A DNA stretch of 64,000 nt. Origin: a virus. Its lineage: Duplodnaviria; Heunggongvirae; Uroviricota; Caudoviricetes. The position numbers and the translations under genes were made by a program. The notes beneath the pieces were generated by a model. That model saw only the letters and a program-made list of their open reading frames with translations. It did no database searches and was not told the DNA's origin. The stretch is from the IMG/VR virus record IMGVR_UViG_3300033233_000007; one strand, given 5' to 3'. This document shows, piece by piece, positions 1-64,000 of the stretch (position 1 is the stretch's first letter; every line of letters starts with the position of its first letter).

Positions 1-494
1 GTGAGACTCTCATCGGGCTTGCGCGCCTTCGTCCTTCGCCTCTTCATGACATCCTCCGTCGCTTTTTGCGTGCTTGATCGCGATCCATTTCTTGCCGAGC
101 GCGAGCATTTGAAAGTCGATGTAGAGCGCCGCCGGCATCGTGATCGTCACGGGTTTGGCGTTGACGACCGTTCGACCTTCCCCTATCCACACCCACTCAG
201 CGGACCTGGGCGCCTTCGTCTTTCGCTTCGTCTTTCGCTTCATCTTCCTCCGTTTCTCTAATCTCTTCTTCCCACGTCGCGCTCTGACTGATGCAGGAGT
301 CGCACGGCTCCCATCGCAGGACGACGCCATAGTTGCCGACGTGCTGGCCGTCCCTGTACAACCGGCACGGCTGCTCGGGGCCCCACACGACATCGCTCTT
401 TTTGTGCTCGTCGAAGCACGGGCTGTCGGCCCGCTCCCATAGCGTGTGATGGTTGCAGAAAAACCAGACCCAGATGCTCTTGACGGTGGACATT

Positions 495-680
495 TTACGC
501 TCCCGCTTTCCTCTGATGCTCGCTCCACTCCTTCAGCTTCACGACCTTGCCGCAGAAACACAAGGCGCGCTTGCCGTCCTTGAGCGGCAGGGCAATGCCG
601 TGGGACCACATGGTCGGTCCGACGATCGCAGACTCGAAGACCGGCCGCTTCGGCGCAGGCGTTTTCGTGGCTTTCTTCAA
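495..680 (-). CDS. small hypothetical protein (61 aa), TTG start
   Basis: ORF preceded by TTTTAGGAGAG RBS. A 50-nt segment is repeated in inverted orientation at 63652-63705. Confidence 0.3.
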   Translation of the reverse strand: MKKATKTPAPKRPVFESAIVGPTMWSHGIALPLKDGKRALCFCGKVVKLKEWSEHQRKAGA

Positions 681-706
681 CGGCGCAATAAGTCTCTCCT
701 AAAATG

Positions 707-944
707 ACCGCGACCCCGACCGCGACCACGACCCCGACCGCGACCACGACCCCGACCGCGACCACGACCGCGACCACGACCGCGACCCCGACCCCGACCA
801 CGACCACGACCCCGACCGCGACCACGACCGCGACCACGACCACGACCCCGACCACGACCACGACCGCGACCACGACCCCGACCCCGACCACGACCACGAC
901 CGCGACCACGACCGCGACCCCGACCGCGACCGCGACCATGACCC
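707..944. repeat. tandem hexanucleotide array (GACCNC)n, about 40 units
   Basis: Direct reading: gaccgcgaccccgaccgcgaccacgacc..., a perfect 6-nt periodicity. Confidence 0.9.
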
Positions 945-964
945 TATCATCATCTGCCCAGGCG

Positions 965-1240
965 TCACTTCACTTCTCTCGGCAGCGGATGCGACCATGG
1001 AGCGACGTCAACAATGGCCTGACGACTGACCGACACGACCCCGGTACCCGGATACGGCTCCACTTCGTCCAGCGTTCCCTTCTCGAGCGCCGCGGCGTAC
1101 CGGCCCGTACTGGCGATCCATGCCGCGGATTTCAGCACGATCTCGGACGGCGACAATAGGGCGATCTCGCCCGTGTAATAGTTCGTCACCGTGCGGATCA
1201 ACACGACGGAACCGACGCGAAGCGGACTGACGATCTTCAT
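965..1240 (-). CDS. hypothetical protein (91 aa) with an inverted duplicate at 63787..>64000
   Basis: Protein MKIVSPLRVGSVVLIRTVTNYYTGE... is identical to the translation of the + strand at the right window end. RBS AGGAGAGGG. Confidence 0.5.
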   Translation of the reverse strand: MKIVSPLRVGSVVLIRTVTNYYTGEIALLSPSEIVLKSAAWIASTGRYAAALEKGTLDEVEPYPGTGVVSVSRQAIVDVAPWSHPLPREVK

Positions 1241-1281
1241 ACCCTCTCCTAAAAACGATTCCTACGAACCCCTATGGCCGC

Positions 1282-2340
1282 TCACGCTCGGCCCTCGGCT
1301 TTCTTCAAAAACTCCAGTCCCAGTTTAGCGAGAACCTCCGCCCTCTCTCCCCCGTACCTCACGGCGTACTGCCTCACGACGACTTCGATCTTCATGGACG
1401 CGTCGATCTTCATTCGGTCCTCGGAAGGCCGCACGACCTTTGGCGTGCTGGCCTGGATCGCAAAACCGCGTGCGCGACGCCTGAGTTCGGCCGTCAGATC
1501 GTCGGCAAGAACTTTCGGAAGCTCCTCGTCGAAAACGATCTGTACGAAGTTGCCGTCGATCGCGGCCATCCCGTCTTCGAGATTGTCTTTCGTGACGCGC
1601 ACAAATTTCGGATAGCCCGACAGCGGCACGAATTCGAGCTTCACCTGTCCGTTGAGTTCGGCGATCCAGAAGCCGCGGTCCTGGCCGACGTCTCCCCACG
1701 TATGCTGAAGCGGAGCGCCAGGAATTAGAAGGTCGATCGGCGAGTCCACGCCCTTCTTGAAGTGACGGTACTTGTGATAATGGCCCGAGATCACGAGGGA
1801 CTTGGCCAGAAGCGGGGCGTCGTCGGGCTTGAGGTCGTGTTCAAACGCGCTCACGAAATACTCGCTCAGTTCCGCGCCGACGATGCCCTGATGGAGGATC
1901 GCAACGTCGGCCGGCCCGTCCTTTGGCAGCGCCTGAGACCCGTAGGGCCGGCCCCAGAACCGCACACCCTCGATCTCTGCGTACTCGTTGTCGAGAATGT
2001 TGAAGCCCACGTCCTGAAGCGCGTTGAGGACGGTGAGGTTCTTCAGCCGCGCGGCCTGATCGTGGTTGCCGTTGACGACGAGGACGGGGATTCCGAGGCG
2101 GCATAGGTCGCGGGCTTCCTTGGCCAGAAGGTCCAGAACGTGAACGTCCATCTTCTGGACGTGGCCGACGTCACCGGCGATGACGACGGCGTCGCACTTA
2201 CGGTCCACGGCGATGCGGCCCAAGTCCTTAAAAACGCGGAGCGTGTCCATGAGACGGCTGTTGAGGCCGGTCTCAGGATCGATGGTACTGAAGGCGGCCC
2301 AGTCATGGACATGGAAATCGCTCCCGGCCAGCAGTCTCAT
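1282..2340 (-). CDS. SbcD/Mre11-like metallophosphoesterase nuclease
   Basis: Calcineurin-like motifs are present: GSDFHVHD, VVIAGDVGH, VNGNHD, ISGHYH. Confidence 0.8.
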   Translation of the reverse strand: MRLLAGSDFHVHDWAAFSTIDPETGLNSRLMDTLRVFKDLGRIAVDRKCDAVVIAGDVGHVQKMDVHVLDLLAKEARDLCRLGIPVLVVNGNHDQAARLKNLTVLNALQDVGFNILDNEYAEIEGVRFWGRPYGSQALPKDGPADVAILHQGIVGAELSEYFVSAFEHDLKPDDAPLLAKSLVISGHYHKYRHFKKGVDSPIDLLIPGAPLQHTWGDVGQDRGFWIAELNGQVKLEFVPLSGYPKFVRVTKDNLEDGMAAIDGNFVQIVFDEELPKVLADDLTAELRRRARGFAIQASTPKVVRPSEDRMKIDASMKIEVVVRQYAVRYGGERAEVLAKLGLEFLKKAEGRA

Positions 2341-2343
2341 CGT

Positions 2344-3354
2344 TTATCTCTTCGGCTCGTCACGGCCTTGAAGGTCCATGACATTCTTAATGGGCTTGAG
2401 AATCTCCGGGTGTTCGAGGAACACGCGCTCCCATTCCGTGTCCTTAAAGGCGTAGTCGCCGAACTTCATCATCGGCGACCCCTCCTCAACCTTGATGCGG
2501 CCGTGGCGGACCAACACTTCCTTCAGGCCGCTGTAGGGCTCGAAGCCCGTGTCGAACTTGAAGCGAAGCGTGGCGTGGCGAAACGGCGGCCCCAGCGCGT
2601 TCTTGATGGCTTCGACCTCCACGAGAATGCCGCTGACGACGCCCGTCGTGGGGCTCGAAATCATGCCTTCCTTCTTGAACATGAGCCGCGCGCTGGCGTG
2701 GTACTTGGGCGCACGGCCGCCGGGGCTGTCCTTGTACGCGAACAACCCGCCGATGTTCATTCGAAGCTGATTGACGCCGATGAACGCCACGTTCTTGCGG
2801 TGCAGTTGACCGAGGATGGCGCGGAAGCTGGCGCTGATGAGCCGGGCCCGCTTGGCCATCTCAGGCTTGCCAGGATCGTAGTCCTCATCAAGCTCCTCGA
2901 TCAGCGGGGTCGCAGCCAGAGAGTCCAACACTACGACCGTCGGAACATCGGGATCGGCAGTCTGGGCGACGCGACCAAGGAGCTTAATCGCCGCTTCCAA
3001 GGACTCGCCGACGCTGTAGCCGATAGCGTCGAAATTAACGCCCATCTTCTCCGCGAAACTTCGGTCCGTCTTGGACTCAGGGTCGATGAGGATGGCTGCG
3101 CCCCCCGCCCGCTGGAACGCGGCGATAGCCGCATAGCAGAAAGCGCTCTTGGCTGTCGACGGGTCGCCAAGGCACTCGATGTACCGTCCGCACGGGATTC
3201 CGTCACCGAGGATGATGTCGATGGCGTGAATCCCCGTGCGGATACACCGTGCGTGCCTGTACTCCTGAAGCTGAGCGATCAGACGGGCCAAGGTCGGCGC
3301 ACTAGGCGCCGCCTTGACCAGTCTGACCTTCTTGGGCTTTTGAGGCTTCCGCAT
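2344..3354 (-). CDS. RecA/RadA-like recombinase (Sak4/UvsX-type)
   Basis: Walker A GDPSTAKS and Walker B VVVLDSLAA. The size and layout are RecA-fold. Confidence 0.7.
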   Translation of the reverse strand: MRKPQKPKKVRLVKAAPSAPTLARLIAQLQEYRHARCIRTGIHAIDIILGDGIPCGRYIECLGDPSTAKSAFCYAAIAAFQRAGGAAILIDPESKTDRSFAEKMGVNFDAIGYSVGESLEAAIKLLGRVAQTADPDVPTVVVLDSLAATPLIEELDEDYDPGKPEMAKRARLISASFRAILGQLHRKNVAFIGVNQLRMNIGGLFAYKDSPGGRAPKYHASARLMFKKEGMISSPTTGVVSGILVEVEAIKNALGPPFRHATLRFKFDTGFEPYSGLKEVLVRHGRIKVEEGSPMMKFGDYAFKDTEWERVFLEHPEILKPIKNVMDLQGRDEPKR

Positions 3355-4221
3355 CTACTTCTTCAAGAAAGTCCTGAGCTTGTCCTTGAGCCGGTCCTCA
3401 AGCTGAGGATTCGCGGGAGCCGAGGACGCCGGCTGAGCCGCAGGCGCAGACTGCGCGGCCGGGGGCGGCAGCGCGGGTTCGTCGTCGGCCGTCTCGACTT
3501 CGTCCTTTCCGCCTTCTTCGGTCAGGGTCTTAGCCGCCATGAAGTCAGAAGCGGGCATTTGACCGGAACAGAAGGCCGCGATCTCCTCGGAGGTCTTCAC
3601 GCGGCCGTTGATGATCTGGTCAAGGTTGTTAAGCCTTTGCAGAACAGTCTTGTCCTTGAGGGGACACGAACCGGCCTCGACGAGGGCGAGATAGTCGGGG
3701 AACGTCTCGCCGTCGCCGGTACGCTTGCTTTTCTTTTCGAGGTTGACGTTGTTACCCTTCTCCGCGTCCTCGAAAGGGAGAATGGCCCCCGTGGAACTAC
3801 CGACCTGCTGACGGCGAAGCTGATGCAAGACCTTCTCCCCGTAGGGATAAATCTTGACGTCGCTCGGGCTGCTAACGACGATGATATTCGAGCACGCCCG
3901 CGACTTGGAGCGCAGCTTGCCCGCAAGCTTCTTGTCGGCCTCGTCCTTCGTATTCCAAAGACCGCGCACGAAATCACAAAGCGTGCAGTGGGCCGCGATC
4001 GTCGCCTTCGGACAAGTGATCGCCACGCGATCCCCCGTCTTCGGGTCGTCGAAATAGTGAACGCCGTATTCCTTGTACCACACGTCCGAGCCGGTCCACG
4101 GCGGGAGAATGCGGATGAGATAGTTGCCGTCCTCTTGCGGCGTCCACCATCCGCGCTCGCGCTCTTCCATGCGCTTCTGCTGCTGCCGGAAGTTCTCCTT
4201 GATCTTATCGTAATTCGTCAT
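3355..4221 (-). CDS. putative ssDNA-binding protein (gp32-like), start at MTNYDK
   Basis: Cys/His zinc cluster CPKATIAAHCTLC and an acidic C-terminal tail. AAGGAG RBS before the ATG at 4221. It sits in the replication block. Confidence 0.4.
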   Translation of the reverse strand: MTNYDKIKENFRQQQKRMEERERGWWTPQEDGNYLIRILPPWTGSDVWYKEYGVHYFDDPKTGDRVAITCPKATIAAHCTLCDFVRGLWNTKDEADKKLAGKLRSKSRACSNIIVVSSPSDVKIYPYGEKVLHQLRRQQVGSSTGAILPFEDAEKGNNVNLEKKSKRTGDGETFPDYLALVEAGSCPLKDKTVLQRLNNLDQIINGRVKTSEEIAAFCSGQMPASDFMAAKTLTEEGGKDEVETADDEPALPPPAAQSAPAAQPASSAPANPQLEDRLKDKLRTFLKK

Positions 4222-4231
4222 CGAACACTCC

Positions 4232-4717
4232 TTAACCCAAATGAAGGTTCTTCTTGATCCTGTCGACCTCGGCAGCGCTGGGAGACGACCCTTCGCCACC
4301 ACGACTCCTGGCCAACTGGACCAGGGTGTCTTTTCTCATGTAAAAGGAATCCCGAAGGACGTTGAGCAGACGCTCGGACTCTTCGGCAATCTGCGCCCGA
4401 TGACACAGGTCGCGATAGGTCTCGTCGGACCGCACAACCGCCTTGATGGCGGCCTCGGTCGGCTTCTTCTTTTCTCCTTCGGTTTTCTCACGCTCGGCGA
4501 CCGACAGCGTATACTCAAGCTCGCTGAGTTCGGCATCAACGCGGACGCGGTGCGACCGCGCACGTTCATGGATCACGGCGAACCACGCGTAGAGCGACGC
4601 CTGCCGCCCCAGTTCGAAGTCAATGTCATCGCGGTCGATCTGAAGCTCTTTGGCGAGGTCGAAATTCAGAGTCTCGTCGCCGACGACGATCTTCAAGACG
4701 TGCGTGCGGTCGGGCAT
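4232..4717 (-). CDS. hypothetical protein (161 aa)
   Basis: ORF lying between the SSB-like gene and the polymerase, on the same strand. Confidence 0.45.
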   Translation of the reverse strand: MPDRTHVLKIVVGDETLNFDLAKELQIDRDDIDFELGRQASLYAWFAVIHERARSHRVRVDAELSELEYTLSVAEREKTEGEKKKPTEAAIKAVVRSDETYRDLCHRAQIAEESERLLNVLRDSFYMRKDTLVQLARSRGGEGSSPSAAEVDRIKKNLHLG

Positions 4718-7700
4718 TACGTGGTCTCCGAAAAAGCCGACTTCAAAGCGGCATGGTAGATGCGAGCAAATTTTCTGACGGCGGACTCGAAGACGGATAG
4801 TTGCGCGGGTTCGCGAAGGACCATGTTCGGGTGAATCGCACCCACGACGAGCGCGCCGGCGTCGGTCTTAAACGTGGAGCCGTTGGCTTTGACGATGCTG
4901 CCTTTGCCGCCCACGGCCTCCCACGCCCGTCTGCCCAGCGCGAGAATCAACGAGGGCTTGATCTCGTCGATCTCCTTCTTGAGCCACGGGCACTCGGGCG
5001 TCTTTTCCTCACCGGCGTAGGGCCGGCACTTGAACGCATTCGAGATGACCAGGTGTTCCCTGTTGATTTTGAGATGCTCGAGCAGAGCCATAATCAGTTC
5101 GCCCGACTCTCCGAGGAGGGGCCTTCCGCGCCGATCCTCCACGCGGCCGGGGTCCTGGCCGACGACCATAACGTTCCACTTCCCGACCTCGACGGGCACG
5201 GGGGCGCGACAGAATTTCCTGCGGTCGCATTGGGTGCAGAGCTTCGTCTCTTCGGCGAGCATGGGCACGCGCTTGGCCGGCCGGATTTGAGGAAGCACGC
5301 GGTCGGCGCCCGTCGCGGCGTCGATAAGGCCGCCGGGCAGCTTTCTGAGCTTGAGCCGATCTTTGAACTCGTAGTAATTCTGGTAAGGCCCGTGCGACGA
5401 GCGCTCATCGAAGATGCCTTTAGCGAAGGCCGCCGTGACGCCGGGGATGTCGAGCAGGGCTCGGCGGACGCCGCCGTTTTGCGGCGTCCAGAAAATGTCG
5501 GAGTGGTTGAAGCTGAAGGGCAGAACCTCAACGCCCATTTCCTCCATCTCGTCGAGAAGCTGGCGTTTCATTTCATCGCCCTTCTTGTTCTCCTTGTCTT
5601 CGGCGACGTTAAGCGCGGAGGCGTAAAGGTCGAGCGTGCGATGGCGCTTAAGCCAGCCGATCTGATAAGCCAAGAGCGAGTAGGCCGTGGCGTGGCTTTT
5701 GTTGAACGAATAACGCCCCATCCCCTCAAGCTGATCCCACAGCGCCGCGCCCTCTTCCGCCGTCAGCGTCTTTTGCCGCAGACATCCTTCGACGAACTTG
5801 CTCTTCCATGCAGCGAACGATTGCGCGCCCGTGAGCTTCTTGGCAATGGATTTTCGGACGCCGTCGGCCTCCGTCCACGAGAAGCCGGCGACGCGCGTGC
5901 ACAGCATCATCACGTCTTCCTGGAAGACAATCAACCCGGCAGGGTCCTCGTGATAGCGGTTGGCGAGGCCCGCGGGGTCCGTCTGGCCGAGCCCGCCGGG
6001 ACGGAAGGCCGCATTCGCGAACACCGTGTCTTCGAACTTCGCAGGCTTGAGCATCATGAGAAACGCCTTCATCCCCGACGTGGAGAATTGCGGCGTACCT
6101 GCGGTGCGGCCTTCGGAGAAGTCCGTATAGACGGCGGCATCATCGAGCGGAATCATCGCCAGCGCGCTCTCGAAAGGGGCGAGGATGTCCAGCGTACTGT
6201 TGCCCAGAAGGTCGATCTTCAGATGGCCGATGTCGTCGGCGTCCTGAAGGTCCCAGCAAAGCAGGCCGTTGACCATGTAGCCGCGACCGAGCCCATTTAT
6301 GGGAGAACTGGAAATTACGAATCCACCGGCGTGCGCCCCGGTCTGACGGACTTTCCCGACGAGGCGGTTGGCAAATTCGGCCGCGAGCGTACTGAGCTTT
6401 CGAAGCTCGGCCACGACGGGATGGCCGTCGAGCGTCTTTCGTTCGTCTTCGGCCCAATCCGTTTCCTCATCAGGGTCGTGAAGCTTCACATTTTTCTCAA
6501 GGTCCTTGAGCACGCCGTAAGTGCGGGCCGCGTCGCGGGCGGCTTGGCGAACGCCGTACTTCGAGTACGTCGCGATCTGGGCCACGCGCTCGGCGCCGAA
6601 GACCTCGCTGAGAATTTCGGGAACGCGTCGGCGCACGGCCACAGGCAGATCGAGGTCGACGTCAGGGAGAGAGCCGACTCGTCCTGGGGCGTAGAACCTT
6701 TCGAATATGAGGTCGTGCCTGATGGGATCGAGAATCGAAATGCCCAGAAGGTGCGCCACGAGGCAGCCGCCGACGGAGCCGCGGGGGCCCACGAGCGCCC
6801 CACGCTTCTTGAACTCGTCGACGACTTTCTGCACGAGCAGCAGATACTCCGCGAGGCCGGCTTCGATGAGCGTCTTAAGCTCGTACTCCGCACGGTCGTA
6901 GTATTTCGGTTTGTCGGGGACATTGAGCTTCGAGAGCGCGGCGTCGACGCGTTCGATGAGCACCGTATTAGGATCATCGCAGACCTTGGCGATGGGCAGA
7001 CGGTCGTGCGGGAGGTCCGTGATCTCGCAGCGGTCGGCGATCTCCGCTGTCGTGGCGATGGCGCGAACGGCTTCGTCTTCGGTCAGGCCCGCCTTTTGCA
7101 GGTGCTCGTAGATTTCGCCCGGCGTCATGAGGTAGCTCATCTTCGTCGAGAACTTCCACGCCTTGGGGTCGTCGATGGCCTTCAGATCGGCCACGGCCAA
7201 GAGCGCGTCGTGGAAGGGCTTGTCGGTGGCGCACGCGAAGTGGCAGTCAACGCTCGCCGAAATGGGCCGGTTGAAGTGATCGGCCAACTGGACGACGATG
7301 CGGTTGAGCTTGATCTGCTCGTCCCAGTCGTCGACGGGCATGACCTCGAAATAGAAATCATCGCCGTAGGCCTTGACGAAGGGCTCAAGGTCGTCGATGG
7401 CTTTCTCCGATTTCCAAAACGGTGAACTGTAGCAGCCGGAAAGGACGACGAGACCCGAGCCAGCAGCTTCAAGCACCTTCGCCAGCGGCACGGTCAGGCG
7501 CTTGAGGCGCTTCTTTTCGATGACGCCGGAGCCGAGGATAGAGGAAAGGGCGGCGAAGCCCTTCAAGTCGCGGCAGAGGACCGTGAGGTGGAAAATTTTA
7601 TCGCCGTCATAGGCCGTCGTAACGTAAAGCTCGCACCCCAAAATCGGCTTGATGCCGGTCTTGCGGCAGGAGGCGATGAAGCGGGGGATGCCGCTGATCG

Positions 7701-7827
7701 AGCCGTGGTCCGTGATGGAGCAGGCCGAGAAGCCCGCCGCCTTAGCGAGTGTCGGAAGCTCGTCTACGCGGATCAGGCTGTCGCGGTAGCTGTGATCCGT
7801 GTGGGCGTGTAAGAGCGCGATGTTCAC
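4717..7827 (-). CDS. dnaE: DnaE-type DNA polymerase III alpha (PHP + polymerase core) fused to a C-terminal family-4 uracil-DNA glycosylase domain
   Basis: N-terminal PHP segment MNIALLHAHTDHSY. DnaE core motifs GPRGSVGGCLVAHLLGISILDP and AHAGGFVIS. The C-terminal 150 aa carry a CxxC cluster, GQDPG, GRPLLGESGELI and HPN, which are UDG4-like. Confidence 0.85.
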   Translation of the reverse strand: MNIALLHAHTDHSYRDSLIRVDELPTLAKAAGFSACSITDHGSISGIPRFIASCRKTGIKPILGCELYVTTAYDGDKIFHLTVLCRDLKGFAALSSILGSGVIEKKRLKRLTVPLAKVLEAAGSGLVVLSGCYSSPFWKSEKAIDDLEPFVKAYGDDFYFEVMPVDDWDEQIKLNRIVVQLADHFNRPISASVDCHFACATDKPFHDALLAVADLKAIDDPKAWKFSTKMSYLMTPGEIYEHLQKAGLTEDEAVRAIATTAEIADRCEITDLPHDRLPIAKVCDDPNTVLIERVDAALSKLNVPDKPKYYDRAEYELKTLIEAGLAEYLLLVQKVVDEFKKRGALVGPRGSVGGCLVAHLLGISILDPIRHDLIFERFYAPGRVGSLPDVDLDLPVAVRRRVPEILSEVFGAERVAQIATYSKYGVRQAARDAARTYGVLKDLEKNVKLHDPDEETDWAEDERKTLDGHPVVAELRKLSTLAAEFANRLVGKVRQTGAHAGGFVISSSPINGLGRGYMVNGLLCWDLQDADDIGHLKIDLLGNSTLDILAPFESALAMIPLDDAAVYTDFSEGRTAGTPQFSTSGMKAFLMMLKPAKFEDTVFANAAFRPGGLGQTDPAGLANRYHEDPAGLIVFQEDVMMLCTRVAGFSWTEADGVRKSIAKKLTGAQSFAAWKSKFVEGCLRQKTLTAEEGAALWDQLEGMGRYSFNKSHATAYSLLAYQIGWLKRHRTLDLYASALNVAEDKENKKGDEMKRQLLDEMEEMGVEVLPFSFNHSDIFWTPQNGGVRRALLDIPGVTAAFAKGIFDERSSHGPYQNYYEFKDRLKLRKLPGGLIDAATGADRVLPQIRPAKRVPMLAEETKLCTQCDRRKFCRAPVPVEVGKWNVMVVGQDPGRVEDRRGRPLLGESGELIMALLEHLKINREHLVISNAFKCRPYAGEEKTPECPWLKKEIDEIKPSLILALGRRAWEAVGGKGSIVKANGSTFKTDAGALVVGAIHPNMVLREPAQLSVFESAVRKFARIYHAALKSAFSETT

Positions 7828-7833
7828 TCACAA

Positions 7834-7852
7834 AGCTATAGTAGTCAGGGCA
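7834..7852 (-). promoter_or_regulatory. phage-type (T7-like) promoter motif CCCTGACTACTATAG, reverse copy facing dnaE
   Basis: Reverse complement of the recurring motif, about 10 nt upstream of the dnaE start at 7827. Confidence 0.5.
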
Positions 7853-7920
7853 TCCGCGTTCACGCCCGAGATTCTGAAAATAGTTCAACGAGTTTCGGAT
7901 TTGCGGCCGCGAACATGGAA

Positions 7921-7937
7921 GGGCCGACTACTATAGC
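7921..7937 (+). promoter_or_regulatory. phage-type promoter motif GGGCCGACTACTATAG
   Basis: Resembles ssRNAP promoters (T7 CGACTCACTATAG). It lies 8 nt upstream of the ATG at 7945. Confidence 0.5.
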
Positions 7938-7944
7938 TAAATAG

Positions 7945-9342
7945 ATGGAGATCGTCGTCGACAACGTCCTGAGCTACGTGAATGGCACGAAAGACGAATA
8001 CCGCGCCCTCGACAAGCTCCTGGCCGTGGAAGTCAAAAACGCATTCTGGATCAAGCAGCATACGCCTCAGTTCGACGGCATGTGGCACGCCTTCAACCGC
8101 CTTCGCGGCAGCTTTCCGACGGGACTGATCGGGCGCGTGCGGAAGGGGTTCCCCCTCGCCAAAATTCATGACCGCCGCGTGAAGCCACGGATCATCATGC
8201 AACCGAAACCCGACATGCTCAAGACGATAACGCTGGCGGACTTTCAACTGGACGCGATCACGGCGGCACTTCATCACGGGCGCGGCGTGCTGGCCTTGGC
8301 CGTGAATTCCGGCAAGAGCGCGTGTGCCACGGCGATTTCGCTCTGCGTCGCCGGCCGCACGCTCTGGCTCGTCCACCGCAAGGACCTCATGTACCAATCG
8401 GCGGAAATGTACGAGCAGTACACGGGGCAGAAACCCGCGCGGTTCGGCGACCACATCTACGAGGATATCACGACCCGCGCCGTCACCATCGCCATCGTCC
8501 AGGCTATCAATCTGGCGCTCGACGGTCAGAAAAATATGCTCGAGGGCTTCTCGACACTCATACTCGACGAGGGGCACGCACTAGGGCCCCCTAAGCGTTT
8601 TTATAAAGTCGCGCAGTTCTGCCCCGCTTACGTCAGGATCGCCATGAGCGGTACACCTTGGAACCCAAAAGACCCCGAGCGCAATCTCAAGCTCGAGGCG
8701 ACGACGGGGCCCGAAATCGCCAAGATTAAATCCTCCAAGCTCATCGAGATCGGATGGAGCGCGCGGCCGACAATGTTCTACCACGACGGCTTCGGCGGCG
8801 CCCGCAGCTTCGGACCATGGGCCGAGGCGCGACGCACGGTCATCGAAGACTGCCCGAACCGTAATCGCATTGTCCTGGCCGTCGCGCGCAAAGCCGCAGA
8901 GGAGGGCAAGGCGTGCCTTATCATGTGCGACACGATCCGCCATTGTCGCATGATCTGCGATCACCTCGTCGAACTCAATCTCGACGCAAAGCTCGTCACA
9001 GGCCAGCATAAGGGAAAAGACCGCGTCGAGGTCCGGCAGAACTTCCGCGCGGGCATCGTACCGATCGTCGTTTCGAGCCCAACTTGGGACGCCGGAATTA
9101 GCATAGAAAATATCAGAATTCTCGTCATCGCCGCCGGAGGCGAGTCCGCCCAGCGCTATCTGCAACGCGTGGGCCGCGGCATGCGTATCATGAAAAATAA
9201 AACCGCCGTCGAAATCCACGACTTCGTCGACGGCGGCTCCAAGCACACGCTCAAGCACACGATCTCGCGGATCAAGACGGCGCGAGACGAGGGCTTCGAG
9301 ATCGTCGAGGTCGATCATTCCAAGGAGACGGCCAATGCCTGA
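7945..9342 (+). CDS. SF2 DNA/RNA helicase (DEGH box)
   Basis: Motifs AVNSGKS, LILDEGH, SGTP and QRVGRGMR. Confidence 0.8.
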   Translation: MEIVVDNVLSYVNGTKDEYRALDKLLAVEVKNAFWIKQHTPQFDGMWHAFNRLRGSFPTGLIGRVRKGFPLAKIHDRRVKPRIIMQPKPDMLKTITLADFQLDAITAALHHGRGVLALAVNSGKSACATAISLCVAGRTLWLVHRKDLMYQSAEMYEQYTGQKPARFGDHIYEDITTRAVTIAIVQAINLALDGQKNMLEGFSTLILDEGHALGPPKRFYKVAQFCPAYVRIAMSGTPWNPKDPERNLKLEATTGPEIAKIKSSKLIEIGWSARPTMFYHDGFGGARSFGPWAEARRTVIEDCPNRNRIVLAVARKAAEEGKACLIMCDTIRHCRMICDHLVELNLDAKLVTGQHKGKDRVEVRQNFRAGIVPIVVSSPTWDAGISIENIRILVIAAGGESAQRYLQRVGRGMRIMKNKTAVEIHDFVDGGSKHTLKHTISRIKTARDEGFEIVEVDHSKETANA

Positions 9343-9682
9343 GTTCGACGGAAAGCTTCAGGACAACGAGGTCCTCCAGAGACTCGTCAGAAGCGTCATC
9401 GCGTCCATGAAAAGCGGCACGGCCACGTGCATCCTCTGCCGGCGCACACTCCCGAAGAGCACGGGCGTCTGCGGCGCGTACTTCCCGAACCGCGACGTCG
9501 TCACCGTCAAGGGGCCGGCCTACAGGATCAGCGCCTACGCCATGTGCGACGACTGTATCGACGCCAAGGGTATTGAAGAGGCGACGCGAAAGGCCACGCA
9601 GGAACTCGTCGCCGGCGGCGTGTTCCTCGATCGCACGATGTCGTCGGAACCGCGGGCGCTCGGTTTCCCGGAGGGGGCGTGA
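9335..9682 (+). CDS. hypothetical Cys-containing protein
   Basis: ORF overlapping the neighbouring start and stop codons. Confidence 0.4.
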   Translation: MPEFDGKLQDNEVLQRLVRSVIASMKSGTATCILCRRTLPKSTGVCGAYFPNRDVVTVKGPAYRISAYAMCDDCIDAKGIEEATRKATQELVAGGVFLDRTMSSEPRALGFPEGA

Positions 9683-11625
9683 TGGACGACGACCTCAAGA
9701 TCGACCGCATCTTGGCCCCCGGCGGCCTCGTGGCGCAGAAGCTTCCGGGCTACGAAGCCAGAGCCGGGCAGATCGAGATGGCCGTCGCCGTTGAACAGGC
9801 GCTGAAGGCGCAGAAGCATCTCGACATCGAAGCTCCTTGCGGCGTCGGCAAAACCTTCTCATACCTCCTGCCGCTCATCCTCGAGTGCGCCGAGAACAAG
9901 AAGACGGCCGTCGTGTGCACGGCCAACATCGCCCTTCAAGAGCAGTTGATAGACAAGGACTTGCCGTTCCTGAAGAAAATCCTGCCCGTCCCGTTCACGT
10001 ACACGCTCGCCAAAGGAATGGGCAACTACCTCTGCCTCGACCGGCTCCACCACGCGCGCGACAGCAGCCACGAACTTTCCGACGAAGCCGTGGAAGAACT
10101 CCGGGGCCTCGACGACTGGACCGTCAAGACCCAGGACGGCGACAAGAGCGAGATCGCGCTCAAGAGCGACCTGTGGCCCGCGATCTCCGGCAACTCCGAC
10201 CTCTGTAACGGTCGGCGCTGCGACGACTACGTGCCCTGCTTCATCATGAAAGCGCGCCGCACGTTCAAGACCGTGCACGTCGTCATCTGCAACTACCATC
10301 TCTTCTTCGCCAACGCGTCCATCCGCATGGAGTCGGGGCTTGAAGACCCGATCCTGCCCGAGTTCGACTACGTCGTCTGCGACGAAGCGCACGAAGCGGC
10401 CGACATCGCCCGAGACTACTTCGGCCTGAACCTCAAGCGCGGGTCCGTGAAGTTCCTCAAGCGCGCGGATAAGTACCTCGGCGATGCCGACCTCATGCAG
10501 CGGATCGGCAGCGCCAACGCCGAATTTTTCGACTCGGCCGAGACGTTCCTGAAGAACTCCAGAAACAAGAAGTGCTCCCGCTTCACCGCGCCCGGAACGC
10601 TCAAAGGCGACGGACTTGCCGCGGCCGTTTCGGAGTACGCGGAGAAAACCGAAGCCATGTTCGAAGGCACGTCGAAAGACGATAAGGAAAAGCGAGGGGC
10701 GCTGGAGAAGTGCATGCTGGCCGCCCACAGAATCGCCGGCGCTGCCGAAGGGTTCATGACGCTCGAGAACACGAACATGACGTACTTCGTGGAGGAAAGC
10801 GATGGGCGCATTAGCGTGCGGTCGAAGCTCATCGACGTGGGGGCTGTCCTGAAATCCGAACTTTTCGACCGCGCCAAGTCCGTCATCTCCACGTCCGCAA
10901 CGCTCACCGACGTCGGCAAGTCCTTCAGCTACTTCGACCGCGAACGTGGGAAGGTGCAGGGCGAGCGGCAGATCGTCGAATCGCCCTTCAACTTCAAAAA
11001 ACAGTGCCTGATCGTCACGCCAAACCTGGGCATCGTCGACCCGAACGCACCCGGCTTCGTCGAAGGCATGGCCGCCGTCATCAGCCACGTCATCACGGAA
11101 CTTGACGGCCGGACGATGTGCCTGTTCACGTCGTACAAGAACCTCAAAGCCTGCGCCGAGATCGCCAAGCGCAGCACCGACATCGAAATCCTGCAACAGG
11201 GCGACGCGCCGCGGATGAAGCTTCTGGAACGGCTCAAGACCGCGGGCCGCGGTGTCGCGCTCTTCGGCACGGACAGCTTCTGGCAGGGCGTCGATGTTCC
11301 GGGCCAGGCGCTGTCGTGCCTGACGATCGACAAGATTCCGTTCGAGCCGCCCGACGACCCCGTGCTGCAGGCCATGGGCGAACGGGACGCCGGGCTGTTC
11401 ATGAACGTATCGCTGCCGCGGGCCACGATCAAGCTGCGTCAGGGCTTCGGCCGGCTGATCCGAACGCTCACGGACGTCGGCGCCGTCGTGCTTTTCGACC
11501 CCCGCCTGCTCGTGAAACCGTACGGGAAACGAATCCTCACAAGCTTGCCCGAGTGCCGACTCACCGCCGACGTGGAGGAAATCTTCGCGCTCGTGCCGCC
11601 TGTTGAGGTAAAAGAAAAGGCGTGA
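9679..11625 (+). CDS. DinG/XPD(Rad3)-family ATP-dependent helicase
   Basis: Walker A CGVGKT, a DEAHE box and Fe-S cysteines CLDR...CNGRRC...C. Confidence 0.8.
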   Translation: MMDDDLKIDRILAPGGLVAQKLPGYEARAGQIEMAVAVEQALKAQKHLDIEAPCGVGKTFSYLLPLILECAENKKTAVVCTANIALQEQLIDKDLPFLKKILPVPFTYTLAKGMGNYLCLDRLHHARDSSHELSDEAVEELRGLDDWTVKTQDGDKSEIALKSDLWPAISGNSDLCNGRRCDDYVPCFIMKARRTFKTVHVVICNYHLFFANASIRMESGLEDPILPEFDYVVCDEAHEAADIARDYFGLNLKRGSVKFLKRADKYLGDADLMQRIGSANAEFFDSAETFLKNSRNKKCSRFTAPGTLKGDGLAAAVSEYAEKTEAMFEGTSKDDKEKRGALEKCMLAAHRIAGAAEGFMTLENTNMTYFVEESDGRISVRSKLIDVGAVLKSELFDRAKSVISTSATLTDVGKSFSYFDRERGKVQGERQIVESPFNFKKQCLIVTPNLGIVDPNAPGFVEGMAAVISHVITELDGRTMCLFTSYKNLKACAEIAKRSTDIEILQQGDAPRMKLLERLKTAGRGVALFGTDSFWQGVDVPGQALSCLTIDKIPFEPPDDPVLQAMGERDAGLFMNVSLPRATIKLRQGFGRLIRTLTDVGAVVLFDPRLLVKPYGKRILTSLPECRLTADVEEIFALVPPVEVKEKA

Positions 11626-12677
11626 AAGCGTACTACAACGACAACGACCCCTACGTCTGCGCGTGGATCAGCAATCTCATCAAGGCAGGAGAAATATCGC
11701 ATGGCGACGTCGACGACCGGCCGATCCAGAAAATCCGGCCAAAAGACCTCGATGGCTACGTCCAACATCACTTTTTCGCGGGCATCGGCGGCTGGGCGCT
11801 CGCGCTCAAACTCGCGGGATGGCCGGACGACCGGCCGTGCTGGACCGGCTCTCCGCCCTGCCAACCGTTCTCGACGGCGGGCAAGCGTAAAGGATTCACC
11901 GACAAGCGCCATCTCTGGCCGGCGTGGTTCCGGCTCATCCGCAGGTGCCGCCCTGGCATTATTTTTGGCGAACAGGTTGGAAGCAGGGACGGCCTTGCCT
12001 GGCTCGATCTTGTTTCGCGTGACCTGGAAAGAACGAGTTACGCCATCGGGGCGCTCGATCTCTGCGCTGCGGGCGCAGGCGCTCCGCACATTCGTCAACG
12101 GCTGTACATCGTGGCCGACTCCGCGCACGCCGACGGGCGGACCCGAAAGCGCCAAGCGCAAGAAAGAACTTGGGCGGAAGAACTCGGGAGGAGGCGATCT
12201 TCAGGCGGCGGCGCTTCTGACCGGATGGCCAAGTCCGATGGCGGGTTCGCCCGCGTCAAAAAAGTACAACGAGGCGGGCAACAACGACAGCAGCCGCAGG
12301 ACCGTATCTCTAGCGAGATGGAACTCTCCGCGAGCGACAGACGGGGGGCGACCCCCACGGCGAGCGAGAAGGTGCGATCCCACCCGGAAATTTCTGGAAG
12401 GGCGAACGCCGAACGCCCGCGAAGCAGCGGCTTCTGGTCCGACGCCGGATGGCTCCTCTGCCGCGACGGCAAGTACCGGCCCGTCCCTCTTGCTGAATCC
12501 GAAGTTCTCGGCGTGGCTCCAAGGATTCCCTCCGGCGTGGGACAGGCTTGCCCCGAAAGGTTCCCCGTCACGGGGAAGACGCCGAGGCGCATCGCACGTC
12601 TGAGGGGCTTCGGAAATTCAATCGTTCCTCCACTCGCCGCCGAATTCGTAAAGGCGTACATGGAACTGAAGCCGTGA
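11622..12677 (+). CDS. DNA (cytosine-5) methyltransferase
   Basis: Motif I FAGIGG, motif IV PCQPFS and a C-terminal GNSIVPP. Confidence 0.8.
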   Translation: MKAYYNDNDPYVCAWISNLIKAGEISHGDVDDRPIQKIRPKDLDGYVQHHFFAGIGGWALALKLAGWPDDRPCWTGSPPCQPFSTAGKRKGFTDKRHLWPAWFRLIRRCRPGIIFGEQVGSRDGLAWLDLVSRDLERTSYAIGALDLCAAGAGAPHIRQRLYIVADSAHADGRTRKRQAQERTWAEELGRRRSSGGGASDRMAKSDGGFARVKKVQRGGQQRQQPQDRISSEMELSASDRRGATPTASEKVRSHPEISGRANAERPRSSGFWSDAGWLLCRDGKYRPVPLAESEVLGVAPRIPSGVGQACPERFPVTGKTPRRIARLRGFGNSIVPPLAAEFVKAYMELKP

Positions 12678-12757
12678 GAAAGATCGTCCTCGATCTCTGC
12701 GCTGGCATGGGTTCGTGGTCCCTCCCGTACGCGGAGGCGTTTTTTTGAGGCCAACAC

Positions 12758-13342
12758 GTGAAGTACGTGATCGTCGACTTGGAAGCCGCGTGCTGGCGGG
12801 CCGAACGTCCTGAAGACGCCGCACGTGTCGCCGAATACCAACACGAGCATTCCGAGATCATCGAGATCGGCGCCGTGAAGTTGGGTGGGAAAGACGCTAC
12901 GGATGACGAGTTCGACAGCTTCGTTAAGCCCACGATCGTGCCCACGCTCTCCGACTTTTGCATGAAGCTGACCACGATATCGCAGGAGGACGTCGACACG
13001 GCACCGATCTTTCCCGTCGTTTTCGCCGACTTCGTCAGCGGACTCGAGGACGTGGAAAGCACGATCCTGTGCTCGTGGGGACAGTATGATTGGGACATGC
13101 TCAAGAAGGAGTGCGACCGTTACGGGATCGTCTTCCCATTCGTCCACCACGTCAACGTGAAGGAACGCTTTATGCAGAAGTACGGAGGCAAACACGTCGG
13201 TGTACAGAAGGCGCTCAGGAAGCTTGGGATGATAAAGGAACTCAGGAAGCTCGGCCTGACCTTCACCTTCACGGGTATCCCTCATCGTGGCATCGACGAC
13301 GCTCGTAACATCGTCACGATCTTCAAGGCCCTCGGCGGCTAA
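12758..13342 (+). CDS. DEDDh 3'-5' exonuclease (DnaQ-like)
   Basis: Exo motifs VDLEA, EIIEIGAV and HRGIDDA. Confidence 0.75.
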   Translation: MKYVIVDLEAACWRAERPEDAARVAEYQHEHSEIIEIGAVKLGGKDATDDEFDSFVKPTIVPTLSDFCMKLTTISQEDVDTAPIFPVVFADFVSGLEDVESTILCSWGQYDWDMLKKECDRYGIVFPFVHHVNVKERFMQKYGGKHVGVQKALRKLGMIKELRKLGLTFTFTGIPHRGIDDARNIVTIFKALGG

Positions 13343-13459
13343 GGGGAGCCCACACGGTAACGAGGTGGTGCGTGGCGGGGTCTTTTACGCCCCCGACGGA
13401 GGAGGGGCCCTGAAAACAACTTCTACTAAGGATACTTATATAGATGGAGTGAAAGGGGA

Positions 13460-13500
13460 GATGGTGCACACACGCACCAAATGTGCGTGTGTGCACCATC
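13460..13500. repeat. perfect 18-bp-stem palindrome (GATGGTGCACACACGCAC caaat GTGCGTGTGTGCACCATC)
   Basis: Direct reading of the sequence. Confidence 0.9.
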
Positions 13501-13539
13501 TAAAAGGGAGACCTTCGAAATCTCTTCAAAAACACGGTT

Positions 13540-14388
13540 TTGCAAAATCCACGAGCGTGTGTCTTGACTCTCTACCAGGGAAGACGTAAAGTGATCTCGC
13601 TACCACGATGCTTAACTCCCACGATCCGTGCCGGCGCCCTCACTTTAGCGTCGTTGGTAGCACTTCACGTCAGTATGAGGCCCGGCGCGGTTCATGGGAG
13701 TTTGGAGGCGTGCGTGAAAGCGATACCGCTTACGCAGGGCAAGTTCGCGTGGGTAGATGATGCGGACTTTGAGAAGTTGTCGACGCTCAAGTGGGGCGCC
13801 TTAAAAGGCAGGCGCTACTGCTGGTACGCGAGGCATGTCGTGAAGATGGGTCAGAAAATCGGCGCAGTCTTGATGCACCGAATGATCTTGAGCGCTCCCT
13901 CGGGTTTCGAAGTTGACCACATCGACGGAGACGGGCTGAACAACACGCGAAAAAATTTGCGGCTTTGCACCAGTTCGCAAAATAAGCACAACTTTCCTAA
14001 GTTTCGCAACGGGTCGTCAAGGTACAAGGGCGTCTCGTGGAGCAAGCATTCTAAAAAGTGGAATGCTCAGATCGTGCGCCGCCATCTCGGGCTCTTCTCC
14101 AACGAACGTGCCGCTGCCCGTGCGTATGATAAGGCGGCCATGAAGATGTTCGGCAAGTTCGCCAGAGTGAATTTTAACGGGCCGTTGAAGACGGGTCCGA
14201 CCGCCAAGCAGTTCGAGCGGGAGGCACGCCGCTATGATTTGGCGGCTCGGTTCGCCATATCAAAACATGACGGAAGTCGGTTTTGTTCTTACGCTCGAGA
14301 GCTTCGTAGGCAGGCGAAGATCGTGTGTGGATCGAAGCCTTTAGCGCCCATGAAGACATTTTTCCGGGAAACTAGACGGAAAACTTGA
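13540..14388 (+). CDS. HNH-AP2 homing endonuclease (true start probably the GTG/ATG near 13717)
   Basis: HNH_3 segment IPLTQGKFAWVDDADF...VDHIDGDGLNNTRKNLRLCTSSQN. AP2 segment YKGVSW...AARAYD. Confidence 0.75.
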   Translation: MQNPRACVLTLYQGRRKVISLPRCLTPTIRAGALTLASLVALHVSMRPGAVHGSLEACVKAIPLTQGKFAWVDDADFEKLSTLKWGALKGRRYCWYARHVVKMGQKIGAVLMHRMILSAPSGFEVDHIDGDGLNNTRKNLRLCTSSQNKHNFPKFRNGSSRYKGVSWSKHSKKWNAQIVRRHLGLFSNERAAARAYDKAAMKMFGKFARVNFNGPLKTGPTAKQFEREARRYDLAARFAISKHDGSRFCSYARELRRQAKIVCGSKPLAPMKTFFRETRRKT

Positions 14389-14494
14389 TCGCGTGTCGTC
14401 ATGACGATATCCTTTGCACCCGTGGGAACCTTGGTAGTAGAATCATTCAGCCCCCGCCGCCGGTTCGTCTCGCCACTAGGGTTCACCCACACAC

Positions 14495-14520
14495 GGCCAG
14501 GGGGCCTTTTTATTTCATGG
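14495..14520 (+). terminator. possible intrinsic terminator (GGCCAGGGGGCC followed by TTTTTATTT)
   Basis: GC hairpin followed by a T-run, after the HNH gene. Confidence 0.4.
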
Positions 14521-14527
14521 TGATGGC

Positions 14528-15007
14528 GTGGACACAACCGGCAAGAAAAAGTCTCGTGCTTTCTTCTTCTCCGAGCGAAAGCGGACGCTAACCGACCTTG
14601 CGCTCTCCTGCCTTCTGGACGGGGGCAAGAAAACCAGCGCCGCGTATAAAGTCCTCCTCGCGCTCAGATACTTCTCCGAAGCCGACCACACCGCTCGCGT
14701 AGCCCTCAGCATCATCGCAGATGGCGCCGGCATCTCGCGATGGGCCGTGAGACGCGGGATCAAGGAATTGGCCGCGTGCAGGATCATCACTATCATCGAC
14801 GACAATTACTTCCGCCTGTGGACGGGCCCCGCCCACGTGCTCGGACGGCTTGTCAAGGAGGATCAGAAGCGGCCCTACGCCGAGCAGAAAATTCCGCCGC
14901 GGCTCGGGTACTGGATCAAGAAGCACGAGACGCAGGACAAGAACAACGCCGAGCGCAGGATTCGCAAGCAGGACCAGAACGTCATCGGCAAAGAACTCAT
15001 CAAGTAA
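14528..15007 (+). CDS. hypothetical winged-helix DNA-binding protein
   Basis: ORF containing the HTH-like segment GISRWAVRRGIKEL. Confidence 0.4.
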   Translation: MDTTGKKKSRAFFFSERKRTLTDLALSCLLDGGKKTSAAYKVLLALRYFSEADHTARVALSIIADGAGISRWAVRRGIKELAACRIITIIDDNYFRLWTGPAHVLGRLVKEDQKRPYAEQKIPPRLGYWIKKHETQDKNNAERRIRKQDQNVIGKELIK

Positions 15008-15406
15008 ATGCTCGACCCGACGAAGTTGCTCATCGACGGTGAGGGCTGTGTGGACGGCCCTATCGTCCGCTCCGGTCACAAGCACTGGGCGGCAACCGTG
15101 ACGCCGAATTCCCGGTCGTCGCTCGGATGCAGCCGCAAGTGGTGGCGCCGTGCGGCTTGGTGCCGCTATCACGTTCCTCCGAAGCTCAAGTCCGGCGACG
15201 TGGTGGAGTTTCGCGTTGCCGACAGACACGCCGCCGGCGACAGCGAAGGTCATAGCGAGCGGCAGTTCAGGTTCATCGGCGTCGTCGTGGCGAGGTCAGA
15301 GACCGCGATTCTGCTGGCGGAAGAGATGTCGATCGAGAGTGCGTTCGACATGATCGGGGCGAAGAGGAAGAAGAAGAACTCTCCGGGCGCTGCGTCCGGG
15401 GTCTGA
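15008..15406 (+). CDS. hypothetical protein
   Basis: ORF abutting the preceding stop codon. Confidence 0.3.
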   Translation: MLDPTKLLIDGEGCVDGPIVRSGHKHWAATVTPNSRSSLGCSRKWWRRAAWCRYHVPPKLKSGDVVEFRVADRHAAGDSEGHSERQFRFIGVVVARSETAILLAEEMSIESAFDMIGAKRKKKNSPGAASGV

Positions 15407-15436
15407 TCTGAACGGTCTTTTTTCTGGAGAGAGAAG

Positions 15437-17392
15437 ATGCTGCCGGAATCCCATCCGCTTTATCAGTCGTTTCTGCTTTTGTCGGCGCTTTTTAAGGCGG
15501 CCGATGCCCGCTGGTGGGTCGAGTTTCGCTTCATTAGCCGCGAGGGCGGCCCCGTGAAGACGGAGTGGCTCAGGGTCGAGCAACTGGCCGACGGGTTCGA
15601 GTTCCTCGTCCCGCACATCCAGAAGATGAACGACGACGGCTACGACTGCTACTTCGGCGTCAACCCGCGGGTCCTGAAGCCCAAGACCGGCGCCGGCACC
15701 AACGACATCGTCTCGCACGGGTGCAGCGTCTGGCTCGACATCGACCGCGACGACGCCGTTACGATTCTCAAAGCCGCCGATCCCCTGCCGTCGGCGGTCG
15801 TTAAGACGGGGTCGGTGGGCCATGCCCAGGCTTACTGGTTCTTCGACGCTCCCGTGCCGATCGAGTCGGCCGTGGCGTTGACCAACAAGTACGTGGGCCG
15901 GTACCACGGCGACAACACGAGCGACCCCGCCCGCGTGTTCCGGCTGCCCGGTACGATGAATCTCAAGCACCCCGAGGGCCAGATCAGCGAACTGATCGCT
16001 CTCGACGAAGACGCCCGCATCCAGAACGTGGAGACCGCGATTGAGCAGGAGCAGGCCAAGCCCAAGACCGTCGAGGACCTTTTGAGAAGCGGCGCCGTCT
16101 CTTTCGAGATCGTCCAGATCATCCGGGAAGGCCACTCCGTCGCGCCGATCGATCCCGAGAAGGGCCGCGTGGACAAATCCAAACTTGACTTCCGCGTCGC
16201 CGCGGAGCTTTTCGTCGCCGGCGCGACCGAGGACATGGTCCGCGACGTCTTCACGAACCCGATGTACAAAATATCCGCGCACTACCTCGAGGAGGAAAAG
16301 CAGAAGGCCAACGGGACGAACTACATCGAGCGCACGATCGAGGCCGCGCGCTCCCGCGCCGACAACGAGATCAACCGCTCGATCATTCAGGACAAGGAAC
16401 TCGTCATCTTCGACGTGGCCCGCCTCAAGGACATCCCGCCGGTCCAGTGGCTTGTGCGGCCCATCATCGCCATGAACTCCCTGACGATCGTGGCCGGCGA
16501 GCAGAAAGTCGGAAAGAGCCTCGGCGTGCTGGACCTGGCGCTCATGCTGGCGGCCGGCCATCACGACAAGTGGCTCGACCGCTATGAAGTCGCCAGCCAG
16601 AAACGCGTGCTCATCTGCACGAGCGAAACGGGTGAGGCCACGCTCAAGACGCGGATGGTCGCCATCGCCAATTCTCGTGGGATCGACTGGCTCGGACTCT
16701 CGGGCCGTCTGTTCTACCAGCACGTCCCTTTCACGCTGACGAACTACGAAATCCAGAACGCGATGATCCGCGCGCTGGAGAAGCATAAGATCGAGGTGCT
16801 CATCATCGATCCCCTGAATCGCTACCACCTATCCAATGAGAACGACGCCAAGGACATGACCATGCTCCTTCAGGGCCTCGACAAAGTCGCCCGGAGCGCG
16901 GGCGTCGTCAGCACGATACTGGTGCACCACTTCAACAAGCCCTCGGGCGACAACCCGAAGATCGGCGCCCACCAGCTTCGCGGGTCCACGGTCCTGGCCT
17001 CGTGGGGGTCGACTTATATTTTGTGCTCGCGCCGCGAGAGCTTCGGCGGCAAGACGTACGTGCGCTTCAGCTTTGAACTGCGGGAGGCCGAGACGCCGAT
17101 GCCGTTTTCCATGGAACTCGATTCCATGACCCTGCGTTTTCGCGACTACTCCATCGAGACCGAGCGGGTCATGCAGACGCTGGCGATCGTGCGACAGTTG
17201 CCTGCGGCGGCCAACGAAGAGATCGTCTCGCGGCTCACGGAGAATAAGATCGTCTCTAATAAGACCGAAGCGCAGAACCTCATCCAGCGGGCCAAGAGGA
17301 TCATGACGGATCAGAAGGACGTGGAGCAGAAGATCGACGGGACCGCCGAAGAGGCCGGTCCCGATGTCGGGCCCGATACGTCTACGACTTGA
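15437..17392 (+). CDS. primase-polymerase (prim-pol) fused to a RepA/DnaB-like helicase
   Basis: The N-terminal part is prim-pol-like with the segment VWLDIDRDD. The C-terminal part has Walker A AGEQKVGKS and Walker B VLIIDPLN. Confidence 0.8.
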   Translation: MLPESHPLYQSFLLLSALFKAADARWWVEFRFISREGGPVKTEWLRVEQLADGFEFLVPHIQKMNDDGYDCYFGVNPRVLKPKTGAGTNDIVSHGCSVWLDIDRDDAVTILKAADPLPSAVVKTGSVGHAQAYWFFDAPVPIESAVALTNKYVGRYHGDNTSDPARVFRLPGTMNLKHPEGQISELIALDEDARIQNVETAIEQEQAKPKTVEDLLRSGAVSFEIVQIIREGHSVAPIDPEKGRVDKSKLDFRVAAELFVAGATEDMVRDVFTNPMYKISAHYLEEEKQKANGTNYIERTIEAARSRADNEINRSIIQDKELVIFDVARLKDIPPVQWLVRPIIAMNSLTIVAGEQKVGKSLGVLDLALMLAAGHHDKWLDRYEVASQKRVLICTSETGEATLKTRMVAIANSRGIDWLGLSGRLFYQHVPFTLTNYEIQNAMIRALEKHKIEVLIIDPLNRYHLSNENDAKDMTMLLQGLDKVARSAGVVSTILVHHFNKPSGDNPKIGAHQLRGSTVLASWGSTYILCSRRESFGGKTYVRFSFELREAETPMPFSMELDSMTLRFRDYSIETERVMQTLAIVRQLPAAANEEIVSRLTENKIVSNKTEAQNLIQRAKRIMTDQKDVEQKIDGTAEEAGPDVGPDTSTT

Positions 17393-17483
17393 AAAAAGAA
17401 CCGTGATGAACTACAGTAGTCTTCTCTCTCCAGAGCCGGCGAGGAATGCGCGACCGCCATATCCCTTCCTGCCGGTGCGCCTC

Positions 17484-17525
17484 GGCCGGCCCAGGAACTC
17501 TCTCTCTTGGGCCGGCCTTCTTTTG
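17484..17525 (+). terminator. intrinsic terminator (10-bp GC stem GGCCGGCCCA...TGGGCCGGCC followed by TTCTTTTG)
   Basis: Direct reading, downstream of the primase-helicase gene. Confidence 0.7.
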
Positions 17526-17660
17526 ATAGTCCCCGCGTCTTCCTTGCTCGGTCCCGGACACATGACTATGCGTCCGGGGTCGCAAATTTTGGCGGGGCCC
17601 CGGTTCTTGGTTTCGAAGAAGTGGGCATGTGCATAAACCGACGGGGCCCTGCCTTTTGAT

Positions 17661-18206
17661 ATGAAAGCCGCGAAACAGGCCGACGACCTTCAACTTTCGC
17701 AGGATCAACTGGCGAGGATGCAGCGCGCCTTCGCCAAGACTCGTGAAGAAGAGCGGGCGCTGGAGGCGAGCCCTTCGCCGCCTGTGGCGCCTGCTCTGAT
17801 TTTTGAAGCCGTCGCGCTCAAAAAAGAAAAGATGCCGAAGCTCGTCGTCGAGACCGTCAAGCGCCACGGCGAAGTCGTCGAGGTCCCGTTCGTGATCCCC
17901 GATCCGAAGCGGGTGAAGCCTGCGGAGCGCAACAACCCCGAGGGCGAGGACCTGCGGAAGAAGACCGCGATCTGGATCGTGAAGAACCCCGAATACTGGA
18001 AGATGATCCGCCTGCGAGCGGAGGAGTTCGTGGCTGCGGGCAAGCACGTCAGCATTCACCTGATCGTCGAGGCCGTGAAGTACGAGAATGCGCTGTACTC
18101 GAAACTGAAGATGTCGAACGATCTGCGTCCGTATATTTCTCGCGCTCTCGCCGCCGTGATCCCCGGCTATGAGGCGCTCGTTGATTTTAAGGAGACGGCA
18201 TGGTAA
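17661..18206 (+). CDS. hypothetical protein
   Basis: ORF with no obvious SD. It is preceded by a CTTTTGATA motif. Confidence 0.45.
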   Translation: MKAAKQADDLQLSQDQLARMQRAFAKTREEERALEASPSPPVAPALIFEAVALKKEKMPKLVVETVKRHGEVVEVPFVIPDPKRVKPAERNNPEGEDLRKKTAIWIVKNPEYWKMIRLRAEEFVAAGKHVSIHLIVEAVKYENALYSKLKMSNDLRPYISRALAAVIPGYEALVDFKETAW

Positions 18207-18538
18207 ATCAAGCGGACAGCGTTACGGACGCCGGTCATCACTACGAGCAGCTTAAGCTTCCGTTTGACCCTGCCACCGCCTCGCTGCGCGCCGGAGCGCA
18301 AGCGATCTCCGGCGGTCCGAGCGATGGCACGATCTCGCTAGTCGGGGCCCCGCGCTACGTTCAGTACCGCTGCCTCAACGGGCACGAGTGGACGCTCGAC
18401 ACGCTCACGCGGAAAGACTGGAACTCGCCCGTGAACCTCTGTCACTACGACGACGCTTTCTGTCCTCGTTGCCTGCACGACTTCTTTCAGCGTCGCGGTT
18501 CGATCCCGAAGGTCGAAGTCGTCAAGAAATGGTCGTGA
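18200..18538 (+). CDS. hypothetical Cys/His-rich protein
   Basis: ORF. Confidence 0.4.
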   Translation: MVNQADSVTDAGHHYEQLKLPFDPATASLRAGAQAISGGPSDGTISLVGAPRYVQYRCLNGHEWTLDTLTRKDWNSPVNLCHYDDAFCPRCLHDFFQRRGSIPKVEVVKKWS

Positions 18539-18876
18539 AGCGCTCCACCGCCATCATGATCTCCATGACGGCCGCCGTGCTCCTGTCGGGCTTGGCGCAG
18601 TGGGCGTGGTCGTGGCCGCAGGACCCGCCTTTCATCTGGGCGTCGCGATGGGTCGTGATCGTCGTCGGCGACGTGGCGGCGATCTCCTTCTTCTTGTTCG
18701 CCTTGGCCGCGGCCATCACCGCCCGAGACAGAGACATCGAGCCGCGTCTGCCGCCTGTACAGCCCGTACATCCTCTGATGGCTCGCCTCTGTGCCGAGGT
18801 CGGCCACTCGTGGATGGACCTGGCGCTCGGGGACCGCATGTGCCGGAACTGCGGGGTGCAAGAGGACGGTAAGTGA
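18529..18876 (+). CDS. hypothetical membrane protein (2 TM)
   Basis: ORF with two hydrophobic segments. The start was chosen at MVVKRST. Confidence 0.35.
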   Translation: MVVKRSTAIMISMTAAVLLSGLAQWAWSWPQDPPFIWASRWVVIVVGDVAAISFFLFALAAAITARDRDIEPRLPPVQPVHPLMARLCAEVGHSWMDLALGDRMCRNCGVQEDGK

Positions 18877-19183
18877 GTCCACTCAAAATTCACAAGAACG
18901 ACGCCAGCGGGCTCCAGATCGAGTGGAGAGGCTTCCTGCTGACGTTGCGGCCGAATGAGCATCACGGCTTGGCCGGTTCCATCACTCTTAAGGACGAGGA
19001 CGGGCTTCAGTCGCTGGAGTTTCATGGGAAACACCCGGAGCAGGCGTTTCCGCTCGAAGTCCACACACCGAGATAAGGTGTCCCTGTCTCACGAGATCGC
19101 CGCGTCGTAAGCGATCATTTTCTCGAAACTGCTGGACTTGCCGCTTGCGAGTCCTATCATAGAAACGGACATTTAGGGGGAAG

Positions 19184-19765
19184 TTGATGCCGCATTTGAT
19201 GTTCGGCCAGGCCACGAGTCCGGCGCCGAAGGCTTCGGTCTCATCCGCGCCGATGCGCGCCTCCACGGCCGCGCGGCCTACGATGAACTATCCCACGTAC
19301 ATGGGCGGTTTCGTCCCAGGCCCGAAGCTCGCCCGCCGTGCCGTGCGGCCGGCCTCCGTGAACCCCTACACGACGTCCGTGAGCATGTACCCGACGACGG
19401 GCGGCATCAGCGGCGTTAGCGCCGTCGCTCCGATGGCCCAGGTGCGCCGCGCGAAGGCCGCGCCGGCCCCGTCACCGTACGGAAACTCCCTCTCGCCGTA
19501 CGCCGTGGCGTCGGCCACGGACCAGAGGATCGCCTGCCCCGTGACGCCGGCTTTTGCGCAATCCGTGCGCTCGCCGTTTTTCAAAGCCGAGCCGATCACG
19601 GTGACGATGCCAACGCAGCCGTCGTTTTATCAGCCGGGTGTGCCGTCGCAGCCGATCGCCGAGTACGTCAGGATTGATGTGCCGAGGATCGTGGCGCGAG
19701 AGGCCGCGCCGTACACACAGGGCGCGAACGTGTTGGCGCCGTATGAAGGGGCGCGGGTGTACTAG
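19184..19765 (+). CDS. hypothetical Ala/Pro-rich protein
   Basis: ORF with a GGGGGAAG RBS. Confidence 0.45.
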   Translation: MMPHLMFGQATSPAPKASVSSAPMRASTAARPTMNYPTYMGGFVPGPKLARRAVRPASVNPYTTSVSMYPTTGGISGVSAVAPMAQVRRAKAAPAPSPYGNSLSPYAVASATDQRIACPVTPAFAQSVRSPFFKAEPITVTMPTQPSFYQPGVPSQPIAEYVRIDVPRIVAREAAPYTQGANVLAPYEGARVY

Positions 19766-20799
19766 TGCCGTTCGCGCTTTTCGGACAGACGCGCGTCGCA
19801 AGCGCTTCTCCCGCTTCCGTTGAAGCCGTCAATGGCTATTGGGATATCGTGCGGGACGCCAACGCGCTTCGTGCAGATGTCTCGTCAATCTTGGGCGGCC
19901 CCGACTCGACTAAGGCGTTGGCGGAGCTTGCGGTTCGCTCTGAAGTTCTGGCCCGTCAGCTTACTGCGCTATCGGGCGTCGCTGATGGGCTCAACGAATC
20001 TTCTCTCTCTTCCGCTCGGGCTGCGGCGCAACAGGCATTTGCCGCATCCCTCCGTGTCGTCGAATCCGCGTTGTCGCCGAAAGCGCTGAAGCGTTTCCGC
20101 GACAACCGGAACAACACGCGCCGGAAAGACGCGTGGGGGCCGATGGGTCGTGGCATCGGCGCTTTTCGCTCGATCACCGCCGGCGGCGATAAGACGAAAA
20201 AGAAACTTGGACTAACTCGCTCGTCTCCTACTAAGGCGGCTCCGCCCTCCATCGGGCCTGACGTCATCCTTGACGGTACGGGTAAATACGGGTCTCCTGA
20301 CACGTTGTACTTGCGCTCGATGATGGTACAGAAGTACGACCCAATGACGGGCGTGGCGTTGCCGATCATCTACGGCCTTGCCCCGTTGCCGCAGCAGTAT
20401 TCGGCGTACACGCAGAGATCGGGTCTTAAAGTAATCAGTGGGTCGTCCTATGTCGGGTTCACCAAGCTCAAAAAGCCGGCGGTTCCGCCCCCGGCTCCAC
20501 GGGAATTGCGCGGCAACCACTGGGTCTACAAAGGTGCGACCGACACGCTCTATGTCGAGAAGGGGTGGTCGCATCCTATGTGGGAAACGCCGCCGCAGTT
20601 CGAAACGCACCAAATCAACGATGTTGAGGAGGTCGTCGAGGGCAAATTGCATACGCCGTTTCGACGCGGTGTGCCGGAGCAACCTCCGACCGTCGCGCCG
20701 CCGTACGCGACGATCTCGACCGTTCTGCCTTCCATTCCATCAAGGCCGCCGTCGCCGCCGCCTCTGCGGCCCGGCTACACCGTCGCCGTCAGGAGATAA
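19765..20799 (+). CDS. hypothetical protein
   Basis: ORF. Confidence 0.45.
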   Translation: MPFALFGQTRVASASPASVEAVNGYWDIVRDANALRADVSSILGGPDSTKALAELAVRSEVLARQLTALSGVADGLNESSLSSARAAAQQAFAASLRVVESALSPKALKRFRDNRNNTRRKDAWGPMGRGIGAFRSITAGGDKTKKKLGLTRSSPTKAAPPSIGPDVILDGTGKYGSPDTLYLRSMMVQKYDPMTGVALPIIYGLAPLPQQYSAYTQRSGLKVISGSSYVGFTKLKKPAVPPPAPRELRGNHWVYKGATDTLYVEKGWSHPMWETPPQFETHQINDVEEVVEGKLHTPFRRGVPEQPPTVAPPYATISTVLPSIPSRPPSPPPLRPGYTVAVRR

Positions 20800-20802
20800 T
20801 GT

Positions 20803-22888
20803 CGTGGCCTTCCTAACCACACAAGGCCTTCGTCGAAGCGAGCCCATGCCGGCGCCGTGGCGGTTGCCCCTTGCCGCGAGGCCGCCGGTCTACACGGAGT
20901 TTTTGTCGCAGCCGATGAATGGTCAGCTTTATGGATTCGGGCAACCTGAGCCGCCGTCGAAGGAACAAGTCGCCCGCCGTGACCGCGAAGCCGCATTGAC
21001 GCGGGCCCGCATTGACGCGGTGGCTGCCCCGCTCGGCGAGATCATTTCATTGATCGAAGAAATAATGGACATTGCGGACGACGTGAAGCTTCTCAATCAG
21101 CCCCGTATCAAAGACCAAATCGCCAAATGTCCACGGCTTCAGGAGTTCTTGACCGATCTCGGAAAATTGCGCGAGAGGGCTGCCGGACTTCTGATCGCCG
21201 CTTCCGTCGTCGACGGTCTCGGAATTTACGATCAGTGGCGCTCCGGTAAGTCAGAGGTCGGCGCATATTGGCGGAATTTGGCCGCACGCGTGCGTAAGGT
21301 GGTTGACCGCTGGGGTGCTACGGCGACGAAGCTGACCGGCCAAGGAATTTTCACGGGCGCCTCGGACGCCGACGCGCAGGTTAAATTGCTCACGCACGGG
21401 CAGTCGCAAGCGGCCTTGAAAGAGTCCGCGTCGACCGGCATCTCGCTTTACATGGGACTCGTGCTCGACAGCGTGACACCGAAGCTCGAAGCGATGCTTC
21501 CTGGCATACGAGTGATAAAGTCGAAAATCGACGCCAACCGATCGACTATCGACAAAATCCGAAGCATGCCCGCAGGACTGGCGCGGGGGTTGGCCGCGAA
21601 CGTCGCCGGTGCCATTGCGTGGCAACAGTTTTTGGCGAGTATGGAGTGTGCGGGGCTGGAGTCGGCGGCGAAAGTCGGCTACAGCGTCGGCAAAGCTGCG
21701 GCGGAAGCTTCGATGATCTCATCGCCTCAAGTTGCCCGCGCCCCCGCTGCGCTTCCGCCACCCGTGGCAATGCCGGCGGTCCGCGCCCCCGTGTCGGCGG
21801 GAGCCGCGTTCTTGCCGCCGTACGTGCCTTCGATGATGGAGCGTGGTTTGCCGCCTGTGCGAGCGGGAGAAGGAAATGATAAGCCGAAGCCGAAAGTGAC
21901 GTGGGGAGATTTGCTGAAGAAGGGGGTGGCGTATTTAGAACCGTTTAAGCATGCTCTTGAAGAAGGGGACGAAGCCAAGAAATCTAAGAAGATGGCTGAC
22001 GTAGAGATCGACAACATCCACAAGATCGTAAAATCGGGCGACCGGATCAATTGTACGAAGGCGCTGGGAAAGCTTTCGGCCATCTTCAAGTTGTTCCAGA
22101 ACGCGGCCGATCACGCCAAAAACGCCGTCATGATCTTGGAGGCAAACGCCTCAAAAATACCGGACCAGGCGCTTAGGGACCTATTGGATGTTCAGATTCC
22201 ACAAATTGTTGACGCTCTCCGCGCAGCCGAACAGTACCGTGATGGCTTGAACTATTTGATCGAGAAGGGGGAAGTCATATGGTACGACGGCTATCCCATG
22301 TTGGACGAGACCGCGACTGGAGAGTTTCGGGCTCACGCCAGCAGCCTTTTGAATATTCGCCAAACGCTCACCTCTGCGCTTGTCCAGGCCCAGTCCATGG
22401 CGCTACCGCGCGGCAGATTTGCTTACACCGATGCTCAGAAAAAGGTTCGCATGTCTAGGTGGTGGGATTGGTCTACGGCCATGAACGTGTCGGCCGAGGG
22501 CGATGTTAAGGAGCAGATTGACAAGTTTTTGCTCTCGGTTGTCGGAGAACTTGGCGGCAAGCGAACGCTCGCAAGAATTTGCGCCAGCGTCGCGTACATC
22601 GGCGGGATGTTCCTTTTTCTTACAAAGTCGGTGAAGGAGCTTTATAAAGAGTTTGCCCCCAAGCCCGTGCAGAAATTTTTCGAGCCGATCCTGCCCGTGA
22701 GCCGCGCCGTGCCGCCCCCCACGGCGCCGACGGCTTACGCCCCGCCCGCCTACGCCCCGCCCGCCTATGCGCCGTTGCCCGCTGTAGCGCCGTCGCAACC
22801 GCCAATCGCGATCATGACGCCGTCGATCTCGCTGCCCACGAGGCCGTATTATTCCGTCGCCGGCATGGGGACATTTTTGTCGGTATGA
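20803..22888 (+). CDS. large hypothetical protein (about 695 aa) with (APPAY)n C-terminal repeats; possibly a virion or internal protein
   Basis: ORF with a GTG start after an AGGAG RBS. It has one TM segment and PPAYAPPAYAP repeats. Confidence 0.45.
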
Positions 22889-23838
22889 ACACCCTTTGCA
22901 TCGGCGATTTCAGCCAGACGAAGCCGGCCTGCGGGCTCTGGCCGGCGCCCGAACTCTGTGCGCTGGCGAAGAAGATTCTCGACGCCAGGGCCGAATTCGC
23001 CAAGACCCCCGCGCTGACGCCGGCCGACGTAAAGGCGCTGGCCAGAGCCCGTGCCGACATAGGGAGACTGAAGAGGCTTCTCGTGGAGATGGATGTCGAG
23101 CGACTGAAGCAAAATCTTTCCTTGGGACGTTCGATGAACCCGCTCGTGCAGAAGATCGTTGAAGGCGCTCGATGGGAGATCGATCGTCTTTTGAAATTGA
23201 GCGATACGCAACAACTTACCGAAGCTGCGCTTACCTTCTCCCCGTCGGGCTGGCTCGTGAAGGCGTTCAAATTCGTCATGAGAAGGCCGAAGCGTCCTAC
23301 GGAGTTGGACGTTCCCGGTTCCGTAATCATAGAGGAGATGTTCGGGTACCCTGAGATCATGCTCAGGGGCTTGGTTATATCCGACCGTTTTATGCTCGAC
23401 CTCGACATTGTGAAGAGTCAGATCGACTTCGCCAGAAGGTCGATTGAGGTTGAAAGGATCATGGCGGAAAGAACCGAGAAGCGCCTCCGGTCCGCCGACG
23501 AAAAATACAAAAGGGCACTGGCTGCGGTCGAAGCCCTGTACCTGTCGTGGCCGGGTGCCCACGGCGCCGGCGTCTACACGAAGACGCGCAAGACTGTCCT
23601 TGCCGAAGCCGAGTGCATGGCTAAGGAGTGTGCGAAGAAGCTGAGCGGCGTGCCGGCGCCCAAGCCCGCGCCTCGTCCCGCCGCTCCGCCGGCCGGAGAG
23701 CCGACTTACGGCCCCCCGGTTTCGCCGTCGTACTTTGCTCCGCCGCCTGCCTACATCCCGCCCGAAGCCCCGCTCGTCTACGCGCCTATTTCAGTTCCCT
23801 CATTCGCGACGCCGCAGTCGCTGTACGTGGTACGATAG
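22885..23838 (+). CDS. hypothetical protein with a Pro-rich C-terminus
   Basis: ORF with an ATGA overlap with the upstream gene. Confidence 0.45.
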   Translation: MNTLCIGDFSQTKPACGLWPAPELCALAKKILDARAEFAKTPALTPADVKALARARADIGRLKRLLVEMDVERLKQNLSLGRSMNPLVQKIVEGARWEIDRLLKLSDTQQLTEAALTFSPSGWLVKAFKFVMRRPKRPTELDVPGSVIIEEMFGYPEIMLRGLVISDRFMLDLDIVKSQIDFARRSIEVERIMAERTEKRLRSADEKYKRALAAVEALYLSWPGAHGAGVYTKTRKTVLAEAECMAKECAKKLSGVPAPKPAPRPAAPPAGEPTYGPPVSPSYFAPPPAYIPPEAPLVYAPISVPSFATPQSLYVVR

Positions 23839-23847
23839 AAAGAGCTA

Positions 23848-24261
23848 TTGGAGGAGACAGCCATGCCGCGCCCCTTCGAGATCGTGCCGCGTAACGGAAC
23901 TGACCAGCCGCCCTTCATACCGCTCAACGTCATGAACGCCATGATGATTCCGCAGCAGACCGCGCAGGTGGCGGGCATGATGGTCGCCGTCATGGCGCAA
24001 CAGAGCGCCACCATTGGCCAGGCGATGAACTACATGATGACGGAATTGAAGCGCACGCAGCGCGAGCTTCGGTCCATCCAGAGGGCGCCGGGACAGCAGA
24101 TGCCCGGCATGCCCCAGCAGATCGTCGTGTATCGCGGCGAACTCGACGTCTACGGGAACCCCAAGCCGCCGCCGCAGCCCGGCGATTTCTGCAGCCCCAG
24201 GTCCACGCTCGGGCCCGCATCGCCGCCGCCGTATCGCGTCGAGCCGGGGGGCTTTTTCTAG
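23848..24261 (+). CDS. hypothetical Met/Gln-rich protein
   Basis: ORF. Confidence 0.4.
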   Translation: MEETAMPRPFEIVPRNGTDQPPFIPLNVMNAMMIPQQTAQVAGMMVAVMAQQSATIGQAMNYMMTELKRTQRELRSIQRAPGQQMPGMPQQIVVYRGELDVYGNPKPPPQPGDFCSPRSTLGPASPPPYRVEPGGFF

Positions 24262-24354
24262 TGGAGGGCGTCGCCGTCGTGGCGGCCATCCTCGTGGCGC
24301 TCACGGTCGTCGTCATCGTGCTGAGACGAAAATTCAAATGAGAGGAGAGAACTG

Positions 24355-24663
24355 ATGGCAAGAATTAAAGCGCACGTCGTCACGTTTCACGATTCGGTGA
24401 CTACTGATATTCGTCATGTGGCTTTCGACAATCGCGCCGAGGCTGTGAAGCATGCCGCCGAAGCTGGGATTCACAATATGCGCCAGTTCATGGAGGAGTC
24501 AGAGCCCGTGGAAGGAGATGCCCAGGCGCTCGAAGACATAGAACAGGCTATGGTAGCCGAAGACTACGAAGAAGCATTCGCCCTTTATGAGGGGTGGCGA
24601 GAGGACGCGGACGACTATGGCGCACTTGAAATGGACACGATCACGGTTGAGGAATCGGCCTGA
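24355..24663 (+). CDS. hypothetical acidic protein
   Basis: ORF with a GAGAGGAGAG RBS. Confidence 0.4.
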   Translation: MARIKAHVVTFHDSVTTDIRHVAFDNRAEAVKHAAEAGIHNMRQFMEESEPVEGDAQALEDIEQAMVAEDYEEAFALYEGWREDADDYGALEMDTITVEESA

Positions 24664-24757
24664 TGGCAAAGCTTAAAGCGTGGGTCGTAACGATCCTTTG
24701 GCTTTTCAAAAACAGAATCTATAAAGGACATGATCCGATGCACGTAGACATTCCGAA

Positions 24758-25390
24758 GTGGCTTGCGAGGAGCGCGTGATGCCGAAGTTGGCTGTCGACG
24801 ACGATCTTCAGGCGCAGTTCGCACACGCCAACAGAAAGTCGCTCGTCCTCATGTCGATCGCTCTCATGGGGTTTTGCGGCATCGTCGCCTACTGCAAGCT
24901 CGTCTTGCGGATGACTCCGCAAGAGATCGTGACGATCTCGACGATCTTGTTTCAACTCGGGATCATCGGATGGGGCCTGGGCGTTGTTTGGAACTTTATG
25001 ATGAAGTCGACGCTTATGATGAATCAGAGCCTGCGTCTGGGTTCCAAAGCGAATGAGAGTCTCGCTACGCTCCAAGACGAACTCAAGCCCGTCATCACAG
25101 ACCTCCGCGACGCCGTCAAAGACGCCCGTACGATCCTCCACGACGTCCGTGAGGAAGACCTCGGCAAGCTTCACGAAGTCGCCGACCGGCTGACGGTGGA
25201 ACTCGACGGCCAGGGAAAGTTCCATCGCGTGACGGAGGCGCTGGAGAAGATCGCGGACCTCACGGAGCGCGGCCGCTGGAAGACGCTCATGAGCGAGTCC
25301 GACGACGAGTTGACGCGGATGGTCGCCCGGCGCATCGACGCCATGCTCGCCGATGACGAGACGGAGGAGGGCAAACCCGATGGAGCTTGA
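24758..25390 (+). CDS. hypothetical membrane protein
   Basis: ORF with TM segments. Confidence 0.4.
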   Translation: MACEERVMPKLAVDDDLQAQFAHANRKSLVLMSIALMGFCGIVAYCKLVLRMTPQEIVTISTILFQLGIIGWGLGVVWNFMMKSTLMMNQSLRLGSKANESLATLQDELKPVITDLRDAVKDARTILHDVREEDLGKLHEVADRLTVELDGQGKFHRVTEALEKIADLTERGRWKTLMSESDDELTRMVARRIDAMLADDETEEGKPDGA

Positions 25391-25709
25391 AGGCTACGAC
25401 TGCGAAAAATGCGGCACGTTCCACAGTTTCAGGAGCGGGCTCGTGCATCAAGAGCGGTATTACTGCGTCGAGTGCGACGACAACCACTTCGTCGCCGAGG
25501 CCGTTAAGGATGCGCAACGCAAGACGACATGCTCGCGTTGCGGCGTCGAAGACTTCGTCGACGAGTTTGCCTTTGTGAATTCGAGAGAGGAGACGAAGTA
25601 CGTGCAGACACGTGACAGCGTCGAGCCCGTGCGGGTCAGGATCGCCGATGCCGTGTGTAAGGACGCTGATGCTTGCGCGAAGCGCTGTTCCGTGATACCG
25701 TCCACTTAG
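25380..25709 (+). CDS. hypothetical zinc-finger protein
   Basis: ORF with a GGAGGG RBS and CxxC pairs. Confidence 0.4.
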   Translation: MELEGYDCEKCGTFHSFRSGLVHQERYYCVECDDNHFVAEAVKDAQRKTTCSRCGVEDFVDEFAFVNSREETKYVQTRDSVEPVRVRIADAVCKDADACAKRCSVIPST

Positions 25710-25728
25710 TCTTTTTGGAGATCGCGAC

Positions 25729-26046
25729 ATGGGGAAAACAGAGAAGAAGGCCTCGAAGCCCAAGGCTAAGGCCGAGTTGAAGAAGATCGTGCCGCCCGCC
25801 CGCCCTTCCGCGCCCATAGCGGGCATGCCGATCGCCATTCCGTCGTTCGCGCCGCCGGTTCCGGCGCCGAAGCCCAGGAATCCGGCGACGGAGTTCGTGA
25901 TCGCCGCGCTCGCCGGCATAGACGCCGATGCGAACTTCGGCGCGGCCAGAAAGACCATGTCTCCTTGCGATGGCGCATGGTGGCTAGAGGGCGACTGGGA
26001 TAATTGCACGGTCGGCGCTTTCATCCGCTACGCCCGCACCCATTAG
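25729..26046 (+). CDS. hypothetical Lys/Pro-rich protein
   Basis: ORF with an RBS. Confidence 0.35.
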   Translation: MGKTEKKASKPKAKAELKKIVPPARPSAPIAGMPIAIPSFAPPVPAPKPRNPATEFVIAALAGIDADANFGAARKTMSPCDGAWWLEGDWDNCTVGAFIRYARTH

Positions 26047-26058
26047 ATCGGAGGCGTT

Positions 26059-26376
26059 GTGGAAGGGATCACGCACGAGGTCTTCAGCATCATCTCCAAT
26101 GACGAGGGCCTCTACAATCTGTTCCGCGAGTACGCCGTTGACGCCATCGAAGAGGCGAAGAAGGCCGCGGATTTTGAGGAAGGGCTCTTCGAGGATGATG
26201 AGCTTCCTGCGGAGGTGGTAGACGCCGCCGTCGATTCCGTGCGGGTCAAGATCGAGGAATTTCTCGATGAGCGGCCTCAACTTGACGATCTCTGGGGCGC
26301 GATCTTCGAGTGGGCCGTGAACGAGATCGACGCCGGCGAACTGGCGAAGGCGTTCGTGGAAATGGAGTCGGAGTGA
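26059..26376 (+). CDS. hypothetical acidic protein
   Basis: ORF with a GTG start and a GGAGG RBS. Confidence 0.4.
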   Translation: MEGITHEVFSIISNDEGLYNLFREYAVDAIEEAKKAADFEEGLFEDDELPAEVVDAAVDSVRVKIEEFLDERPQLDDLWGAIFEWAVNEIDAGELAKAFVEMESE

Positions 26377-26531
26377 TGCCGGCGCCGAAGGAGAAGCCGC
26401 GGCCGAAGACGAGCGGTAACGCCGGTTGCCTGACCTGCGACGAAAAGTGCGCCTGTAACTGCGCCTGCCCCACGTGTGAGCAGTGCGGCCTCTGCCAGTG
26501 CTGCTGCTCGTGCAGAGCGGATGAGGACTAG
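26377..26531 (+). CDS. metallothionein-like Cys-rich peptide (about 50 aa, 14 Cys)
   Basis: Peptide CLTCDEKCACNCACPTCEQCGLCQCCCSC, with a GGAG RBS. Confidence 0.4.
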
Positions 26532-27170
26532 ATGTCGTCGCTGAACCGTAAGATGCGTAAAAACCTCGTCGGCCGTAGGTTCGGTCGGCTTGTAGTAACG
26601 AGCGAGTCGAAGCCGAAATCCTATCGTAGCGGGAAGATTCGTCGGTGGGTCTGTCGTTGTGATTGCGGTGAAGTGAAGATTGTCTTTCAGATGAGCCTCA
26701 CCGGGAAGATTACGAGGTCATGCGGTTGCTGGAACCTTCAGAAGAAGACGACTCATGGAGAAAGCTCGCGCAAGCACAGGGCCCCCGAATACGATGTGTG
26801 GGTCGGCATGCGGCGCCGGTGTCGTGATGACGAGGTTTATAGGAGCCGTGGTGTATGCGCTCTTTGGAACCGCTCGTATTCTGCGTTTCTGAAAGATGTT
26901 GGTCGTCGGCCGTCTCCGTGCCATACCATAGAGAGGATCGACAACTCCCGTGGGTACGAGCCGAAGAATGTACGTTGGGCGACTTATAAGGATCAGGGCA
27001 GAAACAAGAAGACCAATCGTGTAGTAGAGGTGGGCGGCGTCAAATTGTGCGTATCCGCCTGGTCGGAACGAACCGGACTATGTAAGGCGACGATCACGTC
27101 TCGGCTTAATCACGGCTGGAGCGCGCGTGACGCAGTAAGTCGCGCGCCGCAGAAGGGAAAGAGGCCGTGA
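26532..27170 (+). CDS. putative homing-endonuclease-like zinc-ribbon/DNA-binding protein
   Basis: N-terminal GRRFGRLVV...CRCDCG...SCGC and a C-terminal helix-turn-helix-like segment AWSERTGL...TITSRLNHGWS. Its GC is lower than that of its neighbours. Confidence 0.4.
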   Translation: MSSLNRKMRKNLVGRRFGRLVVTSESKPKSYRSGKIRRWVCRCDCGEVKIVFQMSLTGKITRSCGCWNLQKKTTHGESSRKHRAPEYDVWVGMRRRCRDDEVYRSRGVCALWNRSYSAFLKDVGRRPSPCHTIERIDNSRGYEPKNVRWATYKDQGRNKKTNRVVEVGGVKLCVSAWSERTGLCKATITSRLNHGWSARDAVSRAPQKGKRP

Positions 27171-27685
27171 GCGCCTCATCCACCGTCGCGTATTCTCAAG
27201 CCGTCTCATTTTTGTGTTGCCTTGCGTACCTGTCGTTTTTCGAGTGGACGCTTCACAGATACGTCCTTCACTCCAAATTCTTCCTCGTGTCGTATCCCTA
27301 TCGCCTCCACCAAGAAATTCACCATGGTCTTTTCGGCCATGACGAGACGTTCCACGCCCTCGACGAGAACATGCGCTCTCACATCACGTTCGTCGCCCGC
27401 GATTACATTCTCCTGACGCTCGTGAACGCGCCCATTTATGCGCTCGCCGAGTGGCTCTGCGGCCGGCCGATCTTCTTCGGGTGTCTGGCGGCGACGCTTG
27501 CCTACCTTCAGGCCTTCAACAGTTTGCATCTTGCTTTTCACGTGCCGGCGAATTCGTGGCTTCAGCGTCGGCGATGGTTCCTCTGGCTTAAGAAGCATCA
27601 TCGAATTCATCATCGCCGGCATGACCGAAACCTTAACGTCGTCGTGCCGCTGGCGGACCTGATGCTGGGGACGATGGAGAAGTGA
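27167..27685 (+). CDS. fatty acid hydroxylase / sterol desaturase-family membrane protein
   Basis: Histidine boxes HRYVLH, HHGLF and HHRIHHRRHD, with TM segments. GC is lower than in flanking genes. Confidence 0.55.
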   Translation: MSASSTVAYSQAVSFLCCLAYLSFFEWTLHRYVLHSKFFLVSYPYRLHQEIHHGLFGHDETFHALDENMRSHITFVARDYILLTLVNAPIYALAEWLCGRPIFFGCLAATLAYLQAFNSLHLAFHVPANSWLQRRRWFLWLKKHHRIHHRRHDRNLNVVVPLADLMLGTMEK

Positions 27686-28341
27686 CCGACGTCCGAAACA
27701 CCCCCGAATACCGCGAAGGCGTGACTTATGCCGAACGAAACCTCAATCGCCTTGTCGAGCACTTCACGTCTGAAGAACTGGCGACCGACAGCCTTCGTAA
27801 AATCCTCTTCGCCGAGGCCATGGAGCGCTACCCGACGGTTCGCGACGACATGGACAACGACCTTCGGCAGAGCTTCTTCGTCGCCGGCGCGTACCGGCAT
27901 CTGGCCGACGAACTGCCGCCGGAGCTTCGAAGTGCCGCTGCCGTGTTCGACACGGCCCTTGAGATGAGCGCGATCATCGGCGCGGAGGTCGGAAAGAAGG
28001 AATGCCTTGACGCTCTCAAGCTCAAGCCCAAGAGATTTTGGGACCGCAAGCTCGGCGCTGCGTCTCCCGACGACATCGTCAATGTCCTCAGCGCAAGATG
28101 GTGGCGTGAGGTCGGAAGGCCGCAGGGGCTCGAGCGCACGACGCGCTGGGAGGTTCTGATATTCGCGACGGGCGCGCGGGAGATGTGCGCTCTGGCGACC
28201 GTGCGGAGGATCAAAGCCCGAGTCGACGGCGACTACCGGAGCTTCGTTGTCGTGGGCCATGACGAGGATTTCCAAGTCATCAGTCATGCCGTGTACGCGA
28301 ACGGCCGAGTCATCCAGTGGCCTGGGGAGATCGTGGGATGA
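27682..28341 (+). CDS. hypothetical protein
   Basis: ORF. Confidence 0.4.
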   Translation: MTDVRNTPEYREGVTYAERNLNRLVEHFTSEELATDSLRKILFAEAMERYPTVRDDMDNDLRQSFFVAGAYRHLADELPPELRSAAAVFDTALEMSAIIGAEVGKKECLDALKLKPKRFWDRKLGAASPDDIVNVLSARWWREVGRPQGLERTTRWEVLIFATGAREMCALATVRRIKARVDGDYRSFVVVGHDEDFQVISHAVYANGRVIQWPGEIVG

Positions 28342-29018
28342 CCATCGTCCACATCCCCGATACGGCCACGTTCATCGACGACAAGCCCGTCGAAGAACAT
28401 CCCGAAATCCATCCCTACGTTGAATTTCCGAGCCTCGAGCGGGCGTCATACGGGTTCGCGCATGTAGAGAAAGCGGGCCGGCGCTACAAAGTTCTCGACA
28501 GCCGGGAAGTCGGAGAAACGGGGTTTGAGCCGATCGCCCTGTTCTTTGAATTCAGGGACGCGCTGGGCGAACTTGAAAATCGTCTGTATGCTGAGGAGGC
28601 GGGGAAGACGCTTCACGGCCCGTGGTGGTCGATTTTTGAAGAGTCGTCGATGGTTCTTATTGATGATAAGCGCGAGTACGACGACGCCATGAAAGTCGCG
28701 GAGACGCTGGACCGTCGCAACGAACTGAGACTGCACCAACAGCGCGTCGAGACGGCCATCGCCGAAGGTCTTTTCAGCAGTTCTCCTCGAGAGCGTGAGT
28801 ACAAAAAGAAGGAATCGGAGTGGGACGGCCCCGGTCTTTACGACTTCAGGGAATTCCCGTTCACGAGGTCGTACGGCTCCGTTTCGGAGTACGAAATCTC
28901 CGTCATGAAAGACGAAGCCGACAACATCCTCGAGTACATGTATCAGGGCGACGAACGAGTAGACGTCTTGGAGGAGTTCGTTAAGGAGGTTGGGCCCTCG
29001 GGGCTTTTTGACGAGTGA
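28317..29018 (+). CDS. hypothetical acidic protein
   Basis: ORF. Confidence 0.4.
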   Translation: MAWGDRGMTIVHIPDTATFIDDKPVEEHPEIHPYVEFPSLERASYGFAHVEKAGRRYKVLDSREVGETGFEPIALFFEFRDALGELENRLYAEEAGKTLHGPWWSIFEESSMVLIDDKREYDDAMKVAETLDRRNELRLHQQRVETAIAEGLFSSSPREREYKKKESEWDGPGLYDFREFPFTRSYGSVSEYEISVMKDEADNILEYMYQGDERVDVLEEFVKEVGPSGLFDE

Positions 29019-29311
29019 GCCGCGACCTCGACATGGCTGTGGCGAAAGTCGTCGGCTGGACGTTCCCCGAAGGCGGCCTTGACGAATTCGGCATCGACCC
29101 GCGGACAAGCATGCACAATTTTGTTCCGCTCTACAGCGAGTCCGTCGAGGTGGCTGTCGAGCTTCTGGGCATGTTCCCGTCCTCGGTCACGTCGCCGAAG
29201 AGCAACAGCCCCGAGCAATGGGTCTGTGCCGTCTCCGGCGTCTCCGCTTCAGCGCCCACTTTCGCCGAGGCCGTCGCCCGTGCGGCCGTGGCGGCGTATG
29301 GAAGGAAGTGA
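29015..29311 (+). CDS. hypothetical protein
   Basis: ORF. Confidence 0.3.
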   Translation: MSRDLDMAVAKVVGWTFPEGGLDEFGIDPRTSMHNFVPLYSESVEVAVELLGMFPSSVTSPKSNSPEQWVCAVSGVSASAPTFAEAVARAAVAAYGRK

Positions 29312-29658
29312 TGCACGTCATCGCTTTCGATGTCGACGAGACCCTTCAGGGCTTCCGCGGTCCGGTGACGTTTCAGAGCATCGACGAACTCAGGGCCGCC
29401 GGCCACATCGTCGGCGTCTGCGGTAACTGGATCGCGCTTGTGCGTTCGCTCCCCGAGTGGCATCGCCTTTTCAGCTTCATCGGCCCTATCGGCCAGGTGA
29501 CGCCGGAGACGAAAGCGACGTTTTTGAGGCACTTGAGTACTTGGATTCCCGCTGACGGGTTCGTCATGGTCGGCAACGACCCGCAGGATCGCCGGGCCGC
29601 GGAACTGGCGAATTGGCAGTTCATCGTAGAGGCGGATTTCGCCCGCGGTGTGCGGTAA
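29311..29658 (+). CDS. small HAD-like hydrolase
   Basis: DxDxT motif FDVDETL near the N-terminus. Confidence 0.4.
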   Translation: MHVIAFDVDETLQGFRGPVTFQSIDELRAAGHIVGVCGNWIALVRSLPEWHRLFSFIGPIGQVTPETKATFLRHLSTWIPADGFVMVGNDPQDRRAAELANWQFIVEADFARGVR

Positions 29659-29695
29659 TGCTTGACTCTTTGCTTACAGATTGTACACTGTCGTT

Positions 29696-30898
29696 GTGAA
29701 AGTTCGCTACCGTTTTCGCTTTTACCCATCCGACGAACAGAAATTCGAGCTTGCCCGCGTCTTCGGCGCCTGCCGGTACATCTACAACTGGGCGCTTCGG
29801 ATGCGCACGGACGCCTACTATAAGGACGGCGTCTCCGTCGGGTACTGCGAATCCAGCACCCGGCTCACCGCGCTCAAACGCGATCCCGAACACGCCTGGC
29901 TCAACAAGACTTCCTGCGTTCCCACGCAACAGGCGCTTCGCCACCTCCAGACGGCGTTCGTCAACTTCTTCGAGAAGCGTAGCGCATATCCGAAGTTCAA
30001 GCGTAAGGACGGTGAGCAGTCTGCCGAGTACACAAGGTCCGCGTCCAAGTGGGACGCTAAGAACCGTAACCTCGAACTCTCTGGCCTCGGAAGACTCAAG
30101 GTCCGCTGGTCCCGCAACTTCAAAACTCCTCCGACCACCATCACCGTAACCAAGGACACGGCGGAACGCTACTTCGTCACGCTCTGTCTGGACGAGACGG
30201 TTTTGAAGCTCGAACCCGTTCACAAAGCCGTCGGCATTGACCTCGGCATCATGGCTCTCGCCACCCTTTCCACAGGCGAGAAAATCGAGAATCCGCGGCA
30301 CCTGATCCGTGCCCAAGCCGCGCTCACCCACGCCCAGCGCGATCTGTCCCGTAAGTCCAAAGGATCGAACCGGCGTGCCGCTCAAAAGCTCAAGGTCGCC
30401 AAGCTTCACGCCCACGTCGCCGACGCCAGAGTCGACTACCTGCATAAAATCACCACTGATCTCGTGCGCCGTTTCGACGTGATCGCCGTCGAGAACTTGA
30501 ATGTCCGCGGCATGGTTAAGAACCACAACCTTGCCCGCGCTTTGAGCGACGCGGCCCTCGGCGAGTTCCTGTCGATGATCCGGTACAAGTGCGAATGGTA
30601 CGGACGCGAGCTTCGGACGGTGGACCGTTTCTACCCGTCCACGAAGCGATGCTTCGACTGCGGACACGTTCTGGAGGAACTTGATCTCGGTTGCCGCGTC
30701 TGGACGTGTCCCGAGTGCGGCAAGGAGCATGATCGCGATGTGAACGCCGCGAAGAATATTCTGGCGGCCGGACAGGCCGTGACTGCGCGTGGAGGGAAGG
30801 TAAGACCTAAGCGGGACAGTCACCGCAAGGGCGCATCCCTGAGAAGCGCGAACCATCTTGAAGCTACGCATATAGTTTCAGGAATCCCCGGACTTTAG
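29696..30898 (+). CDS. tnpB: TnpB (IS200/IS605-family OrfB, RuvC-like + zinc finger)
   Basis: N-terminal RYRFYPSDEQ...YNWAL and a C-terminal CFDCGH...WTCPECGKEHDRDVNAAKNI. Confidence 0.8.
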   Translation: MKVRYRFRFYPSDEQKFELARVFGACRYIYNWALRMRTDAYYKDGVSVGYCESSTRLTALKRDPEHAWLNKTSCVPTQQALRHLQTAFVNFFEKRSAYPKFKRKDGEQSAEYTRSASKWDAKNRNLELSGLGRLKVRWSRNFKTPPTTITVTKDTAERYFVTLCLDETVLKLEPVHKAVGIDLGIMALATLSTGEKIENPRHLIRAQAALTHAQRDLSRKSKGSNRRAAQKLKVAKLHAHVADARVDYLHKITTDLVRRFDVIAVENLNVRGMVKNHNLARALSDAALGEFLSMIRYKCEWYGRELRTVDRFYPSTKRCFDCGHVLEELDLGCRVWTCPECGKEHDRDVNAAKNILAAGQAVTARGGKVRPKRDSHRKGASLRSANHLEATHIVSGIPGL

Positions 30899-30909
30899 TC
30901 CGGGGAGGA
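30879..30909 (+). mobile_element. IS605-type right-end hairpin (CCCCGGACTTTAGTCCGGGG) plus GAGGATGTCAA at the 3' end of tnpB; a likely omega-RNA scaffold end
   Basis: Perfect palindrome at the tnpB stop. The same end recurs at 51600-51725. Confidence 0.55.
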
Positions 30910-31034
30910 TGTCAAGCGACGCGCCGCTTCCACCTTCGGCCAGAGCAGGCGTGCGGCCGCACGGACGGCATCAGCGCGGGACACGCAGAGGTCGGCGGCG
31001 TACGCGTCAAGGATCGCCAGCGTCTTTTCGTCGG

Positions 31035-31659
31035 ATGAAGCGCCGTCCCTATCTCAAGCAGTCCCGGTATCTTGGCACCGTGGACCGCATCGATGCCGCC
31101 GCGCAGGCCGCCGACATCCGCTACGCCATTTTTGGCGGCACGGCGGTCAACTGGTATTCTAATCCCCCCGCCGACGATCGATATCGACGTAGCCGTAGAA
31201 CCCGACGAAGAAAGCATATCTGCGTTTATCGCCGAACTCGACCTGCGAGGCATCAGGTCCACAAGCCAAGAAATCCATGACCGGGGGATCGCGACCGTTA
31301 TCCTCGTGGATGGAAAGTCCAAGCTGAAGGTTGAGGTGATGTCCGGCTACGCGCCGAGCCATATCTCCGCCGTCGTTAACGCGGTCCGCGTCCGCGTGGG
31401 CGCCGTCTCGTTTAATCTCGTTACCCCGGAAGACCTGATCGTCAACAAGGCTATGGCCTACTTCGACCGGCATGAGCGCAAGGACATGTGCGCTGTGGTT
31501 GACTTGCTTCGTATCAAGCACGGCAAACTCGACGAGGATCACATGACCTCTCTCATGGGACGGGAGGGTCGCGAGGCCGTATTCCGCACGATCATGAACA
31601 TCGCCAAACGCGGCCTCAGAAAGTCGCCGTTGCTTGACCGCGCAAAGGCGCAGAGGTAG
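31035..31659 (+). pseudogene. nucleotidyltransferase (MNT/AbiEii-like) interrupted by a +1 frame change at a C6 tract (about 31157)
   Basis: Frame A reads ...AIFGGTAVNWYSNPP and frame B reads TIDIDVAVEPDE...; together they reconstruct a GGTA...TIDIDV nucleotidyltransferase motif. It is paralogous to 40449..41087. Confidence 0.5.
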
Positions 31660-31668
31660 CATAACTCC

Positions 31669-31965
31669 ATGCTCCAAGTCGTGCCTACCGGCAAGCCCTG
31701 CTCGACCTGCGGTTACGAGACGTCGTACACGATGCTGCGGCAATACGAGGACGAAGAGACGATCGGCTGGCTCTGCGATTGCTGCGACATCGAGTGGTGC
31801 AAGGAGACGATGACGGGTAATCTTCTCGCTACGAAGGAGAGCTACAAGGCGCTCGCTCGTGAGTTCGTGAAAAAGCGATTCGAGTGGACGGCCGAGGACC
31901 GCGAGGAGCCGCACCATGTCAGGATGAATCGTGTCCTGAAGGCGCATTTTGGCGTGGGGACGTAA
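31669..31965 (+). CDS. hypothetical zinc-ribbon protein
   Basis: ORF with CxxC...CDCC. Confidence 0.35.
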   Translation: MLQVVPTGKPCSTCGYETSYTMLRQYEDEETIGWLCDCCDIEWCKETMTGNLLATKESYKALAREFVKKRFEWTAEDREEPHHVRMNRVLKAHFGVGT

Positions 31966-31967
31966 AA

Positions 31968-32311
31968 TGTACGAATACGGCGCGCGAATTGTCGAGATCA
32001 TCGACGGAGATTCTCTTAAAGCGACCGTCGATCTCGGTTTCAGCATCTTTCCCAAGCAGTCGCTTCGTCTCTACGGGATCAACACGCCCGAGCTTCATGG
32101 CGTAGCCGACCCGAAGCCGGGCCTCGCGGCGAAGGCGTTCTTGGCGTCGCTCGTCGAAGGCAAGGATGTGGTAATCCGCACGCGAAAGGACGCACGAGAG
32201 AAGTACGGCCGTTTACTTGCTGAAGTGCTCTTGGCCGGGATCACTACGAGCGTCAACCAGCAGATGATCGACGCGGGACACGCCAAGGCGTATTTTGGCG
32301 GAGCGCGGTAA
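31968..32311 (+). CDS. thermonuclease (SNase-like)
   Basis: Segment IIDGDSLKA...LRLYGINTPE, SNase-like. Confidence 0.6.
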
Positions 32312-32329
32312 GGTCCGAGACTTCAGGAG

Positions 32330-33268
32330 GTGTACATGCCGGTGCAAGTCGTGTTCGCAATTGCCCTTGGCGCTGTCGCCGTGCTCGCTTATCTCGTCTA
32401 CGGCGTTGCGAAGTACGGTGCCGTGCGGTCGCCGAAGCTCAAAAAGCCGCCGTTGAAATACGACAAGGCCGCGTTCATGCGCGACGCCGCGGACCTCACG
32501 ATCCCTCTCGATGAGATTTTGGAAAAGTGCGACGGTGCCGTACCGAGAGAAGATGACCGGCGCGTTGTCGCTGAGGAGATAGTAGAGGCGCGCAAGCGGG
32601 CTGAAGTCGAGTCGGTTTACGTCCCCCGCGGCGTCCAGTACATCGTCGAGACGCTCCCGCAACGTCCGGTCCTCAGACCTATCCGCCATCCTCTGTACGA
32701 CACACTCATCATTCGCGAAAACGGCCTCATGCACGGCATCTCCGATCGCGTGAATTTGTTCACCGCCCCGCGGAACTTTCCCGACGGGGCGTCCAAAGGC
32801 CCCCAGGACACAAACATGATTCTAAGCGGCCAACTGGGTACGCCGTTGGAGTACGACATCGTCGCGATCGACATGCACGTCGTCGACTACGCGAAGGCCG
32901 AAGACGTGCGCAAAGTCCTGTCGGCGCTGACATGCCGCTGGTTTTTCGGAAGCTGTACGTGCTGGCTCACGATCCCTGCCGGCGGGTTCGAACCGTATCT
33001 CTGCAATGGGGCTGCCGGAGATGCTCTGGGCCTTTCGAAGAATCTTGACGAGTACGTGGAGGAACCGCAAAAGCAGGTGAGCGCGTTCATGAACATGGGC
33101 GCCGTCTGGCCGTTCTACCGCCAGGTTTTCACGACGCCGGATCGCCTCGCGCGCAGGATCACGTCTTGTGAGAGCTTCTGGCTCGAGGTCATCGGCAAGT
33201 GCGCACCGCTGTCCGGCCCCGTCGCGCTGAAGTTCTTGACGCGGGGCGTGTTGTACCAGCAATTTTAG
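32330..33268 (+). CDS. hypothetical protein with an N-terminal TM segment
   Basis: ORF with a GGAGG RBS. Confidence 0.4.
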   Translation: MYMPVQVVFAIALGAVAVLAYLVYGVAKYGAVRSPKLKKPPLKYDKAAFMRDAADLTIPLDEILEKCDGAVPREDDRRVVAEEIVEARKRAEVESVYVPRGVQYIVETLPQRPVLRPIRHPLYDTLIIRENGLMHGISDRVNLFTAPRNFPDGASKGPQDTNMILSGQLGTPLEYDIVAIDMHVVDYAKAEDVRKVLSALTCRWFFGSCTCWLTIPAGGFEPYLCNGAAGDALGLSKNLDEYVEEPQKQVSAFMNMGAVWPFYRQVFTTPDRLARRITSCESFWLEVIGKCAPLSGPVALKFLTRGVLYQQF

Positions 33269-33269
33269 G

Positions 33270-33503
33270 ATGCCGATGACCCGTCTTGAAGTTTATCTCG
33301 CCCTGGAGAAAGTGATGATGGCGCTTGGCGACGCCGATGATTCGCTGGCGGATGAAGTCCGCGACGTCATGGACGGCATCTGGCACGGGCTTTCCGTCGA
33401 CGACCGCAAGGTTCTTGACAATCAGCAGATCGTGACGGGAAAGCAGTTCGTCGGTGAAGGGCTTACGCTCACGGTCGGCGATTCGTTGTGGACGCAGCTT
33501 TAG
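33270..33503 (+). CDS. hypothetical protein
   Basis: ORF. Confidence 0.3.
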   Translation: MPMTRLEVYLALEKVMMALGDADDSLADEVRDVMDGIWHGLSVDDRKVLDNQQIVTGKQFVGEGLTLTVGDSLWTQL

Positions 33504-33967
33504 CCACCGCGACGAGGCACGATAAGATGGACGCGACAATCGCAGAACATATTCGGCTTGCCAGAGAAGGACTACTGAATTATGAAGAGTCTGAAGCGCG
33601 CGGCGTCGAAGTTAGGTTTCCCTTTCGTCAGATGACCAAGAAATTCGGTAAGGCGTATATCGAATACTTGGAGGCCTCTTACGCCAGCTTCACCTTTAGC
33701 GTCTACTTCGGCGTTTATTATCCGCTGTCGGAGTGGCAAGTGCGCCATGGCGGGGTTCCCGACTCGTTTGTTGCGCGGATACGAGAAGTAGTAGGGGAGT
33801 GGTGGCTCTGCCAACCGGACCCGTCGAGCCCCAGTTCGTATACCACTTTCGTTCCCGGTGAAGATGATCCTATGAAATGCAGTAAGCCCGGAGCCGTGAT
33901 GGTGAAATTTAAGGACCTTTGGAAAACGGGATTCCCTGGCGAGGAAGGTCCGATGGTGGTGGCGTGA
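33488..33967 (+). CDS. hypothetical protein
   Basis: ORF. Confidence 0.35.
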   Translation: MDAALATATRHDKMDATIAEHIRLAREGLLNYEESEARGVEVRFPFRQMTKKFGKAYIEYLEASYASFTFSVYFGVYYPLSEWQVRHGGVPDSFVARIREVVGEWWLCQPDPSSPSSYTTFVPGEDDPMKCSKPGAVMVKFKDLWKTGFPGEEGPMVVA

Positions 33968-33977
33968 GCGGTCTATA

Positions 33978-34283
33978 CTAAACCGGTGGTTTCCAGTTCC
34001 GCCACTGCTCGCAGCCGTTAAGCACGCGCTGAAGCTCTTCCTTCACGGCCATCAGCCGCGCGTCCGGCTTGCGGAACTCGACGACTTCGATGAGACGGAT
34101 CATGCCGCGGGCGAAGTCGTCGATCTCTTCGTTCCAGCGATCGAGGACCTCGGCGTCATCCTTCGTAGCCGCCCAGCCGTGGAGGTCGCTGTCGACGCGG
34201 AACATTTCCTTCACGGACTGTTCGACGAAGCGGATGAGCCACTCGCCTTCGAGGGCGTTGCGGATGTCGGCGTCGATGTCCAT
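33978..34283 (-). CDS. hypothetical protein (101 aa), translationally coupled to the upstream HNH gene (TAATG)
   Basis: ORF MDIDADIRNALEGEW.... Confidence 0.35.
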   Translation of the reverse strand: MDIDADIRNALEGEWLIRFVEQSVKEMFRVDSDLHGWAATKDDAEVLDRWNEEIDDFARGMIRLIEVVEFRKPDARLMAVKEELQRVLNGCEQWRNWKPPV

Positions 34284-34882
34284 TACGGCTCCAGCGGCAC
34301 ATTCCAGTAGGCCCTGTTGACGAACGCGTCCCACGATTCGCGGCGGTGCATCACGGGCACGACGAGCGCGGGCGTCCACTTGGGCTTGACGGGCATCTTG
34401 CGCAGGCGCATCTTCGCCTCGACGGGCGTGCGGTTGGCCTTGCGCTTGTTGCAGTCGATGCACGCTACGACGCTGTTTTCCCAACTGGAGATGCCCCCGC
34501 GGGACCGGGGGATCACGTGGTCGAGCGTGAGGTTCGCCAGGCCCGGTTGAATGCCGCAGTACATGCAGACGTAGCGGTCGCGCTTGAAGATGTTGCGGCG
34601 GGAAAAGACGATCTCGCGTGCGGGGACGCCGTCGTAGAACGTCATGACCATGACTTCGGGTACGCGGATGCGCAGCCGGATCGTGGAGATGTGGGGTTTG
34701 TTCTCCTCCGCACGCACGGCCGCCCAGTCGTCGAAGTCGTAGGTCTGGTACGTCTTGGGCTCGACGAACTTTGCGGAGCCCTTGCACACGAGGTTGATGG
34801 CGTTCTTTACGGTGTCGAGGCGTACGGGTAGCCAGTTCTTGTTGAGGCTCAGGACCGGCCACGTCAGGCAATCGGCGTTCAT
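34283..34882 (-). CDS. HNH endonuclease
   Basis: HNH core CMYCG...LTLDHVIPRSRGG...CIDCNKRK. Confidence 0.75.
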   Translation of the reverse strand: MNADCLTWPVLSLNKNWLPVRLDTVKNAINLVCKGSAKFVEPKTYQTYDFDDWAAVRAEENKPHISTIRLRIRVPEVMVMTFYDGVPAREIVFSRRNIFKRDRYVCMYCGIQPGLANLTLDHVIPRSRGGISSWENSVVACIDCNKRKANRTPVEAKMRLRKMPVKPKWTPALVVPVMHRRESWDAFVNRAYWNVPLEP

Positions 34883-34918
34883 GGGGTCATCTTACCTTTA
34901 TATAGATGGAGATGCCAA

Positions 34919-34993
34919 TAGGCGCGGCTGGATTTGCACCAGCAAGCCGCCCGGTTTAAGCAGGCGAGGTATACTAATTCCCGTCACGCGCCC
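34919..34993 (-). tRNA. tRNA, anticodon UAA (Leu-type anticodon, class I structure, weak D-arm)
   Basis: Hand-folded cloverleaf. Acceptor GGGCGCG/CGCGCCT, anticodon arm GCCUG-CUUAAAC-CGGGC, T-arm GCUGG-UGCAAAU-CCAGC. Confidence 0.35.
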
Positions 34994-34995
34994 GT

Positions 34996-35071
34996 TGGTA
35001 TCCCCGCCCGGAGTCGCGCCGGGTTCTGCGCCTTCGGAGGGCGCCGTGTTTCTATCGTACACCACGGGGAC
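34996..35071 (-). tRNA. tRNA-Arg(CCG)
   Basis: Hand-folded cloverleaf. Acceptor GUCCCCG...CGGGGAU-A-CCA, anticodon loop CUCCGAA. Confidence 0.55.
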
Positions 35072-35125
35072 GCTCTTAAAGAAAACGGCCGTTTCCTTTA
35101 AGAGCGTTTCGAGCTTTCAAAGAGC

Positions 35126-35201
35126 GTTTGAAAAATGGTATCCCCGCGTGGACTCGGACCACGACTTCCGCCTTCGTAGGGCGGCGCTCTGTCCAATTGA
35201 G
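35126..35201 (-). tRNA. tRNA-Arg(ACG)
   Basis: Canonical cloverleaf. D-arm GCUCAAUUGGACAGAGC, anticodon loop CUACGAA, CCA encoded. Confidence 0.75.
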
Positions 35202-35232
35202 CTACGGGGACATCGTACTGTCAAAGAGCGAA

Positions 35233-35308
35233 TGGAACCCTCGGCGGGAGTTGCACCCGCATGATCCCGTTTAGGAAACGGGTGCCTCTTCTTTTCGGCC
35301 ATGAGGGC
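35233..35308 (-). tRNA. tRNA-Arg(CCU) (weak; overlaps the 3' end of the HNH ORF)
   Basis: Acceptor has one mismatch. Anticodon arm CCCGU-UUCCUAA-ACGGG, T-arm GCGGG-UGCAACU-CCCGC. Confidence 0.35.
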
Positions 35309-35897
35309 CATGGTTTCCAAAGAACGTACCTCCGGCGGCCCAGTTCCCAAACAGTCCAAGTTTTCGTGCTGCACGCATTCCGCCAACTACTTTAAGCCAC
35401 GCCTTGTACGGCATATCGCGCCGTGTCCAATTGCATCTGATGCAAGCGGGAACGACGTTGTCGCGGACGTGGCCCTTGGTATTGTCGATGCGATCAAGTG
35501 AAATCTTCATGTCTGATGGCGTTGCCCCACAATAAACGCATCCGCGTGAGATTGAGTCGCGCACAAAATCTCTGGTCAAGTCGAACAGAAGTCCTCGTTT
35601 TCTGTCTTCATCTCTAGCATCCTTCATTATGAGGAAGTCGCGATTTATGCCGAGACGTCTCCATCTCCTGAGTTTGGCTTTGTACTTAGCTTGTTTCCGG
35701 GTATAGGCTACCGGCGACGTTCGCCGCTTCCCCCGTAAGGTGTTGTCGCACGCCTTACATCGTGTTCGAGGCCACCGTTTTCCGTTCACAATTCGCTCGT
35801 AGAACATGTCTACTGGCTTGGGCCTCTTACACAACGTACAGCGTTTATGGTCGGACATAGTTCCGACCATAGTAGTGAACGGTGGTGGGGACTTCAA
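35271..35897 (-). CDS. HNH homing endonuclease inserted in the tRNA array
   Basis: HNH core CVYCG...ISLDRIDNTKGHVRDNVVPACIRCN. Start probably MVGTMSDHK. Confidence 0.7.
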   Translation of the reverse strand: MKSPPPFTTMVGTMSDHKRCTLCKRPKPVDMFYERIVNGKRWPRTRCKACDNTLRGKRRTSPVAYTRKQAKYKAKLRRWRRLGINRDFLIMKDARDEDRKRGLLFDLTRDFVRDSISRGCVYCGATPSDMKISLDRIDNTKGHVRDNVVPACIRCNWTRRDMPYKAWLKVVGGMRAARKLGLFGNWAAGGTFFGNHGPHGRKEEAPVS

Positions 35898-35919
35898 GGA
35901 ATTTGACCTTGAAGTCCCC
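35887..35919. repeat. 13-bp-stem hairpin GGGGACTTCAAGG-aatttga-CCTTGAAGTCCCC
   Basis: Direct reading. It lies between tRNA-Pro(CGG) and the HNH start. Confidence 0.8.
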
Positions 35920-35920
35920 G

Positions 35921-35994
35921 TCGGAGTCTCCGGACGTGCGCCGGGCCTATGCCTGTTCCCGAAACAGGTGGGGCGCTATCTCCCCATGACTCCG
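35921..35994 (-). tRNA. tRNA-Pro(CGG) (non-canonical T-loop)
   Basis: Acceptor CGGAGUC/GACUCCG, D-stem GGGG/CCCC, anticodon loop UUCGGGA. Confidence 0.45.
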
Positions 35995-36003
35995 GTCAAA
36001 GAA

Positions 36004-36074
36004 TCGGCCCGCCGGGATTCGCACCCGGATCAAGCTCTTATAAAGAGCCCGTTCTACTGTTGAACTACGAGCCG
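36004..36074 (-). tRNA. tRNA, anticodon UAU (Ile-type)
   Basis: Hand-folded cloverleaf. D-arm GUUCAACAGUAGAAC, anticodon loop UUUAUAA, T-arm CCGGG-UGCGAAU-CCCGG. Confidence 0.5.
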
Positions 36075-36075
36075 A

Positions 36076-36151
36076 TGGTCAGGGCGGCGGGACTCGCACC
36101 CGCGGTCTCCACGTCCCAAGCGTGGCGCGTTGGCTGCTACGCTACGCCCTG
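36076..36151 (-). tRNA. tRNA-Pro(UGG)
   Basis: Full cloverleaf. Anticodon arm CCACG-CUUGGGA-CGUGG, CCA encoded. Confidence 0.7.
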
Positions 36152-36152
36152 A

Positions 36153-36239
36153 TGGTGCGCTTGAGAGGATTTGCACCTCCACGAGTTTTACCTCACCGGC
36201 CCCTCAAGCCGGCGCGTCTGCTGGTTCCGCCACAGGCGC
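36153..36239 (-). tRNA. tRNA-Leu(GAG) (class II, long variable arm)
   Basis: Anticodon arm CCGGC-UUGAGGG-GCCGG with a 14-nt variable arm. CCA encoded. Confidence 0.6.
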
Positions 36240-36244
36240 GAAAT

Positions 36245-36330
36245 TGGTGGGCCCGAGAGGGTTTGCACCTCTACGCTTATTAGGCACCGGCTTCTGAGAC
36301 CGGCGTGTCTGCTAATTCCACCACGGGCCC
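36245..36330 (-). tRNA. tRNA-Leu(CAG) (class II)
   Basis: Anticodon loop CUCAGAA with a long variable arm. Acceptor GGGCCCG/CGGGCCC. Confidence 0.6.
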
Positions 36331-36331
36331 G

Positions 36332-36405
36332 TGCCCTCGACAGGATTCGCACCTGCATGCCGACGCTTTTGAGGCGTCGAGGTCTTCTAGTTGCCTCACG
36401 AGGGC
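36332..36405 (-). tRNA. tRNA, anticodon CAA (Leu-type anticodon but class I structure)
   Basis: Acceptor GCCCUCG/CGAGGGC is perfect. Anticodon arm GACGC-CUCAAAA-GCGUC, T-arm GCAGG-UGCGAAU-CCUGU. Confidence 0.4.
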
Positions 36406-36441
36406 GTGAGAATCTGTTTCTCAAAGAACGATCCGACTCCA

Positions 36442-36516
36442 TGGTGGCCCCGCTGGGACTCGCACCCAGGTCTCCTGCTTAAGAGGCAGGCCGTCTAGCT
36501 GCTGACATACGAGGCC
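36442..36516 (-). tRNA. tRNA-Lys(CUU)
   Basis: Anticodon arm CCUGC-CUCUUAA-GCAGG, T-arm CUGGG-UGCGAGU-CCCAG. CCA encoded. Confidence 0.65.
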
Positions 36517-36520
36517 GTCA

Positions 36521-36595
36521 TGGGGTCGGCGGGAATCGAACCCGCGTGAAGCTCGGTTAAAAGCCGAGTGCAAAGCCAGCGTTTGCTACGACCCC
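36521..36595 (-). tRNA. tRNA-Lys(UUU)
   Basis: Acceptor GGGGUCG/CGACCCC. Anticodon arm CUCGG-CUUUUAA-CCGAG, T-loop UUCGAUU. Confidence 0.6.
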
Positions 36596-36636
36596 TTGGA
36601 TTTGCCGTCGCGTTTCAAGCGACACCTCCTGAAAAA

Positions 36637-36710
36637 TGGCAGCCCGCCGCGGATTCGCACCGCGATCCTGACTTTGAAAAAGTCATATCCTGCTCTTAGA
36701 CGAGCGGGCC
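36637..36710 (-). tRNA. tRNA-Glu(UUC)
   Basis: Anticodon arm UGACU-UUUUCAA-AGUCA, T-arm CGCGG-UGCGAAU-CCGCG. CCA encoded. Confidence 0.6.
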
Positions 36711-36866
36711 ATCAGTGGGCGTAGCGGGGGAGCATCTTGCGCATACTCATCGGGAACCTGACCCTACTCTGGGCGGGTCTTTGCCAGCTAACCGCTTACC
36801 CTCGGGAGGCTTGGCCCGATCCCTTTGCGCCAGTGCTGGCAGCCCCCGCGCTTCGCCCACTAAAAT
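36711..36866 (-). ncRNA. about 150-nt structured non-tRNA element closed by long-range helices (GTGGGCG/CGCCCAC and GGGGG/CCCCC)
   Basis: No ORF and no cloverleaf could be built. Complementary termini at 36714-36735 and 36842-36862. Strand is assumed from the surrounding tRNAs. Confidence 0.3.
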
Positions 36867-36941
36867 TGGTACCCCGAAGGAGAGTCGAACTCCCGTTTTC
36901 GCCTTGAGAGGGCGGTGTCCTGGCCGCTAGACGACCGGGGC
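36867..36941 (-). tRNA. tRNA-Glu(CUC)
   Basis: Anticodon arm CCGCC-CUCUCAA-GGCGA, T-arm GGGAG-UUCGACU-CUCCU. CCA encoded. Confidence 0.6.
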
Positions 36942-36942
36942 A

Positions 36943-37017
36943 TGGAACCCACGGAGGGAATTGCACCCTCATGACCGATTTAGAGGATCGGCGTCCTGTC
37001 TGTTGAACGACGTGGGC
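36943..37017 (-). tRNA. tRNA-Arg(UCU) (C33 in the loop)
   Basis: Anticodon arm CCGAU-CCUCUAA-AUCGG, D-stem GUUC/GGAC. CCA encoded. Confidence 0.5.
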
Positions 37018-37018
37018 A

Positions 37019-37097
37019 TGGCTCCGGCGGCAGGAGTCGGACCTGCGACTGCCCGCTTAACAGGCGGGTACCTCAAACCGACAGAGGCATCACCGGA
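37019..37097 (-). tRNA. tRNA-Asn(GUU)
   Basis: Anticodon arm CCCGC-CUGUUAA-GCGGG, T-arm GCAGG-UCCGACU-CCUGC, with a long D-loop. Confidence 0.55.
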
Positions 37098-37098
37098 G

Positions 37099-37172
37099 TG
37101 GAGCCGCCGACCCGAATTGCACGGGCATCTGAACTTTACGAAAGTTCTGTTCTGCTGTTGAACTACAGCGGC
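37099..37172 (-). tRNA. tRNA-Thr(CGU)
   Basis: Anticodon arm GAACU-UUCGUAA-AGUUC, D-arm GUUCAACAGCAGAAC. CCA encoded. Confidence 0.6.
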
Positions 37173-37173
37173 A

Positions 37174-37250
37174 TGGAGGCCGCGGCGTGACTTCCACACG
37201 CTACATCCGCCTTTGCAGGGCGGCGCTTCGTATACTTTGGCTTCGCGGCC
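37174..37250 (-). tRNA. tRNA-Cys(GCA) (weak D-arm)
   Basis: Acceptor GGCCGCG/CGCGGCC. Anticodon arm CCGCC-CUGCAAA-GGCGG. Confidence 0.5.
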
Positions 37251-37271
37251 GTGAATCGGCAGATGGATGGA

Positions 37272-37363
37272 TGGCGGAAGGTGAGGGAGTTGCACCCCCG
37301 TCGCCCTTGCGAGGCGCACGGTTTAGCGGACCGTCCCGGCGAACTGTCATCCGGCTACCTTCC
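37272..37363 (-). tRNA. tRNA-Ser(GCU) (class II)
   Basis: Acceptor GGAAGGU/ACCUUCC. Anticodon arm ACGGU-CCGCUAA-ACCGU with an 18-nt variable arm. Confidence 0.6.
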
Positions 37364-37364
37364 G

Positions 37365-37450
37365 TGGGGGAGGGCAACGGAATTGCACCGTCACGCGAGA
37401 TGCGCGGTCCAGTTTTCGAGACTGGTTGGGCACTGCGCCCACTGCCCTCC
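37365..37450 (-). tRNA. tRNA-Ser(CGA) (class II)
   Basis: Anticodon arm CCAGU-CUCGAAA-ACUGG with a 16-nt variable arm. D-stem UGGG/CCCA. Confidence 0.6.
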
Positions 37451-37458
37451 GTGAAATT

Positions 37459-37532
37459 TGGTCCCGGCGGGTGGAGTCTCACCACCGTTTCATCTTCATG
37501 AGGGATGCGTCTTGATCTTAGACCACACCGGG
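37459..37532 (-). tRNA. tRNA-Met(CAU), elongator-type
   Basis: Anticodon loop CUCAUGA, T-arm GGUGG-UGAGACU-CCACC. CCA encoded. Confidence 0.55.
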
Positions 37533-37533
37533 A

Positions 37534-37608
37534 TGGAGCCGCCGGTCCGAGTTGCACGGACATGAACCTGTTTACAGGACAGGGGCCTTGCTGTTAGGCG
37601 ACGGCGGC
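37534..37608 (-). tRNA. tRNA-Thr(UGU)
   Basis: Acceptor GCCGCCG perfect. Anticodon arm CCUGU-CCUGUAA-ACAGG, T-arm GUCCG-UGCAACU-CGGAC. Confidence 0.6.
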
Positions 37609-37645
37609 AAAAAAAACGCCGGTGTTCTACTATTGAACTACACCG
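37609..37645 (-). terminator. truncated tRNA 5' half (acceptor + D-arm) forming a hairpin followed by T8; possible intrinsic terminator
   Basis: Minus strand reads CGGUGUAGUUCAAUAGUAGAACACCGGCG then UUUUUUUU. No anticodon arm, T-arm or 3' acceptor strand is present. Confidence 0.35.
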
Positions 37646-37766
37646 TGGAAAACGGTTGACCGGACTACGCGCGCTACGCCGGGTCGTTTTCTCGTGCGGA
37701 GGGTACTGCCCCCTCGTCTCCGGCTCTCACGGCGTCGTTTAATCCGACGCCATGAGAGAAGGAGAA

Positions 37767-37840
37767 TGGGGCCGCCAGCGGGTACTGCCCCCGCGCTTCG
37801 ATCTTACCAAGATCGCGGACTGCTTTTATCCTATGGCGGC
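37767..37840 (-). tRNA. tRNA-Thr(GGU) with atypical T-loop GGCAGUA
   Basis: Acceptor GCCGCCA/UGGCGGC. Anticodon arm CGAUC-UUGGUAA-GAUCG, T-arm GCGGG-GGCAGUA-CCCGC. CCA encoded. Confidence 0.4.
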
Positions 37841-37841
37841 A

Positions 37842-37916
37842 TGGTCCTCGCTGAGGGAATCGCACCCCCGTCCCGTGGGTGTAGGCCACGTGTTCTGGCT
37901 GCTGAACTAAGCGAGG
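37842..37916 (-). tRNA. tRNA-Val(UAC)
   Basis: Acceptor CCUCGCU perfect. Anticodon arm CGUGG-CCUACAC-CCACG, D-arm GUUCAGCAGCCAGAAC. Confidence 0.6.
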
Positions 37917-37917
37917 A

Positions 37918-37991
37918 TGGTCCTCGGCCGAGGAGTCGCGCCTCGGTTTCCAGCGTGTCATGCTGGCGTCCTCCTGTTGAACGAGCCGAGG
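37918..37991 (-). tRNA. tRNA-Val(GAC)
   Basis: Anticodon arm CCAGC-AUGACAC-GCUGG, T-arm CGAGG-CGCGACU-CCUCG. Confidence 0.6.
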
Positions 37992-37992
37992 A

Positions 37993-38070
37993 TGGTCGGG
38001 GTGACAGGGCTTGCACCTGCGGCCTCCAGCGCCCCACGCTGGCGCTCATCACTATCTGAGCTACACCCCG
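37993..38070 (-). tRNA. tRNA-Pro(GGG)
   Basis: Acceptor CGGGGUG perfect. D-arm GCUC...GAGC, anticodon arm CCAGC-GUGGGGC-GCUGG. Confidence 0.6.
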
Positions 38071-38071
38071 A

Positions 38072-38145
38072 TGGGGTGATCGCCCGGATTTGCACCGGGA
38101 CTGACAGGGCCACGGCCTGCCGTGCTTCTGTTACACCACGATCAC
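38072..38145 (-). tRNA. tRNA-His(GUG)
   Basis: Acceptor GUGAUCG perfect. Anticodon arm GCAGG-CCGUGGC-CCUGU, T-arm CCCGG-UGCAAAU-CCGGG. Confidence 0.5.
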
Positions 38146-38151
38146 GAAGAT

Positions 38152-38226
38152 TGGTCCGCCCGGTTGGAGTTGCACCAAACATCAGCCGCTTATCGGGCGG
38201 CCGTTCTACTGTTGAACTACGAGCGG
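38152..38226 (-). tRNA. tRNA-Ile(GAU)
   Basis: Anticodon arm GCCGC-CCGAUAA-GCGGC, D-arm GUUCAACAGUAGAAC. Confidence 0.55.
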
Positions 38227-38227
38227 A

Positions 38228-38301
38228 TGGACCGGCCAGCGGGTACTGCCCCCGCGCTTTCGCCTTGGCAAAGCGACAGACTTCTACTATCCGATGGCCG
38301 G
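38228..38301 (-). tRNA. tRNA-Gly(GCC) with atypical T-loop GGCAGUA
   Basis: Acceptor CCGGCCA/UGGCCGG. Anticodon arm UCGCU-UUGCCAA-GGCGA, T-arm GCGGG-GGCAGUA-CCCGC. Confidence 0.4.
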
Positions 38302-38302
38302 T

Positions 38303-38377
38303 TGGCTGGCCCGGAAGGATTCGCACCTTCACCGCGACGTTCAGAGCGTCGAATGCTGCGTGTTACACCACGAGCCA
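38303..38377 (-). tRNA. tRNA-Gln(CUG)
   Basis: Anticodon arm CGACG-CUCUGAA-CGUCG, T-arm GAAGG-UGCGAAU-CCUUC. Confidence 0.6.
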
Positions 38378-38378
38378 G

Positions 38379-38461
38379 TGGTGGGCGCGTACGGAATCGA
38401 ACCGCCTAGTCTTCGACAACGGGTTTACAACCCGCCTCCGATCCCACTCGGCAGCGCGCCC
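38379..38461 (-). tRNA. tRNA-Tyr(GUA) (class II)
   Basis: Acceptor GGGCGCG perfect. Anticodon arm GCGGG-UUGUAAA-CCCGU with a 12-nt variable arm. Confidence 0.55.
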
Positions 38462-39099
38462 TAGCGTGCTTTGTACGATCGATGCTTCTTTGAACGCTCG
38501 ACCATGCGCTCGACGTACCGGATCATTTTCCGCGGCGTGACGGCCGACGTGCGGTAGGCCCAGCGCCCTTCTGAAAGCGCCATGTGCCGCGTTGAGTGGT
38601 GCAGGTGGCAGACCCACTCGAGGTTCTTCGGCCTATTGTCGTCCTCGTTGCCGTTAATGTGATGGACCACAAGAAGGCTCGGGACTTTGATCTTGCAACT
38701 GACGCATCGGAGCTTTCGGCTGTTGTACTTGATCGCGCGGTTGCGAATGCTGGCGGTAGCCGCGCGCCCCTTGCCCCGGCCCCAGTTCCGCGGTCGCGCT
38801 ACGATGATGCCGCTGTCGAGCTTTTGCGCTTTGTGCCGGCACTCGCGGCTGCAGACGGGGGCGCCCTTGAGCGAATTTATGTAGCGCGGCGTGATTTCGA
38901 AGGGCTTGTCGCAGACCTCGCACCAGACGCGCATGCGCTTTCTGGAGAGTTTGTTACGGCATTCAAACGAACAGGCCTTTCGCTTCTTGTCGAACGCGGG
39001 GAAGACGAACTTTTCCTTACAGGCCCCGCAACGTCTCTCGACGCAGAGCCGCTTCTGGCCGTCGAAAGTCCGGGTCATGAACGGGCGCCGCCTGAGCAC
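38461..39099 (-). CDS. HNH endonuclease with N-terminal zinc fingers, inside the tRNA array
   Basis: HNH core VVHHINGNEDDNRPKNLEWVCHLHH, with multiple CxxC pairs. Confidence 0.65.
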   Translation of the reverse strand: MLRRRPFMTRTFDGQKRLCVERRCGACKEKFVFPAFDKKRKACSFECRNKLSRKRMRVWCEVCDKPFEITPRYINSLKGAPVCSRECRHKAQKLDSGIIVARPRNWGRGKGRAATASIRNRAIKYNSRKLRCVSCKIKVPSLLVVHHINGNEDDNRPKNLEWVCHLHHSTRHMALSEGRWAYRTSAVTPRKMIRYVERMVERSKKHRSYKAR

Positions 39100-39214
39100 G
39101 AGGGGATCGTACGCGGAAGTTAAGGGAAGTCAAGAGGATGGTGGACCCGCGGGGATGCGCGCCCCGATTTTCACGATGCCATCGTGATGTCCTCCTGGTT
39201 GGACGACGGGCCCA

Positions 39215-39288
39215 TGGTGGACGCGGAGGGAATCGCACCCTCATTTTCGCATTGCGAAAGCGACGGTCTCCTGTTGACCTACGCGCCC
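39215..39288 (-). tRNA. tRNA-Ala(CGC)
   Basis: Acceptor has the G3:U70 Ala identity pair. Anticodon loop UUCGCAA, T-arm GAGGG-UGCGAUU-CCCUC. Confidence 0.5.
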
Positions 39289-39289
39289 A

Positions 39290-39364
39290 TGGCCGGCGCG
39301 GCTGGTAACGCTCCAGCATCTCCTCCTCTTCAGGGAGGCGCTCAAACTTCTGAGCTACGCGCCG
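39290..39364 (-). tRNA. tRNA-Phe(GAA)
   Basis: Acceptor CGGCGCG perfect. D-arm GCUC...GAGC, anticodon arm CCUCC-CUGAAGA-GGAGG. Confidence 0.6.
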
Positions 39365-39372
39365 GTGAAAGA

Positions 39373-39446
39373 TGGTTCCGGGAGAAGGATTTACACCTTC
39401 GTCTTCTGATTCAAAGTCAGAAATCCTATTACTAGACGATCCCGGA
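39373..39446 (-). tRNA. tRNA-Gln(UUG)
   Basis: Anticodon arm UCUGA-CUUUGAA-UCAGA, T-arm GAAGG-UGUAAAU-CCUUC. Confidence 0.55.
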
Positions 39447-39447
39447 A

Positions 39448-39525
39448 TGGCGGGGATGACGAGAGTCGCACTCGCTAATTGCCGCCGTGACAGGGCGGTG
39501 GCTCCACTACTTTGCCCTCATCCCC
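39448..39525 (-). tRNA. tRNA-Asp(GUC)
   Basis: Acceptor GGGGAUG perfect. Anticodon arm CCGCC-CUGUCAC-GGCGG. Confidence 0.6.
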
Positions 39526-39720
39526 GTAGAGCAAAACGCGCCGGGTTGAGGATGTGAACACCGGCCTTGGGAACCTTGCCGCTATGTGCGGCCCTCCTCT
39601 AGTACCATCGGCCTAAGCCGACTTCCCGTTCGTTTCCGCGTTTTGCATGGCAGGCCAGCCTCGGTGCTGCCCCGAGCTTCCGGGTTTTGGAGACCCAGAT
39701 GGTCGCTGGACCGCGGCCTG

Positions 39721-39795
39721 TGGAAGCGGGAGGCCGAATTGCACGGCCTTGCGTGGCTTATGAGACCACGAGGATGACTTCACCCTCCTCCCGCA
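39721..39795 (-). tRNA. tRNA-Met(CAU) with a 1:72 mismatch (initiator-like)
   Basis: Anticodon loop CUCAUAA. T-arm GGCCG-UGCAAUU-CGGCC is perfect. U1/U72 are unpaired. Confidence 0.5.
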
Positions 39796-39796
39796 A

Positions 39797-39871
39797 TGGA
39801 CCGGCCAGCGGGCTCTGCCCCCGCGCGACGACTTTGGAAGAGTCGTATGCTGCTGGTTACATCATGGCCGG
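39797..39871 (-). tRNA. tRNA-Gly(UCC) with atypical T-loop GGCAGAG
   Basis: Acceptor CCGGCCA/UGGCCGG. Anticodon arm CGACU-CUUCCAA-AGUCG, T-arm GCGGG-GGCAGAG-CCCGC. Confidence 0.4.
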
Positions 39872-39967
39872 ACGAACTCCATCCATTCATCTGCCGATCC
39901 GTGTCGCTCCGCAAGGCCCTGGGCCCGGCGGTTCACGGCACGTTCTGCTTTTCAAAGAGTCGCGGGT

Positions 39968-39994
39968 AACAAAAAAGCCCTCGCAGGGAGGGCT
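39968..39994 (-). terminator. intrinsic terminator on the minus strand (GCCCUCCCUGCGAGGGC followed by UUUUUUG)
   Basis: Direct reading of the sequence. Confidence 0.65.
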
Positions 39995-40275
39995 TCGGAC
40001 TTCCGTATGTTCTTTGGACTACGGAGGTCCGTCGCCCTCTTGCCGCGTGGCCGCGGGCTGGCGATTCAGACTACCGAAAATCGACGTGGCCACGGGCCGC
40101 GGTAAGCGCCGATAGCGTGCCGCGAGTCGCTTCTGGCAATCTTCTCGCCTATGGTCGCGTGTTCTCATAGCCGTATCGCTTAGACCCGCATGGCTAATGC
40201 GAGTTCGTGAGAATTATAAAACAGGACCGCCCCGAAGCAAGAAAAATCCGCCATAAGGGCGTCGGTACGTTTTCC

Positions 40276-40304
40276 TTGACTTGGACGCACTACACGGGTA
40301 CACT
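40276..40304 (+). promoter_or_regulatory. sigma70-like promoter TTGACT-N17-TACACT
   Basis: Direct reading. It lies 8 nt upstream of the GTG at 40312. Confidence 0.5.
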
Positions 40305-40311
40305 ATGAGCC

Positions 40312-40452
40312 GTGAAGATCGTCCTCCCGACCTTGAAGTGCGTGCGCTGCGGCCACGCGTGGTATCCCCGTCGGCCTGAGACGCCGCCCCGTTGTGCCGG
40401 CTGCAAAAGCCCCTACTGGGACAGGCCGAGGCGCACGGGAGCGAAATCATGA
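40312..40452 (+). CDS. zinc-ribbon mini-protein (46 aa; CxxC...CxxC), paralog of 42921..43055
   Basis: Protein VKIVLPTLKCVRCGHAWYPRRPETPPRCAGCKSPYWDRPRR. Its stop overlaps the next ATG (ATGA). Confidence 0.5.
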   Translation: MKIVLPTLKCVRCGHAWYPRRPETPPRCAGCKSPYWDRPRRTGAKS

Positions 40453-41087
40453 GACCCGGTCCGTACAGGCGGTCAATGACGTCGATACGGATGAGCCATC
40501 ACAGTTTTGTGAAGGAGCCTGTTTTCATGAGAAATCCTGATGACCCGCTGGACTATCCGAGCCTCCGTGACCTGATCGCAGCCGCGCAACTGGCCTCCCG
40601 CATCGGAGAGGATCATGACGTGGACTCGGCGCTGGTCGGCGGCGTTGCGCTTCAACTATACGGCTCTCCTCGGTTTACTCGAGATGCGGACCTCGTGGCC
40701 GGTGCGGCGCTGGGCGACCCGTCGCCAATGCTGAAGCGTAACATCTTGAGTTTTGGCGGAGTCGCCTACGACACGCCGATCGGAGTCGGCGTCGACTGGA
40801 TCACTCGATCCGACGAGTACGCGCAATTGTACGACGCCGTGCTTGACGCTTCCGTGTCGACGAAGCATGGAATCAAGATCGCGCGGCCGGAGTATCTTGT
40901 CGCGATGAAGATGGCTGCGTCGCGGCCAAAGGATTATGAGGACCTCATGTGGCTTTTGGGCGCTCCCGGACTCGTGGACGTGACGAAGGCGCGGGAGATC
41001 GTGCGCGCGTTTCTCGGTGGGCGGTACGCCGTCGATCAGTTCAACGCCTCTCTTGAAGAAGCGAAATGGCGGGCCGGAAAAACGTGA
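40449..41087 (+). CDS. nucleotidyltransferase (MNT/AbiEii-like)
   Basis: Motif VGGVALQLYGSPRFTRDADLV of the GG(x)A...R.T.DxD type. Translationally coupled to the zinc-ribbon ORF. Confidence 0.65.
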   Translation: MRPGPYRRSMTSIRMSHHSFVKEPVFMRNPDDPLDYPSLRDLIAAAQLASRIGEDHDVDSALVGGVALQLYGSPRFTRDADLVAGAALGDPSPMLKRNILSFGGVAYDTPIGVGVDWITRSDEYAQLYDAVLDASVSTKHGIKIARPEYLVAMKMAASRPKDYEDLMWLLGAPGLVDVTKAREIVRAFLGGRYAVDQFNASLEEAKWRAGKT

Positions 41088-41354
41088 GTCCGCTTGACAG
41101 CACGGTCCGCCCGTGTAGAATCCTCTCGTTCTTTTACGTTCTGTATCGAGTGCGAAAGGAAGCGCCTTCGGGCTTCGTGCCGCAGGCGCCGAGCTTTCGA
41201 ACTCCAGACCTTGCCCTTGGGCCGCGAGGCCGCGGGCGAAGAAAACGCCGGCATTCGGCGACGGTGTTGTGATCGATCCGGGAAGCCTTCGTTGTAACCG
41301 GCACGGCTTCCGCATCCCGCAACTTCGGACGCCAAAAGGAATTCGGAGGACAGG

Positions 41355-42827
41355 ATGCCTTCATCCATTTCCCTCTCTGCGCTTCTCGAATACGACAAAG
41401 TCGCTTTCGACAAGACGCACGTCACGCACATGCTCGTGAATCTCGAGGGCGCCAAGCATGCCGCGTCGAATCGTAAGCCCCTCGCTATTTCGGTCTCTAT
41501 CGACTGCTCCAGCAGCATGGCCGGCCAGAAGATCGACTACGCGAAGCTCTCGCTCCAGAAACTCATCGAGCATCTGACGGCCGAGGACACGCTATCGATC
41601 GTCGGCTTCTCGAACTCCGTCTGGACGGTTCTTGCGCCCACGCGCATGGCGTCCGACGCCAAGGATTCGGCTAAGGCCAAGGTCCAGGGGCTTCGCTACC
41701 TGAGTTCGACCAACCTCTCCGGCGCGACCGTCGAGGCGTACGGCCATCTGCGGTCGGGCCGCGAAATCGCGGTCAAGGACGCGCTGGCTCGGGCCTTCCT
41801 CTTCACCGACGGCCTTCCGACGTCGGGGGAGACCCATCATGATCGGCTCATCGAGATCGCCGGCACGAAGCCCGAGGGCGCCGGCCTCACGGCCTTCGGC
41901 TACGGGACGGACCACGATCCCGAGCTTTTGCTGTCCATGGCCAAAAAAGGCGGAGGCAACTTCTACTTCGTCAAGACCCCCGACGAATGCCCGAGCTTCT
42001 TCGGCCGCGAACTGGGCGGTCTGCTCTCGTGTGTCGCCCAGGGCGTGAAGGTCAAGATCAAGGCCGCCGCCGGCGTCAAAATTCTCGAAGTCCTCAACGA
42101 CTTCGACGTGGACGCCAACAAAGAGCAGACCGAAGCGACGATCACCGTCGACGACGTCTACTCGGAGGAGACGCGGCGCGTGCTCGTGAAGCTCGAGCTT
42201 CCCAAGGTCTCCAAAGCCGTGGCTGCTCGGCCTTCGAAGGTTTGCGACGTCGAGATCGAGTTCCACGACCTGCGGATCAACGAGCCGAAGTCCGAGTCCG
42301 TCAAAGTCAAGATCGAGTACGTCAAGTCCGGCAACGAGCAGGCCAAGCCCCACAAGGAGGTCGAAGAGCAGATCGCGCTCCTTGTGGCCGCCAAGGCCCA
42401 TGAGGAGGCCCGCAAATTCGCCGACGCGGGTAACTTCGCCGGCGCCCAGAGCGTGCTTCGGAGCGCGGCGCTCGTCTGCAGTGCCGTCGGCACGCCCTTG
42501 ACCAAGGCTGTCGAGCACGAGATCAAAACGGGCGGGCTCATCATGGTCCAAGACGCCCAGGCCTACGCCCATGGCGGCGTGCAGTACGTCGTTGGAACGG
42601 CCGGGGGCTACAAAGCCGGTCGCGGTTACACGTCCGGCTCCGCTCAGCTTTTCGACACGGAGCGGCAGAGCGCGACAGCCGCGTCGTTCGGCGGTAGTAC
42701 CGTGCCGGCTGATCCGGCGCACATGCTCGGTCAGCCGATCGTGCATCCCGCACCGGTTGCCGTGCCGCCGAAGTTCAGCGCCGCCCTGCCGAAGGGGCCG
42801 AGTAAGCGCCGAAAGAACAGGCGCTAG
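41355..42827 (+). CDS. von Willebrand factor A (vWA) domain protein
   Basis: MIDAS motif ISVSIDCSSSM (DxSxS), then ...SIVGFSNS...FLFTDG. GGAGGACAGG RBS. Confidence 0.75.
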   Translation: MPSSISLSALLEYDKVAFDKTHVTHMLVNLEGAKHAASNRKPLAISVSIDCSSSMAGQKIDYAKLSLQKLIEHLTAEDTLSIVGFSNSVWTVLAPTRMASDAKDSAKAKVQGLRYLSSTNLSGATVEAYGHLRSGREIAVKDALARAFLFTDGLPTSGETHHDRLIEIAGTKPEGAGLTAFGYGTDHDPELLLSMAKKGGGNFYFVKTPDECPSFFGRELGGLLSCVAQGVKVKIKAAAGVKILEVLNDFDVDANKEQTEATITVDDVYSEETRRVLVKLELPKVSKAVAARPSKVCDVEIEFHDLRINEPKSESVKVKIEYVKSGNEQAKPHKEVEEQIALLVAAKAHEEARKFADAGNFAGAQSVLRSAALVCSAVGTPLTKAVEHEIKTGGLIMVQDAQAYAHGGVQYVVGTAGGYKAGRGYTSGSAQLFDTERQSATAASFGGSTVPADPAHMLGQPIVHPAPVAVPPKFSAALPKGPSKRRKNRR

Positions 42828-42849
42828 GGACAAGGGTACATAAAGCCCG

Positions 42850-42880
42850 AGGGGCCGGATCGCTCCGGGCCCTCTCTATT
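42850..42880 (+). terminator. possible terminator hairpin GGGCCGGATCGCTCCGGGCCC followed by a T-rich tract
   Basis: Direct reading, after the vWA gene. Confidence 0.4.
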
Positions 42881-42884
42881 ATGC

Positions 42885-42913
42885 TTGACGGCGCATCTGT
42901 GTGATGATACAGT
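42885..42913 (+). promoter_or_regulatory. sigma70-like promoter TTGACG-N17-TACAGT
   Basis: Direct reading. It lies 7 nt upstream of the GTG at 42921. Confidence 0.5.
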
Positions 42914-42920
42914 ATATCGC

Positions 42921-43055
42921 GTGAAGATTGAAATAACGAAGCTGACGTGCCTGCGGTGCAAGCACGAGTGGCATCCGCGAAAGCTGGCCGTCCCTGTGCG
43001 CTGCGGGAAGTGCGGGAGCCCGTACTGGAACAGACCGAGGATCAAAAGGCGATGA
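42921..43055 (+). CDS. zinc-ribbon mini-protein (44 aa), paralog of 40312..40452
   Basis: Protein VKIEITKLTCLRCKHEWHPRKLAVPVRCGKCGSPYWNRPRIKRR. ATGA overlap with the next gene. Confidence 0.5.
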   Translation: MKIEITKLTCLRCKHEWHPRKLAVPVRCGKCGSPYWNRPRIKRR

Positions 43056-43516
43056 AACGCAAGATCAGACGCGACAGCGAGATCATTTCCATGATGGCCG
43101 ATGAAGTCGTCAGTCTGCTTCGTGCGGCGCTGTTGGCTTCGAAAATCGAAGACCGCCGATGGCTTCGCTCCGTTCTTCAAGACCTTTCCGATGCGCAGGA
43201 CGACTTATCGGAAGCCGCAAGGCGCTGGTCGCGTGGCATACCTATTGTAAGAAATCCTATCGACGCTCCAGAGTCTCCCGGCGAGTTCATCTCCGTCGCC
43301 AAGGACCTTGTGAAGGTGGCGGAAATCTATAAAGATCAGCATGAGATTTTCCGCAGAAGAGTCGGCCAGAAAGAAGCTGACATCTGGCTTCGTAAGTGGA
43401 AGAAGGCCGAACACGCGGCCCGTGACGCCGTTTTGACGGCTTATCGTGAGCACGTGTCGCACGGATGGCATTGGCCGTCTCGGCTGGATACGACTTTCGC
43501 GGCTTATCTGCGGTAG
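43052..43516 (+). CDS. hypothetical helical protein (154 aa) with a C-terminal Rx4H (HEPN-like) motif
   Basis: ORF coupled to the zinc-ribbon gene. REHVSH near the C-terminus. Confidence 0.4.
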   Translation: MKRKIRRDSEIISMMADEVVSLLRAALLASKIEDRRWLRSVLQDLSDAQDDLSEAARRWSRGIPIVRNPIDAPESPGEFISVAKDLVKVAEIYKDQHEIFRRRVGQKEADIWLRKWKKAEHAARDAVLTAYREHVSHGWHWPSRLDTTFAAYLR

Positions 43517-43588
43517 CTGTTTTTGCGATGAGTCATGAACTGATAACCTGGCCACGAAAATTTTCAGAATCTCGCCCGCGAACGCAGA

Positions 43589-43606
43589 TGGCCTGACTAC
43601 TATAGT
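43589..43606 (+). promoter_or_regulatory. phage-type promoter motif GGCCTGACTACTATAG
   Basis: Same motif as at 7921 and 63728. It lies 21 nt upstream of the ATG at 43627. Confidence 0.5.
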
Positions 43607-43626
43607 AAGGTAGGACGATCCGCACC

Positions 43627-44772
43627 ATGCCCGACATCAGCCCCCACATCACGGTCAACAAGGACGACGTTCATAGCTTCGTCATCGATTCGATCCTGCT
43701 TGAGAATGTACGCACGGAAAAGCTCGTCTTCGCTGCGCACTGGAACGCGTCCATGAAAAACGGCGGCGACAAATTCCATCAAGCGTGTGAAATTGCGCGC
43801 AAGATCGGAACTCCGCGTTTCGTCGGGACGCACGGCAATTACGCGGACGGGCTCGTCCTGCGCGACCAGTCCGTCGTGAAGCTCTGGATCGGAAAGAAGC
43901 TCGACGTTGAAGTTTGGGCCAAGACGCAGGAAGATGCTACGAAAGAGGTACAGGCAATCCGAAAGATTGTCGAGCCCTATCTCATCACCCCTGAAAACGA
44001 GTCCGGGATCAGCGTGACCTTCTGGAACTCGAACACGAAGGGAGATGTCAAGCAGAACGAGCGCATCATCGCGTGTCCTTCATGGCAGGAAATCCGCGAG
44101 AACTACGGCTCTTCCGTCCAACCGGACATCGAGTCTCTGGTGGCAATGAAAAAGCCGTGGGAGGCCGGGAAGATCATTTTCTGGTCTGGGCCGCCGGGCA
44201 GCGGGAAAACTTTTGGAATTCGTTCTCTAATTCGTGAGTGGCACGGCGTTGTTGAACCGAACTACATCATGGACCCGGAGACGTTCTTCAGCGACGCGCA
44301 GTATATGAGCGAGGCCGTGATGACGACGAGCAATAAGTTTGACGAGGATGGGGATAGCAAGCCGTCGACGGCCGGCAAACTCTTCATCATCGAGGACATG
44401 CCCGATCTCATCCTGACGAAAACTCGCCTGACCCGTTGCGCCGAAATGGCCCGACTCCTGAACCTCTCCGACGGCTTTATCGGCCAGGGTTTTAACGCCA
44501 TCTTCCTCCTGACGACGAACGAGGACGTCCACGACGTCGACCCTGCGTTTCTCCGCGATGGCCGCATCCTTCAGCAGACAGCGTTCACGAAGTTCAACAT
44601 GTCGGCAGCGAAGGCGTGGCTCGGCAATCGCGGGATCGCCGCTGACCGCGCCGACGCCGCCATCTGCGGAGAGATGACGCTGGCCGAGCTTTACGCGGTG
44701 CTGCGGGGCAAGAGGCCCAAGTCCCATGTGAAAGACCGCAAGGTCGGCTTTGCCGTGGAGAAATCGTCATGA
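43627..44772 (+). CDS. AAA+ ATPase
   Basis: Walker A GPPGSGKT, Walker B LFIIEDMPD and sensor LLTTNE. Confidence 0.75.
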   Translation: MPDISPHITVNKDDVHSFVIDSILLENVRTEKLVFAAHWNASMKNGGDKFHQACEIARKIGTPRFVGTHGNYADGLVLRDQSVVKLWIGKKLDVEVWAKTQEDATKEVQAIRKIVEPYLITPENESGISVTFWNSNTKGDVKQNERIIACPSWQEIRENYGSSVQPDIESLVAMKKPWEAGKIIFWSGPPGSGKTFGIRSLIREWHGVVEPNYIMDPETFFSDAQYMSEAVMTTSNKFDEDGDSKPSTAGKLFIIEDMPDLILTKTRLTRCAEMARLLNLSDGFIGQGFNAIFLLTTNEDVHDVDPAFLRDGRILQQTAFTKFNMSAAKAWLGNRGIAADRADAAICGEMTLAELYAVLRGKRPKSHVKDRKVGFAVEKSS

Positions 44773-44782
44773 ACCGCTTGGA

Positions 44783-45916
44783 CTAAAGCCCCGCGGCTTG
44801 TTTCTGAACATGAGGACTCGAAACCATAGGCTCCATGACGAGAGCCCTCTCCGGGCAGGCTTGCCTCCTGGAGATCGTCTGCGCGGCATTGAAGTCCGCG
44901 GCCAGACGATAGCCGCAGACGGCGCACGTAAAGTGCGCCCCGCTTCGAGAAGATTTGTCCACGACGCCACACTTCGAGCACTCACGGCTCGTGTTCTTGG
45001 CGGCCACGGACACGACTTCGACACCGGCCAAAGCCGCCTTGTAACGGATCATCGTCTCAAGCTCGGAAAAGGCCCATGCGTTGATCCTCCGATTCCACGT
45101 CTTGCTGAACCGCTTGAGGCGATCCCGAATGCCCTTGAGGTCCTCCAGTTTGATGACGGCCCTCTTTTTAGTCGCCTCGTCAACGATGGCCTTGCTGATC
45201 CGATGGTTCTCGTTCCGCATCCAACGATGCTCCCTTCCCGACAGCCGTTTCAAGAGGCGCCTAGCGCTTCTTGTGCCTATGGACTGGAGCTTCGCCCTGC
45301 GGGACGCGAACCTCTCACGGACGTGCATGACCTTTCGACCGGAATGGAATTTCCCCGCGGACGTGACGGCAATGTTATAGACGCCCCTATCGACGCCGAT
45401 GGCGCAGATGGGATGCGACCGCTGGCCTGGATCGTCTTCGACGACGATATGGATGTACCACTTGCGATCTCCATAGACAAGCTTGGCGGCGGTGGGTCTC
45501 TTCCCGCGAAGATTGTCGCGCTGGTACGTTCCGAGGACGAGAGGAACGTGGACGCGGCCGTTGACCGTCGTCAGGGATACCGCCTCTTCGTTCTCACGGT
45601 AGGTGAAGATTCGCTCATCGTAATCGACGCTCGTGGGCCTGAACTTCTTGACGGTCCTGTCCTTGCGTTTCACGGCTTTGATCGCCCATGCGACGCGGGC
45701 GATGGCGCGAATGGCGAGATTAGCGGAAAGGTTGAACTGTTTGCGGATATCGTGGTAGACGAGGTGCTGAAGTTTGACCTTGTTCGAAGTTTTCTCACGG
45801 ACAGCGACCTCAAGGATGACGTCGCACGCGGCGGCAAACTTCGTGAGCGTGTCCTTGAGGGCGTCGGAGACAGTGGGGGCGGGGTCCATTTTGCAGATGA
45901 TTGTTCGCTGTTGCAT
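44783..45916 (-). CDS. tnpB: TnpB (IS1341/IS605-family OrfB), second copy, distinct from 29696..30898
   Basis: N-terminal MQQRTIICKMDPAPT and a C-terminal CSKCG...CAVCGYRLAADFNAAQTI. Confidence 0.75.
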   Translation of the reverse strand: MQQRTIICKMDPAPTVSDALKDTLTKFAAACDVILEVAVREKTSNKVKLQHLVYHDIRKQFNLSANLAIRAIARVAWAIKAVKRKDRTVKKFRPTSVDYDERIFTYRENEEAVSLTTVNGRVHVPLVLGTYQRDNLRGKRPTAAKLVYGDRKWYIHIVVEDDPGQRSHPICAIGVDRGVYNIAVTSAGKFHSGRKVMHVRERFASRRAKLQSIGTRSARRLLKRLSGREHRWMRNENHRISKAIVDEATKKRAVIKLEDLKGIRDRLKRFSKTWNRRINAWAFSELETMIRYKAALAGVEVVSVAAKNTSRECSKCGVVDKSSRSGAHFTCAVCGYRLAADFNAAQTISRRQACPERALVMEPMVSSPHVQKQAAGL

Positions 45917-46243
45917 GACGAATATAATATCACATACGTCTTGAATGTCAAGGAGGGCGACGCTTCTTCCGTTCGGGCTGAAGCCCGGCGGCATCCGCGT
46001 CGCAAGAATTGGTGAAGTTTGTCAGACTCGTTCTGAGCCCATGGGGCGTCGAACTGGCGGGCGCTCTGTGCCTTCTGGCCGCGGGCTTCGAATTCATGGG
46101 ATCGTGGGCTTCGCCAGATCAGTTCACCCGCGCTATGAACTTGGCGGGCTATGGATCGATGCTAATTCTGACCGCATACGTTGAGCGGGACCTGCTCAAA
46201 GGTGTAAACTCCCGTTCGTGCGAAACCGAAAAAGGAGAGGCAT

Positions 46244-46502
46244 GCAGCAAGTCCAAAAGCTCAAGCCCGTAAAGCCTAAGTCGCTCAAGGCCAGGTCGGC
46301 GCGCGGCATTCGCCGCATCAGCGAGTACGCGATCTGCGGCCGCTGCGGGCATCATACGTTTTTTCATGCCGCTACGGCGGGACCGTCGACGACGGCCTGC
46401 GCCGCCAACTGCGACTGCGAGCAGTTCGTTTCGGCGACAAAATTTTTCGGCCGCAATCTCGGCCGCAGTTGGGCGCGGGAGATTGTGAATAACAATGACT
46501 GA
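46244..46502 (+). CDS. hypothetical Cys-rich protein
   Basis: ORF with an AAAGGAGAGG RBS. Confidence 0.35.
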
Positions 46503-46689
46503 TGAATTCAGGTGGGTGCCGTTGCAGCCGCAATTCGACTACAGTTTTCGCGATCTTCTGCGGATAAAGGAAAAGATCATGAGCGCGCATTTCCTAGGTC
46601 CGTGCGTCTGCACAAACCCGGATCGCGGACTTTTTGATGAGTGCCCTTCGCACGATATTGGATTTGAAGCGGCGGCGCCCGATGCCTGA
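46495..46689 (+). CDS. hypothetical protein
   Basis: ORF. Confidence 0.3.
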   Translation: MTDEFRWVPLQPQFDYSFRDLLRIKEKIMSAHFLGPCVCTNPDRGLFDECPSHDIGFEAAAPDA

Positions 46690-47044
46690 GAACATGGAAG
46701 TCTTTACGTTCGGATCGAACGAAAAAGGAGTGCATGGGGCCGGTGCGGCATTCGCTGCGTACCGAGATCACGGTGCGATCTACGGACAGGGCGAGGGACT
46801 TCAAGGCCAAAGCTACGCGATCCCGACGAAAGACGGCGCCCTTGTGTCCCGCACGCTTGACAAGATTCGCGCGAGCGTCGAGACGTTCAAATCCTTCGCC
46901 GCAGCCCATCCCGAGATGACGTTCCGCGTAACGCGCATCGGTTGCGGGCTCGCTGGTTTTCGCGATACGGACATTGCGCCCATGTTCAAGGGCTCGCCGG
47001 TCAACGTGAAGTTCTTTGACGAGACGTGGGAAGCGTATCGGTGA
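46676..47044 (+). CDS. hypothetical Rossmann-like protein
   Basis: ORF with segments FTFGSNEKGVHGAGAA and IGCGLAGF. Confidence 0.35.
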   Translation, partial: RPMPENMEVFTFGSNEKGVHGAGAAFAAYRDHGAIYGQGEGLQGQSYAIPTKDGALVSRTLDKIRASVETFKSFAAAHPEMTFRVTRIGCGLAGFRDTDIAPMFKGSPVNVKFFDETWEAYR

Positions 47045-47211
47045 TGACCGACTCGTTCGAAGTGATGAAGATGAAGCTCAAGAGCCTCGAAGATCAGTGC
47101 GAGACGATGACGAAGATCATTCTGACGCAGAAGCAGAGAATTTCGGAGCTTGAGGCCGAGATCGAGAACGCTCAGCGTCGCATCGTAAAGCGATGGGTCG
47201 GAACCAACTAA
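47041..47211 (+). CDS. hypothetical coiled-coil protein
   Basis: ORF with a GTGA overlap. Confidence 0.3.
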   Translation: MMTDSFEVMKMKLKSLEDQCETMTKIILTQKQRISELEAEIENAQRRIVKRWVGTN

Positions 47212-47221
47212 TGCTCAACCC

Positions 47222-49915
47222 GTGGAGGTCGTAACCTTGAAAAGAAACGTACAAGCGACCGCCGAACTCATGATGGGCCGTGAAGCCGACAGCGGCCGTA
47301 CGTTCGCGCTGCCCGTGGATGCACTCGTGCAGACGTTCGCGTTCATGGGCATCCGCGGCTCGGGCAAGTGCGTGGAAGCTTCGGAAAAGATTTTGTTGTC
47401 CGATGGTAGAGTCGAACCTGCTCATACTTTGATCGGCCGAACTTTCTCAATCTTGGGCATTGGGGATAAAGGTGAGTTCGTACCGAGGATTGCACACGCT
47501 GCGGACAATGGCATGCGCGGCACTTATCTCGTCAGAACAAGAAGCGGGAGGGAGATTCTTAGGACGGCTGAACATCCCCTCTGGGCGGCGGAAGTTGTCA
47601 CCGAATATACTCGACCAAAGATAAAGAAGGTTGGATGGGTTGCGGTACAGAACTTGGTCGCCTGCGGATGGGGCGAGTCAAGAGATCGAAAGATGGTCCA
47701 TGCCGTTGCTGTTCCCACCTCTATTCCGATCAATGGGAATCGTCCTCGCAATGATGATGAAGTGAAGCTGGCGGCTTACTTGGTAGGAGACGGGGGCACG
47801 ACTTGCTCTGTCAGTTTTACGCATCTTCCGGGACCCGCGCTGGATGAGTTTGTGGAAATTGCGCATCGTCTTGGCGGAAAGGTTCATTGCTCCAAGTCCG
47901 CGTCAAAAGCAGTACAGCTTAGAGTCTCTGGAGCTTCGAATCTGGATGGCAGAGGGAGCAAGGGATCGAATCCAGTTCTTGAGCTTGTCAAGTCATGGGG
48001 ATTGTTTGGGGTTAAGTCCAAGCACAAGTCATTCCCGAGTTGGGTGTGGGAGTTGCCGGATCGCCAAATTGCCTTATTCTTGAACCGTCTGCTGTCTTGT
48101 GACGGGTGGGCGTTAACGACTACGCATGGCAGGTCGGATATTGGCATCTGTTCTGCATCCTATGCTTTGATCCGGGATGTTGAACTGGCCATGCTCAGAC
48201 TTGGCATTCCGGGATCGATTAACCGCAAGACCGTTAAAGGGGTGTGGAAGACGACTCCTGGTGACTACATCGCCTATACGTGGAATATTGGGAGTCGAGA
48301 GGCTCTTGCGACATTTGTCGCAAGAGTTGGAATCTTTGGCAAGGAACAACAAGTTGCGAAAGCCGTACCTCATAACGGCGGCGCTGGATGGAAGCGGACA
48401 TGGACAGCCGTTGATGACATGCCTGGAATGCGATGGGATTTCGTTGAAAGGGTCCAGTGCATTGGTGAACGCCCGACTGTTTCGATTTCTGTGCCTGGAG
48501 ATGAGCGTTTCGTAACAACCTTTCTTGAGCACAACACCACGGCCGTCGCCGTTCTTGCCGAGGAGTTCTCCAAAGCCGGTCTGCCGTGGATCATGCTCGA
48601 TCCTGTCGGCGTCGGCTGGGGCCTCCGTGCGGGCAAAGACGGAAAGTCCGGCGGCGGTTTCCCCGTCGTCGTCTTCGGCGGCTCGCACGGCGATCTGCCG
48701 CTCGACAAAGACGGTGGTCGGAAGGTTGCCGAGGCTCTGATCGAATCGAATGTCTGCGCCGTCATCGACCTGTCCAAAGAGAGCAAGAAAACGTGGCGCC
48801 GCTTCCTCACCGATTTTTGTCTCGCACTTATGGACCTGAACCCGCAGACTCCGCGGCACCTCTTTATAGAGGAAGCGGCTGAGTTTATTCCGCAACGAAC
48901 AAAGGTCGCCGTGACGGCCGAGTGCAAGGAAGCCGTGGAGCGGCTCGTGCGGCTTGGCCGAAATCAAGGCTACGGCTGCTCGATCATCACGCAGCGGCCG
49001 GCGACGGTCGACAAAGATGTACTTTCACAATGCGAAAATTTGGTCGTTATGCGTACGGTCGGCAAGCACGACCGTAGGGCTCTCATGGACTGGCTGGAAC
49101 CGAAGTTTTCGGAGCAGGGGCTTGACGAAAAGGGCGTCAGGGCCGAAGGCACGAAACTCGTCAATACCCTCGCGGCCTTCGACAGCGGGGTCGCGTACTT
49201 CTGGAGCCCGCATTGGCTGAAGCAGTTCAAGAAAGTCAGGATTCGCGACCGGGCGACGTTCCATCCGGGGCAGACACGGTCCGTCGGGAAGTCCATCGGC
49301 CCCGTGGCACTCTCTGACGTTACTGAGTTCGTGGAAAGGGTCCGTCGCCAGCTTTCGGCTTCGAAGCCGGCGAGCGTTCCGCAGAGCTATACCCCGAGAA
49401 AAATCGAATCGCTTAAGAAGGAAATCAAGTCTATCGAGACCTCGAGTGGCTCCGCCATCGTGCTCGATCCCGTCACGTCACGTCAAGCTGCTGAGGCTAT
49501 CCGAGACGTCGCCCGAGAGGCCGACGAACTTCGTCAGCGCGTTGGCGAGCTTCAGAAGCAGATCGCCGAGGAGAAGGCCCGTCGTGCCGACGCCGAGAAC
49601 CGTCTGGCCGCGGTCCGCAAGTTCATGGAACCGCAGTACGAGACGATGAAGAAGCTGTTCGAGAAGCTCGGGACTCCGGGCAGTAACGGCGCTGCCGACT
49701 CGTCGGTCTACGCGCCGTGGCTCGAAAAGGCCGGCAAGCGCGGCTCGAAGCGGCTTTTGGAGATCATGATCGCCCGCGGCGAAGTGACGCGCACGCAGCT
49801 TGCGACGCTCGCGGGCATCGCGCAGTCGGGTACGTTCCGAAACTATCTCAGTTGGCTCAAGAGCAACGGCCTCGTGGAGGTTCAGGGCGAGCAGGTTCGC
49901 CTTCGTCCCATTTAG
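47222..49915 (+). CDS. HerA/FtsK-like P-loop ATPase (possible DNA-translocating/packaging ATPase) carrying an intein; C-terminal coiled coil and winged helix
   Basis: Extein Walker A GIRGSGK|TT is reconstituted after intein removal. Walker B LFIEEAAE and HerA-like IITQRP. Confidence 0.7.
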   Translation: MEVVTLKRNVQATAELMMGREADSGRTFALPVDALVQTFAFMGIRGSGKCVEASEKILLSDGRVEPAHTLIGRTFSILGIGDKGEFVPRIAHAADNGMRGTYLVRTRSGREILRTAEHPLWAAEVVTEYTRPKIKKVGWVAVQNLVACGWGESRDRKMVHAVAVPTSIPINGNRPRNDDEVKLAAYLVGDGGTTCSVSFTHLPGPALDEFVEIAHRLGGKVHCSKSASKAVQLRVSGASNLDGRGSKGSNPVLELVKSWGLFGVKSKHKSFPSWVWELPDRQIALFLNRLLSCDGWALTTTHGRSDIGICSASYALIRDVELAMLRLGIPGSINRKTVKGVWKTTPGDYIAYTWNIGSREALATFVARVGIFGKEQQVAKAVPHNGGAGWKRTWTAVDDMPGMRWDFVERVQCIGERPTVSISVPGDERFVTTFLEHNTTAVAVLAEEFSKAGLPWIMLDPVGVGWGLRAGKDGKSGGGFPVVVFGGSHGDLPLDKDGGRKVAEALIESNVCAVIDLSKESKKTWRRFLTDFCLALMDLNPQTPRHLFIEEAAEFIPQRTKVAVTAECKEAVERLVRLGRNQGYGCSIITQRPATVDKDVLSQCENLVVMRTVGKHDRRALMDWLEPKFSEQGLDEKGVRAEGTKLVNTLAAFDSGVAYFWSPHWLKQFKKVRIRDRATFHPGQTRSVGKSIGPVALSDVTEFVERVRRQLSASKPASVPQSYTPRKIESLKKEIKSIETSSGSAIVLDPVTSRQAAEAIRDVAREADELRQRVGELQKQIAEEKARRADAENRLAAVRKFMEPQYETMKKLFEKLGTPGSNGAADSSVYAPWLEKAGKRGSKRLLEIMIARGEVTRTQLATLAGIAQSGTFRNYLSWLKSNGLVEVQGEQVRLRPI
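47369..48535 (+). other. intein (389 aa) with a LAGLIDADG homing endonuclease domain, inserted in the P-loop
   Basis: Starts at Cys after GSGK (CVEASEKILLSDG). LAGLIDADG-like blocks LAAYLVGDGG and LFLNRLLSCDGW. Ends FVTTFLEHN, followed by Thr. Confidence 0.7.
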
Positions 49916-49942
49916 GTCGGGCTCTACTTTTTGGAGAGGCAC

Positions 49943-50764
49943 ATGAAGAAGTCCGTATTTTTCGCTGTCGCCGGTCTCATCGTCTTGGTACTCATCCTCA
50001 TCGTCAGCTTCGCCAGTTGCACGACCGTGCCGGCGGGCCACGTCGGCGTTGTGACGAACTTCGGCGACGTGCAAGGGACTGTCCTGCCCGCGGGCCTGCA
50101 TGTCGTCGCGTTCTGGAAGCACGTCCAGACGCTGTCGATCAGGACTCAGGAAAAGAGCGAGACGGCCGACGTCCCGACGAAAGAGGGGCTGACCGTCCAT
50201 CTCGACGCGACGCTCCTTTTTGCGCTCAAGGCCGACAAGGCGGCGGAAATCTACCGCACCGTCGGCGAGAACTACATCGACGTCGTCGTGACGCCGCAGT
50301 TCCGGTCGGCCATGCGCGGCATCACGGTCGATTATCAGGCGCAGGACCTTTACACGGCCAATCGCGCCGAGATCGAGCAGAAGCTGCAGACGATGGTTCA
50401 CGACATGCTCGAACCCCGCGGCATCATCTGCGAAAAGGTGCTGCTGCGGTCGGTTGTGCTACCGGACCTCGTCAAGACGGCGATTGAGCAGAAGCTTGCT
50501 GCGGACCAGGACGCGCAGCGCATGGAGTACGTCGTCAAGCGCGAGGAACAGGAAGCCAAGCGCCGGGCCGTCGAAGCCGGAGGCATCGCCGCCGCGCAGA
50601 AGATCATCCAGGCGACGCTTGACGATAACTACCTGCGGTACCTGTGGCTCGAGGCGCTGAAGGTCGCGGCGGCGAACCCGTCGACCGTGATCTACGTTCC
50701 CACGGACAGTAGCGGCTTCCCCATGTTCATGCCGCTTGAGGGGAAGAGGGAGCCGAAGAAATGA
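49943..50764 (+). CDS. SPFH/band-7 (prohibitin/HflC-like) membrane protein
   Basis: N-terminal TM segment, then the SPFH segment PAGHVGVVTNFGDVQ.... Confidence 0.7.
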   Translation: MKKSVFFAVAGLIVLVLILIVSFASCTTVPAGHVGVVTNFGDVQGTVLPAGLHVVAFWKHVQTLSIRTQEKSETADVPTKEGLTVHLDATLLFALKADKAAEIYRTVGENYIDVVVTPQFRSAMRGITVDYQAQDLYTANRAEIEQKLQTMVHDMLEPRGIICEKVLLRSVVLPDLVKTAIEQKLAADQDAQRMEYVVKREEQEAKRRAVEAGGIAAAQKIIQATLDDNYLRYLWLEALKVAAANPSTVIYVPTDSSGFPMFMPLEGKREPKK

Positions 50765-50958
50765 AAAAGAAAAGACCGGAGACGCTGGCTGCCTTTAAGA
50801 AGAGGATGCTCAGGCCGGAACTCCTCGGCAAGGCCATTCTCACTTCGGCGTGTATCGCCAGCGCACGAGACGAGAGGACCGAACATCGCGTTCGCGAGCT
50901 TGAGGAGAAGGTGGACAGGATCGCATGGGCCGTGCATAAGCGAAGGCCGAAGAAGTGA
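50761..50958 (+). CDS. hypothetical basic protein
   Basis: ORF with an ATGA overlap. Confidence 0.3.
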   Translation: MKKKRPETLAAFKKRMLRPELLGKAILTSACIASARDERTEHRVRELEEKVDRIAWAVHKRRPKK

Positions 50959-51109
50959 AGCCGCATAACAAGCCCATCGCGGAAAAGTGCAAGTTATACA
51001 TCCGCAAGACCGGAACCCTCGCAGAGGCGAGGGCGCTGGCGAAAAAGGACGGATTCTCCGCCAACACGAGTGTTTGGCTTGCAGCATTTGCTGAAATGGT
51101 GGCTGAGTT

Positions 51110-51445
51110 GTGAGCATGAGTTCGCCTACGGCGTCCACGAGCACGTGGCCTTTCGAGTACCACGCGCGCACGTCGGACTGCGCGGGTACAGCCACGTCCT
51201 TTGACGCCTTCAGAGGATGGTGCTGCCTGTCGTGTCATGAGCCCACTTGCGTCCCGGCCGGTACGTCGAGCACTCGAGGCTACCACTCACGCTTTGTCGC
51301 AGGGCCGATTCAGAAGGAAGAAGAGCCGCCGCATCCGCCGCCGTGGGTCCGCGAGCACGCTACGCCGTACCGTCCGGCGCTTCACGCGATCAAGATCGTC
51401 AGGCGCCCGGAGTTCCATGCCAGGAGCAACCCGAGATGCCGTTGA
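51110..51445 (+). CDS. hypothetical Cys-rich protein
   Basis: ORF. Confidence 0.3.
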   Translation: MSMSSPTASTSTWPFEYHARTSDCAGTATSFDAFRGWCCLSCHEPTCVPAGTSSTRGYHSRFVAGPIQKEEEPPHPPPWVREHATPYRPALHAIKIVRRPEFHARSNPRCR

Positions 51446-51624
51446 AAGAGATCGGCGAGTACAGGGACTTCAGGCGCCCGAGCGTTACGACGCTTGAGCC
51501 GCCTGCGGGTCCTGCATGCCCGCGATGTGAGATGCCGACGCATCTTGATTCCGAAAAGACGTGGACGGTACACACGGCCTGGTACTGCCCGATGTGCTGT
51601 CGCTGGTGGGAGGAGACGAGTTGA
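51436..51624 (+). CDS. hypothetical zinc-ribbon protein
   Basis: ORF with CPRC...CPMCC. Confidence 0.35.
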   Translation: MPLKEIGEYRDFRRPSVTTLEPPAGPACPRCEMPTHLDSEKTWTVHTAWYCPMCCRWWEETS

Positions 51625-51725
51625 CATCCTCTCCGGACTGAATTCCGGGGATTCCCGAAGCCATATGAACGACTTCAAGATGGTTCACGCTTCTCAGGGA
51701 CGCGCCTTTGCGGACACGGGTCCGC
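51600..51725 (-). mobile_element. orphan IS605-family right end (3' tnpB fragment + hairpin + GAGGATGTCAA), roughly 85% identical to the right end of tnpB-1
   Basis: The revcomp aligns with 30780-30909, ending with hairpin CCCCGGAATTCAGTCCGGAG then GAGGATGTCAAC. No intact tnpB is attached. Confidence 0.5.
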
Positions 51726-51958
51726 TCGGGTCTTACCGTCCCTCCACGCGCCTGAATTCCGGCGTGTCCCGCCGTACCGTGGAAGTCTTGGTTATCGACG
51801 TTCCAAAACGTGGAGGTTTTACGTTCCCGCATTCGGGAACAACTCCATGCCTCATTTTCAGAGAGCGCGCCCATGCTAATTGACGCGAGCTTCGAAGTCA
51901 ACGGGAACACCGCGATTCCTCTGCTGCCTGAAGGCGGCGGTTTCCTCACGGAGGGCCG

Positions 51959-52225
51959 ATGAGCGGCGTGAAGCTTAAGCCGGAGCATTACCGACTCGGT
52001 CGCGTGCTCAACGAAGGTCTTGTCGGTCTCGATCATTGGCGTTACGGCAGAGCCCTTTGGACGCGTGTCAAGACGCGTGGTCATGCCAAGCGGTGCGTCG
52101 TGTGCGCAAAGGACTTTCCGAAGAAGACGGTGATGTACTCGCCGGCGACGTACGGGCTCAACCGCTTTCATCGAATCTGCGAGCCGTGCATGGCGAAGAT
52201 CGTTTCCGGGGAGAAGCTGAAATGA
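51959..52225 (+). CDS. hypothetical zinc-finger protein
   Basis: ORF. Confidence 0.35.
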   Translation: MSGVKLKPEHYRLGRVLNEGLVGLDHWRYGRALWTRVKTRGHAKRCVVCAKDFPKKTVMYSPATYGLNRFHRICEPCMAKIVSGEKLK

Positions 52226-52542
52226 CCTGCCCCGAAGTCATGAACGCCGTAAGGGCGGCGGTCGCCCAAGACGAAGTCCATCTGTCGGAGCACGTCGTCG
52301 CTCATTTCGAAAACTGTGAGGCCTGCCGCATGGCCGTTGAAGAAACGATCGCCGACGAGACGGCCAACGTCAATCAGGCCAGACGCGCCCTCGACGAGGC
52401 CATGCCGGCGATCCACCAAGCCATCGATCACATCGCTCACGGCGTCATCGAGGGTACGGCGGTCGTGGAGGATCGCGACGAGGCCGTGAAGAACGCGAAG
52501 GCGTGGTTTGAGAAGAGGCGAGAAGAAAAGGGGGACCGATGA
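52222..52542 (+). CDS. hypothetical protein with a ZAS-type HxxxCxxC motif (anti-sigma-like)
   Basis: Motif HFENCEACR. ATGA coupling with the upstream ORF. Confidence 0.35.
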   Translation: MTCPEVMNAVRAAVAQDEVHLSEHVVAHFENCEACRMAVEETIADETANVNQARRALDEAMPAIHQAIDHIAHGVIEGTAVVEDRDEAVKNAKAWFEKRREEKGDR

Positions 52543-52766
52543 AGCGTTTGTGGATCATCATTCTCGTTCCCGCGGCTGTCCTGTCGCTGTCGAGTTGTGA
52601 CAGCGGTCAGGCGCCGCCGGCAAGCATACAGCCCGGATGGACGGACCTTGGGGCGCCTATAGGCGACGTCTGTAAGTGCGTTGACAAGGAAAATGGCGTC
52701 ACGGTGTATATTTTCAAAACCGGTTACGCCGGCGGAATAGCTGTCGTCCCAAAGGAGAAGCCGTGA
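52539..52766 (+). CDS. putative lipoprotein
   Basis: Signal peptide with lipobox LSSC. Confidence 0.4.
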   Translation: MKRLWIIILVPAAVLSLSSCDSGQAPPASIQPGWTDLGAPIGDVCKCVDKENGVTVYIFKTGYAGGIAVVPKEKP

Positions 52767-53155
52767 ACACCTGCTCCGCTTGCGGGCAACCCGTCAAACC
52801 CGCGATAACGTTTCCGCACGCGCTCTGCAACGCGCATCCGAATGATCCCAAGGACCTACCGTGCAAAATGTGTCGGCAATTGAGGAAGGCATGGAAGTGC
52901 GGCCGCGATGAGATGCGTTCCGACGTAGTGGCGGCTCTGCGCGAGTATGACCCTCGATTCAAGATTTCCCTTGCACAACGGGAAACGGTAAATGACATTA
53001 TCGATCAGATCGCGCGGATGGCTTCTCCTGCAATTGCGGCCAACTGCGAGAGATGCGGGCACCCTGGCGATCTGCACCGTCGTGACGAAATTTGTGGCTT
53101 TTCGCTTGGAAAACTTAACGGCGTGCCCACAGTCTGCGGTTGTGAGGGTATGTAG
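52763..53155 (+). CDS. hypothetical Cys-rich protein
   Basis: ORF. Confidence 0.35.
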   Translation: MNTCSACGQPVKPAITFPHALCNAHPNDPKDLPCKMCRQLRKAWKCGRDEMRSDVVAALREYDPRFKISLAQRETVNDIIDQIARMASPAIAANCERCGHPGDLHRRDEICGFSLGKLNGVPTVCGCEGM

Positions 53156-53509
53156 ATGAACGACGAAGACCTTCAAAACGCCGGCGACTGCGGGCTCTTC
53201 GACGAACCCGGTCCGCGGCAGGAGACGCCTAAGGACATCTTAAACAGGTTGGAAGCCAGCAGCTACTGCCACAACGATGGAATTCACTTCTTCGAAGAGT
53301 GCCCGGCCTGCGGCTTTCTGACGTGGTGCCGCACCGAGCAGTCACTCGCTCCCGAGGGCCGCATTCAGCCGCACGATCCGTACTCATCGGTCTCCGCCTT
53401 GTGTCGTCGTTGCTCGGAGATCGCCTACCGCTTTCCCGACGTCTTCGGCTGGGTCACAAAAGTTGTGCGCTGGCATGAGTACAAAAGCTTCCGGCGGGAC
53501 AAGCCGTGA
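53156..53509 (+). CDS. hypothetical Cys-rich protein
   Basis: ORF. Confidence 0.35.
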   Translation: MNDEDLQNAGDCGLFDEPGPRQETPKDILNRLEASSYCHNDGIHFFEECPACGFLTWCRTEQSLAPEGRIQPHDPYSSVSALCRRCSEIAYRFPDVFGWVTKVVRWHEYKSFRRDKP

Positions 53510-53515
53510 AAACGC

Positions 53516-53543
53516 TTGACAACGCTGTACGTCTTACTATAAT
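53516..53543 (+). promoter_or_regulatory. consensus sigma70 promoter TTGACA-N16-TATAAT
   Basis: Direct reading, 6 nt upstream of the ATG at 53550. Confidence 0.6.
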
Positions 53544-53549
53544 GTCCGC

Positions 53550-53723
53550 ATGATAAAGCAGGCCCAGAAGCGGATGGTCACGTACAGGATCGCCGACAAG
53601 CTTTGCGATTTTCTGATCCGCATTTGTGATGCGGTCGAACGCGATTCGGGCATCCGGCCCACGAAGACCCAAGTCGTGGAGTTGGCGATCCGTGACCTGG
53701 CCAAGAAGAAAAAGATCAATTAG
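53550..53723 (+). CDS. ribbon-helix-helix (CopG/Arc-like) regulator, 57 aa (not in the ORF track)
   Basis: Protein MIKQAQKRMVTYRIADKLCDFL...PTKTQVVELAIRDLAKKKKIN. Confidence 0.5.
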   Translation: MIKQAQKRMVTYRIADKLCDFLIRICDAVERDSGIRPTKTQVVELAIRDLAKKKKIN

Positions 53724-53734
53724 GAGGAGGCGTC

Positions 53735-53995
53735 GTGACGAAGAAACGTGAAACGGCCTCGTCGCCCGATGATTTCCTGACCGTTCTCTGGCGCGAGCTT
53801 CGGGACGACGTGCGGCCGCATAGAAAGAACTACGTCCTCGGCGCCCTCGACGCCATGAACGAGTTCGGCGTCATCGACGATACACGCCTCGAACTCTGGC
53901 AGAGACGAATCGAGACGTGCCCCGGTCATGACGACGAAGGCGGTCGCGCTTGGTGCGCGTACTGCGGACCCATGCAACAGGCGAAGGAAGGTTAG
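53735..53995 (+). CDS. hypothetical protein
   Basis: ORF with a GTG start and a GGAGGAGG RBS. Confidence 0.4.
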   Translation: MTKKRETASSPDDFLTVLWRELRDDVRPHRKNYVLGALDAMNEFGVIDDTRLELWQRRIETCPGHDDEGGRAWCAYCGPMQQAKEG

Positions 53996-54829
53996 ATGGC
54001 CAAGAAGCGCGACAACCGCGAACTCACGGACTACCGCCCGCCCGATGAGATGGCGCTGGTGAGGCTTCTCGACGTGAAGTTCCCGGCGCCGGCATGGGCC
54101 TTCCTTCCGTTCGTCCGAAGCGCCACGGGCTATGGGCGAACGATCAGAACCGCCGACGGCGTGGCTATGAGCCTGTGGCCGTCGCGGGGGCTGGAGCTTT
54201 TGGGTTTTGAGATCAAGGTGAGCCGCGGCGACTGGCTTCAGGAGCTTAAGAACCCGGAGAAAGCCGACGCGATCTTCGGTTTCTGTCACAGGTGGTACAT
54301 CGTCGCTGGAGACGACACGATTATGGACAAGGCTGAACTGCCGTCGACGTGGGGGCTCATGGTCAAGAAAGGCAGGGGGCTGAGGACCGTGACGGAGGCG
54401 CCGAAGCTTCAGCCCAAGGCCATCGACCTCTCGCTTCTGTGCGCGATCTTGCGGCGCGTGCAAGAGACGCAGGCGCCCAAAGCCGTGCTCAAGAAGGAGA
54501 GGGCAGAGGGTTACAGTGAAGGTGTCAAGAGCGGGGAGCAGTCCATGCAGTACAAATGCGACGGGTACCTCAAGGAGCTTAAGGCGCTCAGAGGAACTGC
54601 CGAGACGTTCGAGCGGGTTTGTGGCGTTGACCTGTCCCGCTACGATTGGAGTGGGTGGGCCCATGCGCAGAATATCAACATCGCCGAGGCCGTGAGGGTC
54701 GTCATGACGGGCCAGTACATGGACCACTTCAAGCGGCTTATGGCGCTCCGCGACAACTTCCAGGAGGCGGTGAAGGCGATCGACGCCGCCGTCGAGAAGG
54801 CGCAAAAGGCCGAGGAGGTGAAGGCGTAA
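53996..54829 (+). CDS. hypothetical protein, possibly a PD-(D/E)XK nuclease-like (MmcB-like) fold
   Basis: ORF with segment LLGFEIKVSRGDW. Confidence 0.35.
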   Translation: MAKKRDNRELTDYRPPDEMALVRLLDVKFPAPAWAFLPFVRSATGYGRTIRTADGVAMSLWPSRGLELLGFEIKVSRGDWLQELKNPEKADAIFGFCHRWYIVAGDDTIMDKAELPSTWGLMVKKGRGLRTVTEAPKLQPKAIDLSLLCAILRRVQETQAPKAVLKKERAEGYSEGVKSGEQSMQYKCDGYLKELKALRGTAETFERVCGVDLSRYDWSGWAHAQNINIAEAVRVVMTGQYMDHFKRLMALRDNFQEAVKAIDAAVEKAQKAEEVKA

Positions 54830-55164
54830 TGACTCCCGAAGAAAAACTCACGGCCTACAAGATGCTGATAGACGGCGCTGTCTGGATCGACCTTAACATG
54901 AGCGACACGTTCGCGTTCGCGACGACCGAGGGTGAGCGTATGGACGCCACAGATGTCGAAAAGATGCTCCCCCTCATCCTCAAGTACGGCCACAAAGCCC
55001 TGATCGCGTACGCCGCCGTCGTCCGTAAAGCGGAACCGATCCAATGCAAGTGCAATCACGCCGATGAATCGTATCACGCCGCCAAGCGCGAGATCGAGGA
55101 GATGCGTAAGGTCGATGAGTATTTCATGTTCGAGAGTCAATGTGACGAGAAGGAGGGCGCGTGA
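54829..55164 (+). CDS. hypothetical protein
   Basis: ORF with a TAATG overlap. Confidence 0.35.
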   Translation: MTPEEKLTAYKMLIDGAVWIDLNMSDTFAFATTEGERMDATDVEKMLPLILKYGHKALIAYAAVVRKAEPIQCKCNHADESYHAAKREIEEMRKVDEYFMFESQCDEKEGA

Positions 55165-55318
55165 AGCTGAAAAACGCTTTCTGGTGGGCCGTAGTTGACA
55201 GGAAGACGATCCTTGCCGTGTACGACCGGCGCCGCGCGGCGATTGACTCTTGCTACGGCACGCCATGGGCCGTCGCGCGCGTGAAGCTGACGCCGGTGGG
55301 AAAGGTAAAGGAGACGCG

Positions 55319-55522
55319 ATGACTTTCAAGCTGACTGCGGCTGAGCTTCAGGTGATTGTGGACACGCTGGCGCGATCCCGCGTCATTCAAGGTTGGAGCA
55401 GCAGTGTCATTGGGGGTTCGTTTGATGAGCAGACCAGAAAGCGAGTCCAAGATAAAATTGAAATTATTTTGAATTCCGTGTCCGTCGAGATCGTGGTTGA
55501 GCCGGAGGCAAAAATCAAATGA
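55319..55522 (+). CDS. hypothetical protein
   Basis: ORF. Confidence 0.3.
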   Translation: MTFKLTAAELQVIVDTLARSRVIQGWSSSVIGGSFDEQTRKRVQDKIEIILNSVSVEIVVEPEAKIK

Positions 55523-55986
55523 CCGACGTTGACGAACTCAAGGTTGGCGAAGAGTTGGATAAGCTCGTCGCCACGCGCGTCTTCGGTATGGTCCCGTGCA
55601 AAGCGTGGGAATGGGAGAATTTCGGGTCGGCTGGAGGCCCCGCGTTGGTGCTCAACAAATGTGAGCATTACGACAGTAAAACTGGGTGGCGCTTCAGCCG
55701 ACGGGAATGCTGGCCCGATGTCAAGCGGAGCAAGGGGATGGGCGGCTGGCTTGGCGGCCCCCCGACCTTCAGCGACAACATGACCATTGCTTGGGCGATT
55801 GTCGAAGAGATGGCGAAACGCGGCTTTGCGTGCAACATGTCGCTCAATTATCCTGACCATGTCGCCTGGGCCGGATTCGCGAAACCAAATTCAACGTCTG
55901 TTCCAGGCGTGGTTTCCGAGAGTATGCCGGAGGCGATTTGCAAGGCCGCGCTCAAGATTATCGAAATGGAGGCCTCGCATGTTTGA
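55519..55986 (+). CDS. hypothetical protein
   Basis: ORF with an ATGA overlap. Confidence 0.35.
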   Translation: MTDVDELKVGEELDKLVATRVFGMVPCKAWEWENFGSAGGPALVLNKCEHYDSKTGWRFSRRECWPDVKRSKGMGGWLGGPPTFSDNMTIAWAIVEEMAKRGFACNMSLNYPDHVAWAGFAKPNSTSVPGVVSESMPEAICKAALKIIEMEASHV

Positions 55987-56677
55987 GAACTTCACCGAAC
56001 GGACCCGCCGCGTCATGAACGTTGCGCGCCAGGAGGCCAGCCGGCTCAACCACGAGTTCATCGGCACCGAGCACATCCTGCTTGGCATCGTGCAGGAAGA
56101 CGGCGGCCTCGCGGCCAAGGTCTTCAAGAATCTCAATGTCGACACGTCGAAAGTAGTGAAGGAGATCGAACGGCTGGTCCAGCCGAACCTGGGCCCGAAT
56201 GTCACGCTCAGCTATCCGCCGTTCTCGCCGCGGGCCAAGCGCGTGCTGGCGCTTGCACAGGAGGAGGCGACGAAGTTGCATTGCGAGATCATTGGCACGG
56301 AACAACTGCTTTTGGGCCTGCTTGCGGAGGCTGAAGGCATTGCGGCGATGGTGCTTCAGAACCTCGGCGTGCGCCTCCAAGAAGTGCGTGAGATGGTCCT
56401 CGATCTGCTCAGCGCGGATGCGCGGGATTCGAAAGCCGAGACTAAATCCGTGAATGCGGCGGACGCCTCAAAACTTCAAGACAAGGACGGCAGGCCCCCG
56501 GCGTGGACGACCATGTTCGAAATCGTCGCGTGGTACATGAAGGCCCACGGTCCCATGGCCGCAGCGGACATCGTCGATGCCATCATGTGCAACAGTCGTG
56601 GTGTCTTGACCGACGCGGAGGTCACGGGGCTTCACATTTCGAGAGAAGCGATCCGAGCAAGGAAAAGCGTGGTATGA
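55979..56677 (+). CDS. standalone Clp N-terminal (Clp_N) double-repeat domain protein
   Basis: Two Clp_N repeats: RTRRVMNVARQEASRLNHEFIGTEHILLGIV and RAKRVLALAQEEATKLHCEIIGTEQLLLGLL. Confidence 0.6.
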   Translation: MFENFTERTRRVMNVARQEASRLNHEFIGTEHILLGIVQEDGGLAAKVFKNLNVDTSKVVKEIERLVQPNLGPNVTLSYPPFSPRAKRVLALAQEEATKLHCEIIGTEQLLLGLLAEAEGIAAMVLQNLGVRLQEVREMVLDLLSADARDSKAETKSVNAADASKLQDKDGRPPAWTTMFEIVAWYMKAHGPMAAADIVDAIMCNSRGVLTDAEVTGLHISREAIRARKSVV

Positions 56678-56925
56678 CGATGAAGCGTGTGAGAGAAGTC
56701 GATTTCGGGGGGAAGCATCGCGTCCTTGACGTGCTTCGAAAAGTCCAGAGGCATCTCTGCGCCTACAAGTCCGAGAAGTTCTGCGACTGCAAGTTCGGCG
56801 GTACGGAGATCGGGGGCCATCGCGAGCAGGGCAACGGATGCCCGGAAGTGCGCATGGCGATCTACTTCATCAAAAACGTCTCCTCAGCCGACTTCGCGCA
56901 CCTGATTCACAGGCAGGTGCGCTGA
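56674..56925 (+). CDS. hypothetical Cys-rich protein
   Basis: ORF with an ATGA overlap. Confidence 0.35.
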   Translation: MTMKRVREVDFGGKHRVLDVLRKVQRHLCAYKSEKFCDCKFGGTEIGGHREQGNGCPEVRMAIYFIKNVSSADFAHLIHRQVR

Positions 56926-57365
56926 TGCTCTGCCTGAACTGCGTAAACTCGATCAAGGGCCCGTCGCCCGTATGGGGGTACGTCGTTTTGAACATGAGCC
57001 GTTTGATTGTGAGTGCTGAGAAGGCGGCTTGCGCAGATACGATTCCGCAATCGGGCCTTTCGCATGAGGTCAGTGATGCTAGGATCATATGTGAGTACGA
57101 ACTTCTCATGTTCAGTATCCCGCCGATGCGCGTCGACCGCGCCTTACTGGACGAGGCTCTGCGGGAGGGCTGTGATCCGCTGCTCTGTCATGTGTGCGAA
57201 AATCCTGTCGTCGAAGGCGAGGTCTTCGGTGTCGCGCCCGTCCGCCAGCCGGCATCGGTGACACCACGAGGACTTGAGATCGGTGGGCTCTGTCATTGGC
57301 GGTGCCGTCGAAGTTTCGTTGTCGATCCCCCTTTGTGGAGACAGAAATATGGCCGAGACACGTAA
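56925..57365 (+). CDS. hypothetical Cys-rich protein
   Basis: ORF with a TGATG overlap. Confidence 0.35.
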   Translation: MLCLNCVNSIKGPSPVWGYVVLNMSRLIVSAEKAACADTIPQSGLSHEVSDARIICEYELLMFSIPPMRVDRALLDEALREGCDPLLCHVCENPVVEGEVFGVAPVRQPASVTPRGLEIGGLCHWRCRRSFVVDPPLWRQKYGRDT

Positions 57366-57624
57366 GACCGATCACGCTGAGGACCTCAAGGACAAGAGGG
57401 AGGAATTCAGGGCTCAGTTGGCGAAGATCGAAACCGAGTTTGAAGCGGCCAAGAGAAAGATCGGCGTTCTTGCGGGCGTCGCTCTCGAAATCGACAAGCA
57501 CACGGACTCATGTGAGAAGTGCGGCGGCCCGGCGAAAAAGGGCCGCGGGCCCTACATCGACGAAGGCGTGCTTCGGCTTCTGGCCAAGGCGTCCGAGGGC
57601 GATAAGTTCAAAGTGGTGATGTGA
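57349..57624 (+). CDS. hypothetical protein
   Basis: ORF. Confidence 0.35.
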   Translation: MAETRKTDHAEDLKDKREEFRAQLAKIETEFEAAKRKIGVLAGVALEIDKHTDSCEKCGGPAKKGRGPYIDEGVLRLLAKASEGDKFKVVM

Positions 57625-57902
57625 TGGGGACGATCTGGCATTACGTGGAGTGCGATAAGTGCGTCGGCGGCCCGCCGGTTAAGCCTGTGCACTGGACGGA
57701 AGAACATGACCTGCTGGAGACGCTTCAGAAGGCGTCCGAGGCTCGTGCTGTCGCGGAGGCGACGATCATGCGTGCCGAGACCGAGTATCGAAGGGTCCTG
57801 GACAAGCTCGATCGCCCGCGTACCGGCGTGCATGACGAATGCTCGTGCAAATGGTGCGTCGCCGTGGACGCGGAGTCGCGTAGATCGACGGAGATGACAT
57901 GA
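57621..57902 (+). CDS. hypothetical Cys-containing protein
   Basis: ORF with an ATGTGATG overlap. Confidence 0.35.
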   Translation: MMGTIWHYVECDKCVGGPPVKPVHWTEEHDLLETLQKASEARAVAEATIMRAETEYRRVLDKLDRPRTGVHDECSCKWCVAVDAESRRSTEMT

Positions 57903-58054
57903 ACGAGAACTGCGAAGGTTGCGACGAGGAGTGGACGTTGCACAAGCTCAGCACCTGCCCCGAATGCGACCGCAACCTCTGCCCCCGATGCTTCCGCGCC
58001 GACGACTATGACGAATGTTACGAATGCTGGCAGGAGAAAAAGGAGACGACATGA
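57899..58054 (+). CDS. zinc-finger mini-protein (51 aa)
   Basis: Protein MNENCEGCDEEW...CPECDRNLCPRC...CYECW. Confidence 0.35.
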   Translation: MNENCEGCDEEWTLHKLSTCPECDRNLCPRCFRADDYDECYECWQEKKETT

Positions 58055-58677
58055 CGACTTACAAACTTGCGGTAAAGCCGCATCACGATCCTCTGGTTAA
58101 GGAATGTCCAGACTGCGTCGATTGGCTTGGCGCCTGGGCCGAACAGGCGCAAGTCGAAGTCGAACGCCTCCGCGCCGAGTGCGAACGGCTGCTGTGCATC
58201 GAGGCGGTGTTGAGGGCGGCGCTGATCGATGTTGGCGTCGGTGAGAATTGTTGGTGCGGCTCTTGCGAGGATGACGACGAAGGAGATTCGATTGACGGTG
58301 AGCCCCATAGCGCGGCCTGTAGAAAAGCCCGCGCCGCCCTTGCCCCGCAGGACGTGCCCGCGAAGTTTCACGGTCACGGAGACCTGAGCCCGGAGGAATG
58401 GAAGAAGCGCACGCCCCCGCCACCGGGCGAACTCATATCGGACGGGACAGATAGTCCGATGCCAGAGCGTAAGACACGGGTGGCCAGGACGGTGCGATTC
58501 TACACCAAGCCCGAGACGGTGACGGTCAGTAAGCGAGAGTGGGAGGCGATGACGGTTTTGTTGTCGGCAGCACAACGAGTCATCAACGGGCAGCCGGGCG
58601 CGGCTATCGACGCCGCCGAAGCCCGCCGCGCTGCCCGCGCTTCCCTCGCGGACCCCAAGAACGAGAAGGCCCCGTGA
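58051..58677 (+). CDS. hypothetical protein
   Basis: ORF with an ATGA overlap. Confidence 0.4.
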   Translation: MTTYKLAVKPHHDPLVKECPDCVDWLGAWAEQAQVEVERLRAECERLLCIEAVLRAALIDVGVGENCWCGSCEDDDEGDSIDGEPHSAACRKARAALAPQDVPAKFHGHGDLSPEEWKKRTPPPPGELISDGTDSPMPERKTRVARTVRFYTKPETVTVSKREWEAMTVLLSAAQRVINGQPGAAIDAAEARRAARASLADPKNEKAP

Positions 58678-58847
58678 TGAAAAAGTCGCGCTATGTGGTT
58701 CGCAGGAGTCGCTTCTCTGTCTTTTGCGGAGGCAATTGCTACCGAAAAGTGTGGAACGTCACAAATTCTTATGGCGACGTGGTGTATCATCCCTCCACGC
58801 GACAGATGGCCCGTGAGTGGATCAAACAGATGGAGGTCCCGAGATGA
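58676..58847 (+). CDS. hypothetical small protein
   Basis: ORF. Confidence 0.3.
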
Positions 58848-59095
58848 AAACTGACGAGCGGGATTGGATGTGTACACGGGGTTGCGGTGGCGTAAACAAC
58901 TGGCATCATCAATACTGCGGCGAATGCGGGTCCTCGCGAACGCCGGATCATAGTGAGCCCATGCCCGACCTCATTGTTTCCGCTCGCCTCACTGCGCTGG
59001 AAGAACTCATAGAGGATGCGAGAGCGGCCGTAATTTGTGGTCTGTACGTTTCGAAAAGTCATGCGCGCGATGCGGCAAAGAACCGAAGTGGGTGA
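58844..59095 (+). CDS. hypothetical zinc-finger protein
   Basis: ORF with an ATGA overlap. Confidence 0.35.
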   Translation: MKTDERDWMCTRGCGGVNNWHHQYCGECGSSRTPDHSEPMPDLIVSARLTALEELIEDARAAVICGLYVSKSHARDAAKNRSG

Positions 59096-59114
59096 AAGCC
59101 GTAAGGAGCCGTAG

Positions 59115-59312
59115 ATGACGACCCGACAGCAAGAGACGATTATGATGCTGCGAAATGAGTTGCTGACGTTCCACGAGTTGGAGACGGCTACGTCAGCGCT
59201 GCTGGCTGTTGCGTGGCGGCAAGAATGCAGATGCAAGTTCATGGACGTGTACGCTAAGTTGCGGGACGCGCTGGATCGCGTTGAAGCGGCGCGGAAAAGG
59301 GCGGGGGAGTAG
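59115..59312 (+). CDS. hypothetical protein
   Basis: ORF. Confidence 0.3.
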   Translation: MTTRQQETIMMLRNELLTFHELETATSALLAVAWRQECRCKFMDVYAKLRDALDRVEAARKRAGE

Positions 59313-59313
59313 G

Positions 59314-59529
59314 ATGGCCGGACGTTTTGGAAGCGAGAATCCTCGGCGAGTCGTCGCGTACACGTCCTGCCCGGATTGCACCTGCTGGTCGCTGGGCCTT
59401 CAAGCCAACGGCCGCATCGTCCGCCACTCCGTAAGCTTCGGTTCAGTCGAAAAGGTCGGGCCCGGTACACGGCACCCGCAGTGGAGGAGTACGATTTGCT
59501 CCGGTAGTGGGAAGAAGCAGGAGCCGTAG
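59314..59529 (+). CDS. hypothetical Cys-containing protein
   Basis: ORF. Confidence 0.3.
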   Translation: MAGRFGSENPRRVVAYTSCPDCTCWSLGLQANGRIVRHSVSFGSVEKVGPGTRHPQWRSTICSGSGKKQEP

Positions 59530-59708
59530 ATGAGCGAGGTCAAACGGCGCCTGTTCATGTGGTCCATCCGAAACGCGGGAGCGTGTCGGATGGTAAAATG
59601 GGTCGTGAACACTCTCGTTTGGTTTGGCGTCACGATCCCGGATCAAGTCTGGGTCGGGAGGTGCTCTAACGGCATGGAATACGGCTACGTTTTCGTAGGA
59701 CATAGATG
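59529..59708 (+). CDS. hypothetical membrane mini-protein
   Basis: ORF. Confidence 0.3.
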
Positions 59709-59888
59709 AAGTGCGATTGTTGCGAGCGCGTCGCCGTGTCCGTCCTGGCTCGCTTGGACCTTCCCAAGCTGAAGGACTGGAACGTCTCGGGCCGCTGTTG
59801 CAATCAATGTGACGTGCGGGAGAATGAGGACTCGTGGACGGTCTGGTGCCTCGTGCACAAGAAGGTGCTGTATCAAAACGGGGAATAG
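59706..59888 (+). CDS. hypothetical Cys-rich mini-protein
   Basis: ORF. Confidence 0.3.
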   Translation: MKCDCCERVAVSVLARLDLPKLKDWNVSGRCCNQCDVRENEDSWTVWCLVHKKVLYQNGE

Positions 59889-60113
59889 ATGACTACGACA
59901 ATTCAATGCGCGCGATGCGGTTACTGGCTGGATGAGAGCACAACGGTCTTGCGCCTGGTTAATTATCTTCGTTGCGGTCCCGGCGAAGAGTTCCATGGCG
60001 TCATGGCGTATCGGTGCGTTTGTCCCGACCGCAGCGACTGCAACCGCCGCTGCGATGTTGGCATGCGGGCCAAGGGCGAGTTGCCGAAGAACGTGAGCGT
60101 GGACTATGACTAA
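59889..60113 (+). CDS. hypothetical Cys-rich protein
   Basis: ORF. Confidence 0.3.
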   Translation: MTTTIQCARCGYWLDESTTVLRLVNYLRCGPGEEFHGVMAYRCVCPDRSDCNRRCDVGMRAKGELPKNVSVDYD

Positions 60114-60279
60114 CGTCTACGATCTGACCTACCTGAGCCTCGGCGCCGGCCGCGGCCCGGCGTCAAAGGCGAGGTGTTCCTTCATAAATCGATGATCCCC
60201 CTCAAAGAGGTTGCCTTTGCGCCGAAGCCGAAGCCCGACGGATTCGGAAACGAGTGCGAAGGCATTTGCGGAGTTTGAG

Positions 60280-60618
60280 ATGAAAATTCTTACGATCTGA
60301 GCGGCCGGCAACGTCCGGTCCGTGGGACTGGCGTACATCTTCAAGCAGTTGTTCAGTCACGAGTCCATACCGATCGGCGCGGAGACGACCTCAGACGACA
60401 CGCGTGAGCTTCTGAGCGGGTGGGCCGACAAGATCGTCGTCCTGCGGCCGCACTACGTCGAGGCCGTGCCGCCGGCCCACAGGCACAAGGTCTTGGTGTA
60501 CGACGTTGGCGAGGACATCTGGCTCAATCCGTACCATCAGAATCTCCAGCATGAACTAATGAAGCTGATCCGCAAGGACGGTTTCTTTTTGCGTGAGGAC
60601 AAGCATGTCGATGTCTGA
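60280..60618 (+). pseudogene. CX5R(S) phosphatase-like ORF (LMW-PTP/ArsC-like signature) with an in-frame TGA exactly at the catalytic Cys position
   Basis: ATG at 60280 with a GGAG RBS. Reads MKILTI-TGA-AAGNVRSVGLAYIF..., which matches C-x-A-G-x-x-R-S if the TGA is translated. Confidence 0.35.
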
Positions 60619-61651
60619 TCCCCGCATCAGTACGACAGAGATCGAGCGTTGGCGCGTCATAAACGCGAATTGCATTGACGCGCTTAAGACGCTACCGCGC
60701 CAGAGCGTGGACGCCGTAGTGACGGACCCTCCTTACGAGTTTCATCTGATGGGCAAAGACTGGGACCAGTCTGGCGTTTCCTTCAACCCGGAGACGTGGA
60801 AGGCCGCGCTTCGCGTGCTGAAGCCGGGCGCGCACATGCTGGTGTTCGGAGGCACGCGGACGTTTCACAGGATCGCGTGTGCCGTCGAAGACGCCCGGTT
60901 CGAACTGCGTGACACACTTTGCTGGCTGTACGCGCAGGGTTATCCGAAATCGCTGGCCGCGCTCAAGCCCGCTTGGGAGCCGATCATCGTGGCCCGAAAG
61001 CCTCTGAGCGAGAAGACCGTGACGGCGAACATTCTCAAGCACGGCACGGGCGGGCTCAACATCGACGCCTGTCGTATCGGCCGCAACGCCGGCGACCGAT
61101 ACGAATACGGCGTCAACGGAGATGAGCCGAGCGCGCCGACGAAGAACGTCTACGGAGAGCGCGGTCGCAAGGGGTACGAAGCGCACGCGATCGGGCGATG
61201 GCCTGCGAATCTCGTTTTGGACGAGGAGGCCGCCCGTCTCGTCGACGAGCAAGCGGGCGACCGGCCTGCCGGCGGCCACCCCAGGCGACGTGGCCCGGAC
61301 GGTCAGCGAAACACCTACGGCCGCTTTAACGGCGGGGCGAACAGGCGCATCGGCGTCCAGAACACGACGGGCGGTGCGTCCCGCTTTTTCTATGTGGCTA
61401 AGGCCAGTAAGTCCGATCGCGGTAGCAGCAACGATCATCCCGCGGTAAAACCGACGGCGCTCATGATGTGGCTCTGCACGCTCGTGACAGCGCCGGGTGG
61501 CTTGGTCCTGGACCCGTTCGCGGGTTCGGGAACCACGGGCGTGGCCTGCATCAGTACCGGCCACAGATTTATCGGCATCGAGATCGATCCTGGTTACTGT
61601 AGAATCGCCCGTCGCAGAATCGCCGAGGCCATTCGAAACAAGGAGGCGTAG
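60605..61651 (+). CDS. DNA methyltransferase (beta-class N6-adenine/N4-cytosine, DPPY)
   Basis: Motif IV VTDPPY, then motif I LDPFAGSGTTG. Confidence 0.8.
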   Translation: MSMSDPRISTTEIERWRVINANCIDALKTLPRQSVDAVVTDPPYEFHLMGKDWDQSGVSFNPETWKAALRVLKPGAHMLVFGGTRTFHRIACAVEDARFELRDTLCWLYAQGYPKSLAALKPAWEPIIVARKPLSEKTVTANILKHGTGGLNIDACRIGRNAGDRYEYGVNGDEPSAPTKNVYGERGRKGYEAHAIGRWPANLVLDEEAARLVDEQAGDRPAGGHPRRRGPDGQRNTYGRFNGGANRRIGVQNTTGGASRFFYVAKASKSDRGSSNDHPAVKPTALMMWLCTLVTAPGGLVLDPFAGSGTTGVACISTGHRFIGIEIDPGYCRIARRRIAEAIRNKEA

Positions 61652-61779
61652 ATGGACCGCAACGAATCGCTTTACAACTGGGCTCTTCGGGAGCCGATGG
61701 CGCTTTTGGTGCCGTCGTGGCAAGGCGGCGTAAACTACCGTCGCCTGAAGGCAATGGTTTCTGCGCGGAAGACTTTATG
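61651..61779 (+). CDS. hypothetical mini-protein
   Basis: ORF. Confidence 0.25.
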
Positions 61780-61923
61780 AGATGGATCGGCGATCAATGG
61801 CGCACCCTCCCGCGCCCGCGCCTGATGTGGGCGATTGCGAACGTCGCTGCCATCGCGCTCGCGTTTCCCTTGATAGTGTTCATGGTCGTCTGTGAGCGTC
61901 TGATTCCGGCGAGGAAACCGTAA
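61776..61923 (+). CDS. hypothetical TM mini-protein
   Basis: ORF with an ATGA overlap. Confidence 0.3.
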
Positions 61924-62474
61924 TGTGCGACCTCTGCTTCGTCCGTGAATCGATCGTACAACCGGACGGCGTCCAATGCGCCGAAGGTTGGCGCGTTCAA
62001 ACTGTTCCGGTCGAGAGCTACTTCGGGCCCGGTTACGTTCGCGTAAGACCGGAGGAGGGATTTTTCCCACCGCGTTGGCTCAGGTGCAAGAACGTGGCAA
62101 GTATCAGCGATAAGGTGTTGACTCACGCGTTTCTCGGTCGCTCGACGGGGCGCGGAGGCGAAAAGTGGTGTGAGCGCGCTTACAATCTGCTCATCGGCGG
62201 ACGTGGCGTGAAGATACGCGGTGATTCGAGGCTCTTATGTTACGCCGACGTCAATCTTCACGACGGGGAACGCCGGCTCAGTCTTCAGGGTCTGAACCTC
62301 AAGCATATCTGCGCCGCGCCAAAGCGATGGAACACGCCTATATTTGACGCGTCCGAAGATATTGTGAAAGAATTCAGAGAAGCGCCTATGAATCGCTGGC
62401 GATGCTGGGTCTGCGAGTTCGAGTGGACTTGGGTCGATCTCGAAAAGGTCGATTGGAGAGACCTTCTGTCATGA
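61923..62474 (+). CDS. hypothetical Cys-containing protein
   Basis: ORF with a TAATG overlap. Confidence 0.4.
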   Translation: MCDLCFVRESIVQPDGVQCAEGWRVQTVPVESYFGPGYVRVRPEEGFFPPRWLRCKNVASISDKVLTHAFLGRSTGRGGEKWCERAYNLLIGGRGVKIRGDSRLLCYADVNLHDGERRLSLQGLNLKHICAAPKRWNTPIFDASEDIVKEFREAPMNRWRCWVCEFEWTWVDLEKVDWRDLLS

Positions 62475-63124
62475 GCGTCGCCAGCCGCAGGAAATGGCTC
62501 ATCGCCGCCGTTCGTCGCAACGACGTCGCGGCGATCGTCCAGCGCTCGCGTGAGCCCGATTCGCCGGTCGTACTAACGCTAAACGCCGCCGAAATTCTTC
62601 TCAAACAGTTCGCGTGCGCGATGCCCGAGCTTTCGGACCTCAAGACCGAAGCCACAGCTTGGCTTCTGGAGCGCAACTATTTTACCCCCGCGAACGAGTA
62701 CGAAATGCACAAGAGATCGGAGTCAGCGAGGATGTCAATAGCGATCACGGTCGAGCGCGAAAAGCGCGGTTACAAAAACTTCCTGCCGTTTGAAGCGCTC
62801 GACGTCGCTGATGCCGTGCGCCGTCTCGCCAAAGCGTGGGAGACGTCCGGTCGAGGCCCTACCCGCACGGACGAAGACGCCCTGAAGCCGATACCGATGG
62901 CGCGTGTAGGCGTGTACGGGATCGGCTATTCCGTGGAGGAGTTTCCCGAAGGGCCCATGGGCGTTCATGTCTCCGTATGTCGCGTCGATCAACGCAAGAT
63001 CGAGGGCGCCGAACTTACGGGGCTGAAGAACGAGATCGGTTCGGTGCTGGGCGGCGCCGTCACGGCGTACTCGATGCCGTCCGTGAATCCCGCCGTGACG
63101 CATCTTTTTGTTGAGCAAGCATAG
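62471..63124 (+). CDS. hypothetical protein
   Basis: ORF with an ATGA overlap. Confidence 0.4.
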   Translation: MSVASRRKWLIAAVRRNDVAAIVQRSREPDSPVVLTLNAAEILLKQFACAMPELSDLKTEATAWLLERNYFTPANEYEMHKRSESARMSIAITVEREKRGYKNFLPFEALDVADAVRRLAKAWETSGRGPTRTDEDALKPIPMARVGVYGIGYSVEEFPEGPMGVHVSVCRVDQRKIEGAELTGLKNEIGSVLGGAVTAYSMPSVNPAVTHLFVEQA

Positions 63125-63412
63125 GTGGCCAAGAAACTCAACCTCATAGTTTTTCGAACCGCACGGGAGTGGACAACCGGCCTGATCGGCATGAAGCCGA
63201 TCCTTGGAAACACCGTCTTCGTCTTCCCGCACGTCGCGCCCGGCACGGTCTTCCACAGCCGCGGCGTTCTGGAGCCGTTCGACCTCGCGTTCGTCGACGG
63301 CCGCCGACGCGTTCTGTCCGCCAGGCGCATGACGCCCGAGCGTGACGTGATGATCGCGCCGGCGAGGACGGTAGAGGCGTGGGAGTCGAAGGCGGGGGTG
63401 TTGATCGGTTGA
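63125..63412 (+). CDS. DUF192-family protein
   Basis: Segments GLIGMKPILGNTVFVFPH and PFDLAFVDGRRRV. Confidence 0.45.
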   Translation: MAKKLNLIVFRTAREWTTGLIGMKPILGNTVFVFPHVAPGTVFHSRGVLEPFDLAFVDGRRRVLSARRMTPERDVMIAPARTVEAWESKAGVLIG

Positions 63413-63424
63413 AAAGGGTTTAAG

Positions 63425-63655
63425 ATGACGGATTTCGTGTACGACATTCCAGTTAATCTGCCGATTCCGGTCGATCCACCGTGCCCGAAGTGCGGCAAGC
63501 CCACGAGGTCGTTCCGCGGGTTCATTGTCGTAACCGATCACTACTGTGCGGAGTGCCGCATGTTATGGTTGACCGACTTCCAGACAGAAGGCCATCCTCT
63601 TATCTCGTCGGACGAGTGGTGGAAGAGGCGCGGAAAGAGGCCCCCTGATGCCTGA
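63425..63655 (+). CDS. hypothetical zinc-ribbon protein
   Basis: ORF with CPKCG...CAEC. Confidence 0.35.
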   Translation: MTDFVYDIPVNLPIPVDPPCPKCGKPTRSFRGFIVVTDHYCAECRMLWLTDFQTEGHPLISSDEWWKRRGKRPPDA

Positions 63656-63727
63656 GTCGGCGCCGAAGCGGCCGATCTTCGAGTCTGCGGTCATCGGGCC
63701 GTCCATGTAGTTTCCGATTCTCGACCT

Positions 63728-63745
63728 CGAACGCATGGGGCCTGA
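63728..63745 (+). promoter_or_regulatory. phage-type promoter motif GGCCTGACTACTATAG
   Basis: It lies 42 nt upstream of the ATG at 63787 and is followed by a TTTTTAGGAGAGG RBS. Confidence 0.5.
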
Positions 63746-63786
63746 CTACTATAGCAGGGTAGAGGCACATTTTTAGGAGAGGCACA

Positions 63787-64000
63787 TGAAGATCGTCAGT
63801 CCGCTTCGCGTCGGTTCCGTCGTGTTGATCCGCACGGTGACGAACTATTACACGGGCGAGATTGCGCTGCTTTCGCCGTCGGAGATCGTGCTGAAATCCG
63901 CGGCATGGATCGCCAGTACGGGCCGGTACGCCGCGGCGCTCGAGAAGGGAACGCTGGACGAAGTGGAGCCGTATCCGGGTACCGGGGTCGTGTCGGTCAG
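63787..64000 (+). CDS. hypothetical protein (partial; continues beyond the window); inverted duplicate of 965..1240
   Basis: Translation MKIVSPLRVGSVVLIRTVTNYYTGEIALLS... is identical to the minus-strand protein at the left end. Confidence 0.5.

What the first reader, a model, noticed from the sequence alone, without database searches (positions are those of the whole stretch)
453..1260. Window ends carry an inverted duplicated gene and a short inverted segment
The 91-aa ORF at 965-1240 (minus strand) encodes the same protein, residue for residue, as the partial ORF at 63787-64000 (plus strand), including the TTTTTAGGAGAG RBS. A second segment of about 50 nt (615-665) is about 85% identical to the reverse complement of 63652-63705. 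Between the two blocks the left copy has the 240-bp hexamer array and the right copy has only about 60 bp containing the phage promoter motif. This fits inverted terminal repeats of a linear replicon, a large invertible segment, or an assembly collapse or expansion of a terminal repeat.
Basis: seen in the sequence. Interest (0 to 1): 0.7.

Follow-up and report, generated by a model that had tools for sequence, protein, structure and literature searches.

The report
Inverted duplicate of a phage Sm-like gene
The two ends of this window carry two real, oppositely oriented copies of a small phage gene with an Sm-like (RNA-binding type) fold; they bracket the phage's 62.5-kb replication and early-gene block inside a larger genome and are not the ends of a linear replicon.

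Summary
Window 1026-1255 (-) and 63770-64000 (+) are 96% identical, and all 71 comparable residues match. The only coding differences are six synonymous changes within 19 nt.

The ITR reading fails. A second assembly of the same phage runs about 80 kb past the left copy. The replication genes are DnaE, a primase-helicase, RecA and gp32, not a protein-primed set.

The left copy is derived. Five relatives have SbcC after SbcD. Here homology to the closest relative stops 7 nt into the gene, at a shared TTTTTAGGAGAGG..ATGAAGA motif.

The second 50-nt block is real but is not mirror-symmetric with the gene.

Both ends of the 62.5-kb block join the same end of an 81-kb contig by the same 141 nt, so what follows the right copy is unresolved. 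The window's right edge is probably a contig end caused by the repeat. Inversion of the block is possible but untested.

The parts
965..1240 (-). Left copy of the duplicated gene (91 aa, Sm/LSm-like fold). It is the last gene of the DnaE-gp32-RecA-SbcD operon as it stands here.
63786..64000 (+). Right copy of the same gene. The first 71 codons plus 2 nt lie in the window; the ORF is cut by the window edge.
   Evidence: 71 of 71 residues identical. ENA contig L161 adds 22 further nt identical to the left copy.
1145..1163 (-). Left version of the 19-nt patch (gene nt 78-96) that holds all six coding differences, all synonymous.
63863..63881 (+). Right version of the same 19-nt synonymous patch.
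1243..1255 (-). TTTTTAGGAGAGG ribosome-binding motif before the left copy. Together with ATGAAGA it forms the microhomology at which homology to the closest relative (L181) ends.
   Evidence: L181 aligns to window 2868 down to 1234.
63770..63782 (+). The same TTTTTAGGAGAGG motif before the right copy. This is the 5' limit of the repeat.
   Evidence: The 11-mer TTTTAGGAGAG occurs only three times in the 64 kb.
699..968 (-). An 89-aa ORF translationally coupled to the left copy: its GTG start overlaps the copy's TGA stop. A short leader is followed by (Ser-[Trp/Arg/Gly])n, encoded by the hexamer array at 706-944.
   Evidence: The same arrangement occurs in 147 of 160 metagenome and viral loci and in all 17 further loci.
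608..656 (-). Left member of the second homology block. It is the 5' part of the 61-aa ORF 495-680 (or 45 nt upstream of, plus the ATG of, the 38-aa gene called in the ENA contig).
63648..63710 (+). A 20-codon ORF (MPESAPKRPIFESAVIGPSM*) that contains the right member of the second block (63660-63708). Its ATG overlaps the stop of the zinc-ribbon gene 63425-63655.
63711..63762 (+). Phage promoter-like element (..GAACGC.GATG.CC.GACTACTATAG) directly upstream of the right copy.
   Evidence: Copies at window 7846 (-), 7926 (+), 43595 (+), 63744 (+), and at L163 3993 and 7510.
1282..2340 (-). SbcD-like nuclease gene. In five relatives it is followed by SbcC; here it is followed by the left copy.
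   Evidence: Pfam Metallophos. Relatives L181-L185. No SbcC homolog in the window or in L163.
1256..63769 (.). The 62.5-kb block bracketed by the two copies. It holds replication genes, methyltransferases, two TnpB genes, 28 tRNA genes and many small genes. Transcription diverges from about 7.9 kb outward into both copies.
   Evidence: It equals ENA contig k141_4033767 (63,019 bp), which ends at gene nt 237 of each copy.

Best explanation
These are two genuine paralogous copies of one small phage gene, in inverted orientation and 62.5 kb apart. They sit inside a large phage genome of at least about 144 kb that is rich in tRNA genes.

The gene encodes a 91-aa protein with an Sm/LSm-like fold. 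It is the first gene of a widespread two-gene module. Its partner is a translationally coupled ORF whose hexamer array encodes (Ser-[Trp/Arg/Gly])n.

The right copy has its own phage promoter and an ancestral-looking context. The left copy is derived. It was joined to the end of the SbcD gene by recombination within a shared TTTTTAGGAGAGG..ATGAAGA motif (ribosome-binding site plus start). This replaced the SbcC-containing continuation of the operon that relatives have.

Shown: both copies exist, each has its own flank, the proteins are identical, the breakpoint lies at the motif, the left copy is internal, and the module is conserved.

Inferred: the right window edge is a contig end caused by the repeat. 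The repeat could support homologous (RecA-type) or recombinase-mediated inversion of the 62.5-kb block. Such an inversion would swap which operon reads into the module's downstream genes without changing the gene's product.
For: Repeat statistics and codon comparison.

The same phage occurs in a second assembly. Contig A (63,019 bp) equals window 1004..64000 plus 22 nt. Contig B (81,259 bp) starts at gene nt 97 and runs through the array and the window's first 964 nt. All are 100% identical to the window.

Breakpoint: L181 (SbcD 86% identical) aligns to window 2868 down to 1234 and then continues into a 164-aa gene and SbcC. The other four relatives (L182-L185) also have SbcC within 0-2 genes after SbcD, and none of the five has an Sm-like gene or array within the up to 10 kb of flank retrieved.

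The TTTTAGGAGAG motif occurs only three times in the window.

Family: 2,021 clusters at E <= 1e-3, with no Pfam, PHROG or NCBIfam hit.

Module.

Four relatives have an N6/N4-methyltransferase homolog upstream on the same strand, as the right copy does. None has SbcD or RecA next to the gene.

Duplication of this gene recurs: tandem copies in L018, L032, L081 and L113, and fused two-domain proteins such as P0013 and P0014.
Against: The source contig (125,798 bp) could not be retrieved, so nothing beyond gene nt 237 of the right copy was seen.

In the ENA assembly both ends of contig A overlap the same end of contig B by exactly k = 141, and contig B is unbranched for 81 kb. A simple pair of paralogs with two different 3' flanks predicts a branch that is not there. 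It would have to have been pruned or left unassembled.

The ENA assembly may come from the same reads as the JGI contig. If so it is an independent assembler, not an independent sample.

The clustered synonymous patch has no explanation.

SbcC was not found, so part of the genome is unaccounted for.
Confidence: 0.7

Rival explanations
1. The 62.5-kb block is an actively invertible (flip-flop) segment. Recombination between the two gene copies, either homologous or by the nearby 210-aa tyrosine recombinase, gives two co-existing isomers. This would resemble the IR-flanked ~30-kb region of Anabaena cyanophages.
For: Inverted repeats of at least 253 nt flank the block. The phage encodes RecA. A tyrosine recombinase with only the catalytic domain lies 1.4-2.0 kb beyond the left copy. 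It gives a weak full-length match to FimB/E-type invertases (E = 8e-5, below cut-off). Both ends of the block are transcribed outward into the repeats, so either orientation keeps transcription co-directional. The recombinase-bearing block is inverted relative to the SbcD operon compared with L183 and L185. A precedent with 400-700-nt repeats exists.
Against: No reads were available, so no second orientation was seen. Flip-flop in a circular or permuted genome predicts two outer flanks for the repeat, but the ENA graph shows one. No serine invertase appeared among the roughly 50 window proteins scanned. Each SNP patch is still linked to one flank in both assemblies.
Confidence: 0.25
2. The repeat is much longer than the gene. 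The whole 81-kb contig B (gene 3' part, array and downstream genes) is present twice in inverted orientation on both sides of the 62.5-kb block. This would be an arm replacement giving giant inverted arms, with the SbcC arm deleted.
For: The assembly graph fits exactly. Both ends of A join one end of B by the same 141-mer, and B is unbranched. The left junction is a non-reciprocal joint: the parental P-gene junction is kept, the SbcD-SbcC junction is lost, and SbcC is absent from the window and from the first 10 kb of B.
Against: It implies a genome of about 225 kb with 81-kb inverted repeats, which has no precedent known to me in phages. It needs zero differences over 81 kb while the first 96 nt of the repeat carry six. 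An intact SbcD (86% identical to the relative's) argues that its partner SbcC still exists somewhere. Coverage was not available.
Confidence: 0.12
3. One of the two copies lies at or next to a physical end of a linear genome, or next to a second array that assemblers cannot cross. In that case nothing, or only unassembled repeat, follows it.
For: Both assemblies stop in the right copy at (last SNP + k): nt 237 for k = 141 and nt 215 for k of about 119/120. 26 of 92 related contigs of at least 10 kb end within 700 nt of the homolog, against 4.1 expected, and most of those ends lie inside the hexamer array. Arrays differ in length among near-identical contigs (L021, L023, L024: 152, 144, 158 nt).
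Against: A repeat longer than k explains the stop by itself. The left array was assembled without trouble. In longer related contigs the module is internal. A physical end cannot be seen without reads.
Confidence: 0.3
4. Assembly artefact: there is a single locus, and the second copy was created by mis-joining or by strain mixing.
For: Metagenomic origin. The repeat sits at a contig edge. The two assemblies may share reads.
Against: The two haplotypes of nt 78-96 are each within about 100 nt of different unique flanks, which is shorter than k and read length. Both junctions are reproduced by a second assembler. A two-strain mixture would also show the SbcD-SbcC and promoter-SbcC junctions as branches, and contig A has none at either end.
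Confidence: 0.04

Closest known systems
IR-flanked ~30-kb invertible region of Anabaena cyanophages A-1(L), N-1, Elbi and others (bioRxiv 10.64898/2026.02.14.705889)
   Same: A large segment of a tailed-phage genome is bracketed by inverted repeats a few hundred nt long. No dedicated invertase has been shown. tnpB genes lie inside the segment in both cases (A-1(L) there; 29681-30898 and 44783-45994 here).
   Different: In those phages both isomers were shown by PCR and read mapping, and the repeats are 400-700 nt. Here the segment is twice as long. The repeat is exactly a protein-coding gene starting at its ribosome-binding site. Only one outer flank is visible, and isomers are untested.
Site-specific invertible segments (Mu G/Gin, P1 C/Cin, fimS/FimB-FimE)
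   Same: Inverted repeats flank the segment, and a small recombinase gene lies nearby.
   Different: Those segments are 0.3-4 kb with 9-34-bp crossover sites and a dedicated invertase next to the repeat. Here the segment is 62.5 kb with repeats of at least 253 nt. The recombinase matches invertase models only weakly and below cut-off.
Inverted terminal repeats of protein-primed linear phages and plasmids (phi29, PRD1, Cp-1)
   Same: Two inverted copies of the same sequence lie far apart on the map.
   Different: The copies here are not at molecule ends. No terminal protein or family-B polymerase was seen, and replication genes are DnaE-type. The repeat is a complete expressed gene.
Phage LSm-like fold proteins (T4 GoF, MotB.1, Frd.2; PMC12152347), cellular Sm/LSm/Hfq, and phage Sm-fold proteins in the BFVD library
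   Same: A small beta-barrel with an Sm-like fold in an early or middle phage gene. The BFVD hits include an 'Sm-like domain' protein and an 'RNA binding protein' of Gordonia phage Reyja.
   Different: There is no sequence match to Pfam LSM or Hfq, or to any PDB sequence. The helix lies between strands 3 and 4 rather than at the N-terminus. The obligatory (Ser-[Trp/Arg/Gly])n partner ORF is not reported for any of these. The Arg/Gly tails of eukaryotic SmD1, SmD3 and LSm4, and the RS domains of SR proteins (from my own knowledge, not tested here), are only an analogy.
Chloroplast LSC-IR-SSC assembly-graph topology
   Same: A single-copy region joins one end of another contig by both of its ends in inverted orientation.
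   Different: In plastids the 'stick' is a proven two-copy repeat with a second loop at its far end. Here the copy number and far end of the 81-kb contig are unknown.

Membership tests
Inverted terminal repeats of a linear replicon | The repeats lie at the physical ends of the molecule. | tested here: not met
   The left copy has 964 nt of window and about 80 kb of ENA contig k141_1337675 beyond it. The right end could not be tested.
Inverted terminal repeats of a linear replicon | Protein-primed replication genes (terminal protein, family-B polymerase), or a protelomerase for hairpin ends. | tested here: not met
   The polymerase has PHP, DNA_pol3_alpha and UDG domains. RepB-primase/AAA_25, RecA, gp32 and SbcD are present. 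None of the roughly 50 scanned proteins is a family-B polymerase or a protelomerase. Contig B beyond 10 kb was not seen.
Invertible DNA segment (site-specific or homologous flip-flop) | The segment is bracketed by inverted repeats. | tested here: met
   At least 253 nt, 96.4% identical, with the last 141 nt or more identical.
Invertible DNA segment (site-specific or homologous flip-flop) | A dedicated invertase lies next to a repeat. | tested here: inconclusive
   A 210-aa tyrosine recombinase at L163 1433-2065 is XerA/C/D-like. Its match to 'tyrosine-type DNA invertase' NF007371 scores 22 bits against a cut-off of 222. No serine recombinase was found among the scanned window proteins.
Invertible DNA segment (site-specific or homologous flip-flop) | Both orientations are present in the population. 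| not testable with these tools
   This needs reads or PCR. The two assemblies are compatible with either orientation.
Sm/LSm/Hfq superfamily | Sm fold (strongly bent five-stranded beta-sheet). | tested here: met
Sm/LSm/Hfq superfamily | Sm1/Sm2 sequence motifs, that is, a match to the family profiles. | tested here: not met
   No Pfam, NCBIfam or PHROG hit. No PDB sequence hit at E <= 1.
Sm/LSm/Hfq superfamily | Ring oligomer that binds RNA. | not testable with these tools
   Only single-chain prediction was possible. Fused two-domain family members are compatible with oligomers but are not proof.
Assembly artefact (collapsed or expanded repeat) | The two copies are indistinguishable, or the junctions are unsupported. 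| tested here: not met
   Six fixed differences are linked to distinct flanks, and the same junctions appear in a second assembly.

The most novel reading that the evidence does not exclude
The duplicated gene and its partner ORF form a previously undescribed, widespread phage ribonucleoprotein-type module. It would pair an Sm-like ring protein with a separately translated, disordered (Ser-[Trp/Arg/Gly])n tail protein encoded by a fast-evolving hexamer array. In this phage, two inverted copies of the Sm-like gene would serve as recombination arms that flip the 62.5-kb replication and early block. Flipping would switch which operon (the DnaE operon or the promoter at 63744) drives the repeat protein and the downstream genes.
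Probability: 0.15. Interest if true: 0.8.

Novelty: new variant of a known kind. Interest (0 to 1): 0.5.

Why it matters
For the finding itself: it shows that a pair of repeats that looks terminal in a metagenomic phage contig can be an internal gene duplication. It dates the event against relatives and pins the joint to a 20-nt motif made of a ribosome-binding site and a start codon. It also flags a candidate for very large (62.5 kb) inversion isomerism in a phage, a phenomenon only recently shown experimentally at about 30 kb.

Beyond the finding: the duplicated gene turns out to be the conserved partner of the hexamer arrays. These arrays are translated into Ser-Trp/Arg/Gly repeat proteins in hundreds of uncultured phages and prophages. 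They also explain why assemblies of these phages so often break there. Neither the protein family (about 2,000 clusters) nor the repeat ORF matches any of the annotation resources I searched.

Tried and rejected
- The source contig could not be fetched. Exact-protein look-ups of the 91-aa protein and of P0001 returned nothing. A DNA pattern scan of the viral contigs found nothing. The metagenome and viral scans returned only relatives of 64% identity or less.
- Look-ups of the 61-aa ORF and of the antisense 151-aa ORF across the array were not on record.
- A cluster look-up of the truncated products was empty.
- blastn of the window's first 3 kb against 50,697 phage records found no match. tblastn of the 91-aa protein found one metagenomic record at 44% identity.
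- A scan of the viral contigs for close SbcD relatives found none.
- The 240-aa gene near the right end has no homologs besides itself, so the right flank could not be compared with relatives.
- Text searches for the repeat peptide or DNA strings returned zero papers. General searches on hexanucleotide or dipeptide repeats in phages gave nothing relevant.
- The AlphaFold-database fold library was unavailable.
- A RiPP-like reading of the leader-plus-repeat ORF was considered and set aside, because no modifying enzymes are conserved next to the module.
- Reading the array in the gene's own frame as (Gly-Arg)n, like SmD1 tails, was rejected. Other phages' units (GGAGCN, GGTCAN, GGTCTN) change that residue, while the Ser-X frame is conserved with all six Ser codons.
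- A reciprocal inversion at the motif was rejected, because the promoter-gene junction is retained on the right.
- A two-strain mixture was rejected, because contig A has no branches at its ends.

Full report
**Observation**

A self-comparison of the window finds one strong inverted match. Window 63770-64000 (+) matches 1255-1026 (-) over 231 nt at 96.1% identity, E = 2.7e-104. A second short match joins 608-656 to 63708-63660, at 89.8% over 49 nt, E = 2.4e-10.

The right ORF starts at 63786. Its 71 complete codons translate to exactly the first 71 residues of the 91-aa ORF at 965-1240 (-). Both copies are preceded by TTTTTAGGAGAGG.

The coding differences lie at gene nt 78, 81, 84, 85, 87 and 96, and all are synonymous. 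Six uniformly placed changes would span 19 nt or less with P = 2.6e-5. Six random substitutions would all be silent with P = 3.8e-4.

I add one correction. Along the gene's own strand the left order is gene, then hexamer array, then short block. The right order is short block, then promoter, then gene. The two homology blocks are therefore not one contiguous inverted unit that differs by an indel.

**Where the window sits**

The window has 60% G+C and looks like phage DNA. Positions 1-7827 are read leftward: a DnaE-type polymerase with a UDG domain, a gp32-like protein, RecA and an SbcD-like nuclease. Positions 7945-64000 are read mostly rightward. They include helicases, a primase-helicase, C5 and N6/N4 methyltransferases, two TnpB genes, an intein-bearing HerA-like ATPase and 28 tRNA genes.

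A protein 100% identical to the 91-aa product is on record from a JGI contig of 125,798 bp. I could not retrieve that contig.

Look-ups of neighbouring window proteins found the same phage in ENA assembly ERZ27248239. Three facts follow from the alignments.
- Contig k141_4033767 (63,019 bp) is 100% identical to the window over both stretches retrieved (window 12340-1004 and 53125-64000) and adds 22 nt after 64000; its length equals the span from 1004 to 64022. It runs from gene nt 237 of the left copy to gene nt 237 of the right copy.
- The 22 extra nt match the left copy.
- Contig k141_1337675 (81,259 bp) begins at gene nt 97, the first base after the last SNP. It runs through the rest of the gene, the array and the window's first 964 nt. 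It then continues about 80 kb beyond the window's left edge.

The left copy is therefore deep inside a genome of at least about 144 kb. The ITR reading fails on position and also on gene content.

**The assembly-graph puzzle**

Both ends of the 63-kb contig overlap the same end of the 81-kb contig by exactly k = 141 (gene nt 97-237). The 81-kb contig is unbranched.

Two paralogs with different 3' flanks should produce a branch where their identity ends. In that case the 81-kb contig would start later than nt 97. Three explanations remain.
- The right copy's own continuation was pruned or never assembled.
- One copy is followed by a physical end.
- The 81-kb contig is present twice in inverted orientation.

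The first is plausible. Among relatives, 26 of 92 contigs of at least 10 kb end within 700 nt of the homolog, against 4.1 expected, mostly inside the hexamer array. Near-identical contigs also carry arrays of different lengths.

The third fits the graph exactly. However, it implies about 225 kb with 81-kb perfect repeats next to a repeat start that has six differences in 19 nt.

The window ends at gene nt 215, which is 96 + 119. The ENA contig ends at 96 + 141. I infer that the window's right edge is the end of the source contig, caused by the repeat in an assembly with k of about 119-120. This is an inference, not a shown fact.

**Which copy is derived**

SbcD homologs were found on five other contigs, and their surroundings were fetched. 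In all five the operon runs DnaE, gp32, RecA, SbcD, zero to two genes, then SbcC, then one to four genes, and then meets a convergent block. None has the 91-aa gene or an array within the up to 10 kb retrieved on each side.

The closest relative is L181, whose SbcD is 86% identical. It aligns to window 2868 down to 1234 at 85.7% nt identity. The alignment runs through SbcD, the intergenic spacer, CGTTTTTAGGAGAGG and ATGAAGA. It then diverges into a 164-aa gene followed by SbcC.

The two window copies share sequence from TTTTTAGGAGAGG onward. The 11-mer TTTTAGGAGAG occurs only three times in the 64 kb: before each copy and at the end of the array ORF.

The left junction is thus a derived joint made within a microhomology of 13 + 7 nt. 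It replaced the SbcC arm. No SbcC homolog is present in the window or in the first 10 kb of the 81-kb contig.

The parental promoter-gene junction is retained on the right, so the event was duplicative and not a reciprocal inversion.

The right copy looks ancestral on two counts. It has its own promoter-like element. Like four relatives, it also has an N6/N4 methyltransferase homolog upstream on the same strand.

The 210-aa tyrosine recombinase 1.4 kb beyond the left copy is homologous to 166-aa recombinases in the convergent block of L183 and L185. Relative to the SbcD operon, that block is inverted in the arrangement seen here.

**What the gene is**

No Pfam, PHROG or NCBIfam model matches it.

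A profile search of 1.84 billion representatives finds 2,021 clusters at E <= 1e-3. Some are fused two-domain proteins. Tandem gene duplicates also occur. Among deposited phage records only one metagenomic genome carries a homolog. MAG hits include an Acidimicrobiia contig at 62% identity.

**The array is the partner gene**

147 of 160 related loci, and all 17 further loci, carry a period-6 array next to the gene.

The unit differs between phages: GGTCGN, GGAGCN, GGTCAN, GGTCTN, GGTCCN or GGAGTN. It is always NGG plus a serine codon, and all six serine codons occur as the dominant one. The other position is TGG, GGG, CGG or AGG in about 95% of units.

The Ser-X frame is open. In 63 of 102 cases it starts with an ATG or GTG that overlaps the Sm-like gene's stop. 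It opens with a conserved leader (M-N-x-A-x-L-R-x-G-[YF]-[DE]) and ends in a stop after 30-130 residues.

In the window this ORF is 699-968 (-), 89 aa.

I found no description of this ORF or of its association with the gene.

**Mechanism and verdict**

Shown:
- There are two real inverted paralogs.
- The left copy is internal.
- The left joint is derived and lies at a defined microhomology.
- The module is conserved.

Inferred:
- The repeat stopped both assemblers.
- The inverted repeats of at least 253 nt, in a phage with its own RecA, could invert the 62.5-kb block. IR-flanked segments of about 30 kb do this in Anabaena cyanophages.
- Both ends of the block are transcribed outward into identical coding sequence. 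Inversion would therefore leave the gene product unchanged and would swap the upstream operon that feeds the repeat ORF and the downstream genes.

Unresolved:
- What follows the right copy.
- Where SbcC is.
- Why the only differences form a silent 19-nt patch.

Noticed in passing
window 699-968 (-); loci L001-L160 and L164-L180: The 240-bp hexamer array is a translated ORF: a conserved 12-aa leader followed by (Ser-[Trp/Arg/Gly])n. It is translationally coupled to the Sm-like gene. The pair is conserved in 147 of 160 loci plus all 17 further loci. All six Ser codons are used across phages, but usually only one within a given array.
   Followed up: yes
window 1145-1163 and 63863-63881: All six coding differences between the copies are synonymous and fall within 19 nt (codons 26-32). 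The left version has two GATC sites, the right has one, and the right gains a GCGC. No explanation was found; gene-conversion tract, recoding or RNA structure are all possible.
   Followed up: partly
related loci, e.g. L009, L025, L111, L134, L136, L137, L147, L149 (3' side) and L001, L007, L008, L010, L011, L020 (5' side): Contigs of related phages end inside or next to the hexamer arrays far more often than chance (26 of 92 against 4.1 expected). Near-identical contigs (L021, L023, L024; L032, L034) carry arrays of different length. The arrays appear to be hypervariable and to break assemblies.
   Followed up: partly
window 1282-2340 (-): An intact SbcD-like nuclease gene has no SbcC partner anywhere in the window or in the next 10 kb. 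All five relatives have SbcC within 0-2 genes after it.
   Followed up: partly
window 34919-39446 (-): A block of 28 tRNA genes interspersed with HNH endonuclease genes. It includes tRNA-Arg(CCG) and tRNA-Arg(CCT), which read the CGG and AGG codons that dominate the repeat ORFs. No tRNA-Trp or tRNA-Gly was found.
   Followed up: no
window 7846 (-), 7926 (+), 43595 (+), 63744 (+); L163 3993 and 7510: A conserved promoter-like element of about 45 nt (GAATCTCG..CG.GAACGC.GATG.CC.GACTACTATAG), reminiscent of single-subunit RNA polymerase promoters. Two divergent copies sit between the DnaE operon and the helicase gene.
   Followed up: partly
window 29681-30898 (+), 44783-45994 (-), 30785-30915 and 51621-51751: Two TnpB (OrfB_IS605/Cas12f-like) genes. 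A 131-nt inverted match (84% identical) joins the 3' end of the first TnpB to an intergenic site at 51.6 kb. This may be a solo element end or a guide-RNA remnant.
   Followed up: no
window 47222-49915 (+): An 897-aa protein with a weak, sub-threshold HerA-like ATPase match, interrupted by a LAGLIDADG domain. It is probably an intein.
   Followed up: no
window 495-701 (-): The repeat ORF's TAG stop (699-701) is followed in the same frame by the 61-aa ORF, so read-through of one stop would fuse them. The five differences in the second homology block fall mostly in one codon phase: V/I swaps in the ORF's frame, or four silent changes in the +1 frame.
   Followed up: no
proteins P0013, P0014, P0017, P0026, P0146: Some family members are single polypeptides with two Sm-like domains. 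This suggests that paralog pairs work together, in the manner of hetero-oligomeric rings.
   Followed up: partly
L163 1433-2065 (beyond the window's left edge); L183 16009-16509; L185 15666-16166: A small tyrosine recombinase (166-210 aa) with only the catalytic domain is conserved in this phage group, near where the replication operon meets the convergent block.
   Followed up: partly
window 13459-13501 and 35070-35107: Two short near-perfect palindromes (38-44 nt, self-inverted BLAST hits).
   Followed up: no

Follow-up and report, generated by a model that had tools for sequence, protein, structure and literature searches.

A conserved phage fusion of a DnaE-type DNA polymerase with a C-terminal uracil-DNA glycosylase domain of family-4 type

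Uracil-DNA glycosylase (UDG) domains are already known as parts of viral replicases. SPO1-/SP15-like family-A polymerases (YerA41 and phiLo DNAPs; Missoury et al., bioRxiv 10.1101/2025.03.26.645540) carry a domain of the UDG superfamily in cis. These PolA-UDG fusions cut dU out of the 5' template strand before it reaches the active site, and uracil surveillance of the template in replication was proposed as their function. Active as well as degenerate lineages exist, the latter being the N4-like PolAs. The enzymes possess a C-terminal extension for the bypass of AP sites and co-occur with Pol X and a ligase; several of the phages have hypermodified thymidine. In poxviruses the family-1-like UDG D4 is an integral part of the replicase, joined in trans to the family-B polymerase E9 via the A20 bridge, where it touches template DNA ahead of the polymerase and replaces a sliding clamp. 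Its catalysis is reported to be dispensable for replication (PMC4450493, PMC1936997). Such fusions have been studied in other polymerase families, but no paper was found on the combination of a UDG with a DnaE polymerase. The only annotation found that names it, 'DnaE superfamily protein with N-terminal family 4 UDG domain', belongs to Methanobacterium virus PhiF1 (ORF58 and ORF57, GenBank MK994522).

Here we describe a fusion of this kind in a stretch of 64,000 nt of phage DNA (the window), which covers only half of a 125.8-kb contig. The ORF at 4717–7827 was confirmed as a real and conserved fusion gene. It is one unbroken reading frame, the N-terminus of its product, DnaE-UDG, lines up with the starts of the homologues, and the protein P0001 on the 125.8-kb JGI contig is identical to it. 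In the best reading, DnaE-UDG is the replicative C-family polymerase of a large uncultured phage. The order of its parts is PHP, Pol III alpha palm/thumb/fingers, helix-hairpin-helix (HhH), linker and UDG (full-length AF2 model: pLDDT 86.3, pTM 0.78). The features of the locus are as follows.

4717..7827, minus strand: complete DnaE-UDG gene, 1036 aa; GTG start at 7827, TAA stop at 4719–4717 (ORF list; Pfam, NCBIfam and PHROG matches)
6973..7827, minus strand: PHP domain, residues 1–285 (Pfam PHP at 6–163; all nine metal-ligand positions present)
5548..6972, minus strand: Pol III alpha palm, thumb and fingers, residues 286–760 (Pfam DNA_pol3_alpha at 300–542 and DNA_pol3_finger at 555–685; invariant columns; Foldseek)
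5335..5547, minus strand: HhH (beta-binding-domain-like) module, residues 761–831 (Pfam HHH_6 at 765–831)
5251..5334, minus strand: poorly conserved linker of 28 aa, residues 832–859 (alignment identity and pLDDT)
4720..5250, minus strand: family-4-type UDG domain, residues 860–1036 (Pfam, TIGR00758, phmmer, Foldseek)
5209–5238, minus strand: CTQCDRRKFC, with C864 and C867 as first two [4Fe-4S] ligands (alignment to Tth, Tma and Sto UDGs)
5146..5160, minus strand: motif A, GQDPG, residues 890–894 (alignment)
5026..5040, minus strand: NAFKC, with N930 as uracil-recognising Asn (Tth N80) and C934 as third Fe-S ligand
4990..4992, minus strand: C946 (in PECPW), fourth Fe-S ligand (alignment)
4825..4833, minus strand: motif B, HPN, with H999 as leaving-group-stabilising His (Tth H155)
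4232..4717, minus strand: downstream gene for a helical protein of 161 aa, translationally coupled through a TAATG overlap (phrog_1069, phrog_2058)
7835..7845, minus strand: ACTACTATAGC, a candidate promoter element 8 nt upstream of the GTG start

As in the PolA-UDG enzymes, polymerase and UDG are joined in cis; the phiLo UDG domain is of type IV like the one described here, apparently active and degenerate lineages occur also among DnaE-UDG proteins, and the same function is proposed for them. However, PolA-UDG is a family-A polymerase with an N-terminal UDG, whereas here a family-C polymerase bears it at the C-terminus. Neither the extension for AP-site bypass nor, among the roughly 40 window ORFs screened, the accompanying Pol X and ligase were found here, and no hypermodified-thymidine pathway was seen within it. 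With the poxvirus system the shared feature is a UDG integral to the viral replicase, although the polymerase and UDG families both differ. PhiF1 resembles the window in joining a family-4 UDG to a C-family polymerase. There, the UDG is N-terminal, right before the PHP domain, motif A reads GLNPG, the host is an archaeon, and the polymerase is encoded in two separate ORFs together with a Hint-like piece.

The alignment shows the predicted active-site residues of both polymerase and PHP domain to be intact. The PHP metal ligands H7, H9, D16, H41, E66, H80, C132, D194 and H196 show no variation among 14 family members, and the two Asp that were mutated to Asn in the Taq alpha entry 3e0d correspond to D16 and D194. 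This full nine-residue site suggests a capacity for proofreading. Likewise invariant are the acidic residues D389, D391 and D393 (PDVDLDL) and D539 (KIDLL) of the polymerase, whose core resembles Taq, M. tuberculosis and E. coli alpha in Foldseek (E about 1e-50). Bacterial DnaE1/Pol III alpha (Taq 2hpi, 3e0d, 4iqj; M. tuberculosis 7pu7; E. coli 2hnh) is 26–28% identical to the window protein and has the same full-metal-site PHP, palm, thumb, fingers and HhH; DnaE-UDG differs in having neither OB fold nor tau-binding domain and in not reaching NCBIfam equivalog cut-offs. The preliminary description of this DNA had let the PHP and Pol III core run to about residue 880. The domains are confirmed by Pfam, but the polymerase ends at about residue 831, followed by the linker. 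The HHH_6 match spans positions 1–67 of the 90 in the profile, and matching to the NCBIfam DnaE profiles ends at about position 867 of 1146. An OB fold (PF01336) was detected by Pfam neither in DnaE-UDG nor in its 14 closest relatives, while the cellular DnaE matches all have one. A tau- or beta-binding tail is absent according to Pfam and NCBIfam, and no internal clamp motif of the QADMF type is recognisable. The earlier supposition that the UDG replaces the usual tail with its OB, tau-binding and beta-binding parts is thereby supported.

The linker (pLDDT 67–76) contains x-L-F-[SD]-G in most relatives and GLIDA in the window protein. Its mean pairwise identity is 21%, compared with 50% for the UDG domain and 53% for the polymerase core; by this alignment measure the UDG domain is shown to be conserved to the same degree as the polymerase core.

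Comparisons by HMM, with PDB sequences and by predicted fold all bear out that a family-4 UDG is fused to the C-terminus of DnaE. Both PF03167 and DNA_pol3_alpha match the protein, and the assignment of residues 880–1036 stands because the UDG match is strong (PF03167 at 885–1016, E 2.4e-20, with 73.5 bits where the gathering score is 24.3). TIGR00758 (UDG_fam4) matches residues 864–1020 with E 2.3e-24 and 86 bits, below its curated cut-off of 125. In the PDB sequence search Thermus UDG 1ui0 was matched with E 6e-19 (phmmer) and entry 9qhs, from the PolA-UDG group, weakly. The predicted structure of the tail shows a family-4 UDG fold (Foldseek against 1ui0 and 1ui1: TM 0.83–0.84, rmsd 2.1 A, 31% identity). 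With about 175 aa (860–1033) the domain is longer than the 150 or so first assigned to it, but its family-4 identity holds, and the motifs already recognised, CTQCDRRKFC, GQDPG, GRPLLG (then ...ESGELI) and HPN, all lie at the expected places.

The window domain shares with Thermus thermophilus (Tth) UDGa (1ui0, 1ui1) its fold, its four Fe-S cysteines and residues equivalent to E47, N80 and H155. In the 14 aligned sequences C864, C867, C934, C946, N930 and E897 are invariant, and H999 is kept in 13. Tth UDGa differs in being a stand-alone repair enzyme with F54 and N89. The window protein has Leu for the uracil-stacking F54 and Gly for the water-positioning motif-3 Asn N89, which is missing throughout the clade, and it possesses an additional cysteine, C873, invariant across the close clade. 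Motif A contains a QD doublet at the position of the E-[AG] usual in family 4. In Tth UDGa, E41Q and G42D individually lower k2/Km 888-fold and 89-fold, but the double mutant only 5.3-fold, keeping about 20% of the wild-type value (Xia et al. 2017, PMC5387724). Aligned in this way, GQDPG is the natural form of the engineered, active E41Q-G42D pair. P0002, 51% identical to the window protein, has the same QD pair, and a compensated pair in both proteins is the pattern expected from selection for retained activity. In the same study H155S left Km unchanged and lowered k2 more than 1000-fold, whereas F54A cost 17-fold and N89A about 7-fold (PMC5387724). With the H155, N80 and E47 equivalents, four cysteines and an active QD variant on one side, and the changed F54 and absent motif-3 Asn on the other, the window UDG is apparently functional.

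The fusion, as judged by sequence searches, is widespread in uncultured phages. Among the best 150 cluster representatives at 50% identity, 131 have a UDG domain, at the C-terminus in 120 and at the N-terminus in 11. It had been called unusual, and no paper on it was found; with at least 131 clusters, however, it is not rare in sequence space. N-terminal and C-terminal UDG domains form separate clusters, and the existence of both types points to recurrent selection for linking the two activities. Catalytic motifs are intact in about 97 of the 131 fused representatives and degenerate in about 34, or about a quarter. The His is kept in 111, the Asn and the motif-A Glu in 110 each and all four Cys in 103; C864 is found in 119, C867 in 120 and C873 in 73. 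A degenerate domain is also retained in the aligned protein P0064. In the cultured Nickievirus phages of Pseudomonas the copy is degenerate as well. Their representative nickie encodes a DnaE (YP_009620731.1) with the same order PHP-pol-fingers-HhH-UDG (Pfam UDG 47 bits) in a similar neighbourhood with SSB, RecA, SbcD-like and exonuclease genes and a CobT/CobS-like pair. Its UDG region is only about 24% identical to that of the window, with LDGPS for motif A, NPA without the catalytic His and the third Fe-S cysteine lost (KCRP), and is probably a pseudo-UDG. In nickie, P0064 and the degenerate representatives the domain thus appears to be retained without catalysis. The entry YP_009620731.1 is annotated just as 'DNA polymerase'; relatives are phiK7B1, ZY21 and Nican01.

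On balance we lean towards a replicase with a tethered, active UDG, the C-family counterpart of the SPO1-/SP15-like PolA-UDG and of poxvirus D4-A20-E9. A [4Fe-4S] family-4-type UDG on a flexible linker of about 28 aa would have taken the place of the OB-fold and the tau/clamp-binding C-terminus. Catalytically competent with QD in motif A instead of E-[AG], it would ride with the replisome and search the DNA of the fork for uracil. The likeliest target would be single-stranded template that has yet to reach the active site, at the position expected for the OB domain of Pol III alpha that is lost here. Uracil from cytosine deamination or dUTP incorporation would be taken out and, consequently, not be copied, and DNA binding by the UDG may add affinity or processivity otherwise supplied by the missing clamp-binding tail. 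Against an active UDG stand the Leu at F54, the lack of the motif-3 Asn, the TIGR00758 score below its cut-off and the degenerate relatives. Furthermore, excision from a single-stranded template would leave an abasic site blocking a C-family polymerase, and AP endonuclease, Pol X and ligase were not found among the roughly 40 ORFs of the window that were screened.

The main rival reading, clearly less probable, is that the domain is mainly a DNA-binding or processivity module replacing the clamp-binding and OB tail, with glycosylase chemistry dispensable or vestigial. In cellular alpha, precisely the region that the domain replaces makes the contacts to clamp, tau and ssDNA. The screen of roughly 40 window ORFs revealed neither a sliding clamp nor a clamp loader, and a degenerate UDG is retained in the Nickievirus DnaE, P0064 and the quarter of representatives mentioned above. 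A role of this type has been proposed for the polymerase-fused UDG domains of SPO1 and T5 and documented for vaccinia D4 (PMC3201878; PMC4889955), which adds to the case. However, the catalytic and Fe-S residues are invariant in the window clade, and the compensated QD pair would scarcely be expected unless the active site were under selection. Nor does such a role exclude catalysis, as in SP15-like PolA one and the same fused domain excises dU and also guides the template. We regard it as improbable that the domain senses uracil but does not excise it, as a pseudo-enzyme of the uracil-binding kind already considered in the preliminary description. It would bind uracil in the template and stall or slow the polymerase, in the manner of the read-ahead pocket of archaeal family-B polymerases. 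With F54 replaced by Leu and the motif-3 Asn missing, turnover could indeed be low while binding persists. Yet H999 is kept, whose Tth equivalent is most important for chemistry and not for binding and which a pure sensor would not need, and the E41Q-G42D form of Tth UDGa is still catalytically active (PMC5387724).

Slightly more doubtful still is a specialised repair or translesion polymerase, similar to DnaE2 and devoted to uracil or AP sites, with the main replicase elsewhere. Since the window holds half of the contig, another polymerase could be encoded outside, and the profile of the error-prone DnaE2, NF004225, does match (E 1.4e-85). But profiles of DnaE1 type match far better (PRK05673, E 3e-143; TIGR00594, 456 bits, above its cut-off), the complete PHP metal site suggests proofreading, no other polymerase was found among the screened window ORFs, and the gene is central in a conserved cassette with SSB, helicases, primase-helicase and DnaQ-like exonuclease. 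An assembly chimera, a frameshift or a missed stop joining two adjacent genes has practically no probability left. The same architecture is found in 14 close homologues from independent samples (JGI, NCBI, ENA, Logan), in 120 cluster representatives, in IMG/VR contigs and in the complete RefSeq genome of phage nickie; nothing was found in favour of an artefact, which is refuted by this recurrence across independent assemblies.

The gene sits in a replication and recombination module of the phage. Around it, the window encodes SbcD-like, UvsX-like and gp32-like proteins, an SF2 helicase, a DinG-like helicase, a DnaQ-like exonuclease and a primase-helicase. The cassette helicase / DnaE-UDG / ORF of about 160 aa / gp32 / RecA is kept in three other contigs (L003, L004, L005), and the downstream gene for the 161-aa protein is syntenic at all these related loci examined. 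The two PHROG families which it matches are both of unknown function. The motif ACTACTATAGC upstream of the GTG start has an inverted twin at 7927–7937 on the plus strand, which precedes the divergent helicase gene, likewise by 8 nt; altogether four matches occur in the window, compared with 0.1 expected.

The ORF listing of the window gives 4717..7827 (-) as a single unbroken reading frame of 1036 aa with a GTG start. Its product, DnaE-UDG, is a real, conserved and widespread phage DnaE, in which a Fe-S UDG of the family-4 type replaces the OB, tau and clamp-binding tail. Fourteen close homologues, 39–51% identical and retrieved from JGI, NCBI, ENA and Logan, all have the same five-domain architecture.

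Pfam domains of DnaE-UDG, by residue
6-163, PHP, above gathering score
300-542, DNA_pol3_alpha, above gathering score
555-685, DNA_pol3_finger, above gathering score
765-831, HHH_6
885-1016, UDG PF03167, E 2.4e-20, 73.5 bits against a gathering score of 24.3

The polymerase reaches to residue ~831 and is followed by a 28-aa linker and by the UDG at ~860-1033. The NCBIfam model TIGR00758 'UDG family 4' matches residues 864-1020. The preliminary description had correctly placed a UDG at the C-terminus, and each of the motif strings it quoted was found at the expected codons of the gene; it had set the end of the core too far downstream, at about 880, and made the UDG too short, at about 150 aa. 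Its proposal hinged on a UDG match within residues 880-1036, and such a match is clearly there (PF03167, E 2.4e-20; TIGR00758, E 2.3e-24). Observation and interpretation were thus both upheld overall.

DnaE-UDG belongs to the C-family, as seen from the order PHP, palm/thumb, fingers and from the superfamily model TIGR00594 (NCBIfam), which it passes with 456.5 bits against a cut-off of 434.35. Modelled with AlphaFold2 from the 14 family members, the protein reached a mean pLDDT of 86.3 and a pTM of 0.78, with lower values only in the linker. In a Foldseek comparison with the PDB the first ~850 residues resemble the Pol III alpha of Taq, M. tuberculosis and E. coli (E about 1e-50). The palm acidic residues in PDVDLDL (D389, D391, D393) and KIDLL (D539) are invariant in the 14 family members; we take them to be the equivalents of E. 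coli D401, D403 and D555, a mapping by family knowledge and not by residue-level superposition. All nine PHP metal ligands (H7, H9, D16, H41, E66, H80, C132, D194, H196) are invariant in the 14 relatives as well and form the H-H-D-H-E-H-C-D-H pattern of PHP-proofreading DnaE of the Taq and M. tuberculosis type; the ligands align with the Taq alpha residues, and D16 and D194 are the counterparts of the two Asp changed to Asn in entry 3e0d. Since the metal-ligand and palm residues are kept, and the former align with Taq alpha, the polymerase part looks fully functional and DnaE-UDG probably proofreads by its PHP domain.

Pfam detects no OB fold (PF01336) in DnaE-UDG, nor in its close relatives; the cellular DnaE matches possess it. 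The alignment with PRK05673 does not extend past profile position 867 of 1146, and its score is 479, where the cut-off is 1002. Therefore, the OB, tau and C-terminal clamp-binding regions are missing, as had been proposed, and the combination of OB, tau domain, internal and C-terminal beta-clamp motifs and score that marks the cellular DnaE1 equivalog is not found here. In the linker (5251-5334, -) most family members carry a semi-conserved x-L-F-[SD]-G, for instance ANLFSG, ESLFDG or QNLFSG, which resembles a clamp-binding motif and is placed roughly where E. coli alpha has QADMF. The window protein has a degenerate form, GLIDA.

The nearest structures to the UDG tail are of family 4, and the tail has the fold of this family. 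With the predicted structure as query, Foldseek ranked the Thermus thermophilus (Tth) UDG first (1ui0/1ui1; target TM 0.83–0.84, rmsd 2.1 A, 31% identity), followed by Sulfolobus and Thermotoga UDGs and UdgX, and this bears out the assignment of the tail by structure as well. A phmmer search of PDB sequences gave 1ui0 (E 6e-19), 1l9g, 1vk2 and 4zbx as best matches (E 6e-19 to 1e-17). The family-4 match stays below the curated NCBIfam scores, with 86.1 against 125.3 bits for TIGR00758 and 84.3 against 250 for NF040953. Three other assignments were considered and rejected. UdgX is marked by the KRRIH R-loop with the cross-linking His109 and by GEQPG; DnaE-UDG is gapped at the R-loop, and UdgX was the weaker match in the PDB sequence search (E about 1e-11). 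Family 1 UNG has GQDPY, HPSPLS and no Fe-S cluster, whereas DnaE-UDG has HPNMVL and four Fe-S Cys; G-Q-D-P of motif A is the only shared portion, and no family-1 structure was among the PDB matches of DnaE-UDG by sequence or by Foldseek. Family 5 was dropped on the motifs and on the ranking of the matches. With the UDG region alone as query, a protein search returned one fragment only, and a BFVD search gave no full-length match of DnaE-UDG.

To see how widespread this architecture is, an exhaustive profile search was run over 1.84 billion cluster representatives, and the best 150 (representatives of 50%-identity clusters) were analysed locally. A UDG domain is present in 131 of these 150, at the C-terminus in 120 and at the N-terminus in 11. 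The N-terminal domains group among themselves, and their placement suggests a separate fusion event. No close relatives were found in the GTDB representative genomes, a search aimed also at prophages, nor in 50,697 phage records, the best of which was about 30% identical and aligned over the core only.

Versions of the fusion are also found in cultured viruses. In Pseudomonas phage nickie (NC_042091) the DnaE at 6259-9651 has a C-terminal UDG-superfamily domain (Pfam, 47 bits), and so does that of its Nickievirus relatives phiK7B1, ZY21 and Nican01. In this type of domain the motif-A consensus, the catalytic His and one of the four Fe-S Cys, the third (KCRP), are lost; judged by its motifs it looks like a pseudo-UDG. 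The nickie record labels the protein as DNA polymerase only, and RefSeq phage DnaE genes such as those of Nickievirus thus hold an unannotated degenerate UDG domain. Methanobacterium virus PhiF1 (MK994522) has the N-terminal UDG-PHP arrangement, which is annotated as such in GenBank. Its C-family polymerase (6010-10804) consists of two overlapping ORFs, UDG+PHP and then the remainder, the second starting with a weak Hint-like segment; its motif A reads GLNPG. The split may be due to an intein or to a frameshift, programmed or accidental.

Four cysteines of the window protein, C864, C867, C934 and C946, align with those of the Tth, Tma and Sto enzymes at the four [4Fe-4S] ligand positions and are invariant in the clade; from these a Fe-S cluster is predicted. 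By alignment with the Tth enzyme (Tth UDGa), E897 corresponds to E47 and N930 to N80, the Asn recognising uracil N3/O4, both invariant in the close clade, and H999 corresponds to the leaving-group stabiliser H155 and is kept in 13 of 14 clade members. Motif B, H-P-[AS] together with the Asn, was scored as present on H999-P1000 and N930. Motif A, by contrast with the family-4 consensus G-E-[AG]-P-G, is GQDPG; the position of the uracil-stacking Phe, F54, is L904 and that of the motif-3 Asn, N89, is G939, the N89 equivalent being missing throughout the clade. The idea of intact catalytic residues therefore holds for H999, N930, E897 and the four Cys but not for motif A and the F54 and N89 positions. 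Judged at the residue level, the polymerase, the PHP domain and most of the UDG active site are intact.

Mutational data on Tth UDGa allow these deviations to be weighed. The loss in k2/Km is 888-fold for E41Q and 89-fold for G42D, but a mere 5.3-fold for the E41Q-G42D double mutant; it is 17-fold for F54A, about 7-fold for N89A and more than 1000-fold for H155S (Xia et al. 2017, PMC5387724). As the double mutant loses little, the QD doublet that the window protein shares with P0002, a relative of 51% identity, is a natural compensated pair. The simplest reading of its occurrence in nature is selection for a uracil pocket that goes on working. Among the 131 fused representatives motif A has Glu in 110, and QD is confined to the cluster of the window protein. 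The His is kept in 111 and the Asn in 110 of them, all four Cys in 103, and intact-looking motifs in 97; the F54 position is Phe in 89 and Leu in 26. Mean pairwise identity among the relatives is 50% in the UDG, 51% in the PHP domain and 53% in the polymerase core, against 21% in the linker. A fifth cysteine, C873 (5209-5211, -), makes up a C-x2-C-x5-C pattern. All 14 members of the clade have it, as do 73 of the 131 fused representatives; stand-alone family-4 UDGs lack it.

The DnaE-UDG gene sits in a phage replication and recombination module with the following genes.

Genes around DnaE-UDG in the window
1282-2340, SbcD-like nuclease
2344-3354, UvsX/RecA-like recombinase
3355-4302, gp32-like SSB
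4232-4717 (-), 161-aa protein
7945-9342, SF2 helicase, divergent from DnaE-UDG
9679-11625, DinG-like helicase
11622-12677 (+), C5 DNA methyltransferase-like gene
12758-13342, DnaQ-like exonuclease
15437-17392, primase-helicase

The cassette of helicase, DnaE-UDG, an ORF of ~160 aa, gp32 and RecA is repeated in three further contigs, one of which is classed as viral in IMG/VR. Farther along the window a terminase-like gene, HNH endonucleases, IS-type transposases and a VWA/AAA pair were found. About 40 window ORFs were screened against Pfam and PHROG, a non-exhaustive screen of a window that is half of the 125.8-kb contig; among them there was no gene for a clamp, clamp loader, Pol X, ligase, AP endonuclease or dUTPase, nor for thymidine modification.

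UDG fusions to family-A phage polymerases are established. The domains of SPO1- and SP15-like enzymes are active and cut dU out of the 5' template strand, ahead of the active site, and N4-like enzymes have kept the domain but not its catalytic residues (bioRxiv 10.1101/2025.03.26.645540). By analogy with vaccinia D4, the SPO1 and T5 domains have been proposed to act in processivity (PMC3201878). DnaE-UDG has in common with the SPO1-, SP15- and N4-like fusions the covalent UDG on a phage replicative polymerase; however, those are PolA with an N-terminal UDG, whereas here a C-family enzyme carries it at the C-terminus. DnaE-UDG is, thus, a C-family variant of the known polymerase-UDG fusion. In 2011 the C-terminal regions of viral C-family polymerases were remarked to differ from E. 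coli alpha, with the comment that they 'may include different structural domains' (PMC3201878); in the case of a large clade, this region of then uncertain nature is the UDG domain. A survey of bacterial polymerases published in 2026 makes no mention of UDG, and no paper on a C-family-UDG fusion was found in the literature searched, which is no proof that it is unpublished. As far as we found, the fusion is present in databases but uncharacterised and largely unannotated.

We propose that the tethered UDG is catalytically competent, travels with the replisome and would remove or detect uracil at the fork. It may also add DNA binding, and its likely target would be the single-stranded template, at the site of the lost OB domain. 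A difficulty for this model is what becomes of the abasic sites once they are made in a single-stranded template; the ~40 ORFs screened in this half of the contig yielded no partner for bypass or BER. The main alternative is that the domain serves chiefly as a structural or processivity module. The lineages with a degenerate UDG domain speak for it, as does the fact that no clamp is apparent among the same ORFs; such a role is, however, compatible with catalysis and not exclusive of it. A pure uracil sensor without excision is less likely because the chemistry-specific His (H999) is conserved. We also consider it unlikely that DnaE-UDG is a polymerase for repair only, or that it results from faulty assembly: an artefactual fusion was rejected, as the architecture is repeated across assemblies made independently and in the complete genome of a phage.

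Returning to an active tethered UDG, one may tentatively go further, with somewhat less than even confidence, and see in these proteins phage C-family replicases of a large lineage that has gone unrecognised, in which an active Fe-S UDG has taken the place of the OB/tau/clamp tail and, sitting at the template entry, excises uracil ahead of synthesis or at least senses it, and confers clamp-independent processivity. If so, uracil surveillance in cis would be convergent on the three main replicative families, A (SP15-/SPO1-like), B (the archaeal read-ahead pocket, poxvirus D4) and C, and GQDPG would be a natural catalytic QD doublet of family-1 type on a family-4 scaffold. Should the UDG be active, replisome-coupled uracil repair would be a general, convergent solution in the three polymerase families, and the doublet would offer a natural setting in which to test the EG/QD correlated-mutation model of UDG catalysis. 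The enzyme would then also be a compact single-chain DnaE that may need no clamp for processivity and may not tolerate dU in the template, of possible interest for enzymology and biotechnology. If the genome is 5mC-methylated, deamination at such sites yields T and not U, which bears on what the tethered UDG would encounter.

Several further features of the window deserve mention. The 161-aa protein, whose ATG overlaps the DnaE-UDG stop codon (TAATG), is mostly helical and lies between DnaE-UDG and the gp32-like SSB in each of the four related loci that were compared. Its PHROG matches are limited to groups of unknown function (phrog_1069 and phrog_2058); one homologue only and no PDB sequence match were found, and AF2 modelled it poorly (pLDDT 59). 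It might act as a polymerase accessory protein or as a mediator like UvsY. Four copies of the 11-mer ACTACTATAGC are present in the window, where 0.1 would be expected.

Copies of ACTACTATAGC in the window
7835-7845 (-)
7927-7937 (+)
43596-43606 (+)
63745-63755 (+)

The first two are an inverted pair within the intergenic stretch 7828-7944 between divergent genes, and each stands 8 nt before a start codon, that of DnaE-UDG or of the SF2 helicase; the third lies ~21 nt upstream of the AAA ATPase gene. The element may be a candidate phage promoter element, possibly with leaderless or short-leader transcripts. This ATPase (DUF5925+AAA; 43627-44772, +) forms a pair with a VWA-domain protein (41355-42827, +), and the two together resemble the CobT/CobS-like pair beside dnaE in phage nickie.

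The load of selfish elements is unusually high for a phage-like genome. An IS-type transposase (44783-45994, -) lies directly downstream of the VWA/AAA pair; it and a second one at 29681-30898 (+) match the same phrog_506 (E 5e-43 and 1e-127, respectively). There are at least three HNH endonuclease genes (13540-14388, 34283-34882, 38461-39099). An 897-aa ORF at 47222-49915 (+) combines a weak large-terminase/HerA-like ATPase match at ~520-630 with a LAGLIDADG_3 domain at 282-370, which suggests an intein or homing-endonuclease insertion in a putative packaging ATPase. Inteins are also present in several DnaE-UDG relatives (P0009 and others of more than 1400 aa) and in the RecA of one of the syntenic contigs (L005). 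Finally, a separate N6/N4 methyltransferase gene is located at 60593-61651 (+).

Follow-up and report, generated by a model that had tools for sequence, protein, structure and literature searches.

A gapless cassette of approximately 57 nt, present eight times in about 84 kb of a large uncultivated Caudoviricetes genome, is very probably a phage-specific promoter. This assignment is made because the copies are intergenic, co-oriented and placed before operons, and because a homologous architecture occupies the same position in five related phages. The DNA analysed was a stretch of 64,000 nt (the window) together with a 20-kb left flank from the same genome (L125). A sequence-only reading of the window had proposed a recurrent, oriented, intergenic motif serving as a phage-specific promoter. 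The eight co-oriented copies before genes bear this out, and the observation is stronger than first described, with eight copies, a unit of ~57 nt and an architecture that is conserved across a phage family.

The core 11-mer GACTACTATAG occurs exactly four times in the window, at 7836-7846 (-), 7926-7936 (+), 43595-43605 (+) and 63744-63754 (+), and the claim of four copies, each upstream of a start codon, was thus recovered as exact matches at four sites. The 10-mer ACTACTATAG was observed four times in the window against 0.01 expected (100 dinucleotide shuffles), and an independent repeat search of the window returned the same motif family. A search for further copies beyond the window, as the earlier reading had suggested, found four more in the left flank, one of which has GGCTAC in place of GACTAC, giving a total of eight in ~84 kb. 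All eight are intergenic and lie on the same strand as the next gene. When the eight sites are combined into a weight matrix, they score 67-88 bits and everything else in the window and L125 scores 18 bits or less; the gap between these scores indicates that the cassette sites are a discrete class, and the cassette was found nowhere else in the sequence read. The copies in the window, and one possible degenerate core, are as follows.

7836..7879, minus strand: promoter copy 1, with T-rich box TTTCAGAATCTCG at 7879-7867, GAAC at 7861-7858 and core GCCCTGACTACTATAG at 7851-7836.
7893..7936, plus strand: promoter copy 2, with box TTTCGGATTTGCG at 7893-7905, GAAC at 7911-7914 and core GGGCCGACTACTATAG at 7921-7936.
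43562..43616, plus strand: promoter copy 3, with box at 43562-43574, GAAC at 43580-43583, core GGCCTGACTACTATAG at 43590-43605 and the conserved downstream sequence taAGGTAGGA.
63711..63785, plus strand: promoter copy 4, with box at 63711-63723, GAAC at 63729-63732 and core at 63739-63754.
17411..17428, minus strand: possible degenerate core GAGAGAAGACTACTGTAG, like the GAGAAGAyTAC cores of related phages; status uncertain.

Copies 1 and 2 are arranged back to back with their final G's 100 bp apart, confirming the divergent pair that had been reported between dnaE (4717-7827, minus strand) and the helicase gene (7945-9342, plus strand). Copy 1 faces dnaE, the GTG start of which (7827) lies 8 nt past the final G, and copy 2 faces the helicase gene, with its ATG at 7945 likewise 8 nt past the final G. 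Copy 3 lies directly downstream of a terminator-like hairpin (43497-43513) and is followed by the ATG of an AAA ATPase gene at 43627, 21 nt past the G. Copy 4 is followed by a 31-nt conserved leader, cagGGTAGAGGCAcaTTTTTAGGAGAGGcac, and then by an ATG at 63786; copies 4, 7 and 8 (the latter two outside the window) have the entire leader in common, down to the Shine-Dalgarno sequence. Measured from the G of TATAG, the distances to the start codon are 8, 8, 21 and 31 nt, replacing the 8-42 nt originally given. Three of the four coordinate ranges first reported for the motif were within 1-2 nt of those found here, whereas the fourth (63728-63745) was ~10 nt off, GGCCTGACTACTATAG being located at 63739-63754. 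The 'optional T' that had been written into the motif is a substitution and not an indel, as the copies align without gaps (GGGCCGAC versus GGCCTGAC). The degenerate core GAGAGAAGACTACTGTAG has neither the GAAC nor the T-rich box and scores below the threshold. It is situated in the intergenic region between the primase gene and a 181-aa gene, on the antisense strand, and may be a relic or an antisense promoter.

The operons behind the eight copies fall into replication, packaging and accessory classes, and the genes that follow the window copies are listed below.

4717..7827, minus strand: gene for DnaE (DNA polymerase III alpha) with a C-terminal uracil-DNA glycosylase (UDG) fusion, downstream of copy 1.
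7945..9342, plus strand: SF2 helicase gene (ResIII/Helicase_C), downstream of copy 2.
43627..44772, plus strand: AAA ATPase gene, downstream of copy 3.
44783-45994, minus strand: TnpB-like gene, between the AAA ATPase gene and the terminase-like gene.
47222-49915, plus strand: terminase-large-like ATPase gene with an intein, farther downstream of copy 3.
63786..64000, plus strand: small gene, start only (the window ends inside the gene), downstream of copy 4.

The DnaE-UDG protein contains PHP, pol3 alpha, finger and HhH domains and a C-terminal family-4-type UDG. Its gene heads a leftward replication operon that includes genes for a 161-aa protein and gp32-like, RecA-like and SbcD-like proteins, while the helicase gene heads a rightward replication operon with a DinG-like helicase, a C5 methylase, an exonuclease and RepB-primase/AAA_25. 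The replication genes in the window thus comprise the DnaE-UDG fusion, two helicases, the C5 methylase, the exonuclease and RepB-primase/AAA_25. Only the C-terminal part of the 897-aa ORF at 47222-49915 matches a terminase large subunit family, and a LAGLIDADG homing-endonuclease domain lies at residues 282-370; given this domain, the ORF probably encodes a packaging ATPase with an intein.

The window is part of the genome of a member of a phage family defined by the DnaE-UDG fusion. An ENA contig of 63,019 bp (k141_4033767) is identical to positions 1004-64022 in window numbering, and a second of 81,259 bp (k141_1337675) extends the genome leftward of the window; the genome is therefore ~144 kb or more. 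A JGI contig of 125,798 bp carries an identical DnaE. The sequence read for this phage, the 64-kb window and the 20-kb flank, amounts to ~84 kb or ~58% of the genome. The remaining ~60 kb, together with 39 kb of the contig of one relative (L041), is expected to hold the virion module. A near-identity search (~85% or more) of 8 kb against the INPHARED phages gave no match, and protein searches with DnaE, the primase and the helicase found distant phages only, at most ~32% identical. A motif scan with 17 specified bases over IMG/VR and JGI metagenome contigs returned only single chance matches in unrelated GC contexts, and the only matches to the motif in the literature were mistyped T7 primers. 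The lineage is one without a close cultured or sequenced relative. The gene behind copy 4 (63786-64000, plus strand) is an inverted duplicate of a 91-aa gene at 965-1240 on the minus strand, with 97% identity over 215 nt (1026-1240) and a separation of 62.5 kb. Both ends of k141_4033767 break inside this inverted duplicated gene, and both public assemblies end at it. A second short inverted match (605-656/63660-63711) adjoins the duplicated copies. The two gene copies could allow the 62.5-kb segment between them to invert, or they could mark a structure at the genome ends.

The conserved unit far exceeds the 16-mer of the earlier reading. It consists of TTTCnGAwTyyCG, 7 nt, GAAC, 6 nt and GGCCyGACTACTATAG, often followed by yAGGTAGrAG, and conservation reaches ~44 nt upstream and ~11 nt downstream of the final G (gapless alignment of four copies; eight-site matrix). 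With that G as +1, GAAC is invariant at -25..-22, the T-rich box occupies -43..-31 and the register is fixed in all eight copies. A contiguous invariant block from -15 to +1 ends in TATAG, and the initial transcribed sequence is purine-rich. The conserved blocks alternate with variable spacers of fixed length and contain no gaps, which therefore argues for constraint rather than recent duplication. Folding the eight copies as single strands gave no common stem or hairpin (z-scores of -2.6 to +1.1), and an Rfam search over the window identified tRNAs only, with no family at the motif. A hairpin promoter of the N4 virion-RNAP type was ruled out, as the promoter strand has no conserved hairpin, and a structured-RNA reading was ruled out by the lack of a shared hairpin and of an Rfam family. 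A sigma54 promoter (GG-N10-GC; TGGCAC-N5-TTGC) was also rejected: 10 nt after the GG of GGCC comes AT and not GC.

At least 15 metagenomic DnaE-UDG fusion proteins with 39-51% identity were found, one of them (L028) binned into a Nitrospiraceae MAG. We examined ~23 kb around dnaE in seven members, L024/L039, L025, L028, L037, L038, L041 and L042; for L024, L028, L037, L038, L041 and L042 the DnaE identity to the window phage is 40-51%. The divergent arrangement of helicase and dnaE is kept in all seven, and each helicase/dnaE intergenic region contains two outward-facing copies of a core that is specific to that genome. These cores vary from genome to genome around (G/A)N(Y)TAC.

L024 core: G(G/A)TTACTAT(A/G)AG.
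L028 core: GCTGAGAAGAyTAC(A)TrG.
L038 core: CCGAGAAGA..CTACTTrG.
L041 core: GAGAAGAnTACCT.
L042 core: GAGAAGAAGGTCTwAT.
L037 core: GGGGAGGAAGTArrG.
L025 core: ygtGTAGATG.

Additional core copies precede other genes in the relatives. The GAGAAGA cores are not ribosome-binding sites, as genes preceded by other copies, at a distance of 20-43 nt, possess a GGAGG themselves. An AT-rich box like TTTCnGAATCTCG of the window is present at a similar upstream distance in most relatives and is not evident in L025; in L041 (GGAATTTCATGAAATTCC) and L037 (TTTCGAATTCTCGAAA) the box is a perfect or near-perfect central palindrome common to both divergent promoters. The GAAC box is not conserved in L024, the closest relative, so that a bipartite reading of the cassette is based on one genome. 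TATAG is likewise not conserved in relatives with the same architecture, which have TACCTCAT, TACATGG and TACTTAG. At both promoters of L041 and at P2 of L028, an ATG follows 5 nt after TAC with no Shine-Dalgarno sequence, and N-terminal homology to the window proteins supports these ATGs as the true starts. Transcription in these relatives must therefore start at or right after the core, which would give leaderless mRNAs. For the window phage, we infer from the sequence that transcription would start between the G of TATAG and ~8 nt downstream; the placement of the start in the relatives would allow initiation close to the TATAG G.

The leaderless starts also bear on whether the cassette is a promoter at all. 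It could instead be a directional repeat with a role in regulation or translation, for example a stoperator or start-associated sequence, or a replication or recombination site. The motif is asymmetric and intergenic, shares the direction of transcription and is found near start codons; there is an integrase-family gene in its vicinity in L125, and three copies share the full leader to the Shine-Dalgarno sequence. The stoperators and start-associated sequences of mycobacteriophages are similarly asymmetric, transcription-oriented intergenic repeats near gene starts, but they are ~13 bp in length and number tens per genome, whereas the cassette is ~57 nt and sits at positions where promoters are required. 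These include the divergent pair, which is found exactly where two opposed operons each need a promoter and where there is no other promoter-like site. Start codons follow at variable distances of 8 to 31 nt, and the motif is therefore not a ribosome-binding signal. With no consistent hairpin in either strand, no Rfam family and the same architecture abutting leaderless starts in relatives, a function other than that of a promoter is very unlikely.

What reads the promoter is less certain. The sequence-only reading took the motif to imply a T7-like single-subunit RNA polymerase encoded by the phage, with initiation at the G of TATAG; as its gene is not in the window, it would have to lie in the unread part of the genome. 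The resemblance of the core to T7 promoters stands in part. Positions -6..+1 (ACTATAG) are identical to the T7/SP6/K11 consensus, and the strict, contiguous block from -15 to +1 that ends at the presumed start and the purine-rich initial region are both shared with the T7 group (T7, T3, SP6, K11). The promoter cores of T7, T3 and SP6 differ between related phages and are invariant within a genome; the cores of the present family behave in the same way, being related but distinct between relatives, and the conserved core abuts the start site in relatives. The likeness does not extend upstream, where -17..-7 as a segment is without a match in the window-phage motif: 7 of the 17 positions upstream of +1 match T7, a single one of them beyond -6, and the specificity region at -12..-8 is out of register, with GACT shifted by one base. 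A T7-type promoter spans 23 bp, from -17 to +6, and nothing would be expected to be conserved upstream of it, but GAAC at -25..-22 and the T-rich box at -43..-31 are strictly conserved as discrete boxes to about -44. We know of no single-subunit RNAP footprint that reaches either position. The loss of TATAG in relatives that share the architecture is also at odds with a T7-like enzyme.

The gene content points the same way. Pfam searches were made with the coding-like window ORFs that were examined, and Pfam annotation of the ENA gene calls covered both window ends and the 20-kb flank. No single-subunit RNAP was identified in the 64-kb window, the 20-kb left flank, ~23 kb from each of six relatives or the 66 kb read from the L041 contig; there was no PF00940 match and no ORF with T7 motifs A, B or C in the sequence searched. 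The earlier statement that the window itself holds no such gene was therefore upheld by the Pfam and T7-motif searches, and the proposed search of the rest of the genome returned none in the 20-kb left flank either (with the window, ~84 kb of ~144 kb). Searches of all six reading frames gave nothing relevant, either for T7 motifs A, B and C or for DxDGD, a motif of two-barrel polymerases. PHROGs scans added no polymerase, and neither the ~84 kb of the window phage nor the 66 kb read from the L041 contig contained a multisubunit RNAP. Window ORFs of at least 600 aa without an explanation were not polymerase-like. Three large ORFs were considered individually and set aside as polymerase candidates: an 816-aa ORF at 20438-22888 is of low complexity and structural-looking with a spurious N-terminus, the 897-aa ORF is the terminase-like ATPase with an intein, and a 903-aa ORFan of L024 has a start that looks methyltransferase-like by eye (with no family match) and no homologue in the window. 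PDB sequence searches with four small conserved ORFans returned nothing, and the 39-105 kb portion of the 106-kb IMG/VR contig of L041 encodes a reverse transcriptase, a Ser/Thr kinase, M16 peptidases and ORFans, with no RNAP or sigma factor.

The ~144-kb window phage, with 28 tRNA genes, genes on both strands and no single-subunit RNAP in ~58% of its genome, is also unlike the T7 group, and no phage with a single-subunit RNAP is known to have a genome of this kind. Approximately 60 kb of the genome lies outside the searched sequence and could accommodate the gene. Nevertheless, the promoter anatomy to about -44, the loss of TATAG in relatives and the gene content in ~60% of the genome weaken the T7-like reading; the motif does not by itself imply such an enzyme, and on the sequence at hand we consider one unlikely.

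Host transcription was assessed from the sigma70-type sites in the same genome. The promoter at 53516..53549 (+) is a perfect 12/12 match (TTGACA-16-TATAAT) with an ATG 6 nt later, and opens a run of small genes (Phage_ABA_S, Clp_N domain, N6/N4 methylase) that extends over 10 kb as far as copy 4. A second, at 41094-41121 (+), matches at 11/12 positions. The two sites support the earlier claim that host sigma70-type promoters coexist with the motif; of the individual sites then named, 53516 stands, while 40276 and 42885 are weak (9/12), and 41094 had been missed. At 53516-53549 (+), 41094-41121 (+) and L125 1958-1986 an ATG lies within 5-6 nt of the promoter, and the host-transcribed genes of the window phage therefore also appear, as far as sequence can indicate, to be leaderless.

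The cassette is not itself a host sigma70 promoter, as there is no TTGACA-like hexamer 16-18 nt upstream of TACTAT. A consensus scan found no sigma70 site at copies 3 and 4, and by inspection the hexamer 17 nt upstream of TACTAT is CCCGCG-like in all four window copies. A phage protein might nevertheless compensate for the missing element. At the T4 middle promoters (MotA/AsiA) and Mu promoters (Mor/C), an activator replaces the -35 contact; T4 middle promoters combine a MotA box at -30 with a sigma70 -10 element, an arrangement known as sigma appropriation. In the present case the host sigma70 holoenzyme would use TACTAT as its -10 element (TAnnnT), with a phage activator at GAAC or the T-rich box. 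TACTAT has T-12, A-11 and T-7 in the window phage and L024, conserved boxes lie 14 and ~23 nt upstream although there is no -35 hexamer, and the palindromic box between the divergent promoters of L041 and L037 is as expected for a dimeric DNA-binding protein. The T4 middle and SPO1 gp28 or gp33/34 promoters share with the cassette a phage-specific upstream box in place of the host -35 and an association with replication-type genes of a large phage, beside host-type early promoters. They differ in that the present family does not preserve TAnnnT in its -10-like sequence: among relatives, T, A and G all occur as the sixth base of the TA-hexamer, and the hexamers of L041, L028 and L038 (TACCTC, TACATG and TACTTG) have no T-7. 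An ATG 5 nt after TAC in relatives is too close for a -10 element, sigma70 contacts leave the invariant C and T within TACTAT and the flanking GAC unexplained, and no MotA, AsiA or gp28 homologue was detected. Activation of the host sigma70 holoenzyme is accordingly rated as improbable.

The reading that we prefer, tentatively, is that the cassette is read by the host RNA polymerase carrying a phage-specified sigma-like factor. The host multisubunit enzyme and a sigma-type specificity factor would together recognize (C/G)GAAC in the manner of a -35 element and, after exactly 16 nt, ACTA(TAG) in the manner of a -10 element, with the T-rich box farther upstream serving as an UP-like or factor-binding element. 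Promoters of the ECF type have an AAC-containing -35 element, a 16-17-nt spacer and a short -10 element. The bipartite layout of ECF and phage-sigma promoters is seen in all eight copies, as (C/G)GAAC-N16-ACTA without length variation, and conservation in a fixed register to about -44 is typical of a holoenzyme plus factor. The mRNAs of dnaE and the helicase would be near-leaderless, with short leaders containing a Shine-Dalgarno sequence elsewhere; initiation 6-9 nt past ACTA would give the dnaE and helicase transcripts leaders of only a few nucleotides, which fits the leaderless starts in relatives.

A close parallel is Salmonella phage 7-11, in which eight late promoters of the form GTAAtg-(16)-aCTA have been mapped experimentally and are served by the host RNAP with the phage ECF-like sigma factor gp47, with starts 6-9 bp downstream (PMC8948821). 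The window phage resembles it in having a bipartite element with an AA-containing upstream part, a 16-nt spacer and ACTA, in having a similar number of copies per genome (~8; here eight in ~84 kb) alongside sigma70 promoters (early in 7-11), and in the start expected 6-9 nt downstream, which would again give nearly leaderless dnaE and helicase mRNAs. Unlike in 7-11, the spacer and flanks of the cassette are strongly conserved and there is an extra T-rich box ~20 nt upstream. The two phages are unrelated, with no near-identical DNA (roughly 85% or more) in INPHARED. They also differ in that 7-11 encodes gp47, whereas no sigma gene was found in ~84 kb of the window phage.

That difference counts against a sigma-type factor: a Pfam search, including Sigma70_r2/r4, of the ORFs of the ~84 kb examined found no gene for a sigma-like or other transcription factor, and 66 kb of the L041 contig contained no sigma factor. 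An ECF-like sigma would normally match Pfam Sigma70_r2/r4; divergent phage sigmas can escape Pfam. In addition, the invariant -15..+1 block and the genome-specific cores fit single-subunit RNAP promoters equally well. A polymerase or specificity factor of an unknown kind, reading a long composite promoter (T-rich box, GAAC and core) to produce leaderless mRNAs, would explain why no T7-type RNAP, multisubunit RNAP or recognizable sigma factor occurs in the 84 kb or in 66 kb of a relative. A large ORFan or a virion protein of the structural module would be a candidate for such a factor, which we regard as a long shot.

The finding is solid and ordinary in kind, a phage-specific promoter consensus of a familiar class. 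The motif provides a transcription map (operon starts, near-leaderless replication genes) for an uncultivated, tRNA-rich phage lineage of ~144 kb, and the cassette is a compact tool for tracing the factor that recognizes it. If that factor is a phage sigma, a new pair of promoter and sigma factor would join those of the phiEco32/7-11 kind; should it be a T7-type enzyme, this would be an unusual genome for one, and possibly the source of a new orthogonal promoter/polymerase pair.

Several other features were recorded during the analysis. In the 106-kb relative IMGVR_UViG_3300031576_000008 (L120 10001-11032, L126 5862-7403 and L120 4613-7087) we observed genes for a reverse transcriptase (RVT_1), a Ser/Thr protein kinase fused to TPR repeats, M16 peptidases and an 824-aa Cys-rich ORFan with no family match. 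The 28 tRNA genes of the window (34919-39446) are all on the minus strand, between plus-strand gene blocks; they cover most amino acids and include several Leu, Arg, Ile, Pro, Lys, Glu, Thr and Gln isoacceptors. A tandem array at 706-937, directly downstream of the left duplicated 91-aa gene, contains ~19 copies of a 12-nt unit (GACCGCGACCAC) and also shows an 18-nt periodicity, with 88-90% matches; all of its frames are open and would encode Thr/Pro-, Trp/Ser/Arg- or Val/Gly/Ala-rich repeats. Several HNH endonuclease genes are present in the window (for example, 13540-14388). The genes at 29681-30898 (+) and 44783-45994 (-) match PHROGs 'transposase' families (phrog_506), which we take to be of the TnpB/IS605 type. 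A 131-nt inverted match (83%; 30785-30915/51621-51751) pairs the end of the first of these genes with a site at 51.6 kb, which suggests, from its sequence and position, the ends or remnants of IS elements within the phage genome.
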